Shown: positions 1 through 64,000 of the stretch, piece by piece
Layout of the letters: each line of letters starts with the position of its first letter
How positions within the stretch are numbered: position 1 is the stretch's first letter
Origin: Amphiscolops sp. MND2022
Lineage: Eukaryota
Assembly: GCA_964187785.1 (NCBI GenBank)
Contig: OZ076413.1
Coordinates: 47,988,001-48,052,000 of the forward strand
Reading direction: 5' to 3'
DNA: 64,000 nucleotides
The notes under the pieces: generated by a model
Seen by the model: the letters and a program-made list of their open reading frames with translations, nothing else
What the model was told of the DNA's origin: nothing
Database searches by the model: none
Position numbers and translations under genes: made by a program

Positions 1-239
1 CAAAAATACAGTCCTCATTTGGCGAGCAGAATTACAACAGTATGACTTGCAACAATAATTACCAAAATTTCATTCGCGATTCGAGCTTGCGCAACCTTCC
101 ATGGACTTGAATTCGTCTCAAAAATGGCGGGTACAGTTGATTCCAAACAATACAGCGACATCTTAGCGACACCTTTAAGTGCTGTTAATTGAAGTCCCTG
201 AGATGACATTTACGTTTTTCAGCAAGACAACGCGAGTAT

Positions 240-520
240 CCATATATCAACTTACACACGTCAATTCTTCGGCACACATTACACGAAGATCAGCATGGCC
301 GTCACACTCACCCGATTCTAATAACATAGAAGACATACTTGCTTCGTTACCCAGCACTGAAGAGAAATACCCACCATATACAAAAGTCTGAGCAGCTATT
401 ACAGAAAATTGCAGAAATATTCTACAAATATTCCTAAAAAAGCTGGAAAATTGTGCGATAATCATCCTATCCGAATGACTGAATTGTCGAAGAATCAACA
501 AGCGGAAATTGTTTGAATCT
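240..520 (+). mobile_element. Possible decayed Tc1/mariner transposase C-terminal remnant
   Basis: ORF 179-391 contains WPSHSPDSNNIE, resembling the Tc1 motif WPxxSPDLNPIE. Another frame downstream gives NIPKKAGKLCDNHPIRMTELSKN, resembling the Tc1 C-terminal LVxSMPxRxxAVI. No TIRs found. Confidence 0.35.
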
Positions 521-1164
521 AGTTCTGTTGAGGTTAATTGGTCTTGATTAAAAGTTGCTGCTTGTTTAGTTTAGTTTTTCAAAACGGGACAACTGGTCTG
601 TCCAAGGACTCAAGCTGCAACATTTGGCACGTTTGATCGAAAGAAAATTTCTGCAGCTGGATAGATTTGATATATATCTTGGCCGCAAGCTAGGTAAGGT
701 CAGATTTTTCGACAAAATGCTGACAAAGAACTCGAAGAAAGCTTGTGCAAAAACACTTCCCAGCCCCAAAAGAAGTCAAGATTCGGTTTTCCAAAAGCAG
801 TCAGTCAAAGTCACGTTTCAAATTTCGCCAACAATAGATGGAAAATAATTAGTTTTTTACCTGAACATGTTGATAACCTATTTGAACCTCAATAACCTAT
901 ATCTCAATTGATCCGTCTGGTTAAAAAGGCCCTGCAAGTCTAAAAGTAAGGCGCCCGCTAACCAGTGGCATATTTTCCGCCCAAACTCGTCTCGCACGAC
1001 ATAAATTTGAGGCTGGAGAATACCCCATGCACAATGAAAATCCAAAGGAAATTGAAGTGACAATCAGTTCGACACATTTTGATTCATCGTCTTCGATTTT
1101 CGAAGGAAACACATAATTCAAGAGCACGCTAGGTCAGTTGTTTTGCTGTTGAACTGTGTGGTTT

Positions 1165-1780
1165 CATTTTAGTTTGTTCTGCGGCTTTTTTGAACATGTC
1201 AGATTTCCTTTTACAAAGAGTCCTGCATGGCTAGTTTTGTCGGGAGCCTACTGAATACTATTTGACAAAAAGGTCGAAATGTTTCATTTTTTTGGGAAAT
1301 TTAAAAGTTTTTCCCAGAAACGTTTGTCCGATTTTTTTGAAACCCGTATTCCGTATTGACAGCTACATGGTTCAAGACTGAGCCTGAAAATTTGAATCGG
1401 GGAAAACGATAGAGAATGGTTCAAAATGCGGAGTATGTTGTCAAAGATTGAGGAAATTCGAATACCTCGACTAGTCGAAGTATTCGAATTTCCTCAATCT
1501 TTGACAACATACTCCGCATTTTGAACCATTCTCTATCGTTTTCCCCGATTCAAATTTTCAGGCTCAGTCTTGAACCATGTAGCTGTCAATACGGAATACG
1601 GGTTTCAAAAAAATCGGACAAACGTTTCTGGGAAAAACTTTTAAATTTCCCAAAAAAATGAAACATTTCGACCTTTTTGTCAAATAGTATTCAGTAGGCT
1701 CCCGACAAAACTAGCCATGCAGGACTCTTTGTAAAAGGAAATCTGACATGTTCAAAAAAGCCGCAAAACAAACTAAAATG
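1165..1780. repeat. 616-bp spacerless palindrome (two 308-bp arms)
   Basis: Centre TCGACT|AGTCGA between 1472 and 1473. The arms pair out to 1165/1780. I noticed only two mismatches (1466/1479 and one near the outer ends). Confidence 0.95.
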
Positions 1781-1968
1781 CTCCTCATTTGTCATATACG
1801 GGGAACTTTTTTCTAAATTCTTTCCTATATAGCGTTTTGAAGAGCCTAGATTTTCAACGTTAAGGTCAACGTTAAGGAGCTCCTCATTTGTCATATACGG
1901 GGAACTTTTTTCTAAATTCTTTCCTATATAGCGTTTTGAAGAGCCTAGATTTTCAACGTTAAGGTCAA
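1780..1968. repeat. 90-bp direct duplication with a short templated spacer
   Basis: 1780-1869 is repeated at 1879-1968. The spacer CGTTAAGGA re-copies the adjacent CGTTAAGG. Confidence 0.9.
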
Positions 1969-3537
1969 TGGATGTCCTAATATGAAAAAAAACGTCATGA
2001 GTTAAACATAATTTTGGACTATTTTGTCATTGTACTGCTTTTTGTGACTTTACGTTTTTGTGAGTTATTTTTGAGAAAAAATCCAACAAGAAACAGATGT
2101 TATCTATTCAAAGAAACCACTGGATATTCAACTGGATTAGTTTTTGAACTTTTTGATTTTTTGAATGACTAAACCTCTCAGAAATTCTGCAAAAAATTGC
2201 ATGAAAAGTTCACATTTTGAAAATTTGGATTTTGAATTCTGTTGTGGTTGTTTTGATGCTTTTTCTAAAAGAAACTGCTGAAATCTTTTCGAAAAAAGCG
2301 TAGATGAGAACTGCCCTATAATCTTTGATGACTTTTAACATGCTCTTCTGCAATTTTTCATAACATTTTTACAAATTTGTACAATAATTGCCGTAAACAC
2401 AAAAATTTTTCCTTCCAAAATTTGTCTTCCAAAAAAACTGCAAACATTTATCAGAGGCGTCCTATATAACTGAGTTTTGTGTCAATAACGTTTTGAACTT
2501 CTAACTACAAAAGTTTATAACTTTGCAGAAATAGTTATCTAAAATGTCAAACTGGAAATTTTTGGTACTTTCAAATACTTTGATGTAACTTTTGACGCAC
2601 TTTCTGACAGAAAATTGCGGATATTTTTTAAACTCTCGTATTGGACCCGTGTTCAATCGTTGCTGTTTGTTTTCAACCTCCTAATCCACGAAACTTCTCA
2701 GAAATGTTTTCTAAACGCAAAAAAAAATAATGTCCAACGATTGGATGTTTTCGATGTTACGACTCATTTGGGGTTATCCTGAAGTGTTCTGAATCAAAAC
2801 ACTGCAATTTTCATTCATAAAAGTGTCTTCCGTTGGTGAAGATTTTGAACTTTCTAACACATGAAATTCTTCAAAAATAATACACTAAGTGTATAATGTT
2901 TTTGGGATCACTTCGAGATTATTTTCTATCAGATTACATTTATCTTTTTACAAAAGCCTACTGGACAGCGAATTCTTTCGTTGCTGAACGTTTTTAACGC
3001 TCTAATTCACGAAATCTATCGGAAATTTGACAACAATTGCATAAGAACAATAAAAATTTTGGTGTTTTTTGCTTTCTGCAGTGACCAGTCTACATTTTTG
3101 ACCAGTCTTCGAGTCTTGCTCGTAGTACCTGAGCGCGTTTGTTCTCTCAAGGTTTTCACAAAGAAACCCTAGCCTTGTCGTGCTCCCTACAAAAAAGTCC
3201 CTCTGCTTTATCGGGAGTTATTGGAGTTGTAAGCACTGAGCCACTGAGTTGTAAAGAATTCTCAAAAAAAACAAGACGTTCACGGCAGAGCGTTCTCACT
3301 TCGAGACTGAAAACTCTGTTGTTGAAATGAATCAGGTTGGGAAACACCCTGGCTTTTTTGAGCGTCTTGTACAGGAAACTTGCAACAAGTTTTCAATTTC
3401 GAGTTAAAATCAACACCCCACGAAACGCTTCGATGAAATTTTGACAAGCACATCGGGCTAGCAAGACAGGTAGAGAAAGCAGTGTAATAATAAGCAATGA
3501 AGTTAGAAATTCTGACACTGGCATGGTTGAAATACTA

Positions 3538-3783
3538 AATTTTCAAACAGTTTGGCTAAAAATTTGACTTCAATATCAGCTGGAAAATTGAAACTGATCA
3601 GGCCCATTTTTGTTTCAGGGTATGCCATTGGGGGTTGAAAGCACAATATCTCTCGTCACCCTTTTTCAAACAGTTTGGCTAAACATTTGACTTCAATATC
3701 GGCAGGAAAATTGAAACTGATCAGGCCCATTTTTGTTTCAGGGAATGCCATTGGGGGTTGAAAGCACAATATCTCTCGTCACC
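3538..3783. repeat. 123-bp tandem duplication, two copies
   Basis: TTTCAAACAGTTTGGCTAAA...GCACAATATCTCTCGTCACC occurs at ~3538-3660 and ~3661-3783 with a few substitutions. Confidence 0.9.
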
Positions 3784-4408
3784 ATTTTTCGTGAAAATTT
3801 TTCACCAGATCACCATGATAGGAGATTTTTTGACATGTAATCGTGTGGCAGAGAACAAAGCAAACGTTTGCTACATTCAACAAACTAACAAAAGACACGA
3901 CCATGATTGGACTTTTCAAAACATAAAACCTGGCCGAACCTTTTTCTTTGGATTTTTTCCATGCAGATTGGCAAAAGCTTACAAATTCTACGTTTTCAAT
4001 TGTATATATGTTGAACAGAAATGCAAAGTCTTTTGACAGAACGATGAAAATTTCTAAACGAAAGTCAATGTTATCATGAGAATTCGACTCAAAGACGAAA
4101 CGGTGGATCTAAAGATCAAGACGTAAAACAGGGAACATTGTTCACTTTAATATATTATAACTAAAGGAGTTCCGAGCGAGCAAGTCTCGGTAAATTGAAG
4201 AAACATGTTTTCGCTCAATCGAAAAACGTCACAGCCAGAGTACACTGTGGAAAATATATCAAAGTGTAGCTGTATTAGAACTGCTTCCATACATTCAAGA
4301 CTGAAAAATGGTTGACGTCTTGTGTCGCAATCTTGTTCATCAGCCTGAGAGTCTACTGAGATCTGCCTGTTTAGGCCTCTATGACTGCTGAATTTAGTAG
4401 TTGATTTG

Positions 4409-5602
4409 CTACAGCTGACAAAAGCATTCTCCAGGGCTTTTGTCTAGTCTCCTGGACCGGTGGTCCAATTGGCTGAAATGACCTACAGAACTAGTGTCTA
4501 GTCTGCCGGAGCTGCAGTCCACATTACTGAAATGATCTCTGGGGCTCCTGTCTAGTTCACCAGACCTGTGGTCCCTCATTGAATTTGTTCCCAATTTTTC
4601 TGAATCTCTACTATATCCAGAAAGCCGGGAAGCACTTTTTCTGCAATTGCGGAAATAAATACTTCTAAAATCTGATTATTTGGGTCTTACCTAATTTCGT
4701 CTAGTTTCATAGTAACTTGACTAGTGAATTCGTTGTTAATCATCCTTGCGGTCTCTATAGTAATTTCACTGTTTTCTTGACTAATTGTATTTTTCAGAGA
4801 TCTAAAATCTTCACTGGTTGGATTAGCTGCCTGCAGTCCGTTGGACTCAAGGTGTCCTTCAGTTTTTCTCTCACCTGACCGATATTCTAGTTCGTTTCAA
4901 GAGTATTTACCCAACATTAAATCCATATTTTCTAAATCAAACATCACGTCAGATTGTCTTGACCTTTTTCTACTTAGCCTTCTGTTGACTTGTTGAGGGC
5001 ATTTGAAAAGTTCGATGCTCGAGAAAGAGTATATTTGAGTTTTTGTTTGTTAACAGAATTTGAACTGTAAGAACGCAAAGTAAAATGAGAATATCAGGAA
5101 GATCCACTTGTAAGCAACGGTTTGTATTCACTGGTTTGTAGCGTCGTATTTAAGGTTGTGTCCCTTGGACTACGGGGACCATCTATTTAGAGTAAATGAT
5201 ACATGACTAGCAAATTTATGGTGAACATGTTCCTAAAATTAGCAACTAGTGCGGGTTAAAATAACCCTTCAGCCTGACGTCAGTATCACGTCACAGTTAG
5301 GTCATGACTGAAAATAGCATCGATTGGTAATTGAATTTATAATGAGAATGGGGGGACTGGAGGGCGGTCTGTCTTTTAAGTTACGTGGCAAATAGTTCGA
5401 AAGACAATCACATGTTTACTTTATACTCTATATGAAATACATCATGGCGGACTGGTAGTTCATTTGACTAGATAATATTAGCAAGCAACAGCATAATGGA
5501 CTGTGAACGGCAAGAGAACACTAGCACGTGATTGGTTAATAATCCTCAGGGACTGCGCGTTGAATTGGCTAGAGTGAAGTTCCTTTATTGTATACAGTAA
5601 CA
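4409..5602 (-). mobile_element. Truncated LTR-retroelement remnant (LTR-like, PBS-like and decayed gag-like ORF)
   Basis: On the minus strand, a TGTTAC start at 5602 opens a ~420-bp LTR-like block, followed by TGGTCCCC (5181 downward, PBS-like). A broken ORF follows from ATG 5002 (MPSTSQQKAK / RKRSRQSDVMFDLENMDLMLG / SEDFRSLKNTISQENSEITIETARMINNE / ISAIAEKVLP). The gag-like call rests on position and resemblance only. No partner LTR seen. Confidence 0.4.
4442..4590 (-). repeat. 54-bp degenerate tandem repeat, about three copies (18-aa repeat in ORF 4409-4594)
   Basis: GTCTAGT recurs at 4442, 4496 and 4550. Translation: DHRSGELDRSPRDHFSNV / DCSSGRLDTSSVGHFSQL / DHRSRRLDKSPGECFCQL. Confidence 0.75.
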
Positions 5603-7074
5603 TTATAGCACTTGTCTCAATTATCAATCCAAAAGAAACAACAACAAAACGTTTGTGGTTTACTTTAACACTAATACATATTACATGTCTAACAACAATA
5701 CTCTAATATAGTGTTCATACAAAACATACTATTTCAAGTCTAAAAGTTTATAGGGAGATGGACCAATGGTCCCCCTGATCACAGTGGTAGGACTCCGGGT
5801 ATGAAGGGCAGATTGCTGTCATTACGGGCTATTTGACATCGATTGCCGTCACAAGCGGCAGCCTGCGACATCTTGTTCAACGTAAAATTATCTCGACAAA
5901 CTGAAAGTTTCCATTTTTGTTGCCAGTGAAAACCGATGGACCACCTTAAGTGTTCTGTAGCTTGCACTTTTTTCATATTCTGTTGAAACAACCTTTTTCA
6001 TATCTTACTTTTACTTACTTTTTACCCTGGAGGAAAATCCGAAGAAAAACCACGGCATCGATATCAAAACGTGTCAATTGCGCATGTAGTAGCCAAACCA
6101 GAATTCTGGACTGCGTTAAACGTAATCTTGTCAAAAAATGATTATGGTTGTGTGCAAGTATACGTTTTTGACTATATGTTGATTTGCAAATATGCATGCA
6201 GTTTTTAGGCTACTGCAACATACGTTGTTAGTTCTTAGTGTCAAATTTTGTCTTCCAAATTTATAAGAGGCGCTTTCGTAACATATAGCTTCCTCACCAA
6301 TCAGTTTGCTTTCTTCATTTAAACTACCTTCGAAAAACGCTTCTTTGCAACTTGATCAATGATTTTTCTTTTTTCATTTGATTTGACAACGAAGACAATG
6401 TTTTCGACAAAAGTCAGTCTCTAATTGAAATGCATCAAACAGCATTTTTATGTGCTCCCAGTTTTAACAAGCCGCGAACGACCCAATTTGTCCAAAAATG
6501 GAGTTCAAATATGCATTAATTCATCAAATTTACCGTGCCAGAAAAAGCCAGAATGAATGTCCACAAAATTCGAAAACCGCTTTTTCCTTAATGAAAACCT
6601 CAACAAAACAGTTTTTAGGAAATTTTTTTAAAAAAAGTCATGAGGTGCCGAAAAAGGAACTTTAAGCTCGCAAGACACTTTTTCAAGTCGGAAACATTTA
6701 ATATAGTGAACGGGGTTGTCATTCTTAGAACACTGAGAAAAGTTTTCCTTTGCAAAAAAAAAGAGAAAAAAGCAACTGTTTTGCAAAAATATTCTTTTCC
6801 AAAAAAATTGTAGCCTTCTATGCTCGCAAAACGCTTTCCTGCAAAAACTCAAAGGGTGCACTTCGATTAAAAAAAATCACAACAAAGTCGCACAGTGTCA
6901 AACAACTCAAAGCAGGGTGGGGTGGTACAACAATGTTTTGTTTTAGTGCGAGCTGGAACCTACGTAACTTATAGATTTGATTATAGAAATCTGTCAGTTC
7001 GCGAGAGGCCCACTGTACCGGACACTTAAAATACACACAAGTTATTCAACTTCTAATTACCATTAAAAAAGAAT

Positions 7075-8470
7075 GACAAATTCTGTCATCCGATTTACCA
7101 ATGAAAGTTTACCTGCAACATTCCAGCTAACGAAAACTATATGGCCTTTTTCCAACAGACGAAAAAGAAGTCGGAACAGTGATTTTGAATTTAAAAAAGG
7201 AGAAAAGTTTCGGACTTGACGGTATTAGTAATTAGTAGGGAAATACACAAATGTTGCCTCTCGATAGTTGAACCGTATCTAGCTGGTAACAATTGAACAA
7301 TATGTTTTTCCTAGTTTGTTGAAAGTTCCAAAACCTATGCAGTTTTTCGAAAAAAATCAAGATCTAAACCGGAAAACTACCGTCTCAATTAGATTAATAA
7401 GTCATCTCAGCAGAGTATTTGAAAAACTTTTGTATCAGCGACTGATTAATTTCTGTGAAAAAGCTGATTGTTTACAACTGCACAGTTCGGTTTTCGATCG
7501 AGAAGATCATGTGCTGATGCAAAAACGACAGTGACAGATTACATCAGGAATGAGATTGAGAACATTATAGGGGACGAGCTTGTTTTATAGATCCACAGAA
7601 AGCGTTTAATACACTTGATCATGATATCTTACTGACGAAATTCAATGAACTTGGGATTGAAGGTGATGTAAACTATCTTTTAGTAGCTATTCAGGTGAAC
7701 ATGTTCCTTGTATCAGTAAAACTTGTATAACTACCAACAGTCAAAAATTGAAACCAATTGAAGGCTAATTTTTTGGCAATTATTTCTACTTTACATCAAC
7801 ATAACGAATTGTGATATCAACTGCAAGATAGCGCTTTTTGCAGGCGACGCTAGTGTTTTGAAAGTAAGTCGAAAAATGATAGGTTGATGACTTCATTAGC
7901 ACTCAGCGAAGAAGCTTTGACAATTTGGGTAAATGTGAAATTTTGTGTCTCGGTTCACGGAAACCTGATGAAATCAAAATGATGGATACAACCATTCAGT
8001 GTGGATGTGGAAATAAAACCGTGGAAATATTAAGGCATTCACCTGGGTAGTTCGGTAAAATTCAGTCATAATTCTGTATAAGTAGTCAAAATGTTGAACA
8101 AATTTTGTGACCTCTAAAGAATTTTTCCGAAAATGCCGTACGATGTTCTAAAACTCATTTGGAAGGTCCGTACACAGCAGCTATAACCACTCTACGAAAA
8201 TTAAATCGACTCAGCGACGTACCTTGAGGGCAGTTTTTGTCAAACGAAAGTACGACTCTTTAGGAAACTTTTTGCTTCAAAATCAAAATCTTTATCTGGA
8301 CGGGTTCAGATAAAATCCTCATCTACTTTTCTGGCTCAATTCGAAACTATTTCTAGTAGGAGTAAAACCACAAAGTTTCAGATAAATTTTTCATTTCCCC
8401 TGGCTAGAGAACGTACGTTAATAAAACTAAATAGCTTTGAAATGGACTTTGTTAGAGTTAAAACTGGTTA
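7075..8470 (+). mobile_element. Decayed non-LTR (LINE, CR1/L2-like) reverse transcriptase fragment
   Basis: Motifs across frames: PTDEKEVGTVILNLKKEKSFGLDGISN; SHLSRVFEKLLYQRL; FIDPQKAFNTLDHDILLTK; FLLYIN; IALFAGDA (FADD decayed, 7837-7848). Many stops and frameshifts. Confidence 0.85.
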
Positions 8471-8537
8471 AATCAGTTCAGTCTTGCACCCTGTTACTTG
8501 CATTTGATGGCCAAATCACAAACTCAAAACTACAATA

Positions 8538-9040
8538 AACAAGACGAGAACGCCTCAAGTCGGCACTATATCTAAGGCTCAAAAAGCGCAAAACATTTTT
8601 TTGGAAAAAAACTTGAAATTATCGAAAAAAAAATTCTTTCGGAAAATGTCGGACAGTGCCGAAAAATGTAAAAGGGGGGACCCTTTTTGATTTATAAACA
8701 CGCATTCTGTAGCAAAATAACAAAAAACTCAAAGGGGGGACCCTTTGAGGACATTAAAAAAAATTCGAAAAAATCTCACAGCGCCGAAAAAAAATCGAAG
8801 GGGGGGGGGGTACGAAACTTAAGTCCCGTCCGGGCTTGTATGTAACGTTTAAAAAGTAAATGAATGCGCTCCCCGTTTGCCTTTAGCGGTCCAGTAGTTT
8901 AGTACTTATTTAGTGGTTGAACGTTAATTTTAACGTTCGTCGCTTCGAGTCTGTCTTAAATAAAATAAAAAAAAACGAGTGACTGTAATAGTCGGGCTTT
9001 TTTCTTAAGAAAAACGCCGACTAAAAACTAGAAAGACTCT
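8538..9040 (+). mobile_element. Interspersed repeat, same family as 12119-12852
   Basis: Begins AACAAGACG...ATATCTAAGGCTCAAAAAGCGC. Internal GTGCCGAAAAA and AAGGGGGGACCC modules are shared with 12.1-13.3 kb and, more loosely, with 6.6-7.0 kb. Confidence 0.65.
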
Positions 9041-10234
9041 ACATCAGTAACAACCGTCAACGGTTCATTTTTTTGGAAGTTGCTCCGAAATTTCAAATTT
9101 CAAAGTATCTCAAAGGTTAAAGTGCCTTCAAGTTGATTTTCCAGTGTGAGAACTCGAAAAGCTACTAATCTCCTCGCTCATCCTTATTGGATCATCTGTA
9201 CATAGAGCATTTCATTTTTTAAATGCCTTACTAGTATATCTAGTGAAATTAAACATTCAACTTTCGAAAGAAAACGAAAGGATAGCGCGAATGAAATAAG
9301 AAATATCGAAACAATTTTTACGCACAACCGAAACAAAGACATAATTGCAAACACAAGATCAGTGGGGTGACACTAGGGCAAACACCACAAGCGATGAGCC
9401 TTCGAGATCTGAACCAGATACGTCTTCAGAAACCCAAGCGCCAGGAAACAATACAGATTCTGACATCGAAGATGTTCCTCTATGTCCATCAAAAAGGATA
9501 GATTAAAAGAACCTGCTAGACCATTTGCACTACGAGATTTAGAATAAGATCATACTATAAACATTAATGAAATACTGTATGATGGACATCACACTAATAA
9601 TTTAGAACAAAGCGGGACCGCCTAAAATCCATGCACTAAGGGATCAGTACTGGGTTGTTACCACGTAGGCCAACATTGGGATTTTTCTCTGAGAAACACA
9701 TATTTCTTTTCTAAGAGCGGTTGTTCTAACCCACGAAAATATCCCAAAACTTTGTTAAATTCAGAAGTGATTGTAAATTGTACATCATTTATGGCTTTCT
9801 GGGGTCGTTATAGGTTATTTTTCAAAAGAAAACACTTTCTTTTTATCTTCAAAACAGCGTTCTAGATAGCTGCCTCTTTTGTCGTTGGATGCTTTGGATA
9901 TTTTACTATTAAGCAATGAGAGAAACTTTCGAAAGTTCATTTCCTAAAATCAGCTATGACTTCTAAGATCTCGAGAAAAGAACATTTAACGGAACCTACT
10001 TGCAATCAATTTAGTCCTAATCAATAGCTTCAGCACACGTTCCTCATCCAGTATGTTGAGGCTTCGATTTCAAGTCGACAGTTTTGTTTTCAGTAATTTT
10101 TTAAATGTTATTTTTCAACACAGAGGCGAAGCGGTGCTTCGCAACACATGACGAAGACAACGATTTTAATATGCGTATATATATTATTTTAATCGCATGC
10201 GTATATATTCAACAGTTCAACTTTATTCAATAGC

Positions 10235-10307
10235 GTCCTTATGGCACAGTGGTTAACACTTATGCCGCGCAATCGGGAGGCTGCAGGTTCGAATCTCTCT
10301 GGGGTTT
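10235..10307 (+). mobile_element. tRNA-derived SINE head or tRNA pseudogene
   Basis: A-box-like TGGCACAGTGG (10242-10252) and B-box GGTTCGAATC (10286-10295) at tRNA-like spacing. The acceptor stem pairs poorly. Confidence 0.5.
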
Positions 10308-12118
10308 TGGCTTTTCTCTAAAAGGCGCTTATTATGAAGTTGGCTATTGTGGAAAAAAAAACTTTCTTAGCTGGACTGCAATGCACATTGACTTCGTCAT
10401 GTGCAAAAAAATAAACGAGTTTTTTCTTAACCAAATCGCTGTCGCAGGAACTTCGAATGTGAAAGCAACCCTTGGATAAAGTGATAAAGGAAGCATTCCA
10501 ATTGTTGCCATATGGCGTACAAATTACATCACATAAAAGTCAATTTTTATACAAAAAGTTTTTTGAATATTACAAAATCAATGGAATTCATGAGCCGGCC
10601 AGTCCTGAGTTTTTTTGGGAATTGGGTATTAAAATTTCGAGCGACGTTCTGTCTGTTTATCTCGGTTTTTCACACATCATCATCGTGTGATATTTTTCCG
10701 CTCCGAATGGTTTTTTGCAGTTTTGACACCGCTAATCAGCGATTTAGCGATTCAATTTAGCGGCAACTAAGATTGTCCAAATTCAAAATTTCGTCGGAAA
10801 ATACAAGGAGTTTCAAAATGAAATTCAAAAAATTCCAACTCTTCATCTGTAAAACCCAGTTTAAAAAGATCTAGTTTTTTCTTGCAAAAATTGAATTACG
10901 TTATCGTTAATGCTTGAAACATTTAATGGTTGGAAGATAAGTTTTTCAGCGAAATAGCGATTTTGAAATTTGTGGTTTAGCGGAAAAAATTAGCGATGTC
11001 GAAACTCTGGTTTTTAGTAAAAGCGGAAATCTTGACACTGCTGGCTTTGACACATTATTCTTCGGAGGACATGAGAAATGCGCAGAAAAATTGGAGTACT
11101 TCAGCTGAAATTAGTTTCAACAGAGACAATCATTGTTGTTGGTCCCTTGATTAAATACTAGATTGCAAGTCTCAAGGGTGGTTCACATGCAAGCCGGCGT
11201 ATGCAGACTGATTCATACAAAGCATACATTGTTTTCAATGGTCCGAAAAGATTTGTTTTCTGCTTGATTTCAGTTTCAGGCTGTTTAGTGTTGAAATGTC
11301 AAGTGAGTCTTATATTCGCAGATTTCCGTCAAGATTTCTTTAGCATATATTCATGTGAATTATGTCGAAATTTTGTTATTTTGCGATCCAGAAAAGGCTC
11401 AAAATTTCATTTGATCACACAGGTTTCTACAAAAAGTTTTGCGAAGTACCGGTTTAATTCAGTTACCTGGTGTTCTATTCTAACTTGGTTATAAAAAGAA
11501 ATGGTTTTAAAAAAAGCTTTTTTGCCATTTTAGTTGTTCTTCGTCCAATCAATTAAAGGATTGATTATTACTCGCAATGTTTTGAAGTTTTTTTGATGTT
11601 CCATCAGTTTCTCAGGGTGACTTGATAGGTAATGTTTAGGCAAATTGCCCATGGAATGTTTGCTGAACAAGTATTTTTTCTTACAAAATTAACAAGTTGC
11701 ATCAACACCTTCTTCATAAAAGGGGAGGGATGTCAAACAGTCAATTGTAATGTTTCCGTTGCGTTTTCGCGCGCGCACACTTCAGAGTCAATTTAAAGAA
11801 AAAGCTTCCCAAACTTGGGGAAATTTCACGCAACGCTGGTGAATACGTGGAGAAATTACAAACGAGTCAAAAGTGTGTTATTTGATAAAATTTTAAAGGA
11901 AAGCAAAAAAACACGACTTCACAAAGTATTTGTCCGTGGACAGTCACATACATTGTGCTTTCGCCCATTTTTGAGAAAGTTATTGTGAATTTTTTAGAAA
12001 GATAGAATGAACGACGAACGAACACTAACATTCGTTTGTCGATACATCACGCGCCGCCTTCCCATCAAGACGACAGCGATGATTTTGGGTCGAAATCACT
12101 CAAGCTTCGAGAGACTTA

Positions 12119-12852
12119 ACAAGACGGGAAGGTCTGAAGTCAGCGCTATACCTAAGGCTCAAAAAGCGCTGTTTTTAAAATTTGCTTAGGTTTTTTATGA
12201 AAAACTCCCAAAAATTTCGAAACACTCAAAGGGTGCCGTTAGTGCTCGCTAAATGTTTCAGAAGTTCAGATATAACGTGCTGGGACAAATGGGAGCACTC
12301 ATGTTTAGTCGGCGCATTTTTCTTTAAAAGGAAAAAAGCCCCACTATTAAGGTGACTCGTTTTTTTGTCAGACAACAGAATATATGCGTAGTGGACACTT
12401 TTTACAGAACTACTAAACTACTGGACCGGCAAGCGGAAACGCATTTAAGTTAGTGCAAAGGGTCCTTTCATTTATTCCAAGATACAAAACCGGACGTCTC
12501 AGTGAAAGAAGACTCGTCCGGGACCATTCAATTTTTGATTTTTGCAGCAAACTGGTGTTTCAAAAAGTCACCCCTTTCAAGTTTTTCGGCACTATGAGAC
12601 TGTTTCAAAAATTCTTATTTAGTCTGAAATTGGGTTTTCTCAATATATACTCACAATTATTTTTTAAAATACTATCCAAAATTTTGAAGTAATATCCGGA
12701 GTAGAGCGTTATATCCGAACTTTATTGCGTTTTACTAAGGAGGAGGCGAAGGTTCGAAAACAAGTTTTGTATGAAAACGTTTTACGCATACTTTAAAAAC
12801 TGCGGTTTTTGAGCCTTAGATACAGCACAGACTTTAGACGTTCCCGTCTTGT
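12119..12852. mobile_element. MITE-like element with ~50-bp terminal inverted repeats
   Basis: Left end ACAAGACGGGAAGGTCTGAAGTCAGCGCTATACCTAAGGCTCAAAAAGCGC matches the reverse complement of the right end (ACAAGACGGGAACGTCTAAAGTCTGTGCTGTATCTAAGGCTCAAAAACCGC). Flanks fit a TA or TTAA TSD. It could instead be two head-to-head copies of one repeat. Confidence 0.55.
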
Positions 12853-12899
12853 TAAACATCTACCTCCTCCTCAGTAAAATTCAATATAGTTCGGTTTTA

Positions 12900-13326
12900 C
12901 TCCGGGTATTACGTCAAAAATTCGGATAGTATTGAAAAAAAATATTCGTGGATATATAATGAGAAAACCTAATATCAGACGAAAAAAGAATTTTGAAGTC
13001 TCATATTGTCGAAAAATGTAGAAGGGGGACCCATTTGGTTTTTTAAATATTCAATCTGTTGCAGTATATCAAAAAAATTGAAGGGGAGACATTACAACAT
13101 TTTCGAAAAAGTATTACAAAGCCGAAAAAGGGGGAAAGACTCATAGTGCCGAAAAAAAGGGACTCTTCTGCTTGGGAATGGTTTTGTATTTCATGCTAGA
13201 GGCTTTTTCATTCTTTTCGAAAATTATTTTGCAACAAGCTGGACTTTTTTTGCGCTTTTTTACAATTTTAAAAACTTTGCGCTTTTTGAGCCTTAGATAC
13301 AGCGCCGAGTTTCGACATTCCCGTCT
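12900..13326 (-). mobile_element. Reverse-oriented partial copy of the same repeat family
   Basis: Ends GCGCTTTTTGAGCCTTAGATACAGCGCCGAGTTTCGACATTCCCGTCT and has GTGCCGAAAAA and GGGGACCC modules. Confidence 0.6.
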
Positions 13327-15142
13327 AATTGTTTACTTCGGATTTGGAAGTTTTTCAATTTGGCTGAATATGATAATCGCAAAAAGTAAATTGCAATGCA
13401 CTTTGAGATAGTTACCTTGAAAGACAAGCACCGATTTTGGGATGTCCCAATGGTCGAAAGTGTCATTAACAAGGACTGAGACACTCTGAAACGATTGCAA
13501 TTAACTGCAATACAATTTCTACGGTTTCACTAAGTTGGTAATTGCTGGTTGTAAAATTGACTGCAAATTTAATTTTCAGTCCTTCAAATAATTTTTGAAC
13601 TCCCTTAAACGAGATGGCCCAGATGTCTCTAAAACAATGAGAACTTTAATATTAAACGAATGAAAAGCTAATGAAAATTTCCAGTGCCCGACAAAAGCAA
13701 ATGAAAAACTCTTGAACCACTTTTATACAAGTACATTTTTGCAGCCGACGTCCAATGGACAGAATTTATGGCCTACTCCCTTGCACATCAATGGAAAACA
13801 AATGGGCCATCGAAGTCTTCGATTGCTTTAGGCACAGAAGTAAGAGTCAACAGGAGTCACCTAACATTTTGAAACCTTGAAAAATATATGGTTGAGCTTA
13901 TGATTATTAAGAAGATAGCTGAAGGAATTGGAATCACTACCAAAACATAGCTTCTGGATTACAAATGAAGCCCGCCAGGTACTTAACGCGTGCGGTTTCT
14001 AAGCGAAAGAATTCGGAGTTTGATGCAAGTCAATGTATAAAATTTCTCACCTACTTTGGGATCGTCTAAATCCTAACTTTGTAGCTCAAGGGAGAAATTA
14101 TTGACGAATCTTATTCGTTTTTTCACAACTTTTGCCCCAACGAGGTAGAACAATGACAATGCTGCGAGGTAAATAAAAACTTTGGATTTTAATTACACTA
14201 TACCGGGAAATAATTTTGTAAAAAAATGAGGGGAGTTGTATCAAATTAGTTCAACCAAATTGTTACTGTGGAAAAGCGTTTAACCAACGGGCACAATTGT
14301 TTAACACTTCGTTGAATAGTGAAGACAATAGGTGGTTTCAGGTTGAAATTAATCAACGGATGTTGAAAATCTTCACCGACATGGCATTGAATCCTGTATG
14401 CCAGAAAAAATGCATTGAACCGGATGTGAACGTGAACATCATTCACAGTGTGCTTCGAACGATTACTTCTGCTTTAACTGCTTTAGGTTAAAACTTTTCA
14501 ACGAATAAAAAATTGAAATTTCAAGAACTTTAACATATAAGTGAAATCAAACAATTTTGCTGGAGCACAGTAAAACCGGATACATAGGCTTGCCCAGCAA
14601 TTTTTATAGATTTATACGTTTTTCACCTGAGATGGAGGGCGCTGAAAAATCCATTTTCATCTTCATATACTAATGCATTTGAAAATCATATATACTTGAT
14701 GGTGCAGAAATGTTATTGGTTTTTTAAAGCCAGTCTATTTATGCTGGGAAACGTTCATACCATGAATGACTTTTAGAAAAAAATCCGTGTCGATCGAAGA
14801 TGCTAATTGAAAAAAGTTGATCTTTTGACAAGATACAATTTCCTAGACGTGTTAATACTTTTATTTAAATAATGAAAATCAAAAAAAAGTAATCGCTTGC
14901 ATCGCACGTTGACGCCGCAATAAGTTGAAGTCAGTTGGAATGTTTCAAACAATCTCAATTTATCGCATCGAAACATACAGGCAATAGGAAGCATTTCGTT
15001 AAAATGACAGTTACAATGACATCTATTGAGAAGTGGGTAGGTGGCTAATGCCTGTGGCGGGTGCTTTGTATGTTTCGTAGCTTGACTCTATCACAAAGGA
15101 TCTTCTCTGTTGGGAAATTGCTGCATTCAACTTGAAACTTCT

Positions 15143-17683
15143 TCAGTCTACTTCTGTTTCTCCTTCATTGACGTTAGCAGCATCAACATCCATCTGAGCG
15201 TCGGCTGCGTTCGAGTTTGGACTCTTGGGCTCTGCAGGTTCTGTTTTAGAGTCATTTGCACCATCAGGCGTCGTCGATTTGCTCTTCGGAGGTTCAGTCG
15301 GAGGAGGCTCTACCTTGGGTTTTGGTTTGTTCACAATAGGACTGCACGTAGAATCAAGGTTTCGGAACTCTTCGTTGATCTCTGCGACTGTTATAGGAGC
15401 AGTCTGGTGTTTCTCAACTTTACTCAATTTATTACAGGCATCGTTGAACCACTTCATTTTCTCGTCAACCATTTTTTTCACCTTTTTCATGTCATCTGGC
15501 ACAAGGTGCTCGTAATCCGGAGATTTTTGTTCATAGAGATCCAAAATTTTGGAGAGACTTTGCAGCTTTGCGCCAAATTTGTCCAGAACTTTTGGCCTTG
15601 TTTCGAATTCGATTCTACGAGTGATTATTGGGTTCCCGAGTTTCTTCATGTCGTTCAACTTATCAACGTAAATTTGTTTCTCGCAGTCATCGCCTTCATC
15701 CCAAAGCCAATCTTCGGCGGCCATCAAAGTAGACTTAATTTTGTCGCTGTCTGCCTCTTTCACGAATGGAGCGAGCTCGTCGTCTAGTTGACGTCTCAAT
15801 TCCAAGACGTATTCCTCCAAAGAGTTCTTTGCATCTGCCTTCTCGCTATCTTCTTTCACATCTGCTTGGAAAGTCAACTCCACGCTCTTAAGTTCACCTA
15901 CTTTCTCGTTGCTTAAAGAAGACACCACATGCTTGACCGGCAAATGAATGTTTTTCACCTTTGTCTTTCTTCTCGGCATTTGCTCGTTTGCAGTTGATGG
16001 CTCCTTAGGTTGTTCCAGATCAGCCGCAGGGTCACTGCCTCCATTCGTATCCATGGGCTCTTTGCCCGCTTCATTGGCCACTGATGCTGCCTCTTGAGAG
16101 CTCTCATCTTTGACTCCACTATCTTGTTCACTCCCGTTAGCCAACTGAGCATCTTCCATCTCACAGTCCTCCATTTTCTCAACACACACTGCCTCACTGA
16201 CATTGAGAATTCCGTGTTTATTCAGATGCAACTTCACTTTGATCTTCGAGGGTCCCCCGTCAGCCGCAGCATCCACGTCATGGATAGTGAAGGACCCAAT
16301 GAACGGACTGTGGTACGGGATGTTATTTGGGTATGAGTAGTGAGCCTCGATGTCAAAAGCCTCCTTGCGATAGAAAGTCAGCATTTTAGTCGCTGGGTAT
16401 GTATGCAGAAACGGGAAAATTTCGATGCTTCCGTCCTTTTCACTCAAAGGTTTCCATCTCAGCGTGATCGGATATTGGCATGCATCGTGTATAGCCCATT
16501 TGAGCTGAACTTGAGATGCACTGGAAAGCATAGCACATTGCAAAGCACAGCCCCTGGCAACAGACTCATCAGCATTCAATGTTGTACTTGGCTCAAGTCC
16601 AAATACTTCTTGGACAATGGACTTGAACAGAGCGACTCGACTTGAGCCACCAACAACTTCCACAGAATGAATATCCTTCTTCTCTAGACTTGCAATCTTC
16701 AAAATCTCTTCCAACTTGCCCTGAATTCGTTGGAAAACTTGATTGCAAACTTGCTCCATCTCCGATCGGCTCATTTCAGCGTTGACATCTTTGTCGTTCA
16801 TGAAACATTCAATGCCGAGAGGCAACTTCTGCTTATTCGCACTCATCAAAACTTTCAATTTCTCCACCTCACTAGTCAGTTTCAAAAACGGCCTCACTTG
16901 GCTAAGTGGCTCAATCTTGTATTTCTCTTGAAAAACCTCAGCAATATGATTGGTCATTATTTTGTCGATCAAATTGCCTCCAATGAAAGGATCACTGGTG
17001 ACTGCCATAACTTTAACAGTTCCTTTGTTGAAAGCCACGGCGCTAACTTGCATGGCTGAATGCCCGAAATCCACAAAAACCACGTTTCTTGGAGCTTGCG
17101 TTGGCTCGGGTAATTCTTTCCTGAAGAAGCCGTAACATAATGCAGTAGCTGTTGTATCGTTCATCAAGCGCAGACAATTCAGCTCTGCTATGCGACATGC
17201 ATCCAACATGGCTCGCCTCTCAATGTCCGTGTAATACGTGGGAATTGAGACGACGCAGTCGACAACCTGTTTTTTCAGAGCCGTTTCGGCAATGACCTTC
17301 AATTTAACTAGAAGAGCAGCCATGATTTGCGTGACAGTCAAAGTACACTCAGTTCCTTTATATTTCAGCTTTATTCCGACTTCATCATTCTCTCCCACGG
17401 AGACCACTTTGTAAGGTAAATTATGACAATACTCCTTTACGTACGGGTCCGAGTACTTTCTACCAAGTAATCGCTTGAAGTTAAAGACAATGTTTTTGAA
17501 ATTCGAGCCTGTGAGTTGAATGTTTTTCGCGTCCAGGCCAACAAGTCGCACTTTGTCGGTGAATCCAACATATGAGGGGGTACTGCGTTGTGAATACTCA
17601 TTGGCAACCGTTTCAATGCCACCTTGCTTCGCTACAGCTACATAACAGGTGAAATTGCCGACGTCAAACCCAACGACTGACAT
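15143..17683 (-). CDS. HSPA4: Hsp110-family (HSPA4/HSPH1-type) chaperone and nucleotide-exchange factor, 846 aa
   Basis: Intact ORF. The N-terminus MSVVGFDVGN...GGIETVANEYSQRSTP, the motifs LNCLRLMNDTTATALCYG and TTLNADESVARGCALQCA, the acidic loop, the AKNSLEEYV lid and the C-terminal MDVD are all typical of Hsp110. A probable 5'UTR intron acceptor (TTTTCAG) lies at 17694. A candidate minus-strand AATAAA is at 14860-14865. The symbol is family-level. Confidence 0.97.
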   Translation of the reverse strand: MSVVGFDVGNFTCYVAVAKQGGIETVANEYSQRSTPSYVGFTDKVRLVGLDAKNIQLTGSNFKNIVFNFKRLLGRKYSDPYVKEYCHNLPYKVVSVGENDEVGIKLKYKGTECTLTVTQIMAALLVKLKVIAETALKKQVVDCVVSIPTYYTDIERRAMLDACRIAELNCLRLMNDTTATALCYGFFRKELPEPTQAPRNVVFVDFGHSAMQVSAVAFNKGTVKVMAVTSDPFIGGNLIDKIMTNHIAEVFQEKYKIEPLSQVRPFLKLTSEVEKLKVLMSANKQKLPLGIECFMNDKDVNAEMSRSEMEQVCNQVFQRIQGKLEEILKIASLEKKDIHSVEVVGGSSRVALFKSIVQEVFGLEPSTTLNADESVARGCALQCAMLSSASQVQLKWAIHDACQYPITLRWKPLSEKDGSIEIFPFLHTYPATKMLTFYRKEAFDIEAHYSYPNNIPYHSPFIGSFTIHDVDAAADGGPSKIKVKLHLNKHGILNVSEAVCVEKMEDCEMEDAQLANGSEQDSGVKDESSQEAASVANEAGKEPMDTNGGSDPAADLEQPKEPSTANEQMPRRKTKVKNIHLPVKHVVSSLSNEKVGELKSVELTFQADVKEDSEKADAKNSLEEYVLELRRQLDDELAPFVKEADSDKIKSTLMAAEDWLWDEGDDCEKQIYVDKLNDMKKLGNPIITRRIEFETRPKVLDKFGAKLQSLSKILDLYEQKSPDYEHLVPDDMKKVKKMVDEKMKWFNDACNKLSKVEKHQTAPITVAEINEEFRNLDSTCSPIVNKPKPKVEPPPTEPPKSKSTTPDGANDSKTEPAEPKSPNSNAADAQMDVDAANVNEGETEVD

Positions 17684-20600
17684 TTTAATGCTTCTGAAAA
17701 AAACTCAGCAGTTAACATTTTCACTCAAACAACAACCCGAAGTCGTCGAATCTGTGATAGGAGCAATAGTGCTATTTTTTGCTAGATTTGTACAATATGA
17801 CAAGCAACGTCTTAAATTGCGATTTGCAATAATTTATAAATTTAGTTCACTTGCTAAGATTTTCAATATTTTTATTGGACCGTTATTGGCATTGTAAGGA
17901 GACTCTGCAGATTGAAGCGTATGTGACACCTTAATTTTCCGGCATGCTTACTGCAACATGGGCTCCCTAAGCGGTTTTCCCCAATATGAGCTGGGTTTCA
18001 GTACGTTCGGTCGTTAAATGTTTCTTCTAAATAAGCTCTTTTGTGAACAGTAGTTACTCTTTCAATATTCATTCAACTGGGGCCGTTAACAATTTGCGAG
18101 TTCTCATGAGCTACTTAATTAACTAAAACAATAAAGACTGAATTCCCGAATAGCATGAACAGCGAATACTGTAATTGAGTCCTTATTAAGGGGGGCAAGT
18201 TGGTAAAGAGGCGACCGATGCGGTGAAAAACCTTACGCTGTCAGTGACGGTTCGAATGATAAATACATCGTATATAAAAATACATGTATATCAACACATC
18301 GTTATATGGAGAAGAATTTATAAAACACAACACAAAGTCACATTTGAATGTTCGTCGGGTTGATATCTGAATTCGGCAAAATTGTGCGTGACTGTTGTCA
18401 ACTCGACAACCTTTTCTCCTCAACAATTGCAATGAACATGATTTTATAATTACTTGACGTCTCAAACAAACACAGGGGTGAAAAATTCATTACAAGCAGA
18501 TGTGAAAGATAACAGGGTACTCCTGACTAAGCGTGCTTAAAAGCGAACAATAAAAATAAGCGAACTTCAGTAAACTTCCTGGGTCTCAAACCAATAGTGC
18601 CCCAAATGCAGGAGCGAAGCGGCGTGCCAGTCATTGGTCAAGTGGCTTGTTCTGACGAAAGCCAAACTAGAGACATGACTGTCATACAACCCATTATATA
18701 TGCACTTTTTCAGGTTTCATATGTCTGCAACCAAACGTCAGCGGATTTAAATTCAGAGGCTCCACACTTTCAGATGAACGTAATGAGATGAAAAATGTGA
18801 CAATTAGCTAAGAAAACATCTCGAAGATGCGACAACAGTAGTTCGATGACGTAAAGAAAATTTACTTGAGCAGAAAGGTAAAGTAAAAAAATAACCAGGC
18901 AGTTCGAGTGACGAAAAAGCCAAACAGTCGAAATTAGAGAGTTGATCTCAAAGAGCAAAAAAAATGTTCATCGTGCATTTTGATTAGTTTAAAAATATAA
19001 ACGCGAAGAATTCAATTTGAAACTTCTGTAGGATATTGTCGAAAAAACAGATATCATGGATCTTCGTCATCAATCAAGTGCCACGTGTATCATCATGTTG
19101 GGGGGAGAAGACACACACCCGTGGTCTGCAACGAAAGTAGGGAACCCCATACAAGCCACTATGCCAGTAACAAAAAAAAAACAACCAACAAACTACTCAA
19201 ACCAGCCACTATGCAGTCGACCGGTGGAATTTTTTATAGCTGCTTTGATATAAAGGTTAAAAAAATTAGGCTATATGTAATAAATTTCTTCGAACGCATC
19301 TCTGTCGCTCACAGTTCCTAGAACACAGGCCGCATTGCCGATCTGTCGAAAAAATATTACGTAATCATCAATAATCACATACAACTCAATGCAGAGCCCT
19401 TAATGCAGGAGCGAAGCAACAAAAAACTACTTGTCCACAAGCAGTTTTTGATGAAACCCTACAGTGAAAAGGTCCGAAGCTCCCGGAAGGAAAGGACCAA
19501 GTCACGCAAATAGCGTTATATTGACTGATAACGTATACATGATAAATTGAAGCATTAAAATGTAGTAATTCGTATTCTGCTGTTAAAAAAACCTAAAAAT
19601 TCGCTTTTTCGCATAGTCAAAGTTCAAGTTGAACAGATTTTGCACTGATGTGTTCTCGCAAAAACAGAGCATTTGGGCAAAAACTCTCTTTTGGAGTTAG
19701 ATCCTACAGGTGACGCGCTGGCTTATCCCAAAAAACTCCAAAATTCTTGTACATTCTCAAAATTTCTAGAACATTCTAGAAGTCGGATGATTCGAAATAT
19801 CGAAAGTCAAATTGTAGAAAATGACCTTGTTTCAAGTTACAGGTTTTGCACTGATGTGTACTCGCAAAAACAGCGTTTAAGAAAGGAGAACTATACTTTG
19901 GGGTTATATCTCACCTGTGACGCGCAGGAGTATCCTCCAACACTCGGAAACTCTGGAAGATTCTCAAAACAAAAATTCTAGAACATTCCAGAAGTCGGAT
20001 GGTTCGAAATATCGACAGTCAAATTGCAGAAAATTGACATTGTTTCAAGTTACAGATTTTGCACTGATATGTACTCGCAATAACAATGCGTTTAAACAAG
20101 GAGAACTCTTCTTTGGAGTTAAATCTTACCAGTGACGCGCTGGAGTATCCTACAACACTCTGAAATTCTGGAAGATTCTCAAAAGTTCTAGAACATTCTA
20201 GAAGTCGGATGAGTCGAAATGTCGAAAGTCAAGTTGCAGAAAATTGAGATTGTTTCAAGTTACAGATTTTGCACTGATGTGTACTCGCAAAAACAGAGCA
20301 TTTGGGCAAGAACTCTCTTTTGGAGTAAGATCCTACCGGTGACGCGCTGGTCTATCCAAAAAAACTTCGAAATTCTTGTATATTCTCAAAAATTCTAGAA
20401 CATTCTAGAAGTCGGATGAGTCGAAATATCGAAAGTCAAATTGTAGAAAAATGACCTTGTTTCAAGTTACAGGTTTTGCACTGATGTGTGTTCGCAAAAA
20501 CAGAGCGTTTAAGAAAGGAGAACTCTCCTTTGGAGTTAAATCTTACCGGTGACGCGCAGGAGTATCCTCCAACACTCGGAAACTCTGGAAGATTCTCAAA

Positions 20601-20994
20601 ACAAAAATTCTAGAACATTCCAGAAGTCGGATGAGTCGAAATGTCGAAAGTCAAGTTGCAGAAAATTGACATTGTTTCAAGTTACAGATTTTGCACTGAT
20701 GTGTACTCGCAAAAACAGAGCATTTGGGCAAGAACTATCTTTTGGAGTTAGATCCTACCGATGACGCGCTGGAGTATCCTACAACACTCACAAACTCTGG
20801 AAGATTCTCAAAAACTCAAGAACATTCTAGAAGTCGGATGAGTCGAAATATCGGAAGTCAAATTGTAGAAAAATGACCTTGTTTCAAATTACAGATTTTG
20901 CACTGATGTGTACTCGCAATAACAGAGCGTTTAAGCAAGGAGAACTCTTTTTTGGAGTTAAATCTTACCGTTGACGCGCTGGAGTATCCTACAA

Positions 20995-21254
20995 GGGTGA
21001 ACGGAAATGGGTCGAAAGAAATGGGTCGAATCGGCCTCCTGTGCCATGAGTCGAATCTTCATCGTTTCGGAATTGGGTCGAATGGACTTGGGTCGACCTT
21101 GAAAAATGCCAAGTTCAAGGGAGACAACATATTGATTTCGACCCAAGTCCATTCGACCCAATTCGACCTCAGTCAATTCGACCTAAGTTATTCGACCAAA
21201 AGGGTCGACCTATTTCTTTTCGACCTATTTCATTCGACCCATTTCATGCAATCC
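20995..21254. mobile_element. 260-bp Mutator-like MITE inserted in the satellite
   Basis: 9-bp TSD ATCCTACAA (20986-20994 and 21255-21263). Imperfect TIRs GGGTGAACGGAAATGGGTCGAA and GGATTGCATGAAATGGGTCGAA. Many subterminal GGGTCGAA/TTCGACC repeats. A 9-bp TSD with G-initiated TIRs fits MULEs. Confidence 0.85.
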
Positions 21255-21900
21255 ATCCTACAACACTCTGAAATTCTGGAAGATTTTCAAAACAAAAATT
21301 CTAGAACGTTCCAGAAGTCGGATGATTCGAAATGTCGAAAGTCAAATTGTAGAAAAATGAACTTGTTTCGAATTACAGATTTTGCACTGATGTGTACTCG
21401 CAAAAACAGAGCGTTTAAGAAAGGAGAACTCTCCTTTGGAGTTAAATCTTACCGGTGACGCGCAGGAGTATCCTCCAACACTCGGAAACTCTGGAAGATT
21501 CTCAAAACAAAAATTCTAGAACATTCCAGAAGTCGGATGAGTCGAAATGTCGAAAATCAAGTTGCAGAAAATTGACATTGTTTCAAGTTACAGATTTTGC
21601 ACTGATGTGTACTCACAAAAACAGAGCATTTGGGCAAGAACTATCTTTTGGAGTTAGATCCTACCGATGACGCGCTGGAGTATCCTACAACACTCGCAAA
21701 CTCTGGAAGATTCTCAAAAACTCAAGAACATTCTAGAAGTCGGATGAGTCGAAATATCGGAAGTCAAATTGTAGAAAAATGACCTTGTTTCAAATTACAG
21801 ATTTTGCACTGATGTGTACTCGCAATAACAGAGCGTTTAAGCAAGGAGAACTCTTTTTTGGAGTTAAATCTTACCGTTGACGCGCTGGAGTATCCTACAA

Positions 21901-22160
21901 GGGTGAACGGAAATGGGTCGAAAGAAATGGGTCGAATCGGCCTCCTGTGCCATGGGTCGAATCTTCATCGTTTCGGAATTGGGTCGAATGGACTTGGGTC
22001 GACCTTGAAAAATGCCAAGTTCAAGGGAGACAACATATTGATTTCGACCCAAGTCCATTCGACCCAATTCGACCTCAGTCAATTCGACCTAAGTTATTCG
22101 ACCAAAAGGGTCGACCTATTTCTTTTCGACCTATTTCATTCGACCCATTTCATGCAATCC
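21901..22160. mobile_element. Second copy of the 260-bp MITE
   Basis: Near-identical, exactly 906 bp downstream, with the same TSD (21892-21900 and 22161-22169). Confidence 0.85.
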
Positions 22161-25100
22161 ATCCTACAACACTCTGAAATTCTGGAAGATTCTCAAAAGT
22201 TCTAGAACATTCTAGAAATCGGATGAGTCGAAAAATCGAAAATCAAATTGCAGAAAATTGACATTGTTTCAAGTTACAGATTTTAGCACTGATGTGTACT
22301 CGCAAAAACAGAGTATTTGGGCAAAAACTTTCTTTTGGAGTTAGATCCTACCGGTGACGCGCTGGTCTATCCCAAAAAACTCCGAAATTCTTGTACATCC
22401 TCAAAATTTCTACAACATTCTAGAAGTCGGATGATTCGAAATATCGAAAGTCAAATTGTAGAAAACTGACCATGTTTCAAGTTACAGATTTTGCACTGAT
22501 GTGTACTCGCAATAACAATGCGTTTAAACAAGGAGAACTCTTCTTTGGAGTTAAATCTTACCAGTGACGCGCTGGAGTATCCTGCAACACTCTGAAATTC
22601 TGGAAGATTCTCAAAAGTTTTAGAACATTCTAGAAGTCGGATGAGTCGAAATGTCAAACGTCTAATTGCAGAAATTTGACATTGTTTCAAGTTACAGATT
22701 TTGCACTGATGTGTACTCGCAAAAACAGAGCCTTTGGGCAAGAACATTCTTTTGGAGTTAGATCCTACCGTTGACGCGCTGGTCTCTCCCAAAAAATTCC
22801 GAAATTTTTGTAAATTCTCAAAAATTCTAGAGTATTCTAGAAGTCGGATGAGTCGAAAAATCGAAAGTCAAATTGTAGAAAACTGACCATGTTTCAAGTT
22901 ACAGATTTTGCACTGATGTGTACTCGCAATAACAATGCGTTTAAACAAGGAGAACTCTTCTTTGGAGTTAAATCTTACCAGTGACGCGCTGGAGTATCCT
23001 GCAACACTCTGAAATTCTGGAAGATTCTCAAAAGTTTTAGAACATTCTAGAAGTCGGATGAGTCGAAATGTCAAACGTCTAATTGCAGAAAGATGACCTT
23101 GTTCCAAGTTACAGATTTTGCACTGATGTGTACTCGCAAAAACAGAGCGTTTAAGCAAGGAGAACTCTCCTTTGGAGTTGAATCTTACCGGTGACGCGTT
23201 GCAGTATCCTACAACACTCGGAAACTCTGGAAGATTCTCAAAACAAAAATTCCAGAACATTCCAGAAGTCGGATGGTTCGAAATTTCGACAGTCAAATTG
23301 CAGAAAATTGACACTGTTTCAAGTTACAGATTTTGCACTGATGTGTACTCGCAAAAACAGAGCATTTGGGCAAAAACATTCTTTTGGAGTTGGATCCTAC
23401 CGGTGACGCGCTGGTCTATCCCAAAAAACTCCGAAATTCTTGTACATCCTCAAAATTTCTAGAACATTCTAGAAGTCGGATGATTCGAAATATCGAAAGT
23501 CAAATTGTTGAAAACTGACCATGTTTCAAGTTACAGATTTTGCACTGATGTGTACTCGCAATAACAATGCGTTTAAACAAGGAGAACTCTTCTTTGGAGT
23601 TAAATCTTACCAGTGACGCGCTGGAGTATCCTACAACACTCTGAAATTCTGGAAGATTCTCAAAAGTTTTAGAACATTCTAGAAGTCGGATGAGTCGAAA
23701 TGTCAAACGTCTAATTGCAGAAAGATGACCTTGTTCCAAGTTACAGATTTTGCACTGATGTGTACTCGCAAAAACAGAGCGTTTAAGCAAGGAGAACTCT
23801 CCTTTGGAGTTGAATCTTACCGGTGACGCGTTGCAGTATCCTACAACACTCGGAAACTCTGGAAGATTCTCAAAACAAAAATTCCAGAACATTCCAGAAG
23901 TCGGATGGTTCGAAATTTCGACAGTCAAATTGCAGAAAATTGACACTGTTTCAAGTTACAGATTTTGCACTGATGTGTACTCGCAAAAACAGAGCATTTG
24001 GGCAAAAACATTCTTTTGGAGTTGGATCCTACCGGTGACGCGCTGGTCTATCCCAAAAAACTCCGAAATTCTTGTACATCCTCAAAATTTCTAGAACATT
24101 CTAGAAGTCGGATGATTCGAAATATCGAAAGTCAGATTGTTGAAAACTGACCATGTTTCAAGTTACAGATTTTGCACTGATGTGTACTCGCAATAACAAT
24201 GCGTTTAAACAAGGAGAACTCTTCTTTGGAGTTAAATCTTACCAGTGACGCGCTGGAGTATCCTACAACACTCTGAAATTCTGGAAGATTCTCAAAAGTT
24301 TTAGAACATTCTAGAAGTCGGATGAGTCGAAATGTCAAACGTCTAATTGCAGAAATTTGACATTGTTTCAAGTTACAGATTTTGCACTGATGTGTACTCG
24401 CAAAAACAGAGCATTTGGGCAAGAACTCTCTTTTGGAGTTCGATCCTACCGTTGACGCACTGGTCTATCCCAAAAAATTCCGAAATTTTTGTACATTCTC
24501 AAAAATTCTAGAATATTCTAGAAGTCGGATGAGTCGAAAAATCGAAAGTCAAATTGCAGAAAGATGACCTTGTTCCAAGTTACAGATTTTGCACTGATGT
24601 GTACTCGCAATAACAGAGCGTTTAAGCAAGGAGAACTCTCCTTTGGAGTTGAATCTTACCGGTGACGCGTTGCAGTATCCTACAACAATCGGAAACTCTG
24701 GAAGATTCTCAAAAATTCAAGAACGTTCTAGAAGTCGGATGAGTCGAAATATCGAAAGTCAAATTGTAAAAAATGACCTTGTTTCAAATTACAGATTTTG
24801 CACTGATGTGTACTCGCAATAACAGAGCGTTTAAGCAAGGAGAACACTTTTTTGGAGTTAAATGTTACCGTTGACGCGCTGGAGTATCCTACAACACTCG
24901 CAAACTCTGGAAGATTCTCAAAAGTTCAAGAACGTTCTAGAAGTCGGATGAGTCGAAATATCGAAAGTCAAATTGTAAAAAATGACCTTGTTTCAAATTA
25001 CAGATTTTGCACTGAGGTGTACTCGCAATAACAGAGCGTTTAAGCAAGGAGAACACTTTTTTGGAGTTAAATCTTACCGTTGACGCGCTGGAGTATCCTA

Positions 25101-28100
25101 CAACACTCTGAAATTCTGAAAGATTCTCAAAAGTTCTAGAACATTCTAACAATTGGATGAGTCGAAATATCGAAAATCAAGTAGCAGAAAATTGACGTTA
25201 TTTCAAGTTACAGATTTTGCACTGATGGGTACTCGCAAAAACAGCATTTGGGCAAGAACTCTCTTTTGGAGTTAGATCCTACCGGTGACGCGCTGACCTA
25301 TCCCAAAAAACTCCAAAATTCTTGTACTTTCTCAAAATTTCTAGAACATTCTAGAAGTTGGATGATTCGAAATATCGAAAGTCAAATTGCAGAAAAATGA
25401 CCTTGTTTCAAATTACAGATTTTGCACTAATGTGTACTCGCAACAACAATGCGTTTAAGCAAGGAGAACTCTTCTCTGGAGTTAAATCTTACCAGTGACG
25501 CGCTGGAGTATCCTACAACACTCTGAAATTCTGGAAGATTCTCAAAAGTTCTAGAACATTCTAGAAGTCGGATGAGTCGAAATGTCGAACGTCAAATTGC
25601 AGAAAATTGAGATTGTTTCAAGTTACAGATTTTGCACTGATGTGTACTCGCAAAAACAGCATTTGGGCAAGAACTCTCTTTTGGAGTTAGATCCTACCGG
25701 TGACGCGCTGGTCTATCCAAAAAATTCCGGAATTTTTGTACATTCTCAAAAATTCTAGAATATTCTAGAAGTCGGATGAGTCGAAATATCGAAAATCAAA
25801 TTGCAGAAAACTGACCATGTTTCAAGTTACAGATTTTGCACTGATGTGTACTCGCAATAACAGAGCTTTTAAGCAAGGAGAACTCTCCTTTGCAGTTAAA
25901 TCTTACCGGTGACGCGCTGGAGTATCCTACAACACTCGCAAACTCTGGAAGATTCTCAAAAGTTCAAGAACGCTCTAGAAGTCGGATGAGTCGAAATATC
26001 GAAAGTCAAATTGTAAAAAATGACCTTGTTTCAAATTACAGATTTTGCACTGATGTGTACTCGCAATAACAGAGCGTTTAAGCAAGGAGAACACTTTTTT
26101 GGAGTTAAATCTTACCGTTGACGCGCTGGAGTATCCTACAACACTCTGAAATTCTGAAAGATTCTCAAAAGTTCTAGAACATTCTAAAAATTTGATGAGT
26201 CGAAATATCGAAAGTGAAATTGCAGAAAATTGACATTATTTCAAGTTACAAATTTTGCACTGATGGGTACTCGCAAAAACAGAGCATTTGGGCAAGAACT
26301 CTCTTTTGGAGTTAGATCCTACCGGTGACGCGCTGACCTATCCCAAAAAACTCCAAAATTCTTGTACTTTCTCAAAATTTCTAGAACATTCTAGAAGTTG
26401 GTTGATTCGAAATATCGAAAGTCAAATTGTAGAAAAATGACCTTGTTTCAAGTTACAGGTTCTGCACTGATGTGTACTCGCAAAAACAGAGCGTTTAAGA
26501 AAGGAAAACTCTCCTTTGGAGTTAAATCTTACCGGTGACGCGCAGGAGTATCCTCCAACACTCGGAAACTCTGGAAGATTCTCAAAACAAAAATTCTAGA
26601 ACATTCCAGAAGTCGGATGCGTCGAAATATCGACAATCAAATTGCAGAAAAGTGACATTGTTTCAAGTTACAGGTTTGCACTGATGGGTACTCGCAAAAA
26701 CAGAGCATTTGGGCAAGAACTCTCTTTTGGAGTTAGATCCTACCGGTGACGCGCTGGTCTATCCCAAAAAACTTCGAAATTCTTGTACATTCTCAAAAAT
26801 TCTAGAACATTCTAGAAGTCGGATGAGTCGAAATATCGAAAGTCAAATTGCAGAAAACTGACCATGTTTCAAGTTACAGATTTTGCACTGATGTGTACTC
26901 GCAATAACAGAGCTTTTAAGCAAGGAGAACTCTTCTCTGGAGTTAAATCTTACCAGTGACGCGCTGGAGTATCCTACAACACTCTGAAATTCTGGAAGAT
27001 TCTCAAAAGTTCTAGAACATTCTAGAAGTCGGATGAGTCGAAATGTCGAACGTCAAATTGCAGAAAATTGAGATTGTTTCAAGTTACAGATTTTGCACTG
27101 ATGTGTACTCGCAAAAACAGAGCATTTGGGCAAGAACTCTCTTTTGGAGTTAGATCCTACCGGTGACGCGCTGGTCTATCCAAAAAATTCCGGAATTTTT
27201 GTACATTCTCAAAAATTCTAGAATATTCTAGAAGTCGGATGAGTCGAAATATCGAAAGTCAAATTGCAGAAAACTGACCATGTTTCAAGTTACAGATTTT
27301 GCACTGATGTGTACTCGCAATAACAGAGCTTTTAAGCAAGGAGAACTCTCCTTTGCAGTTAAATCTTACCGGTGACGCGCTGGAGTATCCTACAACACTC
27401 GCAAACTCTGGAAGATTCTCAAAACAAAAATTCTAGAACATTCCAGAAGGCGGATGCGTCGAAATATCGACAATCAAATTGCAGAAAAGTGACATTGTTT
27501 CAAGTTACAGGTTTGCACTGATGTGTACTCGCAAAAACAGAGCATTTGGGCAAGAACTCTCTTTTGGTGTTCGATCCTACCGGTGACGCGCTGGTCTATC
27601 CCAAAAAACTTCGAAATTCTTGTACATTCTCAAAAATTCTAGAACATTCTAGAAGTCGGATGAGTCGAAATATCGAAAATCAAATTGTAGAAAAATGACC
27701 TTGTTTCAAGTTACAGGTTTTGCACTGATGTGTGTTCGCAAAAACGAGCGTTTAAGAAAGGAGAACTCTCCTTTGGAGTTAAATCTTACCGTTGACGCGC
27801 AGGAGTATCCTCCACCACTCGGAAACTCTGGAAGATTCTCAAAACAAATATTCTAGAACATTCCAGAAGTCGAATGGGTCAAAATATCGACAGTCAAATT
27901 GCAGAAAAGTGACCTTGTTTCAAGTTACAGATTTTGCACTGATGTGTACTCGCAAAAACAGAGCATTTGGGCAAGAGCTCTCTTTTGGAGTTAAATCTTA
28001 CCGTTGACGCGCTGGAGTATCCTACAACACTCTGAAATTCTGGAAGATTCTCAAAACAAAAATTCTAGAACATTCCAGAAGTCGGATGAGTCGAAATATC

Positions 28101-31100
28101 GAAAGTCAAATTGTAGAAAAATGACCTTGCTTCAGGTTACAGATTTTGCACTGACGTGTATTCGCAATAACAGAGCGTTTAAGCAAGGAGAACTCTTTTT
28201 TGTAGTTAAATCTTACCGTTGACGCGCTGGAGTATCCTACAACACTCTGAAATTCTGAAAGATTCTCAAAAGTTCTAGAACATTCTAAAAATCGGATGAG
28301 TCGAAATATCGAAAGTCAAATTGCGGAAAATTGACATTATTCAAGTTACAGATTTTGCACTGATGGGTACTCGCAAAAACAGAGCATTTGGGCAAGAACT
28401 CTCTTTTGGAGTTTGATCCTACCGGTGACGCGCTGACCTATCCCAAAAACTCCAAAATTCTTGTACTTTCTCAAAATTTCTAGAACATTCTAGAAGTTGG
28501 ATGATTCGAAATATCGAAAGTCAATTTGTAGAAAAATGACCTTGTTTCAAGTTACAGGTTTTGCACTGATGTGTACTCGCAAAAACAGAGCGTTTAAGAA
28601 AGGAGAACTCTCCTTTGGAGTTAAATCTTACCGGTGACGCGCAGGAGTGTCCTCCAACACTCGGAAACTCTGGAAGATTCTCAAAACAAAAATTCTAGAA
28701 CATTCCAGAAGTCGGATGCGTCGAAATATCGACAATCAAATTGCAGAAAAGTGACATTGTTTCAAGTTACAGGTTTGCACTGATGTGTACTCGCAAAAAC
28801 AGAGCATTTGGGAAAGAAATCTCTTTTGGAGTTCGATCCTACCGTTGACGCACTGGTCTATCCCAAAAAAATCCGAAATTTTTGTACATTCTCAAAAATT
28901 CTAGAATATTCTAGAAGTCGGATGAGTCGAAAAATCGAAAGTCAAATTGCAGAAAGATGACCTTGTTCCAAGTTACAGATTTTGCACTGATGTGTACTCG
29001 CAATAACAGAGCGTTTAAGCAAGGAGAACTCTCCTTTGGAGTTGAATCTTACCGGTGACGCGTTGCAGTATCCTACAACACTCGGAAACTCTGGAAGGTT
29101 CTCAAAAATTCAAGAACATTCTAGAAGTCAGATGAGTCGAAAAATCGAAAGTCAAATTGTAGAAAAATGACCTTGTTTCAAATTACAGGTTTTGCACTAA
29201 TGTGTACTCGCAATAACAATGCGTTTAAGCAAGGAGAACTCTTCTCTGGAGTTAAATCTTACCAGTGACGCGCTGGAGTATCCTACAACACTCTGAAATT
29301 CTGGAAAATTCTCAAAAGTTCTAGAACATTCTAGAAGTCGGATGAGTCGAAATGTCGAACGTCAAATTGTAGAAAATTGAGATTGTTTCAAGTTACAGAT
29401 TTTGCACTGATGTGTACTCGCAAAAACAGAGCATTTGGGCAAGAACTCTCTTTTGGAGTTAGATCCTACCGGTGACGCGCTGGTCTATCCAAAAAATTCC
29501 GGAATTTTTGTACATTCTCAAAAATTCTAGAATATTCTAGAAGTCGGATGAGTCAAAATATCGAAAATCAAATTGCAGAAAACTGACCATGTTTCAAGTT
29601 ACAGATTTTGCACTGATGTGTACTCGCAATAACAGAGCTTTTAAGCAAGGAGAACTCTCCTTTGCAGTTAAATCTTACCGGTGACGCGCTGGAGTATCCT
29701 ACAACACTTGCAAACTCTGGAAGATTCTCAAAAGTTCAAGAACATTCTAGAAGTCGGATGAGTCGAAATATCGAAAGTCAAATTGTAAAAAATGACCTTG
29801 TTTCAAATTACAGATTTTGCACTGATGTGTACTCGCAATAACAGAGCGTTTAAGCAAGGAGAACACTTTTTTGGAGTTAAATCTTACCGTTGACGCGCTG
29901 GAGTATCCTACAACACTCTGAAATTCTGAAAGATTCTCAAAAGTTCTAGAACATTCTAACAATTGGATGAGTCGAAATATCGAAAGTCATATAGCAGAAA
30001 ATTGACATTATTTCAAGTTACAGATTTTGCACTGATGGGTACTCGCAAAAACAGAGCATTTGGGCAAGAACTCTCTTTTGGAGTTAGATCCTACCAGTGA
30101 CGCGCTGACCTATCCTTAAAAACTCCAAAATTCTTGTACTTTCTCAAAATGTCTAGAACATTCTAGAAGTTGGATGATTCGAAATATCGAAAGTCAAATT
30201 GTAGAAAAATGACCTTGTTTCAAGTTACAGGTTCTGCACTGATGTGTACTCGCAAAAACAGAGCGTTTAAGAAAGGAGAACTCTCCTTTGGAGTTAAATC
30301 TTACCGGTGACGCGCAGGAGTATCCTCCAACACTCGGAAACTCTGGAAGATTCTCAAAACAAAAATTCTAGAACATTCCAGAAGTCGGATGCGTCGAAAT
30401 ATCGACAATCAAATTGAAGAAAAGTGACATCTTTTCAAGTTACAGGTTTGCACTGATGTGTACTCGCAAAAACAGAGCATTTGGGCAAGAACTCTCTTTT
30501 GGAGTTCGATCCTACCGGTGACGCGCTGGTCTATCCCAAAAAACTTCGAAATTCTTGTACATTCTCAAAAATTCTAGAACATTCTAGAAGTCGGATGGTT
30601 CGAGATATCGACAGTCAAATTGCAGAAAAGTGACATTGTTTCAAGTTACAGATTTTGTACAGATGTGTACTCGCAAAAACAGAGCATTTGGGCAAGAACT
30701 CTCTTTTGGAGTTAAATCTTACCGTTGACGCGCTGGAGTATCCTACAACACTCTGAAATTCTGGAAGATTCTCAAAACAAAAATTCTAGAACATTCCAGA
30801 AGTCGGATGAGTCGAAATATTGAAAGTCAAATTGTAGAAAAATGACCTTGCTTCAAGTTACAGATTTTGCACTGACGTGTATTCGCAATAACAGAGCGTT
30901 TAAGCAAGGAGAACTCTTTTTTGTAGTTAAATCTTACCGTTGACGCGCAGGAGTATCCTACAAAACTCGGAAACTCTGGAAGATTCTCAAAATTTCTAGA
31001 ACATTCTAGAAGTTGGATGAGTCTAAGTATCGAAAGTCCAATTGCAGAAAAATAACCTTGTTTCAATTTACACACTTTGCAATGATTTGTACTCACAATG

Positions 31101-31361
31101 ACAGAGCGTTTAAGCAAGGAGAACTCTCCTTTGGAGTTAAATCTTACCGGTGACGCGCTGGATTATCCAACAACACTCCGAAACTCTGGAACATTCTCAA
31201 AAACTCCAGAACATTCTAGAGGTCAGATGAATTGAAATATCGATTGTCAAATTGCAGGAAAATGACCTTGTTTCAAGTTAAAGATTTTGCATTGATGTGT
31301 ACTCGCAATAACAGAGCGTTTAAGCAAAGAGAACTCTCCTTTGGTGTTAAATCTTACCGGT

Positions 31362-31716
31362 TGTCATGATAAAATTATGATAATCTACAAAATATTGATT
31401 AGGAAACAGATACAGCCAATAAATGTTGTGAACCAATCAGAGGCCGACAACACCGAGATGGACAACGATACGATGAAGTGATTAAACAGAAGACCAGAAG
31501 ACTAATTTCTTATTTTAGGAAACACTCGAGTTAAAGGTTGTAAATTGTGTTTCTCTACTGTAATCTCTCTACTCTTCATCAACAATCATAAAACAAGTTT
31601 CTTCAACCAAACTTTGAGTAAAGGAAAACTACCCAGGCGAAATCTGAAGAACTAAACCAGATAAAAAAGGCTCGGTTTAAAATTCATAGTCGATTGCTCG
31701 GACCACCCTCATGACA
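31362..31716 (+). repeat. 5' LTR (355 bp)
   Basis: TGTCATGA...TCATGACA inverted termini; homologous to 62512-62875. Confidence 0.95.
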
Positions 31717-31733
31717 TGGTGAGAGGAGTCTCC
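31717..31733 (+). promoter_or_regulatory. Primer-binding-site-like sequence
   Basis: TGGTGAGAGGAGTCTCC directly follows the LTR CA end. TGG is complementary to tRNA CCA. The cognate tRNA is not identified. Confidence 0.7.
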
Positions 31734-31929
31734 TTTCCTGTTCACTCAGCTTCCTTGAATAACCGAAAAACACTAAATTTCTGAGCGAAACATATTTCTA
31801 GCTAGCAAAAAAGCTATGTTCACTTCCTAAACCTAAATACTCCTATCAAAAAATCATCTAAAACTCTGCAGAAAATCTACACTCTACATTGTTTCTTGAA
31901 AATCATATTTCTTCTAATAAAATTCAAAC

Positions 31930-33147
31930 ATGGCCGCTATTCAACCCTTTGTTAACCTCCAGCCTTTTAAAGGCACAGAAAAAGAAAATCCTAATGGATT
32001 TTTACGACAACTTGAAAGCTGTATTCAAGTTGCTGCTGTACCTAATGTTGATAGACATCGATACCTACACCTTCACCTGAAAGAAGGTGCGCTCATTTTG
32101 TTCGACCAACAAGAAGCAGCAGTTCGAGATGACTACGATCAAGCAGTAGCAGCCTCGCGTAATAGATACCAAAATGATCAGAGAATCCGTTTACAAAAAT
32201 TACCCTTCAGTTCGCGCAAAATGAAACTCTCCGAAGAAAGCTCTCAGGACTTCCTCACGAAGTTGCAATGATTGGCTTTAGAAGCCTATCCCAATGTTGA
32301 CGCAAGAGCCGCCGCAGGAGGACAACCTGCAATAGCCGCAGAAGATCGTGCTCAAGAAAGAACATGACGAGTGAGAGAAGCATTCAGTAATGGATTACCG
32401 CTGAAACGCTTCTTAATGACACAACCAGATGAAACTCCAATTGAGGAGTTATGCGCAAAAGCATCCCGCAGGGTGATTGTGGATCGTATTTACACGGAAA
32501 ATGACGGTACCGCCTTCGACGAACTTCAGCGTTTCTCCACAAATGACCCCTTAGCTGGAATTCATGAGATGTCAAAAGCCCAAGATGTTCTTAATCAAGA
32601 AACCGGAAAACAATCTGTCCACTGAATTGCAAGAATTGACTAAAACCATGCAACTTACCATCAACCAGCTAAATACGGCTCAATCTACAAACAATAACAC
32701 CAACAACAAAAACAACAACAACTACAACAAAAATAAGCAACAAAACTGGAACAAAAAAATGGTCCTCGTGGAAACAACCCTCGGAACTGGAAAAAAAATC
32801 AGCAAAACTGAAGAAACAACAATAACAATCAGCAGAATTGGCGACCACCAAACCCTAAATGGCAAAATCAAAAACCCAACTAGAATCAACAACGAAATAA
32901 TACTGCTCAATCAAGTCAAAAACACTGCAATTATTACAACAAGTTTGGTCATATACCCTCTCAATGCTGGTTTCGTCCACAACAACATCATCCTCCAGCT
33001 CTACCCTACACACAATACTCTGAACCGAACCTCACAAACTCGCAACCCATGAGGCAGCCTCAACCGATAGTACCCACCACTCAAATATCTACATACTGGA
33101 CACCCCACTATGACGCAAATCAACAAGCCTCCAATCCAAAAAACTAA
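31930..33147 (+). pseudogene. gag: gag, decayed, with N/Q-rich region and degenerate CCHC knuckle
   Basis: MAAIQPFVNLQPFKG...FLRQLESCI...VREAFSNGLP, with stops and frameshifts. The knuckle CNYYNKFGHIPSQC (32926-32967) has its second Cys changed to Tyr. The ORF ends ...SNPKN-stop at 33145-33147. Confidence 0.9.
33138..33147 (+). promoter_or_regulatory. -1 ribosomal frameshift slippery site (A AAA AAC) at the gag-pol junction
   Basis: The heptamer 33138-33144 sits directly before the gag TAA. The -1 frame (codons from 33144) is open into the protease ORF at 33192. Confidence 0.8.
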
Positions 33148-36100
33148 GTAAGTCACACATTGCCCATATTTCTCTTTCCTTATCTAATATTATGCCTAAC
33201 TCTTCACCCTTTATTAACATTCTTTCTTCAAAGCCTCGCACCTCACCTTTTTCCGTACCACTTAATTTTTCTTTCCCAGTCAAAGCTTTAATCAATACAG
33301 GTGCTTTCTCAAGCGCCATGCCAATAACCATACTCCAAAAATCACAACGTCTTTGTCCTAAAGCCATAACGAACTATAGTTTGGCCACAAGCTCTGTAAA
33401 AGTCGCTAATGGTGACTCTGTAACAACTTATGGTACTTTTCGAGCTCCTCTCAAAATTGCAGGTGAAACCTTCACCGAAACCTTCAATTCAATGCAAACC
33501 ATGATATAGACAACTTTGGGAGAACCATTTTTTGAGAAATAAGATTTTTCTATCGATCCGCGAACACGAACGCTCAAATTACTTATCATGATCTTACAGT
33601 TGACTGAGCCAATACACAAACATGGAAAATTAAGCTCTCTTACACCGAAGAAAAACCTTTTCTTACAATCTACAGAACACTACCGAAACAATCACATGTT
33701 CTATATCAGCTGAATCCTTCCCTGAAGGTACTGTAGGTAATGTGGAACCAAATCCGCGTTTTGAAAAGCAAACAGGACTTTGCGTTACAAGTGCAAAATT
33801 CAAATAGAGCAAGTTTTTCTTGGGATACTTAATATTTTGCCATACAAAGTAACAGCTGTAAAAAATGTTCCTGTTGCGGAAGTCACAATATTGACAGTCG
33901 AGCAAGCTCAATACCTGCATCCAATCAATCCTGAACTTCTTTCGCTCATTTTACCAAAAGTATTAACGGTCTCATTGTGTCGACTCTGAAACCAAATTAT
34001 ACGCATCAACAGATGAGTTTTAGTTTCCTACTCCGGAAAATTGCAAAGATCCACAAAATCTCACAGGAATTCATTATAAAATCTATGATGAAATTGTTTC
34101 CCTAAGAGAAAGAGAACAATTACAACCAGACAAAAACTAGAAGACAGAAGAAAATTTTGTCACAATTTTCGTGTTAGTCATTGGAGCAAATGAGGAATTT
34201 GAAGTGAATTTTCCCCTGAAAATGATGAGCCGATGTACACCTAGGGTTCACCGACCCCTATTCACTATCGCGATGGAGTTCTATTGGAATTGGCACTTTT
34301 ACAATCTCGGGGAGTGGTAAGGACCTTGAAGTACTCTAGGTGCTCAAGCCCAATTTTTGCCGTCCGTAAAACGTCGCGTAATTTGCGAATTTTGGTTGAT
34401 CTCATGCAACTTGATCACTTAATCAGGCATGATTATGATTATCACAATTTTCCAATAGCAACATTAGCAGATGTAAACGCACATCTCGCAGGAAAAAATA
34501 TTTTGCTAAATTGGATTTCAGTCAAGCTTATCATGTCTTACAAATGGCTGAAGAATTGTCAGTCCATTTGCTTGCTTTAACCTTTCGTTCAAGGACCTTT
34601 ACATGTTTGGGCTTAGCACAAGGACTAAGCCGCTCAGTTAGGGCCTTTAATTCTTTCATGCGAAGATACCCTTGTGTAGTTGCTGACCAGTGCTTTCAAT
34701 ATGTTGATGATCTACGCACTGCGCTAAAACCTTTGAAGAATTTATTGTCGACTTAGAAGCCATCTTTTTAAAGTATTAAACGAAAGTATCAGACTTTTTA
34801 GCCACTGTAAAACCTCGCAAAACAATAACGCAGATTCAACGATTGACTAGTTTTTTCCAATATTTTCGCTCACTCATTCCAAAACTTTGTGCAAAGCTGC
34901 TCCCTTTTTATCAATTGCTACGAAAAGAATCAGACAATGTCCTAACAGAAGAGCATCACAGAAGTATAGCTAATCTACGAAATGATATTGAACAAGCAAG
35001 CATGTCAAATGTCGCTTAGATTGCCTAAACCATATGCAAAATGGTAATTTTGACCGATGCTAGTTTTTACACAGCTGGATACGTCCCCTTAATTGAAGAC
35101 TACTCCATTGATCAAACAGGCAAAACTCATAAAACTAGTGTGCCAAACTCTTTTGATTCAAAGATTTTCACTCCAACGTACTTGAAGTTGTCCATATTTT
35201 CTGAGGAATTTTTAGCTGTGCATCTCTCATTTGATACATTTGCACACATTTTATGGGAAAGTTTCAAACCAGCTTCAGTCAGAGCTGATAATAAAAGCCT
35301 CACTAGATTTCTTCAAGCCAAAACCACTCCGTGAATCCTTTGAACCTGTGTGGATCACGTTTTGAATTTTAGGTTTGTGCTAGGTCATATACCAGGAAAA
35401 TCGAATGCAGCGGCAGATTATCTCTCCAGAATTCATATGCATCCACACACTAAACTTGAACTACGCTTTAATTCTAAAATATCCGTAGCTGATGTCAACC
35501 TCCGCATGGACATGCAGGTACCCCACAATTCTGTGAATTCATTCAAATTTGATTGCACTACTTTTACCCTTCCGACAAACCTCCGTGAATCTTCTCCTGA
35601 AATTAACGCCCTCCGTTCTCCAACCCATTGGATGACTTGGACCTTTCCGATAAATTGACACCCTTAAATTTGCATGAGGAACAACAAATTAGACTCGTAC
35701 TATCGTGGTTAGAAGAAGGCCCTCCTTCTGATTTTCCTCATATGTGTACGGAACTTTGAAAATGCATATCTCAAACACTTTGGCCGATTAGGAAATCACC
35801 ATGGTATTTTACACTGTAAATTCTTTGATGATACTGGCCGAAATTTGCTTCGCCAATACGTTGTTCCCACACATCAACGAAACTGAATTTTTCCTTAGAA
35901 CACCTAATAGCAAGTATGCAGGCCATCCTGGCTTTGCTATAACAGCAGAACTATTTCGTAAACATTTCTATTTCTCTGGCTTTGTTGAGTTTTTGGCTAA
36001 CTACGTAAAAATTGTAGTTCTTGTCTCCAAATCAAGCCCAATAAACACCAAGCGTTGAAACCACCGCTTTCATCCTTTGCGATTCACAAACACTACATAG

Positions 36101-38220
36101 GTCTAATGCTTCAAGTAGATCTAGTAGGTAAACTACCGGATTCCGCTGGCTACACGCAAATTCTCACAGCCAAAGACACTTTCAGTAAACATCTTTTTGC
36201 GACCCCTATGCGCAATGCTAGCGCACCGAATGTTGCAAAACAGTTATTCCACATTTTCATGCGATCAACCTACATGCCAAATGTTGTCCTTTTGGACATG
36301 GTAACAGCGTTCACCTCTCGTGTCATGACTGAATTAAGTCGCATACTAGAAATCAAATTGGAATATGCCACTGTAAATCATCCATGAACTGTTGGGTCCG
36401 TCGAGCGCTCTCATGCGTCTCTAAAACAATATCTTCGCATATATGAAAACAAGATCAAACGCGATTGGCACCTTTATGTAGATATCGCCGTGTTTGTACA
36501 TAATATGGCATACCATGCCTCAATTGGATGCACTGCAACATTTTTGTTCCATTGTAGACAATCGCATTTACAGTTCGATCTACGGTTTGATAACAAACTA
36601 TTGCAAACACTTGAAACACGTTATGATTTTAAAAGTACCCTCCGGAAGAAAATGAACGAAAAGTTCTCTCCAGCACGTGATGCTACAATCACTGCGCACA
36701 ACAAGTATCGGCACATTTACGACAGAAAGGCGTCGGCTGTCCCGTTGGAAAAACATACCTTTTGTTTACTTCTCAACCCAAAACTTTCAAATGCCAATGA
36801 CCATATGGGATAATCACTCACAAAATGGCTTCTTCTGTATAGAGTTGAATCTGTGCTAACGAACTCAAATTACATTGTCCGAAAGGTATGCACCAATTAC
36901 ACTCATTGTGTACACCGAATTAGATTTCGCCCAATCACCCCACAATATACAGTCGAAGGCCTTGATAATGTTAACCAGTCTAATTTAGTTCCTGATCCCT
37001 CTACTGGACAGGTTTCAGAACCTGCTCCTTTTGACCAGACTCTTCAAGACTTTTTGGCCGATCGAACCTCCTTTACGGCAGACAATGTTGACGATACGCC
37101 TGCCGTCGTCTTTTATCATGTTCCACGTCGCGTGCCACAGGCGCCACCTCTGGTCCACCGGAACTACCGGCACCGCAGGCTCGCCTGGTACCCCCTTCGG
37201 GTCTACCGCAGACTTTACATGCCCTACCTCAACCTGAAATCCTTCCTGACCGCGACTACCCACCATTAGAACACCATGGTGATCTCCCTCCCGTTATCTA
37301 TAAAGCTCGGCTTGATAATTCGACTGTCTCTTTAGAAGATCAACCTTACTACTCACATTCTGTCCCCTCCTCTTCAAAGAAAGCTCTTTTCTCGAAAATA
37401 TGTCCCATGCTTCATTTTTTCCTACCCTGGATACAACCTTCACTTCCGACGACATTTTCACCGTCGCCCAGCCGACTCCAGGTATAGCATCGACTATTAC
37501 TTTTTCTCCTCGTCGACCACCTCCAATGCATTCTACCCCTCTTTCTCGCCATACTTCATCTTCTTACCTTCCAAACACTTCTTGTTTGCCACAAAGTCTA
37601 GGACAGACCCCGACTTTAATCCAAGCTAGCTCGACCTCTGACCACTCTGAAGGTATACCAATATACATACCCGTTCATGAGAGTTCATCTTCTTCGTTTT
37701 CGGGATTTTCGGAAACCCTCATAAATCGAGCTCGCACCATAACCTCACCACTTCGAAAAGCCTCTGTTTTGGACAAAACACCCCTTTTTGACTTCTATAA
37801 TACTCCTACATGTTCATGTCACCTAATTCTCAACCTTATTATTTTCGCCCACCGCCATCGCGCATTCCTGCCCTACTACCCCCACACCTATAGCCCCCCC
37901 TTTTGGCTCAGAACCCTTCTGATCCCTTCCAGTTTCGATTGGTCCCTTTACCTCGTCCACCACAGCCTCCTGTGTCAGATCTCACAGATCCAACTGCCTT
38001 TGTGCGCGACTTTAATTCTACCTCTGGAGTCTCTCGTAATATTCATACTCCTACGACCCCATCAGTCAATACGATCCCTGCTACCGCTTCTTCTGATCGT
38101 CGTGACTCTAGTTTACGACCGAAACCTTGCCGCACATTCTTCTTTAACCCCAAACCATGGAAAGAAGCCCCTTATTTTTCCTTCAGTTTTTTTTTGCCTT
38201 TTTTCAATTTTTTTGGTTGA
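33144..38220 (+). pseudogene. pol: pol, decayed: protease, RT, RNase H, integrase and P/S/T-rich tail
   Basis: Protease ALINTGA (DTG changed to NTG at 33294). RT SSPIFAVRK, LRILVDL, LAQGLS and YVDDL. RNase H VILTDAS and DNKSL. Integrase HPGF and LQVDLVGKLP...KDTFSK...HP. Fragmented over many ORFs. Confidence 0.95.
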
Positions 38221-39126
38221 TTATTGCTATTTTTTTTACATTAGCTCTTCCAAGTGTACCCTTTTACGCCCTCAGCTCTCTAGCCTTCTGGTTTTGCTGT
38301 TGCTCCTAATACACCCACCTAAACCCCTATATTGCTCCTCTTTCATGGATTTTTTCCGCAAAAACTTTGGATTTTTTTAAATTGGTTGTTTTTTGACCGT
38401 TTTTGGACTAAATTTGTATCATAGTCCTCTCTTTGAACGTGAATGATACAGCGAGGTTACTGTGAGACTCCCCATTTCACCTAAATGTAGTAATCAGGCC
38501 TCCACGTCCCATAGCACACACTTTTACCTAGCCATTTTTCAACGAAAATAGGTCATTTTTTGACTCCTGAAAAATACGACCTTCAAAGACCCATAAAAAA
38601 CAGAATTTTCGGAATTTTGACGCCAGAAAATCGGTGAACACAGTTTTTTATAACAAACTTTTGATTTAGGCTAGAAAAAACTTGGGAAATCGAAAAAAAA
38701 ATTAAAAAGTTTTTCTGAGGGACTTTTTGGCCTTCCTATCACATATTGCTTTTTTTGTCAATTTTATGTCTTTTTCTCTAGTTTATGCGCCCGTAATTGC
38801 CACAAAATTTCTTTACTAACTCTATACGATATTCCTACGCATAAATACACTCCATGCCTAAGACTTTTATAGGTCTTTGACCCAGAAACATGTAAAATGT
38901 TTGCTATTTTTCGACTCTTTCAGATTTCTTCCAAATAAACGTGTCTTTTCTAACCTCTACGCTTGCTTTGAGCTACTTCCACAGGCTTCCTGCTGCACTC
39001 ACGCTTTTACCCACAACAGGCCCTCGCACCTTTACTGATGTCTGTTCTCTGATGAAAACATGAATGTTTTCCCAAAATACCTTAGGATCGCTTACTAACT
39101 CTCTATGTAATATCGTTATTACTTAC

Positions 39127-39600
39127 TCTGGCTCTGGAAAATTGAGCAATGGTTCGCAATGAAAGCGAGTTCTAAACCTCTCGCCTCCCTGGATGGCTTG
39201 GCACAAGAAGCTGCCTCCTCGCCCATTGCTTTCTAGGTACGTACTTGTAACGGATCCAGCCGCCCATATTCCAATACTGCCAGTATACAACGAGGTCAGT
39301 CTGTAGTACCCAGGCCGTTGCTAAGATCTGAAATCATTCTCTCGTTTTCTTATAGCCCATCATTTTCCTAGTGTAATTATTGATAATACCAGGCAAATAC
39401 TTTACCGCTGCTTCGAAAATGCTCGCTGTCACTTTTGCGCACTCCTGCTCCAGAAAATCGTTAGGAGCAATTCCAAGACACGTACGACAGTACTCTTTGA
39501 TTTCGGCACTTTGCATTGCCTTAGTAGCTGCCACACGTAGCCCTTTGCACTTCCGACTGGGTGCACTGTTCTTACGTTTTATAAATACAGGTTCTTCATG
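39127..39600 (-). pseudogene. Possible OTU-like cysteine protease (deubiquitinase) remnant
   Basis: Across frameshifts: CIYKT (Cys at 39587-39589), LRVAATKAM, ILATAWVLQTDLVVY...GGWIRY and HCEPLL (His at 39159-39161), followed by a GTAAGT donor at 39126. The order resembles the OTU Cys, middle and His motifs. Recognised by eye only. Confidence 0.4.
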
Positions 39601-42600
39601 CCTGTCCCTCCTTTTTTGGCAACCTTGTCCAGGCTATGAAAGTCGGTGATCTGGTACTATACCAGTTGCCAATAATAAAACGAGCCGTCAACATCAAATT
39701 TTGCATTTGGCTCACACTTTCTGCCGATGCTGCTTTGGAACTCCGTGAACCTATCAGTAAGGATACTGCACATCTCTCCACTAAAACAAACTCAGGATGC
39801 CGCATTTTTATATAAACTTTGTCGTGCGGTCATCAACTTCGTGGACCCAACATTTACATCCGATCAGATCTTCAATCTTGTTCTCGGGTACCCTCAATCA
39901 AAATTCTTGTGGATCTTCCCTCTCCACAATGCACTAATTGTTCTACCTTCCATAGAAATCCTCAGCCAATCTCGCATTTATGCGCTCTCTGAAAAAGGAC
40001 CTGAAGTATATACCTCAAACCTCTCTCATAGACCGTGAAGCTCTACAGAAGATTGCACAAGCTATCGTCATGCAAATGACAGCCTTGAAAAACCGGTTCG
40101 GACGCGAACTTAGTCATGTAACTTCTTTCACTTCTACAATCATAATGGGCATTGCAAGTTTCATAATATCAATGTTATTACATTTGTTTTTCATGTACAT
40201 TTTCCATCGTTGTATAATTCTACATGAATTCATACCAATCAAACATACATTACCGTGCCAAAAGTGGGTAATTTGAATTTTCGCAGTGGAATTCGATTCG
40301 ATGAAAGCGTGCAGCGTAATCCACTGACAAATGCTGTTACGTTGCAGTCGATTCCACTTTTTTGGCATTTTCTCCGCAGTGAATTTCGCTGCAATGCATT
40401 GGATTCCACTATCAAATACCTTGAACATTCGGATCTTGTAGTGGATTCCACTTCCGACGACATTTTCACCGTCGCCCAGCCGACTCCAGGTATAGCATCG
40501 ACTATTACCTTTTCTCCTCGTCGACCACCTCCAATGCATTCTACCCCTCTTTCTCGTCATACTTCATCTTCTTACCTTCCAAACACTTCTTGTTTGCCAC
40601 AAAGTCTAGGACAGACCCCGACTTTAATCCAAGCTAGCTCAACCTCTGACCACTCTGAAGGTATACCCATCATTTTTTATAGCCCATCGTTTTCCTAGTG
40701 TAATTATTGATAATACCAGGCAAATACTTCACCGCCGCTTCGAAAATGCTCGCTGTCACTTTTGCGCACTCCTGCTCCAGGAAATCGTTAGGAGCAATTC
40801 CAAGACACGTACGACAGTACTCTTTGATTTCGGAACTTTGCATTGCCTTAGTAGCTGCCACACGTAGCCCTTTGCACTTCCGACTCGGTGCACTGTTCTT
40901 ACGTTTTATAAATACAGGTTCTGCATGCCTGTCCCTCCTTTTTTGGCAACCTTGTCCATGCTATGAAAGTCGGTGATCTGGTACTATACCAGTTGCCAAT
41001 AATAGAACGAGCCGTCAACATCAAATTTTGCATTTGGCTCACACTTTCTGCCGATGCTGCTTTGGAACTCCGTGAACCTATCAGTAAGGATACTGCACAT
41101 CTCTCCACTAAAACAAACTCAGGATGCCGCATTTTTATATAAACTTTGTCGTGCGGTCATCAACTTCGTGGACCCAACATTTACATCCGATCAGATCTTC
41201 AATCTTGTTCTCGGGTACCCTCAATCAAAATTCTTGTGGATCTTCCCTCTCCACAATGCACTAATTGTTCTACCTTCCATAGAAATCCTCAGCCAATCTC
41301 GCATTTATGCGCTCTCTGAAAAAGGACCTGAAGTATATACCTCAAACCTCTCTCATAGACCGTGAAGCTCTACAGAAGATTGCACAAGCTATCGTCATGC
41401 AAATGACAGCCTTGAAAAACCGGTTCAGACGCGAACTTAGTCATGTAACTTCTTTCACTTCTACGATCATAATGGGCATTGCAAGTTTCATAATATCAAT
41501 GTTATTACATTTGTTATTCATGTACAGTTTCCATCGTTGTATAATTCTACATGAATTCATACCAATCAAACATACATTACCGTGCCAAAAGTGGGTAATT
41601 TGAATTTTTGCAGTGGAATTCGATTCGATGAAAGCGTGCAGCGTAATCCACTGACAAAAGCTATTACGTTGCAGTCGATTCCACTTTTTTGGCATTTTCT
41701 CCGCATTTATTTTCGCTGCAATGCATTGGATTCCACTATCAAATACCTTGAACATTCGGATTTTGTAGTGGGTTCCACTAAACACTGCCGTGGATTCCAC
41801 TGGACGCTGCAGTGGACTCCACCGATGGCCGCAGTGGAATCCACTATTGGCTGTAAAGGACTCCACTGCAGTGTTTTAGTCGAATTCACTGAATTCTTCC
41901 ATTACCAACCTACAAAAATTAAAAACCACCGAAAAGAAGTGGAGTTCATGTACTTCAGTGCCCAAAAAGTCTATCTTCACGTGTTCAGTTTTGAGAATGA
42001 GAAAGCTTTTCAGAATCAGCAAGTGTCACAAAAAAAGGATTCAGAACTTCTCCATTTGGTTCAAAATTATTCCCAGAGAGTTTTGTCAATCAATTTTTTC
42101 TGATACTCGCACTGTTTTACCGCTTTAGTTTGACTGTGATGTTTTTTCATCCTTTGATTGAATCATAGTAGGCATCAAAAATTCACATACAGCTTCTGCT
42201 AGTTACTTAGTTATACACACATACCTAGTTACTTTAGGTATAACTAGTTTTCATTTTTCATTTACCTCATGGTGGATACCAAAATTTGGTTCCAGAAAAC
42301 TCACGTCAATCATACTTCCAAGCTGACTGCAACGGAGACCTTATCAATCTACCACCATTCTACAAATTCAAGTTTTGTCATCTAATAAATTTTAAAGTAG
42401 CATCATATCACTGTTAGTCAAATTGCATGCTCAATATGATGCTACTTTAGAATTTATTACAAATAGTGGATATCAAATTTCACACACAGCTCTCCCGTGT
42501 ATCTAGGGTATAACTAGGTTTCATTTTTCAATGAACTCGTGGGGGATACCAAACTTTTAAATTGAATTACAAGCCGAATGAAAATCAACTTATTGCTCTC

Positions 42601-44573
42601 AATCAATCCCTCATCTAGATTCATGAAGAATATTCACGTGAAGAAACGTTGCAAGCGTTCACTAAAGTTGTATCTAGGGTATAACTGGCACATTACCGTG
42701 CCAAAAGTGGGTAATTTGAATTTTTGCAGTGGAATTCGATTCGATGAAAGCGTGCAGCGTAATCCACTGACAAATGCTGTTACGTTGCAGTCGATTCCAC
42801 TTTTTTGGCATTTTCTCCGCAGTGAATTTCGCTGCAATGCATTGGATTCCACTATCAAATACCTTGAACATTCGGATCTTGTAGTGGATTCCACTTCCGA
42901 CGACATTTTCACCGTCGTCCAGCCGACTCCAGGTATAGCATCGACTATTACTTTTTCTCCTCGTCGACCACCTCCAATGCATTCTACCCCTCTTTCTCGC
43001 CATACTTCATCTTCTTACCTTCCAAACACTTCTTGTTTGCCACAAAGTCTAGGACAGACCCCGACTTTAATCCAAGCTAGCTCGACCTCTGACCACTCTG
43101 AAGGTATACCAATATACATACCCGTTCATGAGAGTTCATCTTCTTCGTTTTCGGGATTTTCGGAAACCCTCATAAATCGAGCTCGCGCCATAACCTCACC
43201 ACTTCGAAAAGCCTCTGTTTTGGACAAAACACCCCTTTTTGACTTCTATAATACTCCTACATGTTCATGTCACCTAATTCTCAACCTTATTATTTTCGCC
43301 CACCGCCATCGCGCATTCCTGCCCTACTACCCCCACACCTATAGCCCCCCTTTTGGCTCAGAACCCTTCTGATCCCTTCCAGTTTCGATTGGTCCCTTTA
43401 CCTCGTCCACCAGCCTCCTGTGTCAGATCTCACAGATCCAACTGCCTTTGTGCGCGACTTTAATTCTACCTCTGGAGTCTCTCGTAATATTCATACTCCT
43501 ACGACCCCATGAGTCAATACGATACCTGCTACCGCTTCTTCTTATCGTCGTGACTCTAGTTTACGACCGAAACCTTGCCGCACATTCTTCTTTAACCCCA
43601 AACCATGGAAAGAAGCCTCTTATTTTTCCTTCAGTTTTTTTGCCTTTTTTCAATTTTTTTGGTTGATTATTGCTATTTTTTTTACATTAGCTCTTCCAAG
43701 TGTACCCTTTTACGCCCTCAGCTCTCTAGCCTTCTGGTTTTGCTGTTGCTCCTAATACACCCACCTAAACTCCTATATTGCTCCTCTTTCATGGATTTTT
43801 TCCGCAAAAACTTTGGATTTTTTTAAACTGGTTGTTTTTTGACCGTTTTTGGACTAAATTTGTATCATAGTCCTCTCTTTGAACGTGAATGATACAGCGA
43901 GGTTACTGTGAGACTCCCCATTTCACCTAAGTGTAGTAATCAGGCCTCCACGTCCCATAGCACACACTTTTACCTAGCCATTTTTCAACGAAAATAGGTC
44001 ATTTTTTGACTCCTGAAAAATACGACCTTCAAAGACCCATAAAAAACAGAATTTTCGAAATTTTGACCCCAGAAAATCGGTGAACACAGTTTTTTACCAC
44101 AAACTTTTGATTTAGGCTAGAAAAAACTTGAAAAATCGAAAAAAAAAAATTGAAAAGTTTTTCTGAGTGACTTTTTGGCCTTCCTATCACATATTGTTTT
44201 TTTGTCAATTTTATGTCTTTTTCTCTAATTTATGCGCCCGTAATTGCCACAAAATTTCTTTACTACTTCTCTACGATATTCCTACGCATAAATACACTCA
44301 ATGCCTAAGACTTTTATAGGTCTTTGACCCAAAAACATGTAAAATGTTTGCTATTTTTCGACTCTTTCAGATTTTTTCCAAATAAACGTGTCTTTTCTAA
44401 CCTCTACGCTTGCGTTGAGCTACTTCCACAGGCTTCCTGCTGCACTCACGCTTTTACCCACAACAGGCCCTCGCACCTTTACTGATGTCTGTTCTCTGAT
44501 GAAAACATGAATGTTTTCCCAAAATACCTTAGGATCGCTTACTAACTCTCTATGTAATATCGTTATTACTTAC

Positions 44574-45050
44574 TCTGGCTCTGGAAAATTGAGCAATGGT
44601 TCGCAATGAAAGCGAGTTCTAAACCTCTCGCCTCCCTGGATGGCTTGGCACAAGAAGCTGCCTCCTCGCCCATTGCTTTCTAGGTACGTACTTGTAGCGG
44701 ATCCAGCCGCCGATATTCCAATACTGCCAGTATACAACGAGGTCAGTCTGTAGTACCCAGGCCGTTGCTAAGATCTGAAATCATTCTCTCGTTTTCTTAT
44801 AGCCCATCATTTTCCTAGTGTAATTATTGATAATACCAGGCAAATACTTTATTAACGCCGCTTCGAAAATGCTCGCTGTCACTTTTGCGCACTCCTGCTC
44901 CAGGAAATCGTTAGGAGCAATTCCAAGACACGTACGACAGTACTCTTTGATTTCGGCACTTTGCATTGCCTTAGTAGCTGCCACACGTAGCCCTTTGCAC
45001 TTCCGACTGGGTGCACTGTTCTTACGTTTTATAAATACAGGTTCTTCATG
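44574..45050 (-). pseudogene. Duplicate of the possible OTU-like remnant
   Basis: Same motifs in the duplicated A/B block (Cys at 45037-45039; donor at 44573). Confidence 0.4.
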
Positions 45051-46962
45051 CCTGTCCCTCCTTTTTTGGCAACCTTGTCCAGGCTATGAAAGTCGGTGAT
45101 CTGGTACTATACCAGTTGCCAATAATAGAACGAGCCGTCAACATCAAATTTGGCATTTGGCTCACACTTTCTGCCGATGCTGCTTTGGAACTCCGTGAAC
45201 CTATCAGTAAGGATACTGCACATCTCTCCACTAAAACAAACTCAGGATGCCGCATTTTTATATAAACTTTGTCGTGCGGTCATCAACTTCGTGGACCCAA
45301 CATTTACATCCGATCAGATCTTCAATCTTGTTTTCGGGTACCCTCAATCAAAATTCTTGTGGATCTTCCCTCTCCACAATGCACTAATTGTTCTCCCTTC
45401 CAGAGAAATCCTCAGCCAATCTCGCATTTATGCGCTCTCTGAAAAAGGACCTGAAGTATATACCTCAAACCTCTCTCATAGACCGTGAAGCTCTACAGAA
45501 GATTGCACAAGCTATCGTCATGCAAATGACAGCCTTGAAAAACCGGTTCACACGCGAACTTAGTCATGTAACTTCTTTCACTTCTACGATCATAATGGGC
45601 ACTGCAAGTTTCATAATATCAATGTTATTACATTTGTTATTCATGTACAGTTTCCATCGTTGTATAATTCTACATGAATTCATACCAATCAAACATACAT
45701 TACCGTGCCAAAAATGGGTAATTTGAATTTTTGCAGTGGAATTCGATTCGATGAAAGGGTGCAGCGTAATCCACTGACAAATGCTGTTACGTTGCAGTCG
45801 ATTCCACTTTTTGGTATTTTCTCCGCAGTGAATTTCGCTGCAATGCATTGGATTCCACTATCAAATACCTTGAACATTCGGATCTTGTAGTGGATTCCAC
45901 TAAACACTGCCGTGGATTCCACTGGACGCTGCAGTGGACTCCACCGATGGCCGCAGTGGAATCCACTATTGGCTGTAAAGGACTCCACTGCAGTGTTTTA
46001 GTCGAATTCACTGAATTCTTCCATTACCAACCTACAAAAATTAACAACCACCGAAAAGAAGTGGAGTTCATGTACTTCAGTGCCCAAAAAGTCTATTTTC
46101 ACGTGTTCAGTTTTGAGAATGAGAAAACTTTTCAGAATCAGCAAGTGTCACAAAAAAAGGATTCAGAACTTCTCCATTTGGTTCAAACTTATTCCCAGAG
46201 AGTTTTGTCAACCAATTTTTTCTGATACTCGCACTGTTTTACCGCTTTAGTTTGACTGTGATGTTTTTTCATCCTTTGATTGAATCATAGTAGGCATCAA
46301 AAATTCACATACAGCTTCTGCTAGTTACTTAGTTATACACACATACCTAGTTACTTTAGGTATAACTAGTTTTCATTTTTCATTTACCTCATGGTGGATA
46401 CAAAAATTTGGTTCCAGAAAACTCACGTCAATCATACTTCCAAGCTGACTGCAACGGAGACCTTATCAATTCTACCACCATTCTATAAATTCAAACTTTG
46501 TCATCTAATAAATTTTAAAGTAGCATCATATCACTGTTAGTCAAATTGCATGCTCAATATGATGCTACTTTAGAATTTATTACGAATAGTGGATATCAAA
46601 TTTCACAGACAGCTCTCGCGTGTATCTAGGGTATAACTAGGTTTCATTTTTCAATGAACTCGTGGGGGATACCAAACCTTTAAATTGAATTACAAGCCGA
46701 ATGAAAATCAACTTATTGCTCTCAATCAATCCCTCATCTAGATTCATGAAGAAGATTCACGTGAAGAAAACGTTGCAAGCGTTCACTAAAGTTGTTATTC
46801 ATTGTGCTTTGTTTCGGTATGACGAAAAAAAGCATGTGTATCTGTAGCAATCAGTGTTTAAATACAAAATTGCAAGTGAAATTGAAACGAAAGTAGTGAA
46901 AAATTGAATACACAACAACGAGAAGATGAGGGTTTTGAAAACGCAATTTTCTGACGATTCCA

Positions 46963-47957
46963 TCAGTCAAATATCGACTGGGATTCTTCACGTTCCAGAA
47001 AAAGTTGATTGGCAATGGGGTCATTGTATTCAAAACGGAACTGCTGAAATGGTAGAATATCACGTGTAGCTCGGAACACTACAATCTTATTGCCATTTTG
47101 AAACAACTCTATCACTGTGGGCTTCATGTTGGCGCCGTTTGAAATCAACTGCGAGTGGTTCGCAAGGCGTCCAGGGCAGCGGATATTTGGGCGAAGGAGG
47201 CAAATCTCTTTGGAGGCATCAATGATTTCTCTAGAGGCGCCACTTTTAACCTCCAGATCGAACTCCGGCTCCACACCTTCTTTCTCGAGGACCTGGCTCG
47301 ATGACACGTTCAAATACCCCTCGCCATGGTAATCTATTAAAATGGTGTCCTTTGAAAATGTCTGTGTGGCAATCACACATCTTCCAAATTTCGACATTTT
47401 AGCTAACCAGATTCCAGGCCAAAGCTGCGTCTCACATCGTTGCGACAACATAATTTGTCCTTCATACGGCACATTATGAGCAAGTTCAGCATACCGATTT
47501 CCACTGCTCTCAGGTAACGGCGTGGATTTTCTAATTGACTGGCTGATAGAGTGAATCAATAACTGCGTTGTCACTTTTTTCACGTCCTGCTTCTTATCCT
47601 CCAGCAAACTCCACTTTTGTCGCTGGAAAAATGCCGTCACTCTTGACTCAAGACATTTAAAAGCAACTTTCCCAGAAACGTGTTCGAAGATAGCAAGGCC
47701 CTGGCTGACTGGCGAGTGTACCTTTGCTGGTCTTAGCGGGCGCGAACAGCGTTTCTCACCTCGTCTTTGTCGAAACCTTCAACATTGGAAAGAACCAATT
47801 TAATTGCATGTTTCAGCTTGGCGATTTTGAAGCAGGGGTCCTTGGAAAATGGCGTCGCGACTTTACTTTTTAAAAGTATTTTGTTCTTTTCTTTCTGCTT
47901 TTTTGCTTGAAATGAAAAGATCCACAACAGATTTAACGCGGAAGTCCGCTTCTCCAA
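46963..47957 (-). pseudogene. SET-domain lysine methyltransferase, SET8/PR-Set7(KMT5A)-like
   Basis: GRCVIATQTFSKDTILIDYHG, IIDAS, GRLANHS and VFRATRDILPFQQFRFEYND match SET motifs I-IV. The frame continues upstream through one in-frame TAA (47733-47735) into ORF 47733-47957. More fragments extend to ~48540. Confidence 0.85.
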
Positions 47958-48899
47958 TTGAATTTACAAAGAACAACTCTGTAATAAGTTGACATTTGTC
48001 GACTTTTTCGTATCAAACAATGGCTAACTTTGGAAACAAAAAATTGCCGAATTTGTGTAAAATATACTTTCCTTGCCTCAACAAGTCTTCTGGATATTTT
48101 GTGAACTGTTCGTTTCGCTGATCCATGTGTGTGTTCCACAGAGATTGAAGGCGTCGCTCAGTGACATTTCATCGTGATCCATCACGATTTGCACAACTGA
48201 ATGTACGAGACATTCCGGATGGTACTTTCAAGCATAGGTGGTACCGCACAATTGAACAGGGTTGTAATTATGCATCAAAAGAGTTCCAACTTAGCTTTTT
48301 GTACTATTCCCACGTTTTCTTTCTATGCCTTCACATGTTTAGACAACTTACTTTCGTACACGTTGTTGTCAAAGTAAGTAACTTTCGCGCATTTGGATTG
48401 GCTGTACTTAAATTATCCTCACTGCACTGGGAGTCAAATGGAAGCTTCCCAGGTGGCTCATTGAGCTGGGGTGACAAATTAGTCCGGGGACCTTATTATA
48501 CCTTTTCAAATATATTAACACTCACGAGATGAGTTTGAAAAGAAAATTGCTAGTGCTGATTTCCTTTTATTAAACGCTCGAAATGGAATGACACCTTCTT
48601 TTAGGACCATCACTGTGATAGTAGACTCTTTTTTGCGCAGTTTATGTGTTGACACCTGATACTTACTTTGCACAAAATTGAATAGTTTCTGCTCAGAGGA
48701 AGCTCACGTGTTTCTTCCGTTGAAGTCAACTTTAAACTCCACTACAATGCTTTTGCAAACTTTTAAACTATATGAAATTGTCCAAATCCTCGACCCTGAA
48801 ACCTATATTTGGGAGTCTGCAAAGATAATAGCGTTCATAAGTGATTGGTCTCTGAAAATCTGAAGGATCGACTGGAACAATAGTCTGTAGAAAATAGAA

Positions 48900-49936
48900 C
48901 TTCACCTAGAATTGCGTGCTGACCCAAATAGGTGGAACATTAGAAAAGCGCAACTTTCGCAACCAGTCATGTCAAAAAAGCGTTTTAAACCCCTGTCGTA
49001 TAACCCAAACCGATTGCAAAAAAACGAGCCCGTGTGTGGGGCATTGTTTTATTGATTCCCATGGAAAAATCAAAATAGGAACTATTTCGACGAATGACCC
49101 ATTTACCCATGAGTGTGTCGTGGGGATGGACGAAATGTTTGGAATTATACCTATTGCTGTTTGAAGAACTCAGTGGAAGACACCCATAATCACGATGAGA
49201 AAGCAGAAGACGACGAGGAAGCTGAAGAGACGAGGCAGGAACATCGGGTAGAACCAAAACAGAAAAGACCTAAAACACAAATACCGGATATAGACTTTCA
49301 ACATTGATCCCGCGATCCGATGTGGATGTCAAATTAAGCTATGTACCATGTATCGATGGAATTTGTCAAAGAGGATCCATCATTACTTTGTCTGGAATAA
49401 AATTCAAAGTGAAAGATTTGTACTACAATGCACAGAGGTTGAAACCATTTGCAATAATGGTATACATGGACGATGAAGACTGCGAACTTAGGATGACAGT
49501 AAACAATTGTTCGTTAAAGATATCGGACTATTTAAAAAACGTGGAAATCAATTTTCTCACTCTTGCTAATGATGTTGATAGAACTTTTGCAATCTTTTCT
49601 GCAAATAAGAGATGTATTGGGTTGTCGTTCAAGAAATCATCAACTGTGACAAAGATGATCCCTGCAACAGAGCTCACAAAACGTGTCTGTCGGTTCAAGT
49701 CGGACTCAAGCTAAGAAAACTTGAAATTTTCAATAGAAGTTGAAACGGGAAACTTTGGAATCTACAACAGCTTAGTTTGTATTTTGGGCCAGAACTGGGA
49801 CAGCATTCCAGATATGCTTGAAGATGAGCATGCCACCATGATCAAGACTTTGAAATTCACCGAACATCGCGACTTTATGATGTGCTCAATCAAATGCCAC
49901 ATAACTACAACTGAAGGCCACTACAAAAAAATTTAG
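48900..49936 (+). pseudogene. Decayed gene of unknown function (Cys-rich start, acidic linker, globular-looking C-terminal part)
   Basis: Consecutive same-strand ORFs 48916-49164, 49113-49307, 49304-49714 and 49721-49936, then AATAAA at 50145-50150. No family recognised. Confidence 0.5.
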
Positions 49937-50349
49937 GCAAAATTTTCAACGTGCGCTCATTGAATACTTTGTTGAACAACAGGGGTAGCATTTTTGGTAT
50001 CCACTCTGAGTAAGTGTGTGATTACTTCTCCAAAAAATTGTCTTTTTTGTTACGTTAAATAACCTGAAAGATATTTTTGTTGGTATTGCACTGATAAAGT
50101 TTTTTTTCTTAACTCGATTGTTACAGCAATATTGTCCTTGTTACAATAAATGATGTCGAAAAACTTTTTTCACTTGTGACTACATTCGGAGAAATTCTTT
50201 CCAGTAGATAATTTCAAAATATTATTTAGAACCGTTCCATATGCGTATTATTGATTTGTTACTTTGATATTTGCACTTTCCAAATTTTCAGTACAAACGT
50301 TTCATTAAACCTAATTGCATCTAGTCAAAAACTGTAAGTGGATTTGACC

Positions 50350-51545
50350 AATATGTACAAATACATTGACAGTAGATTTCACAAACAAACCTTTTAATTT
50401 TTGCAAATCATTTCAAAATGGTTACATTCAGTGAAATATTGGTTCTAAATACATTTAGGTTTCTATTGCAGTGGATTTCGCTATTCGGGAAAGTATTCGT
50501 CAACCTGCGAAAAGTGATATGTGGAATCGACTAACGTATACCAATACATTGACAGTGGATTCCACAAACAAATGCTAAAACATTCATTTGGAAACCAATT
50601 TAAAAGAGGTACATTCAGTAATTTGTTAGTTCTTAATAGAAATAAATTTCTAATGCAGTGGATTCCTCTATTCGGGAAAGTATTCTTCAACCTGCGAAAA
50701 GTGATATGTGGAACCGACTAACATATGGTATACCAATACATTGACAGTGGATTTCACGAACAAGTGCTTAAACATTTATTTGCAAACCAATTTAAAAGAA
50801 GTACCTTCAGTAAATTATTAGTTTTTAATGGAAATAAATTTCTATTGCTGTGGATTCCGCTATTCGGGAAAGTACACTTCAACGTGCGAAAATTGATATG
50901 TGGATTCGACTAACGTATACCAATACATTGACAGTGGATTCCACAAACAAATGCTGAAACATTTGCAAACCAATATAAAAGGTACATTCAGTAAATTATT
51001 AGTTCTTAATAGAATTAAATTTCTAGTGCAGTTTATTCCACTATTCTGGAAAGTATTCTTCATCCTGCGAAAAGTGATATGTGGAATCGACTAACGTATA
51101 GTATACCAATACATTGACAGTGGATTCCACAAACAAATGCTTAAACAGTTATTTGCAAACCAATTTAAAAGAAGTACATTCAGTAAATTATTAGTTTTTA
51201 ATAGAAATAAATTTCTTTTGCTGTGGATTCCGCTATTCGGGAAAGTATTCTTCAACGTGCGAAAATTGATATGTGGATTCGACTAACGTAGACCAATACA
51301 TTGACAGTGGATTCCACAAACAAATGCTGAAACATTTGCAATTCAATATAAAAGGTACATTCAGTAACTTATTAGTTCTTAATAGAAATAAATTTCTAGT
51401 GCTGTGGATTCCACTATTCTGGAAAGTATTCTTCATCCTGCGAAAAGCGAAACGTGGAATCGATAAACGTATTACAATACATTAAAACTGGGTTCCACAA
51501 ACACTTGCTCGAACATTGGCGAACCAATTCAAAAGGACTAAGTTC
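50350..51545 (+). repeat. ~187-bp tandem array, about six units, rich in GTGGAWTCCAC
   Basis: CAATACATTGACAGTGG-like starts at ~50359, 50542, 50734, 50921, 51107, 51294 and 51475. Confidence 0.95.
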
Positions 51546-51806
51546 TAAACTAAATTCTATTCAATTTAAATTGTAATAAACAATAAATTATAGATTGAAA
51601 GCTGGATACACCTGGTAACAAAAGGCATTGACAATGATGAATAGAGCGAATTCCAAGAAAAAAGTGCAAAATTACAATTTTATTTGAAGAAAATACGTTG
51701 AAATTGTCAAACAATTCGAAACCAGAACCATTAATTTCCGTAGCTCACAATCCAGTCCGTGGAAGAGATTAGTTCTTTCATCCACATTATCATTTCCCAT
51801 TCATAA

Positions 51807-54154
51807 TTAACAAACTTTAATTACCATTTTGAGGGCGTCGAGCTCACAGCTGATCTGCTCTTTCAGAAGGGTAAGTTGTCGGCTGGAGAATATGGGGCTC
51901 CATGATCCTCTCAGGGAATTGAGTTTCCTCTGGAGTTGTCGTATTTTAAACTGCAACACAGCATAAATTCTGACAACTCTAGGAAAAACCTCTTCATTGT
52001 GTACTTCCTGCTGACTGGCGTTGAGATGGCTGTCCACACTCAGAGGGAAATGGGTGACAGCAAGGAAGTTGGAGGCAAAAGCAAGGGAGTCCCCCTTTGT
52101 TGCAACTATATGCGGCCAGCGTGCAGGCAAAACGAGGATGTCGCCGGCTTCCATCACAAGTTTGTGGACGCCACCTGTCAGAACCTTCAGGTTCACGAAG
52201 AAAGTTAGACTAAATAAAAACGAAAATACATATAAACGAATTATCTGGTTCAATGATTTTGAATCATGTGCATGATTGATAATGTGCTCTTCGCAAAAAG
52301 ATGACTTTGAGATGAGCATGTTTTCAGTACATGATCTGAGTAAATTTATCTCTTTGTGGGGATATTGCTCCACTCTTCAAAGAGCTGCAAATTGACACTT
52401 GTCAGGTCCACCAGGCAGAAGATCTTCTGCCCACGGGCGACAGTATAAAAGGCAGTCGTGCTGGAGAAGTCGACATGCCACGGCGTGTCACACTTGTCGT
52501 TTGAGACAAGCAAATAATTAGATGTAGCCCCAGTGAAGTGTCCTGCTACGTCGATACACTCATCTGCTAGGTGGTCAGCCGCACAGTACCGGACAAAGTG
52601 TGGTACTTGGAAAACTAAACCAAAACGATGACTTCAGCACACGGTTTCAGAACAAATACTCCTTACAGTGGTCGCCGTTTTCAACATCCATTTAGTTGCT
52701 AAAATTTTGAAAAATAGAAGTGTGCATCCATCATGGGCCACTTTCCCCTGACGTAGTTTGAACATGTATTGAACACTGACTTTTAGCTCTGTAAAGACAC
52801 CGATTTCAAAGACTAGTTTTTTCCATATGAGCCTTTCCAAGGTATGATAAAAAACTTACATTCTGTTCAAATGCAATGTCAATGATATTGACAGAGAATG
52901 TCTTCGTAGCCGCTGCAGAGGACCCGGCTCGCTGCTCGTCCAGGTATTCGCTCTTTGCTAAAGACCTGACCTAAAATTCAACAACATTTAATTCCATCAT
53001 CCTCCTTTGAAACTACTTTACCAATATTTAGATAACTTAAAATGAAATCCGCTGCCAACGATGTCTTAATGGATACTAAATCTCAATATGTTTTGGTTCA
53101 AGGAAAACAACAATTTTTATCACTAATGGTAAAACGCTATACATGAATGAAGTTTGTGAAATTCGAAAAGTACAAAAAATGGCGGTATAATTTCACCTGT
53201 TGGTCATGTGGTAGTTGTGATGACTTTGCAGCAAGCTTCGCTGCAGGATTAGCAATGTGTTGCAGCAAGAAGTAGACTTGATGGAGGAAGTCCTCAGCGG
53301 GCAAAACTGGGAGCTTCAATCCTCGCGAGTTTATAGCCCCGTTCTTCCACAGTATTGGCTGGCCACGAGAGAGTGCTTTTATGACCATGCCTTTCATCTT
53401 CTTGCCCATTCTTCCACCTGCAGCAGTTCCATGGCTCCTCTGAAAGTGGCATGTCATCTAGGTGCTTTACGAAGACACTTGTCCCTTCGTACGCCCGTCG
53501 ACTTGGCTAGCTCGTCATTGCCATGTTGCTTTCTTTGTGGAGGGGAAAGCGTGTCAGGTGTCTCTGTAGGGAGTCGCTCCGGGCAAATTCCTCACCACAG
53601 GATGTGCAAGGATGTTTCTTGCTGGGGTCGGCTGTTCCTAAGCATTTTATGATTAAACTTTAAACTAAAAACATTGTTCGCACATTTTGACTATGATCGT
53701 ATTAGTTGTTTATTGATGGCCCAAAACAGGAAGCTGTTGATCAAACAACGCGTGACTAAATATTGAAAAAGTGTGAACAAAGTTTGTACCTAAATCCTAA
53801 ACTGTCGCGCTAAGAATAAATATAAATTTGAAGCTTTCTGATTTGTATTCACGTCTTTGTGTTATAAGATTTTCACTAATTATGAAAAGAAAGTGGCGGG
53901 GAAAAAAGAAAGAGCCCCAAATAGTTGACATAGTTGATCTACTTACTATATTTTCGTTTATTTTTGGCTATATCTGTCGTGCAGTACCTCGCATTCTCGA
54001 TGTGCCGCCTGAGGGTTACAGGGGTGGCAAAGACCATCTTGCAACGAGGACAGGCTTTGTTTTGCGGCTGCTTCGTACCGCAGGTTTTTTGGTGCCTCTC
54101 AAAATTCGCGCGTCGGTTTGACTTGTACGAACAATTGGAGCAGCTGTATTCAGT
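51807..54154 (-). pseudogene. Multi-exon gene: three C2H2/C2HC zinc fingers fused to a KDM2/KDM7-type JmjC histone demethylase
   Basis: Exons 54154-53947 (ZF1 CSNC..RRANFERHQKTC; ZF2 CPRC..TLRRHIENARYC), 53637-53197 (ZF3 CTSCGEEFARSDSLQRHLTRFPLH; GTSVFVKHL; PILWKN..GLKLP), 52970-52860 (VNIIDIAF), 52614-52350 (YLLVS..TPWHVDFSSTTAFYTVARGQKIFCLV..NLQLFEEWS) and 52209-51807 (GDILVLPARWPHIV..DSLAFASNFL). Splice phases match at three junctions. The 52860/52614 junction is out of phase and may need a decayed mini-exon at ~52698-52667. Lesions: TAG at 53507-53509, a frameshift, and an AT donor at 52349. AATAAA (minus) at 51679-51684. The first exon was not found. Confidence 0.9.
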
Positions 54155-55759
54155 CTGTAGAAACAAAAACAACACTATTGTTTAACCTCGAAGTGTCGTG
54201 CATGTACACCCCAAAATTCCAAACTGCTAAAAGATATTACAACCTGCCATTTCAAATAAAGACATGTTTTCCGATCAGAAAAAGAAGGAAACGAACATGC
54301 ACAAAAACAGAATATGCCAATATTACAAAACCCCAAATGAATTCAGAACCTCGCGCCTCCTTTTCAGTTGGTCTTTGGCATGAGAACCATAAAGTATTGG
54401 ATTGCTCCCTCTTAAAACGAGATATAAAGACCGAACTCGGGTCTTTTCTGTTTTTCCCTCATCCTATTCCTTAAAATTACCCCCAATATTTCATTTGTCA
54501 TGATAAGAATCGTAGTATATGACTCTTTTCCTAATGATTAACTTCTTAAAGATGAACCCCATCAACATTTCGATTGTAAGGAAAAGAATCGTATTATAAG
54601 ACTCATTTCCTAACGATTCACTTCCTAATGATTTTCGAGGGAAGGGAGTCAACTTGCTGGGGAGATAACAGAAAAGACCTACGAATTCTATAGCATTATT
54701 TCACTCTCCTATTTCTCTACAAAGGGTGAACAGTTTTTCACTCAGGCCTGTTCAAAGAAGATGACAGTTCAAACTCAGATTAGTTTTTACTACTCAGGGA
54801 AACCAAAAGAAACCAAAATTTTCCTTTGGTAATTCAGGAGGACTTCTTACTCACAGTGTGTACCAATTTTTTTTCTCACTCAGAATTTTTCTACTACCCA
54901 CCGTGGATATAAAAAGTTTCTATACAACTGCAGGACAAAAATTTACTCACGTTGTGTGCCAAAACCGAGTACAATACTTTACTCACAGTGTGTACCAAAA
55001 CCAAAACGGTGTGTATTAAAACTGAGTTTTTTCTACTCACGGTGGGAACTCAAATTTTTCCAACTGAATGAAATATTGTTATTTCGTATCTCAAATTGTA
55101 GAGGTAAAACACTGTGAAAAAGAAACTGACCATTATGAAAGCAGCAGGCAACGTATAAAGAATCTAGAACTGAAAGAATAATCAGACAAAGTTCAGACAA
55201 AAGCTTACAGAAGGCTTTTTGAACTAAACAAATCTAGCAAGAGGTTGAATTTAAAGATTGAACGACCAAGAATCCATTTCCTGAACTAGAAGAACATTTC
55301 CTACATCCACTTCGGCAGTCAATCAAAATCGAATTAGCATTCTCAGTTCCGTAAACTATTGTAACTGTTTTGATTTTTGACGCTACAATGGCACACAAGT
55401 TTACTAATGGACACTTTCTTCAGATTCATTCCAATTGTGCTGAGTGAACGAATAGGGTTGAACAAATGAATGGTAAACAAAATGAAACATGTTGAAGCGA
55501 AATAAAAAACGAAGAGAGCACACTCCTTCTGGAACACAAAACGATTCAAATTTTAACCTACCTAATTTTTTGAAAATGCACTTTAGATGATTGAATGTTG
55601 CATAAGTCTTGCAAAACCCTATTTTATCGGACAACTTCTGTGAAGTCACAATTTTTAGGACAAACGTTATCAAAGTTTTCTAATATTGGAAATTATGTTA
55701 ATTTTGATCAATAACTTTGTTCATGATTTCTTTCTATTCAAGGCTATTTAGACCTAATA

Positions 55760-56470
55760 ATTCACTAAATGTACGCCTTTTGAATTACTTCTCAAATGCT
55801 TAAGCACTTGTTTGCGGAATCCACTGTCAATGTATTGGTATACGTTAGTCGCTTCCACGTTTCGCTTTTCGCAGGATGAAGAATACATTCCAGGATAGTG
55901 GAATCCTTTGCAATAGAAATTTAAGTCTATTTAGAACTAAGAATTTACTGAAAGTACCCTTTTTGAATTGGTTTGCAAATGTTTCAGCATTTGTTTGTGG
56001 AATCGACTGTGAATGTATTGGTATACGTTAGTTGATTCCACATATCACTTTTCGCATTGTGAAGAATACTTTCCAGATCAGTGTAATCCACTGCAATATA
56101 AATTTATATCTATTTAGAACTAAGAATTCACTGAATGTACGTCTTTTGAATTAGTTTGCAAGTATATAAACGTTTGTTTGTGGAATCCACTGCCAATGTA
56201 TTCGCATGATAGCCCATTCCACTTACTGTTTTTCGCAGGATAAAGAATACTAGCTGAAATAGTGAAATCCACTGCAAGACTACTCAGGACTAATATTTCA
56301 CCGAATGTACCTTTTTTGTATTACATCGCTAATGTTTAGGCATTTGATTGTGGAATCCACTGTCAATGTACTTTTATATGTTGTTCAATTCCACTAACCG
56401 CTTTTAGCAGGTTGAAGAATGCTTTCCAAAACAGTGAAATTCACTGCAATAAAGTTCAAGACTATTCAGG
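55760..56470 (-). repeat. Second array of the ~187-bp unit, about four units, inverted relative to 50350-51545
   Basis: GGAATCCACTGTCAATGTATTGGTATACGTTAG is the reverse complement of the unit in the first array. Confidence 0.92.
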
Positions 56471-56816
56471 ATTTACAATTTTTACAACATAATTGGTGTT
56501 TTTTATATCCTGTGCCTCTCCCACTTGGTAGAACACTAGGTGATTTCAGCACGCTCCGGACTTCATTTTTCAAACCGTTTTATATACCACCCCAAATGCG
56601 AAAATGACCGCCAAAGATTAAACAGTTGCTATAAAGGTCTAAGAACTGCCTCCTTTTTGAGAAATACTTTTTTGGTCATATATAAAAATGTTTCTTCTAA
56701 GTTTCTGAGAAAAAAATTGTTCAAAAGCTGAATTAGTACTACAAGCAAAGATAAAAAGATATGTCTTCAAAATCATTTATTGTAACAAGCACTTGAGAGT
56801 AAAAGACGAGTAAAAA

Positions 56817-59719
56817 TCAGAGGTAAAGACGATCATCTGCTGGAGTTCTGTTATGTTTCACAAAGCCGTTTCGGTTTCTTTTCAATGCCACAATGGCTGA
56901 TGTATTCGCTATTGATTTGTTATCATCTATTTGATTCATCAAGAGTGGTCGCATGTCATTAAGTTTCATCGGATGGATCAAGAGTTCAGGCCTCATAATA
57001 TGTTTTTCAGGGTCTAGAATGACGTTAGATTCCACCATTTTGAGTACGTATTCAACAGTGATGAACAGGAAACCGCCTGATGCAAATCTTTTACAGGCCA
57101 AAGCAGCTGGAGACAACTTCTATTTTGCTGAACACTTTTCATTTTCTCTGCTTTCGGAAAAATGTCTATGGAGCTTCAGTTTTGTTCTCAAGGCTTCCAA
57201 TTGATGTTTATCGCCGGTCGAGTTAATAAGGTCCTCTTCATCGGTCGAGTTAGTAAGGTCCTCTTCATCTTTGCCAATAACGTAAAAATTCAAGATATTT
57301 GAATGCGATTTCATTAGGTTCTCTGCATTTTATTTCTCATAAACGGCACCTACTATTTCGCAAAATTCTATCTTTGAAGAAATCCTGTGTGAGCCCACAC
57401 TTGAACCTACCCACAATTGTAGATTTTGATTTTGGCACCGTCGAGAGTCTCTTCAGTCGTGAGTGTTTTTCTTTCATGTTCAATGACATTGGATATTTGT
57501 TTCGGAAATTGTTGAAGAAATATCCAGGAACCGGCAAAACGAAAAAGCAGTATCCAGAAAAAATGGACCTTGATGGTAAATGGAGCCACCGTTTCTCATG
57601 GTTCGGGATTGAAATTTTTTTTCGCATTGTGGTTCGATTTTTCCAAGCCTTTGCAGAGGTGATTCCTTGGCTTCTCAATGTACACGCTTTCAACTAGTTG
57701 GGCTATCAATGGAAGCTTGAGCTTGTATGGTGACAGCCTCTTCCGCCCGAAGAGGAGCAAATTGATTTGGAAGTATGTTTCAGCCCATCGTTTGTAAGTG
57801 TCAACATCAAACGTCCTCTGAATTTTCAACAGAATTGCACACTGGTTTAAACATTGTCGTAGAAGCTCACAAGCATCATTATTGACATATATCGTTCTTC
57901 GTTTCCTGGATTTATGGGGTCCCGTTTGTAAGATAAATATGGATGTAAAGACTTCAATACTTTTGCAGCCCACAAGTTGTATCTATCATCACTTCCAAGA
58001 AGTGTCTCAGTCGTCCAAACTCCGTCATAAAGGTTCGTGATTGTTCCATGTTGAGAACTTCTAAGTTCTTCAGTTTCATCTATAACTGCGAGACATTCGA
58101 CCCCGCTAATGACAGTGGTCCTACTGTTCCTGGGGTTTTACCTACTTTTTGTGGATTATATTGAACTGAAAAGACAGTCTTTTAGCTTCTCGGCTGGTCA
58201 GATTTTTCTCAAAGCGCTGTATGCTTAAAACTTCCCAGGGATGTTTGTCGTTAATTACCTTCTGAGCCATTCTTCTAATATCATTCTCAGTGCAATGCGT
58301 TGTCATGTGTGTACCGTTTGGGCAGACTGTTCTGACATCGAATATGCTTGCTAATGCGTCTTCCATCGACATCTGAGCAGCGGGTGGGGAAGAAATTTTC
58401 ATCGCATACATATATCGGAAGTTGTGAGGGATGAGAACTTGAACGTTCAGTTGAAATTCCAAGAACCAAACGCGTCAAGAACGGGCTGTCACCACTGTAT
58501 GTAATTTCAATGCCATTGGCTTGTATTTACTTGTAGTTCTTTTGACTGGCGGTACAGCCATCCAGACTCTTGGTTACCCAGGATAGACAGGCCAAAATTT
58601 TGTTCCATTACATATCGTCCATCTTTGCCACGACAGGATACAAAACAGAATACAGCTTTCGATGATTGGCTGCTAACTGCGATGTTCAAAATTCTGAGTG
58701 CTAGACGCGTTACCTCAACCCCCATTTCGCAACCGTCTTCCCAAATGTCAATTTATGGCTTTCAAGATTTGTTGTTTTGCAGTAAAACTAATGACGCAGA
58801 CGTCACTGTTTTCAGTAAATCGACTCGAAATCCAGAATAAGTGCGCTCAGGCTCGCAAATTGTAACAAACAATTTCATTATGAGTCTAGTGGCTCTTTTG
58901 ATGTGACGAATTGACGGTACTAGGCTACCACCTCCTAAACAAACCGAAACTAGCGTTTGTCGAATTGCTTTGAGGATATCTTCTATGTTGACAGTTTTCA
59001 TTTTGATTGAAAGTTCGTACCTAAAGCACTCGGAGGAGCCCCTGTCCATCAAAAGACCAGTGAACAAAAATCGAATGTGATTACCGCTTGCGCTCCTTTT
59101 TCGCCGCGCGATACGTTTCTGATGCTGTTCTTTGAGAATTCTGGCTGATACCTGAATAGATATACCATGCATTCTAGCAAATTTAAGGACTTTGGTCCAA
59201 AAACAGTTCTTATTAGTTCTGTTCCACATTTTGAGTTGCAATTGCGTAATATTCTTATCTGATTGTTGCTGGTCTTGTTGAAAATCAACTTCTGAAGTGT
59301 TCTGTAGCACTGCCTCTTCTTGGAGTGTTACTTCAAGGGATGTTTCTTCAACTGTCTCATGCTGAGAAGAAAATTTGTGAAAGTACCGACATCGGGCTAA
59401 AATCTGGTGTTAAATATTTTGCAACAAAGCTTCTTCACTTCTCCTCGTTCCAAGGGAAGTCTTTATAGCCCCGCAGAATTAAAAGTTCCATTATTTTCGA
59501 TGCAACTAAAACAGATCCCTGGAGCTGTCCTTCAATTGGTACTTTCTGAATAGGATCGTTTGTGTTCAGAGTGGTCCCTACGACCATTTCAGCAACGATT
59601 GAAGTAAGTTTCCTTTGACGATTTTGTAACGTGTTTCCTGTTATAAAGTCTAAAAATTTAGAATCTATGAATTCTTTCCCATCATCTAGTGATAGATTGA
59701 ACTTTTCGAATTCTGACAT
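56817..59719 (-). pseudogene. RAG1/Transib-like DDE transposase-core gene, decayed
   Basis: Ordered motifs: IDIWEDG (D at 58735-58737); RILN...GKDGRY; TYSGDSPFL..LG (D at 58488-58490); CPNGTHM; LSPYKL; LCKGLEKSNHNAKKNF (E at 57641-57643). AATAAA (minus) at 56776-56781. No TIRs or RAG2-like partner found. Confidence 0.6.
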
Positions 59720-60908
59720 TTCTAAACTTGTAGACTATGAAAGTGAGCGTGTCAATGGTGTATCAATTCGTCAATAATGATGACGCCGAAAGACTATTAA
59801 TATCCTTTTCTTTGTGTTTCAGTTTCCCTCCTTTTGCGTCTTCTGATACGCCTCAATTTTAGTTTTAACTTCAAATAAAATTAATCTTGCAACATGTTTC
59901 TCAGGTATTATTGCTTCGCACGCTGTTTAAATCTTTCTTCAAGAACTGTTTGAAAACAGTTGATTGCACGTTGAACTAAAACTACAATGTCATGGGTGCG
60001 TTCACTAGTAGGTGATAAAGTTAGGTGTGATTTTTCCCAAAAAATCATATGGAAGGATTTTTCAGTGATTTTTTGAGTTAGTGTTTTGTCTCCACTGTGA
60101 GTCAGTCGACATTGTTTGGAGGATTTTGTTGTTTTTCGACCGTGAGTTGACCGTGAATTGGAACACAGTTCAAGCACTACGAAGTTTGGCAAAAATTGAT
60201 GAAGAAAATTTTTTCAAATAGAGAACCTACACATTATCATGACAAAAAGAAAGACGTAAACAAAACTTTTAACAAAACTTTTATAAGAAGGAGTAGACGC
60301 GAGGAACGCATCAAGTGTAAGTTGTAACCATTGATAAATAGTGATTGTAAAAATCCCACTATTCGCCAATTGCTTCACAGAATTTGTATTCTGCGACCTG
60401 AAACAAAAAAATTTAAAAAAATCTGGAACTTTTTCCTTTCCCCTACACTTTTCAAGATGTTGTTTTTCCTATTACTGTAGACTTCGGATAATCGAATATT
60501 GGCTAATCCAAAATTTTGGGTAAACGCATAAAAATCCCCGGCTGTATCGAACATACTAGCATGTTTTAGTTTAATCGAATATTTCGCTCCATCGAGAAGT
60601 TTTCGCCGGTCCCGCCAGGATTCGATTAGCCGACCGTAATTAACATAACAAAAACACTTGAATACACACAAGAATTTTTCAGTTTTAAATGTATTTCCAG
60701 AGAAACACTTTATAACTGAGATACAAACGTCGTTCACCCTGTTTTCCGTATTCTTTGAAAAGTGTGGGGGACAAAGCCAATAGGCCAAAAGTCTTCCAAT
60801 AACGAGATCCTTCACGTGTTAGTTTGAGAGATATATTAAACCGAACCACCATGAAAAATTGGAAAGAAGAAATTTTAGAAATTTATCAATGTTTCATTGA
60901 TGTGTTGT

Positions 60909-61103
60909 TTCGCTGAAACTTGCAATGGATTCCACTTCAGCTTACAGTGGATTCCACTTTGGCTTACAGTCAATTCCACTCGTTTTGCATTGAATTCCAC
61001 AAGTTGGAAAGTGGAATCGACTGTACGCCAAAGTGGAATTGGCTGCAAGCCAAAGTGGAATCAACTGTAAGCTGAAACGGAATCCACTGCAAGTTTCAGC
61101 GAA
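60909..61103. repeat. 195-bp foldback with 72-bp arms built from 22-bp AGTGGATTCCACT-containing subunits
   Basis: TTCGCTGAAACTTGCAATGGATTCCACTTCAGCTTACAGTGG... pairs with ...CAACTGTAAGCTGAAACGGAATCCACTGCAAGTTTCAGCGAA, with about six mismatches. Confidence 0.9.
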
Positions 61104-61315
61104 TTTCGCTGAAAGTTGGGAAATAAGCTGACGCGATTGGTTCAATTCAGTTGGCAGTGAAAGCAGTGGATTTCTGTGCACGCATTGTTGTACATTATCT
61201 AGAAATGTTAGTGGAATCCAAAAAAGGCTACAGCGGAATCCACTGAAAATCAGTGAAATACATGTTTTGGCACTGTAATGTAGCTATGAAGATGATGATA
61301 ATCGCAGACAAAAGG

Positions 61316-61940
61316 TTAAAATGCAACCTGTTTGTCTGTTCCTGAACAGCTTCTACAGGCAGTACGAAAGACCCCAACTTCCTTTGACATGGTCGCTGTC
61401 GTTTGGCAGAACATAAAGAAATTGATCAATCCTATGCAACCATCCCCTCTATTTTTTTCAGGCGTTCTCTGATAGCGCAATTTTGCCCGTCTTTTTGAAC
61501 AACCGAGTGTTGTGTGTTTTTCTTTCATGTATTCTTTAACTGTACTTTTCACGTTGCCATAGTTGTTTCTTTGAACAGCTCCACTCCAACTGTCTCTGAC
61601 TGCCCCACAGTCAGTTTCTAACATCAACACAATTTTCTCATCATGTGCTCTAAAAACATCATGTTGAGTGAATCTTTCTTTCAGTCTTTTCCGCAGTTCT
61701 TTTCATGATGTATACACTTATGTGCTACCATTTTTTCTCACCAATTTTTTTTATATCTCTTGCTGACCCTATGAAAATTTGTAACCACTTTTTCACCCAT
61801 ATTAGGTCACTTCTTCTCCCGTTTATATCTTCACTGTTTACTCCAAGAATTTGACTCTTCCGTGCTTCTGAGTCATATCTTTGAATTCGACTTTCGACCC
61901 CTGTTTGTGCCCGCTCCTTGGTACACATCCGCTCATTCAA
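61316..61940 (-). pseudogene. Decayed antisense ORFs, weakly similar to the Gypsy pol linker and integrase zinc-binding region
   Basis: SDLIWVKKWLQ, KEYMKEKHTTLG and INFFMFCQT loosely recall the DxxLxxVxxWL, HxxxGH and CxxC segments. Weak. Confidence 0.25.
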
Positions 61941-62499
61941 TATTTACTCTTTAAATGATAATTGTACACTTTTCGCTTTGGTGTTGTTGTACACTTGTCT
62001 TGCTGTTTACTCCAAACACCTTTATACTGGCTTAATCAATAAACAGTCCTTTGCTCAGTAGTCATTGATTAGGCACTGATAGTCTTCTCTGCCTCTTTTC
62101 TCGCATGCACGCCCTTTTGTCCGACAAATGATATAGTTTGCATTTGGCACACGTTGCCACGTGCTCTCTCGCTTACAGTTTTTTTTTAGCAAACACTGCT
62201 ACTTTTTCCGCGCTTTGTCCAGTCAATTTTGATTCACTCTTTACTGTTTTGCTGCCCCCTTTTAAGTCCACAGCCACACCTTTTCACAACAATGCATAAC
62301 TTGCGTTCAACATGCGCTTCATCTGCTTTTCTTCTTTTAGAGGCCCCCCCTTATGTGATATGTATGTTTTCATTTTTTCTTTTTTTGGGTATTTGTGTCG
62401 GCTTTCTTAGTATACCGGGTTGATTGCGTTCTTCTGTTTCATTCAACTTCACCATCTCTGCCCTGAAATAGATCACAACCGGGCAGTTCCCCTTTTCTT

Positions 62500-62511
62500 G
62501 AAAGTGGCGAG
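62500..62511 (+). promoter_or_regulatory. Polypurine-tract-like sequence
   Basis: GAAAGTGGCGAG directly precedes the 3' LTR TG. Confidence 0.65.
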
Positions 62512-62875
62512 TGTCATGATACAATCATGATAATCTACAAAATTTCGAACACCAAACAAATTCCGCCATTGAAAGTTAAGTTTCAATCAGAGGCCGACAA
62601 CTCCGAGATGGACAACGATACGATGAAGTGGTTAAACGGAAGACCAGAAGACTAATTTTTCACTTGAAGAAACAGTTGAGTTAAAAGTTGTAAATTGTGT
62701 TTCTCCATTGTAAACTGTCTACTCTTCAATAACAATCATAAAACAGGTTTCTTCAACCAAAGTTTATTCACTCTGAGTGAAGGAAAACTACCCAAGCGAA
62801 ATCTGAAGAACTAAATCAGATATGAAAAGCTCTTTATAAAAATCATAGTCACGTGCTCGGACCAACCACATGACA
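62512..62875 (+). repeat. 3' LTR (364 bp)
   Basis: TGTCATGA...ACATGACA. About 85% identical to the 5' LTR by hand alignment (~53 mismatches plus two indels). Confidence 0.95.
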
Positions 62876-63610
62876 CCGGTGACCCGCTGGAGTATCCTAC
62901 AACACTCGGAAAATCTGGAAGATTCTCAAAAATTCTAGAACAATCCAGCAGTCGGATGAGTCGAAATATCGAAAATCAAATGGCAGAAAAATGACATTGT
63001 TTCACGTTACAGATTTTGCACTGATGTGTACTCGCAAAAACAGAGCAGTTGGGCAAGAACTCTCTTTTGGAATTAGATCCTACCGGTGACGCGCTGGTCT
63101 ATCCCAAAACACTCCGAAGTTCTTCAACATTCTAAAAAAGTCTAAAACATTCCAGAAGTCGGATGACTCGAATGTCGAAAGTCAAATAGCAGAAAAATGA
63201 CATTGTTTCAAGTTACAGATTCTGCACTGATGTGTACTCGCAATAACAGAGCATTTGGACAAGCACTAACGTTTGGAGTTAGATCCTACCGGTGACGCGC
63301 TGGTCTACCCCAAAACACTCTAAAATTCCGGAACGTTCTCAAAAGTTCTAGAACATTCTAGAAGTCAGATGAGTCGAAATATTGAAAATCAAATTGTAGA
63401 AAAATGACCTTGTTTCAAGTAACAGATTTTGCACTGATGTGTTCTCGCAATAACAATGCGTTTAAGCAAGGAGAACTCTCCTTTGGAGTTAAATCTTACC
63501 GGTGACGCGCTGGATTATCCTACAACACTCGCAAACTCTGGAAGAATCTCAAAAAAAAACATTCTAGAAAAAGTCGAAATGTCGAAAGTCACAGTGCAGA
63601 AAAATTAAAT
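62876..63610. repeat. Continuation of the ~210-bp satellite (about 3.5 monomers)
   Basis: Starts CCGGTGACCCGCTGGAGTATCCTACAACACTCGG, in register with the monomer cut at 31361. Confidence 0.95.
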
Positions 63611-64000
63611 AGTTTCATATTCAAATGGCTTTTCGCAAACGCTCTGGATCTCAAATTGTTGAGCAGAGCGACAGACGGAGAACCGTCAAAGATGATGTCA
63701 AATCGGACATCATGTGCAAAAAGTGTTCAACATTCCGTTCCCTCTACTCCTCGTACAAGGCACTCTTCAATCGATGCAACGTATAGTCAACGAGGGTGGT
63801 TATCTCAACCATCCCAAAAACATCTTGATGGGCCTGCCGACCACATTGAAGTAGAACTTCAGAGCCGAACGGTTGGTAAACTATAAATCGCCTCCCCGTC
63901 AACTCGACTGTCACTCACCACACGCAACAGTGAGGGACTAACTCCAAGAACAGCGATAGGGAGCTTCTCACCCTTCAGGCAACACACAAAACGACACGAA

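Follow-up and report, generated by a model that had tools for sequence, protein, structure and literature searches.

A DNA transposon with SET and zinc-finger JmjC genes, nested within an LTR retrotransposon of an acoel

Genes for enzymes that are predicted to act on chromatin lie between the two long terminal repeats (LTRs) of a retrotransposon on contig OZ076413.1 of the acoel Amphiscolops sp. MND2022 (GCA_964187785.1, positions 47,988,001 to 48,052,000 of the forward strand; this whole stretch of 64,000 nucleotides is referred to as the window). The locus raises the question of which element these genes belong to, and what they may have done for it. An earlier note on this DNA had treated positions 39127-59719 as one unit, in which an LTR element inserted in satellite DNA carries a SET8-like methyltransferase, a zinc-finger JmjC demethylase, possibly an OTU domain and repeated palindromic motifs, acting as an undescribed anti-silencing system. 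The locus is in fact built of three nested layers: a 210-bp satellite contains a Ty3/gypsy-like LTR retrotransposon, which in turn contains a DNA transposon, here termed X. The satellite received the LTR element, the LTR element later received X, and local duplications at the junction are the most recent events.

The LTR retrotransposon spans 31362-62875 and is flanked by a 5-bp target site duplication (TSD), CCGGT, which can be read directly on the left (31357-31361) and on the right (62876-62880). The phase of the 210-bp satellite runs unbroken across the element. One LTR element inserted in satellite DNA is present, as the earlier note had it. The 5' LTR (31362-31716, forward strand) has the form TGTCATG..CATGACA, is followed by TGGTGAG, and matches both LTRs of the related locus L018 and the LTR of a further one, L017. 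The 3' LTR (62512-62875, forward strand) is around 83% identical to it, with the same TG..CA ends. A decayed gag-pol region with many stops and frameshifts occupies 31923-37300 of the forward strand, where Pfam detects RVT_1 (4e-9), RT_RNaseH (7e-8), rve (3e-8) and, weakly, DUF1759. The order of reverse transcriptase, RNase H and integrase along this strand is that found in L017 and L018, with which the region is collinear at 80-85% identity. The 3' internal part of the element (37441-45697, forward strand) has been enlarged by segmental duplications that are 97-99% identical, as found by self-blast, a search for terminal inverted repeats (TIRs) and alignment of the junction. These duplications also copied the 3' end of X with its adjoining sequence, which accounts for additional ends of X at 40248, 41575 and 42691. 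The rest of the 3' internal sequence is found at 61281-62511 (forward strand) and matches L018 at 15678-16794.

One relative from this LTR family, L018, is complete at 13.4 kb, and its own LTRs are 97% identical. It joins the equivalent of window position 45695 straight to that of about 61281, and has neither the SET nor the JmjC gene; it represents the empty site of X. The retroelement version of the earlier claim fails on this locus by a refuting condition that the note itself had set, since a complete relative lacks the cargo and has the empty site in its place. L017 matches the gag-pol and the adjoining 3' region with no match to X; the contig stops short of the insertion site, with unrelated sequence in its final 700 bp.

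X is a 15.6-kb transposon that occupies 45698-61280 on the reverse strand, as delimited by collinear copies, their common ends and the empty site. Its termini are inverted, CATTAC..GTAATG, and a TIR search finds CATTAC(A/C)GTGCCAAAA at both 45698 and 61280. The 3' TIR (45698-45718) reads CATTACCGTGCCAAAAATGGG on the forward strand, and the 5' TIR (61265-61280, reverse strand) reads CATTACAGTGCCAAAA, after which there is a small deletion relative to L006. At least five paralogous copies (L002-L006) are collinear with X at 80-94% identity, and the same ends recur in unrelated flanks, with L002, L004 and L005 showing the 3' end and L006 the 5' end. X also occurs elsewhere in the genome without this LTR element around it. 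A TA dinucleotide at 45696-45697 and at 61281-61282 is a candidate 2-bp TSD, with which L018 agrees, as the lengths become equal once one TA is removed; the L006/L004 copy is flanked by AA. Two complete copies and a single empty site are the basis for the 2-bp length; when both copies were inspected by eye, TSDs of 5 bp or 8 bp did not fit. With its TIRs, the empty site and TSD, and the DDE transposase described below, X is a cut-and-paste DNA transposon. The unit that had been proposed therefore has the wrong limits: it starts in duplicated sequence of the LTR element and stops inside the transposase.

The transposase of X is a pseudogene of around 1000 amino acids on the reverse strand (56829-59902), with at least five frameshifts, which was traced by tblastn with the intact relatives P0017, P0010 and P0009. 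It is composed of an N-terminal region, a DDE core of RAG1/Transib fold (approximately 58840-57440) and a C-terminal BRCT domain (approximately 57780-57080), all on the reverse strand. The family, which ranges from about 1000 to 1300 amino acids, has 188 homologues, among them intact reading frames of 1027-1301 amino acids, and the motifs DxxGD, SGD, PDxxH..E and ExxEKSNH are invariant across its alignment. Pfam identified no transposase in the reading-frame pieces of X, and in nine long intact relatives it gave no transposase match at E<=0.01, only weak BRCT matches. Neither phmmer against the PDB nor a PDB profile search returned a sequence match for the transposase, and at the sequence level nothing resembled RAG1, Transib, Plavaka or CACTA, in Pfam (if it includes such models) or in the PDB profile search. 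These sequence searches gave nothing beyond the weak BRCT; the structure comparison alone was informative, and any superfamily placement is tentative. An AF2 model for the family (pLDDT 88.8) has RAG1, RAGL or Transib structures as its top 45 PDB matches in Foldseek (E down to 8.6e-6), a likeness to the RAG1 catalytic core that is by fold only, with TM 0.43-0.50 and probability 1.0. The acidic motifs and the RNase-H-type, RAG1-like fold point to an element-encoded DDE transposase with predicted catalytic activity. The BRCT domain is indicated by weak Pfam matches in five family members together with the fold, which most closely resembles the BRCT domains of XRCC1, BRCA1, PTIP, 53BP1 and Lig4.

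The SET gene is represented in the window by a reading frame open for 271 codons on the reverse strand (46966-47778; Pfam SET, 3e-7). Its N-terminal extension is broken across three frames (47688-48489, reverse strand), as seen by tblastn of the 443-amino-acid reading frame of L002, and the first 170 or so residues, present in L002, fall in a blastn gap and are absent. A profile of three SET lineages matches KMT5A/SET8 in the PDB at about 1e-10, the next family being at 1.8e-4. In alignment with the homologues of L007 and L016, the motifs GRL-ANHS (also seen as GRLANHS) and RFEY are kept, and with them the NHS element and the catalytic tyrosine. The SET8-like methyltransferase of the earlier note is borne out by these matches, with H4K20 monomethylation as the activity predicted from the nearest solved relatives. 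No N6-adenine methylase domain was found in the SET protein.

The JmjC domain is encoded on the reverse strand (51972-52633; Pfam JmjC/JmjC_2) by two exons, one with the HxD motif (52349-52633) and one with the second histidine (51972-52217), which are separated by an intron-like gap. The iron-binding HxD (WHVDF) and second histidine (WPHIV) are both retained. Three C2H2 zinc fingers lie upstream on the same strand at 53510-54181 (53942-54181 and 53510-53659; Pfam zf-C2H2, 1e-8 and 8e-5). The best PDB relatives of the JmjC domain are ceKDM7A (1e-8), KDM7, PHF8 and KDM2A, and its fold and HxD...H ligands place it in the KDM7/PHF8/KDM2 (JHDM1-type) subgroup, for which the nearest solved relatives suggest histone substrates. 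The PHD or CXXC reader that usually accompanies JmjC in KDM7, PHF8 and KDM2 was not found, the C2H2 fingers being the only domains detected upstream. The fingers and the JmjC exons probably form one gene, judging from their conserved order, which recurs as zinc finger then JmjC in L016. The zinc-finger JmjC gene had thus been rightly recognized, and the suggested OTU domain had not: no OTU match was found at E<0.1 in 30 stop-free pieces, nearly all on the reverse strand, from 46.9-61.7 kb, and the stretch at about 57-59.7 kb is the frameshifted transposase.

The repeated palindromic motifs are real: the short, partly palindromic GGAWTCCACTG is found 70 times with up to one mismatch, against 1.4 expected. 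It is confined to the ends of X and to two tandem arrays within it, and often occurs in back-to-back inverted pairs. A 3' subterminal cluster, partly of inverted pairs, is found at 45734-45990, and a 5' subterminal cluster at 60909-61245 includes a 195-bp palindrome (60909-61103). Between them, an array of six copies of a unit of about 190 bp, each with the motif, spans 50327-51536 and is also found in L002, L003 and L004; a second array, with a unit of about 183 bp, lies in the opposite orientation at 55736-56466. The two inverted arrays flank the ZnF-JmjC gene. L016 has a related motif of its own, GGTTTCCACG, which likewise forms inverted pairs (15 matches, 0.9 expected).

The linkage of these genes to the transposase extends beyond X. 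A SET gene adjoins the transposase in three further loci, namely L007 (SET of 419 and transposase of 1301 amino acids) and the P0051 contig, from other samples, and L016, which belongs to the same genome. L016 represents a second, diverged family, in which the transposase is 48%, the SET protein 31% and the JmjC domain 38% identical to those of X, and the zinc finger is present. The SET-associated transposases are only 23-48% identical and the SET homologues 29-31%, with the catalytic motifs kept across the cargo lineages, and the JmjC gene is seen only in the acoel families. A narrow search for related loci returned seven short JGI contigs of up to 5.9 kb, whose flanks are too short for cargo to be judged. 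On the short contigs L008 and L010, where 1.7-2.3 kb is available upstream of the transposase, no SET gene was seen. TIRs or ends were sought for L007 and L016, and gave no definable boundary. The association of SET with this transposase lineage is old, and ZnF-JmjC is common to two diverged families of the genome.

Plain pairwise dN/dS among the copies ranges from 0.25 to 1.2, and was uninformative until changes common to several copies were separated from singletons. For SET, the shared changes are 5 nonsynonymous and 10 synonymous (omega around 0.14, p=3e-4) and the singletons 92 and 30 (omega around 0.88), the two classes differing at p=0.0016 in Fisher's test. The ZnF and JmjC exons have 65 nonsynonymous and 47 synonymous changes against a neutral ratio of 3.4:1 (omega around 0.41, p=5e-6). 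These counts, obtained by simple counting in 4-5 old copies, indicate past purifying selection on the SET and ZnF-JmjC coding sequences while the family was active. Of the other refuting conditions in the earlier note, neutral evolution everywhere does not apply, and nor does near-identity to host genes, as the SET search returned only copies of X, and the homologues at 29-31% lie beside distant transposases; both outcomes favour a functional cargo, though one of the DNA transposon. All copies seen are dead: among those examined, neither X nor the L016 family has an intact one, so activity of both families in this genome is historical. The window copy of X is non-functional: the transposase and JmjC genes are broken, as is the SET gene in its N-terminal half.

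The explanation that we favour, and which we consider rather probable, is that X is a nested transposon with a BRCT-tailed transposase, a SET gene, a ZnF-JmjC gene and motif arrays, and that active elements would have expressed both enzymes as accessory proteins for the chromatin of the element or its immediate surroundings. Recognition of the arrays would fall to the zinc fingers, the N-terminus of the transposase, or both. Repressive methylation would be erased by the JmjC domain and a lysine mark added by the SET domain, with the net effect that the element stays transcribable or transposable. The broad idea of a mobile element with its own chromatin enzymes thus stands, with the difference that its carrier is the DNA transposon rather than the LTR retroelement: the genes lie physically between the LTRs and belong to X. 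A wider version of this explanation is put forward only tentatively. It would make X and its 188 relatives an unnamed, superfamily-level lineage with a RAG1-type fold, spread among animals and other marine eukaryotes, with the BRCT-tailed transposase and the SET8-like gene as its core and ZnF-JmjC added in acoels; the writer-eraser pair, aimed at the element's own arrays, would be the first histone-directed system on an animal transposon. If this is true, the lineage would offer a new relative for the question of RAG origin.

The same anatomy could also serve transposition-coupled DNA repair rather than anti-silencing, which we regard as unlikely, if the strongest of the competing explanations. 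Here the RAG1-like transposase would make double-strand breaks. Since 53BP1 reads H4K20 methylation, the SET8-like enzyme, together with the BRCT domain, would bring end-joining factors of the host to both the donor and the target site. A connection of a SET domain with repair has been published for SETMAR/Metnase. The RAG1/Transib fold of the transposase, a BRCT fold nearest to those of repair proteins and a SET domain closest to KMT5A/SET8 speak for this explanation, and no companion of the transposase is conserved more widely than SET (in X, L007, the P0051 contig and L016), with JmjC seen only in the acoel families. However, it leaves the ZnF-JmjC gene and its flanking arrays unexplained, and the substrate specificity on which it draws is predicted at an identity of around 30% or below.

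Passive capture, in which a large DNA transposon acquired SET and ZnF-JmjC as pieces of host genes that have no role for it, in the manner of Pack-MULEs or CACTA captures, is improbable. Large CACTA-type elements do capture genes, all copies in this genome are pseudogenes, and the JmjC gene has kept an intron-like gap. Yet SET sits beside highly diverged transposases, including those of other samples, and has diverged in step with them, its catalytic motifs have been retained across lineages, the changes common to several copies bear the mark of purifying selection, and no near-identical host gene turned up. Carriage of the writer, eraser and targeting module by the LTR retrotransposon is scarcely credible: although the genes lie between two LTRs and antisense to gag-pol, a single giant 31.5-kb LTR element with antisense cargo is ruled out by the TIRs and transposase of the gene block itself, by its independent copies outside this element and by the empty site in L018, with L017, whose contig ends before the site, also giving no match to X. 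For annotation this is a warning, as a position between two LTRs does not make genes part of a retroelement.

Chromatin enzymes on transposons are rare, with published cases in plants, fungi, oomycetes and red algae. The closest precedent for X is found among red-algal Plavaka transposons. In Bostrychia moritziana, giant Plavaka elements of 17-19 kb, which are related to EnSpm/CACTA, carry an accessory cassette (PAG1-3) that includes a SET gene and a DNA-binding domain fused to a 2-oxoglutarate (2OG)-dependent oxygenase, adjacent to tandem inverted-repeat arrays (bioRxiv 10.1101/2025.02.11.637652). X is likewise a large cut-and-paste element with SET, a DNA-binding oxygenase, arrays and mostly degenerate copies, and its resemblance to the PAG-type cassette, PAG2 and PAG3 included, is one of architecture. 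It differs in its animal host, in an oxygenase of the JmjC histone-demethylase type with C2H2 fingers rather than a ParB-like domain, of which none was found in X, in a SET protein that lacks the N6-adenine methylase domain and in the BRCT tail of its transposase.

[quoted passage not shown] X fits this description in its CATTAC...GTAATG ends, its 2-bp TSD and a likeness to RAG1 that is seen by structure only. However, the defining C(2)C and H(3-4)H motifs are not clearly seen in the X family alignment, which has CPDxxH and HxxExxEKSNHH there instead, and neither Pfam at E<=0.01 in the nine long members nor the PDB profile places X with a named CMCT lineage. The same account describes fungal DNA transposons that encode TET/JBP dioxygenases (PMC12730594). 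These share with X an element-encoded 2OG dioxygenase that is presumed to edit an epigenetic mark, but act on 5mC in DNA, histone lysines being the substrate of JmjC domains of the KDM7/KDM2 type. SET-domain genes also occur in HarbingerS, Phytophthora MuDR and some Helitrons (Repbase Reports 2014, via PMC12730594 and bioRxiv 10.1101/2025.02.11.637652). As in X, a SET methyltransferase is a stable part of the accessory gene set of these DNA transposons, in other transposase superfamilies and hosts, and the portion of text covered reports no paired demethylase. The word undescribed was therefore an overstatement, as SET and 2OG-oxygenase accessory genes on DNA transposons are already published; X appears to be an animal case of a known kind of cargo, with its function predicted from sequence. 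For JmjC as a transposon accessory gene, no report was found in the literature searched. If an animal lineage combines a histone methyltransferase with matching motif arrays and a JmjC demethylase targeted to DNA, it would offer a testable system for the manipulation of histone marks, or of break repair, by a mobile element in metazoan cells. Acoels have accessible stem cells.

Transib and RAG1-RAGL provide the best and nearly exclusive structural match for X, and ACAGTG is found inside its TIR. DxxGD, the SGD-type second aspartate and ExxE-S-N appear similar to the active-site motifs of RAG1. X is unlike Transib and RAG1 in that it has no detectable sequence similarity to them, an apparent TSD of 2 bp rather than 5 bp and a terminus, CATTACAGTG, that is not CACNGTG; no RAG2-like partner was seen for X. 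Transib is not known to have BRCT or SET partners. A transposase that is RAG1/Transib-like in fold only, and has a BRCT domain, brings more relatives into view that are relevant to RAG evolution.

A possible anti-silencing role of the cargo is suggested by analogy with VANC of the Arabidopsis VANDAL (Mutator) elements, which is reported to bind short repeated motifs of its own element and to reverse silencing; for X, where motif enrichment is what was observed, both the binding and the effect would be of this kind in concept, and no homology would be expected. The effect of VANC is DNA hypomethylation, and the protein belongs to neither the SET nor the JmjC enzyme family. SETMAR/Metnase resembles X in that a SET domain is tied to a DDE transposase and to double-strand-break repair, but is a host fusion gene derived from a domesticated mariner, whereas X is a transposon in which SET and transposase are separate genes.

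The SET and ZnF-JmjC genes of the window belong to X, a DNA transposon on the minus strand that is bounded by inverted termini at 45698-61280 and nested within an LTR retrotransposon. When the SET frame was used as a search query, only eight relatives were recovered, all in one ENA assembly (ERZ25074608), and their contigs represent the window locus again (L001, at 99.8% identity) and four paralogues of it (L002-L005), L004 being continued by L006. Loci L002-L006 are collinear with 41.6-61.3 kb of the window at 80-94% identity. All X copies end at the identical base, ...CCCACTTTTGGCAC(G/T)GTAATG, with unrelated sequence beyond, and the opposite end starts with the exact inverted repeat, CATTACAGTGCCAAAAGTGGG. 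The copy in the window is dead. Local duplications (37441-46795; 97-99% identical, in segments of 0.2-3 kb and scrambled order) straddle its 3' end, and because they span that end the X terminus is present four times in this region; they are much younger than both the LTR element (LTRs ~83%) and X (copies 80-94%). Other copies are also rearranged. L005 (3158-11648) has no ZnF-JmjC part and contains two inverted SET regions (3511-4302, minus; 9604-10407, plus) around a shared segment of the 48.5-50.5 kb type, and in L003 (11-3554) the segment running from the array to upstream of the ZnF is duplicated in tandem, with 11-1716 and 1833-3554 both matching window 56.8-54.7 kb.

The earlier note had placed SET, JmjC and zinc-finger sequences on the minus strand, and all are found there: a SET-domain frame at 46966-47778, JmjC pieces at 51810-52633, and C2H2 fingers at 53942-54181 and 53510-53659. 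The OTU that it listed as possible was undetectable in 30 of 30 stop-free pieces. A profile of three SET lineages matches KMT5A/SET8 at ~1e-10, versus 1.8e-4 for the next family. The JmjC profile places ceKDM7A first (1e-8), followed by KDM7, PHF8 and KDM2A, and the iron ligands HxD and second His are both retained. The SET genes of the X copies are all frameshifted except that of the window, in which the N-terminal extension is broken.

The 5' third of X is occupied by a frameshifted transposase gene (56829-59902, minus strand). When relatives were sought with a less damaged 316-aa transposase frame from L006, 188 proteins came up, 41 of which lie below 1e-30. Some are intact ORFs, 1027-1301 aa long, from samples in ENA, Logan and JGI, one of them on a Tara Oceans contig. 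Pfam detects a weak C-terminal BRCT in this family and nothing else, and the alignment contains the invariant motifs DxxGD, GKD, SGDxPF, CPDxxH...R..E and ExxEKSNHH. An AlphaFold2 model of the core (mean pLDDT 88.8, pTM 0.90) was used for a structure search, in which the top 45 PDB matches all belonged to RAG1 of mouse, RAGL of amphioxus or Transib of Helicoverpa (E values as low as 8.6e-6, TM 0.43-0.50), followed by the P element and Hermes. Comparison of the transposase sequence with PDB chains gave no sequence-level match, and the enzyme, as modeled, is RAG1-like by fold only. The model of its tail resembles the BRCT domains of XRCC1, BRCA1, PTIP and 53BP1.

The repeated palindromic motifs described previously are also borne out. 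The sequence GGAWTCCACTG, with at most one mismatch, is found 70 times against 1.4 expected, with many sites forming back-to-back inverted pairs. All but two of the sites lie in the two subterminal regions of X, the duplicated X 3' ends, or two internal tandem arrays (50327-51536 and 55736-56466), which are mutually inverted and placed either side of the ZnF-JmjC gene. Just inside the X 5' end is a 195-bp near-palindrome of the motif (60909-61103, 81% self-complementary), with a counterpart in L006 at 6438-6620. A related but distinct motif, GGTTTCCACG, is found in L016, the locus of a diverged transposase relative, where it forms inverted pairs ~80 bp apart (15 observed vs 0.9 expected). This motif is part of a ~170-bp unit, copies of which are scattered around the genes for SET, transposase and ZnF-JmjC (3161-16336), and has the core GGWWTCCAC in common with that of X.

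The nearest system described so far comes from red algae, where giant Plavaka DNA transposons bear a gene with a SET domain, a ParB-2OG-oxygenase gene and neighboring inverted-repeat arrays (bioRxiv 10.1101/2025.02.11.637652). TET/JBP genes are known on fungal transposons (PMC12730594), and the same source reports SET genes on HarbingerS, on Phytophthora MuDR and on Helitron elements. X has its architecture in common with the described systems but differs in its animal host, its oxygenase of the JmjC histone-demethylase type, its DNA-binding module of C2H2 fingers, and its BRCT-containing transposase with a RAG1 likeness confined to the fold. Within the literature searched, neither a transposon-borne JmjC nor a description of the transposase family of X was found.

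The nesting, the makeup of X, the conserved linkage of its genes and their past selection are demonstrated; the mechanism is inferred. In active elements, the SET and ZnF-JmjC proteins would act on chromatin at the element itself, and the motif arrays would serve as landing sites. Taken jointly, this anatomy and an anti-silencing or chromatin-opening role form the reading that we favor as probable. SET8 is connected to 53BP1 through H4K20me, and this link, together with the BRCT tail of the transposase and its RAG1-like chemistry, suggests the main rival, in which the accessory proteins would act in the repair of transposase-made breaks; we consider this rather unlikely.

Passive capture of the SET and ZnF-JmjC genes is disfavored, and seems very improbable. 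L007 (from Logan run ERR15087781) encodes a SET protein of 419 aa, intact and divergently transcribed from an adjoining, likewise intact 1301-aa transposase, and the SET domain of this protein is 29% identical to that of the window (E=1e-22, pre-SET segment included); the same pairing is seen in the P0051 contig from another ENA sample. L016 represents a separate family within the acoel assembly, where a 48% identical transposase is surrounded by SET (31% identity), JmjC (38%) and C2H2 finger (33%) sequences in a gene order different from that of X. SET changes common to at least two X copies number 5 nonsynonymous versus 10 synonymous (omega ~0.14, binomial p=3e-4), whereas singleton changes number 92 versus 30 (omega ~0.88; Fisher p=0.0016 for shared versus singleton). 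The ZnF/JmjC exons have 65 versus 47, where neutrality predicts 3.4:1 (omega ~0.41, p=5e-6). The shared SET changes and these exons argue against neutral evolution of the cargo. The substitution pattern is the signature expected if the genes stayed functional for as long as the family was mobile and decayed neutrally after insertion. The cargo is old and was formerly under selection. A 452-aa ORF 3' of the L007 transposase (8743-10101, plus) is weakly similar to L016 6666-6893 (plus; E=6e-6) and is a candidate for a fourth gene conserved in this lineage; Pfam gives it no match, and X was not found to have a counterpart.

That the LTR retroelement itself carries the genes as cargo, as the earlier note held, is highly implausible and is refuted by the very test which that note had proposed, presence in other family members: L018, a complete member of the family (13.4 kb, LTRs 97% identical), is without X, SET and JmjC. 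The note's broader idea, that a mobile element brings along a histone toolkit of its own, holds in corrected form, with DNA transposon X as the carrier. L018 aligns with the window to 45695 and picks up again at ~61281, and with one TA removed the two are equal in length across the junction; this, and the AA on each flank of the L006/L004 copy, suggests a 2-bp target-site duplication. Compared by description, X fits the CMCT clade in its 5'-CA..TG-3' ends and 2-bp duplication (PMC12730594); no assignment to a named lineage resulted. Two extra ORFs (309 and 394 aa), neither with a Pfam match, lie 3' of pol in L018 (13831-15935, plus), with counterparts in the window at ~39.6-40.2 kb and 61.3-61.6 kb. 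The second spans the X insertion site, so that X disrupted a third retroelement gene in the window.

A single LTR element inserted in satellite DNA, as originally noted, is evident. Its LTRs (31362-31716 and 62512-62875) are ~83% identical with ends TGTCATG..CATGACA, and a decayed gag-pol (31.9-37.3 kb, plus strand) matches RVT_1, RT_RNaseH and rve. The target was a 210-bp satellite, which shows a higher-order period of ~420 bp (19623-31361 and 62876-63617; ~55 monomers, 82-86% internal match), the phase of which is unbroken across the element, and a 5-bp duplication, CCGGT, flanks the insertion. Further left is an intact, intronless gene for an 846-aa Hsp110/HSPA4-like protein (15143-17683, minus), whose best named relatives, from Convolutriloba macropyga (71%) and Symsagittifera roscoffensis (70%), identify the host as an acoel worm; a paralogue of 85% identity is present in the same ENA data. 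This left part of the window, otherwise unique, also contains short, near-perfect two-copy tandem duplications with 99-bp and 123-bp units (1780-1968 and 3540-3790).

Follow-up and report, generated by a model that had tools for sequence, protein, structure and literature searches.

A gene that joins three zinc fingers to a JmjC domain is carried in the genome of Amphiscolops sp. MND2022 as the cargo of a cut-and-paste DNA transposon with terminal inverted repeats (TIRs); it moves as DNA and is under purifying selection. The copy described here lies in a stretch of 64,000 nucleotides (contig OZ076413.1 of GenBank assembly GCA_964187785.1, positions 47,988,001 to 48,052,000 of the forward strand), referred to below as the window. 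Its carrier belongs to what we call family A and its features are collected in Table 1.

A single-copy host gene was the case that the preliminary description of this DNA had set against its own account, and this is not what we found: at least 32 other near-full-length copies of the finger-JmjC gene, 85-87% alike, were recovered among the 40 that were scored from 2502 candidates. Flanks were examined for 25 of these 32, giving 26 copies when that of the window is counted, and in 19/26 both ends of the element fell within the sequence taken, with lengths of 15.2-17.5 kb. The termini of family A begin CATTACA. Eighteen of the 19 two-ended copies are bounded by a 2-bp target duplication (16/17 independent sites, three copies sharing flanks), in which the dinucleotide varies from site to site. 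The exact left terminus occurs 108 times genome-wide, against 0 for its reversed control. Family A has the TIRs, target duplication, dispersed copies and DDE transposase that define a cut-and-paste transposon.

Table 1. Features of the finger-JmjC gene, its carrier and the surrounding element (positions in the window)
Feature	Position	Strand	Remarks
Decayed, older Gypsy-type LTR element	31362..62875	+	LTRs 31362-31716 and 62512-62875, 83% alike
TA target duplication	45696-45697 and 61281-61282		Flanks the family A copy of the window
Whole family A transposon copy	45698..61280	-	15,583 bp; limits are the end of the sequence common to 5 other copies
Right terminal inverted repeat	45698..45719	+	22 nt in young copies
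SET gene	46966..48489	-	SETD8/KMT5A-like SET domain 46966-47514, frame open; N-terminal part unassigned and broken
Third cargo gene	48774..49774	+	Conserved in families A, B and C, 27% identity; broken in the window copy
Tandem array, ~192-bp units	50356..51535		Contains GTGGAWTCSAC
Finger-JmjC exon 5	51807..52209	-	Distal His 52112-52110, Asn 52070-52068, C-terminal helical part, stop
Finger-JmjC exon 4	52350..52614	-	JmjC core: Tyr, Leu, Thr, His-x-Asp, Phe, Tyr, Lys
Finger-JmjC exon 3	52860..52970	-	N-x-I-D motif, the KDM2A N142/I144 region
Finger-JmjC exon 2	53197..53637	-	Finger 3 and stretch preceding the JmjC core; TAG and 2-nt loss in the window copy
Finger 3	53608-53537	-	C-x2-C-x12-H-x6-H (C2H2)
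Finger-JmjC exon 1 (of those found)	53947..54154	-	Fingers 1 and 2
Finger 2	54052-53981	-	C-x2-C-x12-H-x6-C (C2HC variant)
Finger 1	54142-54080	-	C-x2-C-x12-H-x3-C (C2HC variant)
Tandem array, ~183-bp units	55736..56466	Inverted relative to the array at 50356	Contains GTGGAWTCSAC
BRCT-like tail of the transposase gene	56850..57359	-	Pfam BRCT_2 E 0.0016 in family A, 3.3e-6 in family B
DDE transposase, RAG1/Transib-like fold	57475..59767	-	tblastn with ORFs of a young copy; stops and frameshifts in the window copy
Left terminal inverted repeat	61265..61280	-	First 16 nt match, remainder diverged in the window copy

The DDE protein encoded by young family A copies has the residues D122, D202, D274xxH and E497. 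A fold model built from a 49-row alignment (pLDDT 83; 34 for the single-sequence model) matched RAG1 with Z 18.3 (rmsd 4.1, 402 aligned), Transib with Z 13.2 and the P element with Z 12.5, and Foldseek and Atlas (0.93) concurred. Sequence searches of PDB and Pfam named no transposase family for it (in Pfam, for none of the 49 rows). Members of the CMCT clade share C(2)C and H(3-4)H motifs, according to the accessible part of the source (PMC12730594); in the stretch from the second D to the E, we found the former in 2/42 and the latter in 0/36 transposase rows. The carrier resembles that clade in the CA..TG termini of families A, B and C, in a 2-bp duplication that falls inside the clade's 2-5 bp range and in a DDE triad with DxxH, but it differs in having a BRCT tail and neither zinc motif. 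Transib makes a 5-bp target duplication, as given in the available text of PMC4411706, rather than the 2 bp seen in 18/19 carrier copies, and ESTA is TA-specific, which the target dinucleotides of the carrier are not. The carrier transposase fits no lineage among those that could be tested by CMCT motifs or Transib duplication.

The finger-JmjC gene itself occupies the minus strand from 51807 to 54154 as five exons separated by four introns, with AG acceptors and GT donors except for one mutated donor. The splice sites are retained in 24-26/26 aligned copies, and the exons join into a single frame of 476 codons. The preliminary description, which had proposed introns and a fusion of three zinc fingers with a JmjC domain, was right on each count: all three fingers are present, two of them as C2HC variants, and Pfam recognises zf-C2H2 with E 7e-9 in exon 1 and with E 5.9e-5 in the third finger. 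The fusion is also seen with no assumption about splicing, since another family of this genome, F, encodes one finger and the whole JmjC domain in a single unspliced frame of 585-621 codons at 5 of 6 loci, and families G and H likewise have finger and JmjC in one frame. A simple ATG-to-donor scan of the 1.5 kb upstream of exon 1 found no start exon. Two small AG..GT stretches within intron 3 were rejected as exons, because used separately (8+32 nt) they break the frame and used as one they contain a stop. Intron 3 also holds, at 52790-52769 on the minus strand, a stretch that in other copies resembles the terminal repeat, with at most 4 mismatches in 22/25, and that may represent either a relic or a site for binding.

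What the preliminary description overlooked is that the window copy is a pseudogene. It has a premature TAG at 53509-53507 and a loss of 2 nt near 53391, both in exon 2, together with a loss of 1 nt at 52614, on the acceptor edge of exon 4, and a GT>AT mutation of the exon 4 donor at 52349. With these four lesions it is unable to make protein. The intact copies that the same account had proposed to look for do exist: 10/25 other copies, at 8 independent loci, have a fully open five-exon frame of 472-477 codons with GT-AG sites.

Purifying selection is evident from several comparisons. Between the window copy and the 25 others, dN/dS is 0.25-0.41 (about 0.27), with 0.27 for the finger part and 0.26 for the JmjC part; against one of these (c04) p=5e-14, with 54/21/91 differences at the three codon positions. 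Changes shared among copies number 46 silent and 29 replacing, as against 71 silent and 211 replacing among private changes (p=1e-8), in a count from which the window copy and two near-duplicates were excluded. Of the shared indels that shift the frame, 1 falls in an exon and 8 fall in introns. Divergence is 0.17 in introns, 0.29 at silent sites and 0.08 at replacement sites; as replacement changes have thus accumulated about half as fast as changes in introns, dN/dS may overstate the constraint. CpG sites have no clear excess of private transitions (33/192 vs 133/917), and no pressure from DNA methylation is evident from this.

In PDB, the JmjC exons come closest to PHF8, KDM2A and KDM7 (E 4.8e-8 and E 1.1e-6; PDB 2wwu, 3kv4, 2yu1), in keeping with the KDM2/7 type claimed earlier. 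The positions quoted in the preliminary description for the ligands and cofactor residues are exact in the window copy: the metal triad consists of His 52477-52475, Asp 52471-52469 and the distal His, and the cofactor residues are Thr 52486-52484 and Lys 52426-52424. Across the aligned copies, both His, the Thr and the Lys are present in 26/26 and the Asp in 22/26. All nine residues listed for the methyl-lysine pocket of KDM2A (I144, Y199, L201, H212, D214, F215, Y222, H284 and N298, in the accessible text of PMC4197961) have equivalents in the window copy, mapped through ungapped alignments or through our own alignment. Judged by this conservation, intact copies likely encode a putative Fe(II)/2-oxoglutarate histone lysine demethylase. 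By analogy with KDM7/PHF8, its predicted substrate would be H3K9me1/2, H3K27me2 or H4K20me1. In host KDM7 enzymes, specificity is set by a PHD finger outside the JmjC domain, as described in the available part of PMC4197961. The finger-JmjC exons found contain zinc fingers only and no PHD or CXXC module, and an Asp replaces the host Ser just after the I144 equivalent in 10/10 element rows. Given these two differences and the long branch on which the element JmjC domains lie, the substrate may have changed.

That branch emerged from the phylogeny that the preliminary description had suggested. When 1.84 billion proteins were searched with a profile, the matches comprised canonical KDM2/7 proteins and a divergent set without names; 17 of the latter entered the tree, and those that were looked up carried no informative name. 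For this JmjC tree 49 rows were chosen from 161; one canonical host KDM2/7 gene was found in this genome (G000:C4). The tree, which is unrooted, has long branches and a bootstrap that is not fully settled, separated 25 canonical rows, including the host gene, from 7 element and 17 unnamed rows by a branch with 100/100 support. Grouping family A with the host KDM2/7 gene was rejected (AU p=0.002), and the element JmjC branch is about 3 changes per column from the nearest other lineage. We claim no root, because a fast tree put one outgroup row inside the mobile group. The element JmjC proteins appear to form a lineage apart from host KDM2/7, a grouping that long branches could inflate, and an old capture from a KDM2/7 ancestor would account for it better than a recent capture from this host. 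A phase-2 intron lies 7 codons after a conserved Trp in family A and 8 codons after it in the host gene, with an intron of family H near the same place; this one near-match hints at capture as DNA.

Related genes occur on other elements of the same genome, identified by a JmjC family search in which 150 of 775 candidates were scored and by a KDM7-type query for which 78 of 1869 were scored. Families B (18.9 kb) and C (19.4 kb), each examined in two copies that are 98.7-99.8% alike within the family, begin CATTACA and have 2-bp duplications; their transposase has 38% identity to that of family A. Both keep the transposase, BRCT tail, third gene, SET and JmjC in an order that differs from A. Finger-like frames lie upstream of the B and C JmjC domains and are weak (no Pfam match in one and E 0.024 in the other). 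Homologues longer than the JmjC of family B did not turn up in a weak search. The linker from finger-like frame to JmjC in family B (L122-L123) holds a long tandem array whose short units code for acidic residues and are set apart by spacers resembling introns, and family F has Gln/Pro/Gly/Glu repeats at the same linker position. Families F, G, H and I (L166-L181) pair the finger-JmjC gene with a SET domain unlike that of family A and with probable tyrosine-recombinase frames, for which a frame of family H gave a weak match (E 1.4e-4); the 10-30 kb examined around these genes gave no match to a DDE transposase or to BRCT.

Family A carries two further cargo genes. One encodes a SET domain (Pfam E 3.2e-7) whose closest relative among named human structures is SETD8/KMT5A (E 1.7e-5). 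The other matched no Pfam, NCBIfam or PDB family. Two labels that we had assigned by eye were dropped when searches gave them no backing: the third gene had been called 'Tudor-like', and the part that precedes SET 'recombinase-like'. A short word, GTGGAWTCSAC, occurs at 18 sites in the element and at 0 in 100 kb of flanks; counted by strand, the window has 40 matches where 0.06 would be expected; its sites are placed at both element ends and in the two inverted tandem arrays around the finger-JmjC gene. The most-repeated word differs in each of families A, B, C, F and H. GTGGAWTCSAC is one candidate target of the fingers, and as it clusters at both ends, binding by the transposase fits equally well.

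On balance and with moderate confidence, we favour the reading that this is a conserved cargo gene, intact copies of which encode a finger-steered histone demethylase that lifts silencing from the element's own copies, where expression, catalysis, substrate and binding are what we infer. The zinc fingers, in place of the PHD or CXXC module by which KDM2/7 enzymes of the host are targeted, would guide the protein to DNA copies of the element itself, and the JmjC enzyme would strip silencing methyl marks there and so keep copies of the family on. The presence of a methyl writer (SET) beside the eraser sits poorly with a simple 'erase silencing' account.

The foremost of the alternatives, which we consider unlikely, is that the enzyme acts in transposition, JmjC, SET and BRCT together preparing donor or target chromatin or steering repair, for example by writing and erasing H4K20me1. 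PHF8 acts on H4K20me1. The SETD8/KMT5A-like SET domain and the BRCT tail of the transposase agree with such a role, but nothing links this particular JmjC to H4K20, and related finger-JmjC genes ride, with a different SET, on elements that gave no DDE or BRCT match in the DNA examined, so that a role useful to any element is favoured.

Next comes a reading that we think improbable, in which the protein is an active dioxygenase whose substrate is no histone (it could be nucleic acid, the transposase or a silencing protein of the host), or else binds methyl-lysine marks and so sequesters them. It could draw on the long branch, on the Ser-to-Asp change at the pocket edge and on the Atlas neighbours of family F, which include JMJD4-like and other JmjC clusters; against it stand the nine retained KDM2A pocket residues and the fact that the best sequence matches are KDM2/7 histone demethylases.

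That the gene is a passive hitch-hiker, a captured fragment of a host gene with no role for the element, is very improbable. The window copy is dead, 15/25 others have no fully open frame and drift among young copies is neutral, but any gene of a transposon is expected to drift in this way in its single copies. The branches shared among copies bear purifying selection, the gene is kept in three families with 38% transposase identity, and a clade of family A with host KDM2/7 is rejected at the AU value given above. These results largely refute the hitch-hiker reading already.

The whole family A element was inserted into the 3' region of the decayed Gypsy element, with the finger-JmjC gene antisense to pol. 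The Gypsy element has a CCGGT target duplication of its own and an integrase piece at 36001-36384. The left flank of the insert has 24 matches in the genome; among the best seven non-self loci, 7/7 are related Gypsy elements that lack the insert, and 5 of these join both flanks within 10 nt. Among the other finger-JmjC copies, 24 had a flank that was compared with this Gypsy and 0/24 match it; one further copy had no recognisable end. The transposon jumped into the Gypsy element, and the antisense position is the accident of a single nested insertion. The preliminary description, which had placed the gene inside a retroelement, was therefore correct as to position and mistaken as to the carrier. 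To its model of an antisense cargo of an LTR retroelement, whose introns survived reverse transcription because of that orientation, we give almost no credence: the gene does lie between two LTRs and antisense to pol, and a different Gypsy family here carries an antisense JmjC-like frame, though an intronless one, but the carrier has its own TIRs and TA duplication, the 7/7 related Gypsy loci examined are empty and none of the 24 other copies compared lies in this Gypsy. The introns need no special explanation, since the carrier moves as DNA.

That other Gypsy family bears env and is represented by two copies that are 93-95% alike over 12 kb (G000:C7, C12; L137:3857-10000/L138, L139:3412-10000/L140). 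Its antisense frame, which is 255-299 codons long and is placed after pol and before env, or between the two, keeps the H-x-D motif and distal His (Pfam JmjC E 3.6e-7, 6.2e-7) and is a true retroelement-borne JmjC-like gene, unlike that of the window. Several features of the surroundings may be recorded here. The junction of the transposon's right end with the Gypsy 3' region is duplicated at 37441-46795, with 97-99% identity, so that additional terminal repeats remain at three places (40248, 41575 and 42691). A ~210-bp satellite array (19623-31361 and 62875-63555) is interrupted by the Gypsy insertion. An intact, intronless Hsp70-family frame of 853 codons at 15143-17704 on the minus strand (Pfam E 5e-143) is probably a host gene of Hsp110 type, the subtype being assigned by eye. 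An inverted repeat of 308 bp, 99% complementary and with no spacer, lies at 1165-1780.

A joint reading of all these observations, which we offer tentatively, is that an unclassified lineage of zinc-less transposons of RAG1 fold carries an old, mobile-only branch of KDM2/7, in which the histone reader was swapped for DNA-binding fingers, which passed between DDE and tyrosine-recombinase elements, and which would serve as a family-specific eraser of histone marks on the element's own repeats beside a SET writer. If true, it would equip elements of an animal with a kit against silencing and would be a demethylase that is programmable by nature. Little is settled on the means by which transposons of animals evade silencing through histones; the proven factors are from plants (VANC) and the proposed enzymatic ones from fungi (TET). 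The selected, intact finger-JmjC gene of young elements makes the question directly testable.

A literature search, outside which lay Repbase Reports and subscription journals, returned no report of a transposon-borne JmjC gene, and the accessible parts of PMC6431247 and PMC9406493 describe none. Within that search JmjC as cargo would be new; SET and TET as cargo are already known. The oomycete DNA transposons HarbingerS and MuDR have SET methyltransferase cargo, as cited in the available text of PMC12730594; they are alike in this cargo and belong to other superfamilies, with no JmjC mentioned in that text. The same source describes TET/JBP genes in several unrelated lineages of fungal DNA transposons, Fe/2-oxoglutarate erasers for which anti-silencing was proposed, and JmjC has 0 occurrences in its main text. 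Those enzymes act on methylated DNA in fungi, whereas the present gene has a histone-type JmjC and its own finger module and resides in an animal.

Among host enzymes, KDM7/PHF8 and KDM2A share with the element gene the JmjC core, metal triad, cofactor Thr and Lys and methyl-lysine pocket; the element gene differs in its N-terminal C2HC/C2H2 fingers, in having no PHD or CXXC module and in being multicopy and transposon-borne. REF6 is a JmjC demethylase aimed by zinc fingers, according to the accessible part of PMC7105484. As the preliminary description had recognised, REF6/ELF6 belong to a different clade: they are host genes of the KDM4 subfamily with JmjN and C-terminal fingers, whereas the gene described here is mobile and has a KDM2/7-type core and N-terminal fingers. 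VANC of the plant VANDAL elements is element-encoded, targets the tandem repeats of its own element and lowers DNA methylation there, with binding shown (PMC5735166, in the part available). The finger-JmjC protein is like it in being an element-encoded factor associated with family-specific repeats, to which binding by the fingers is here only predicted.
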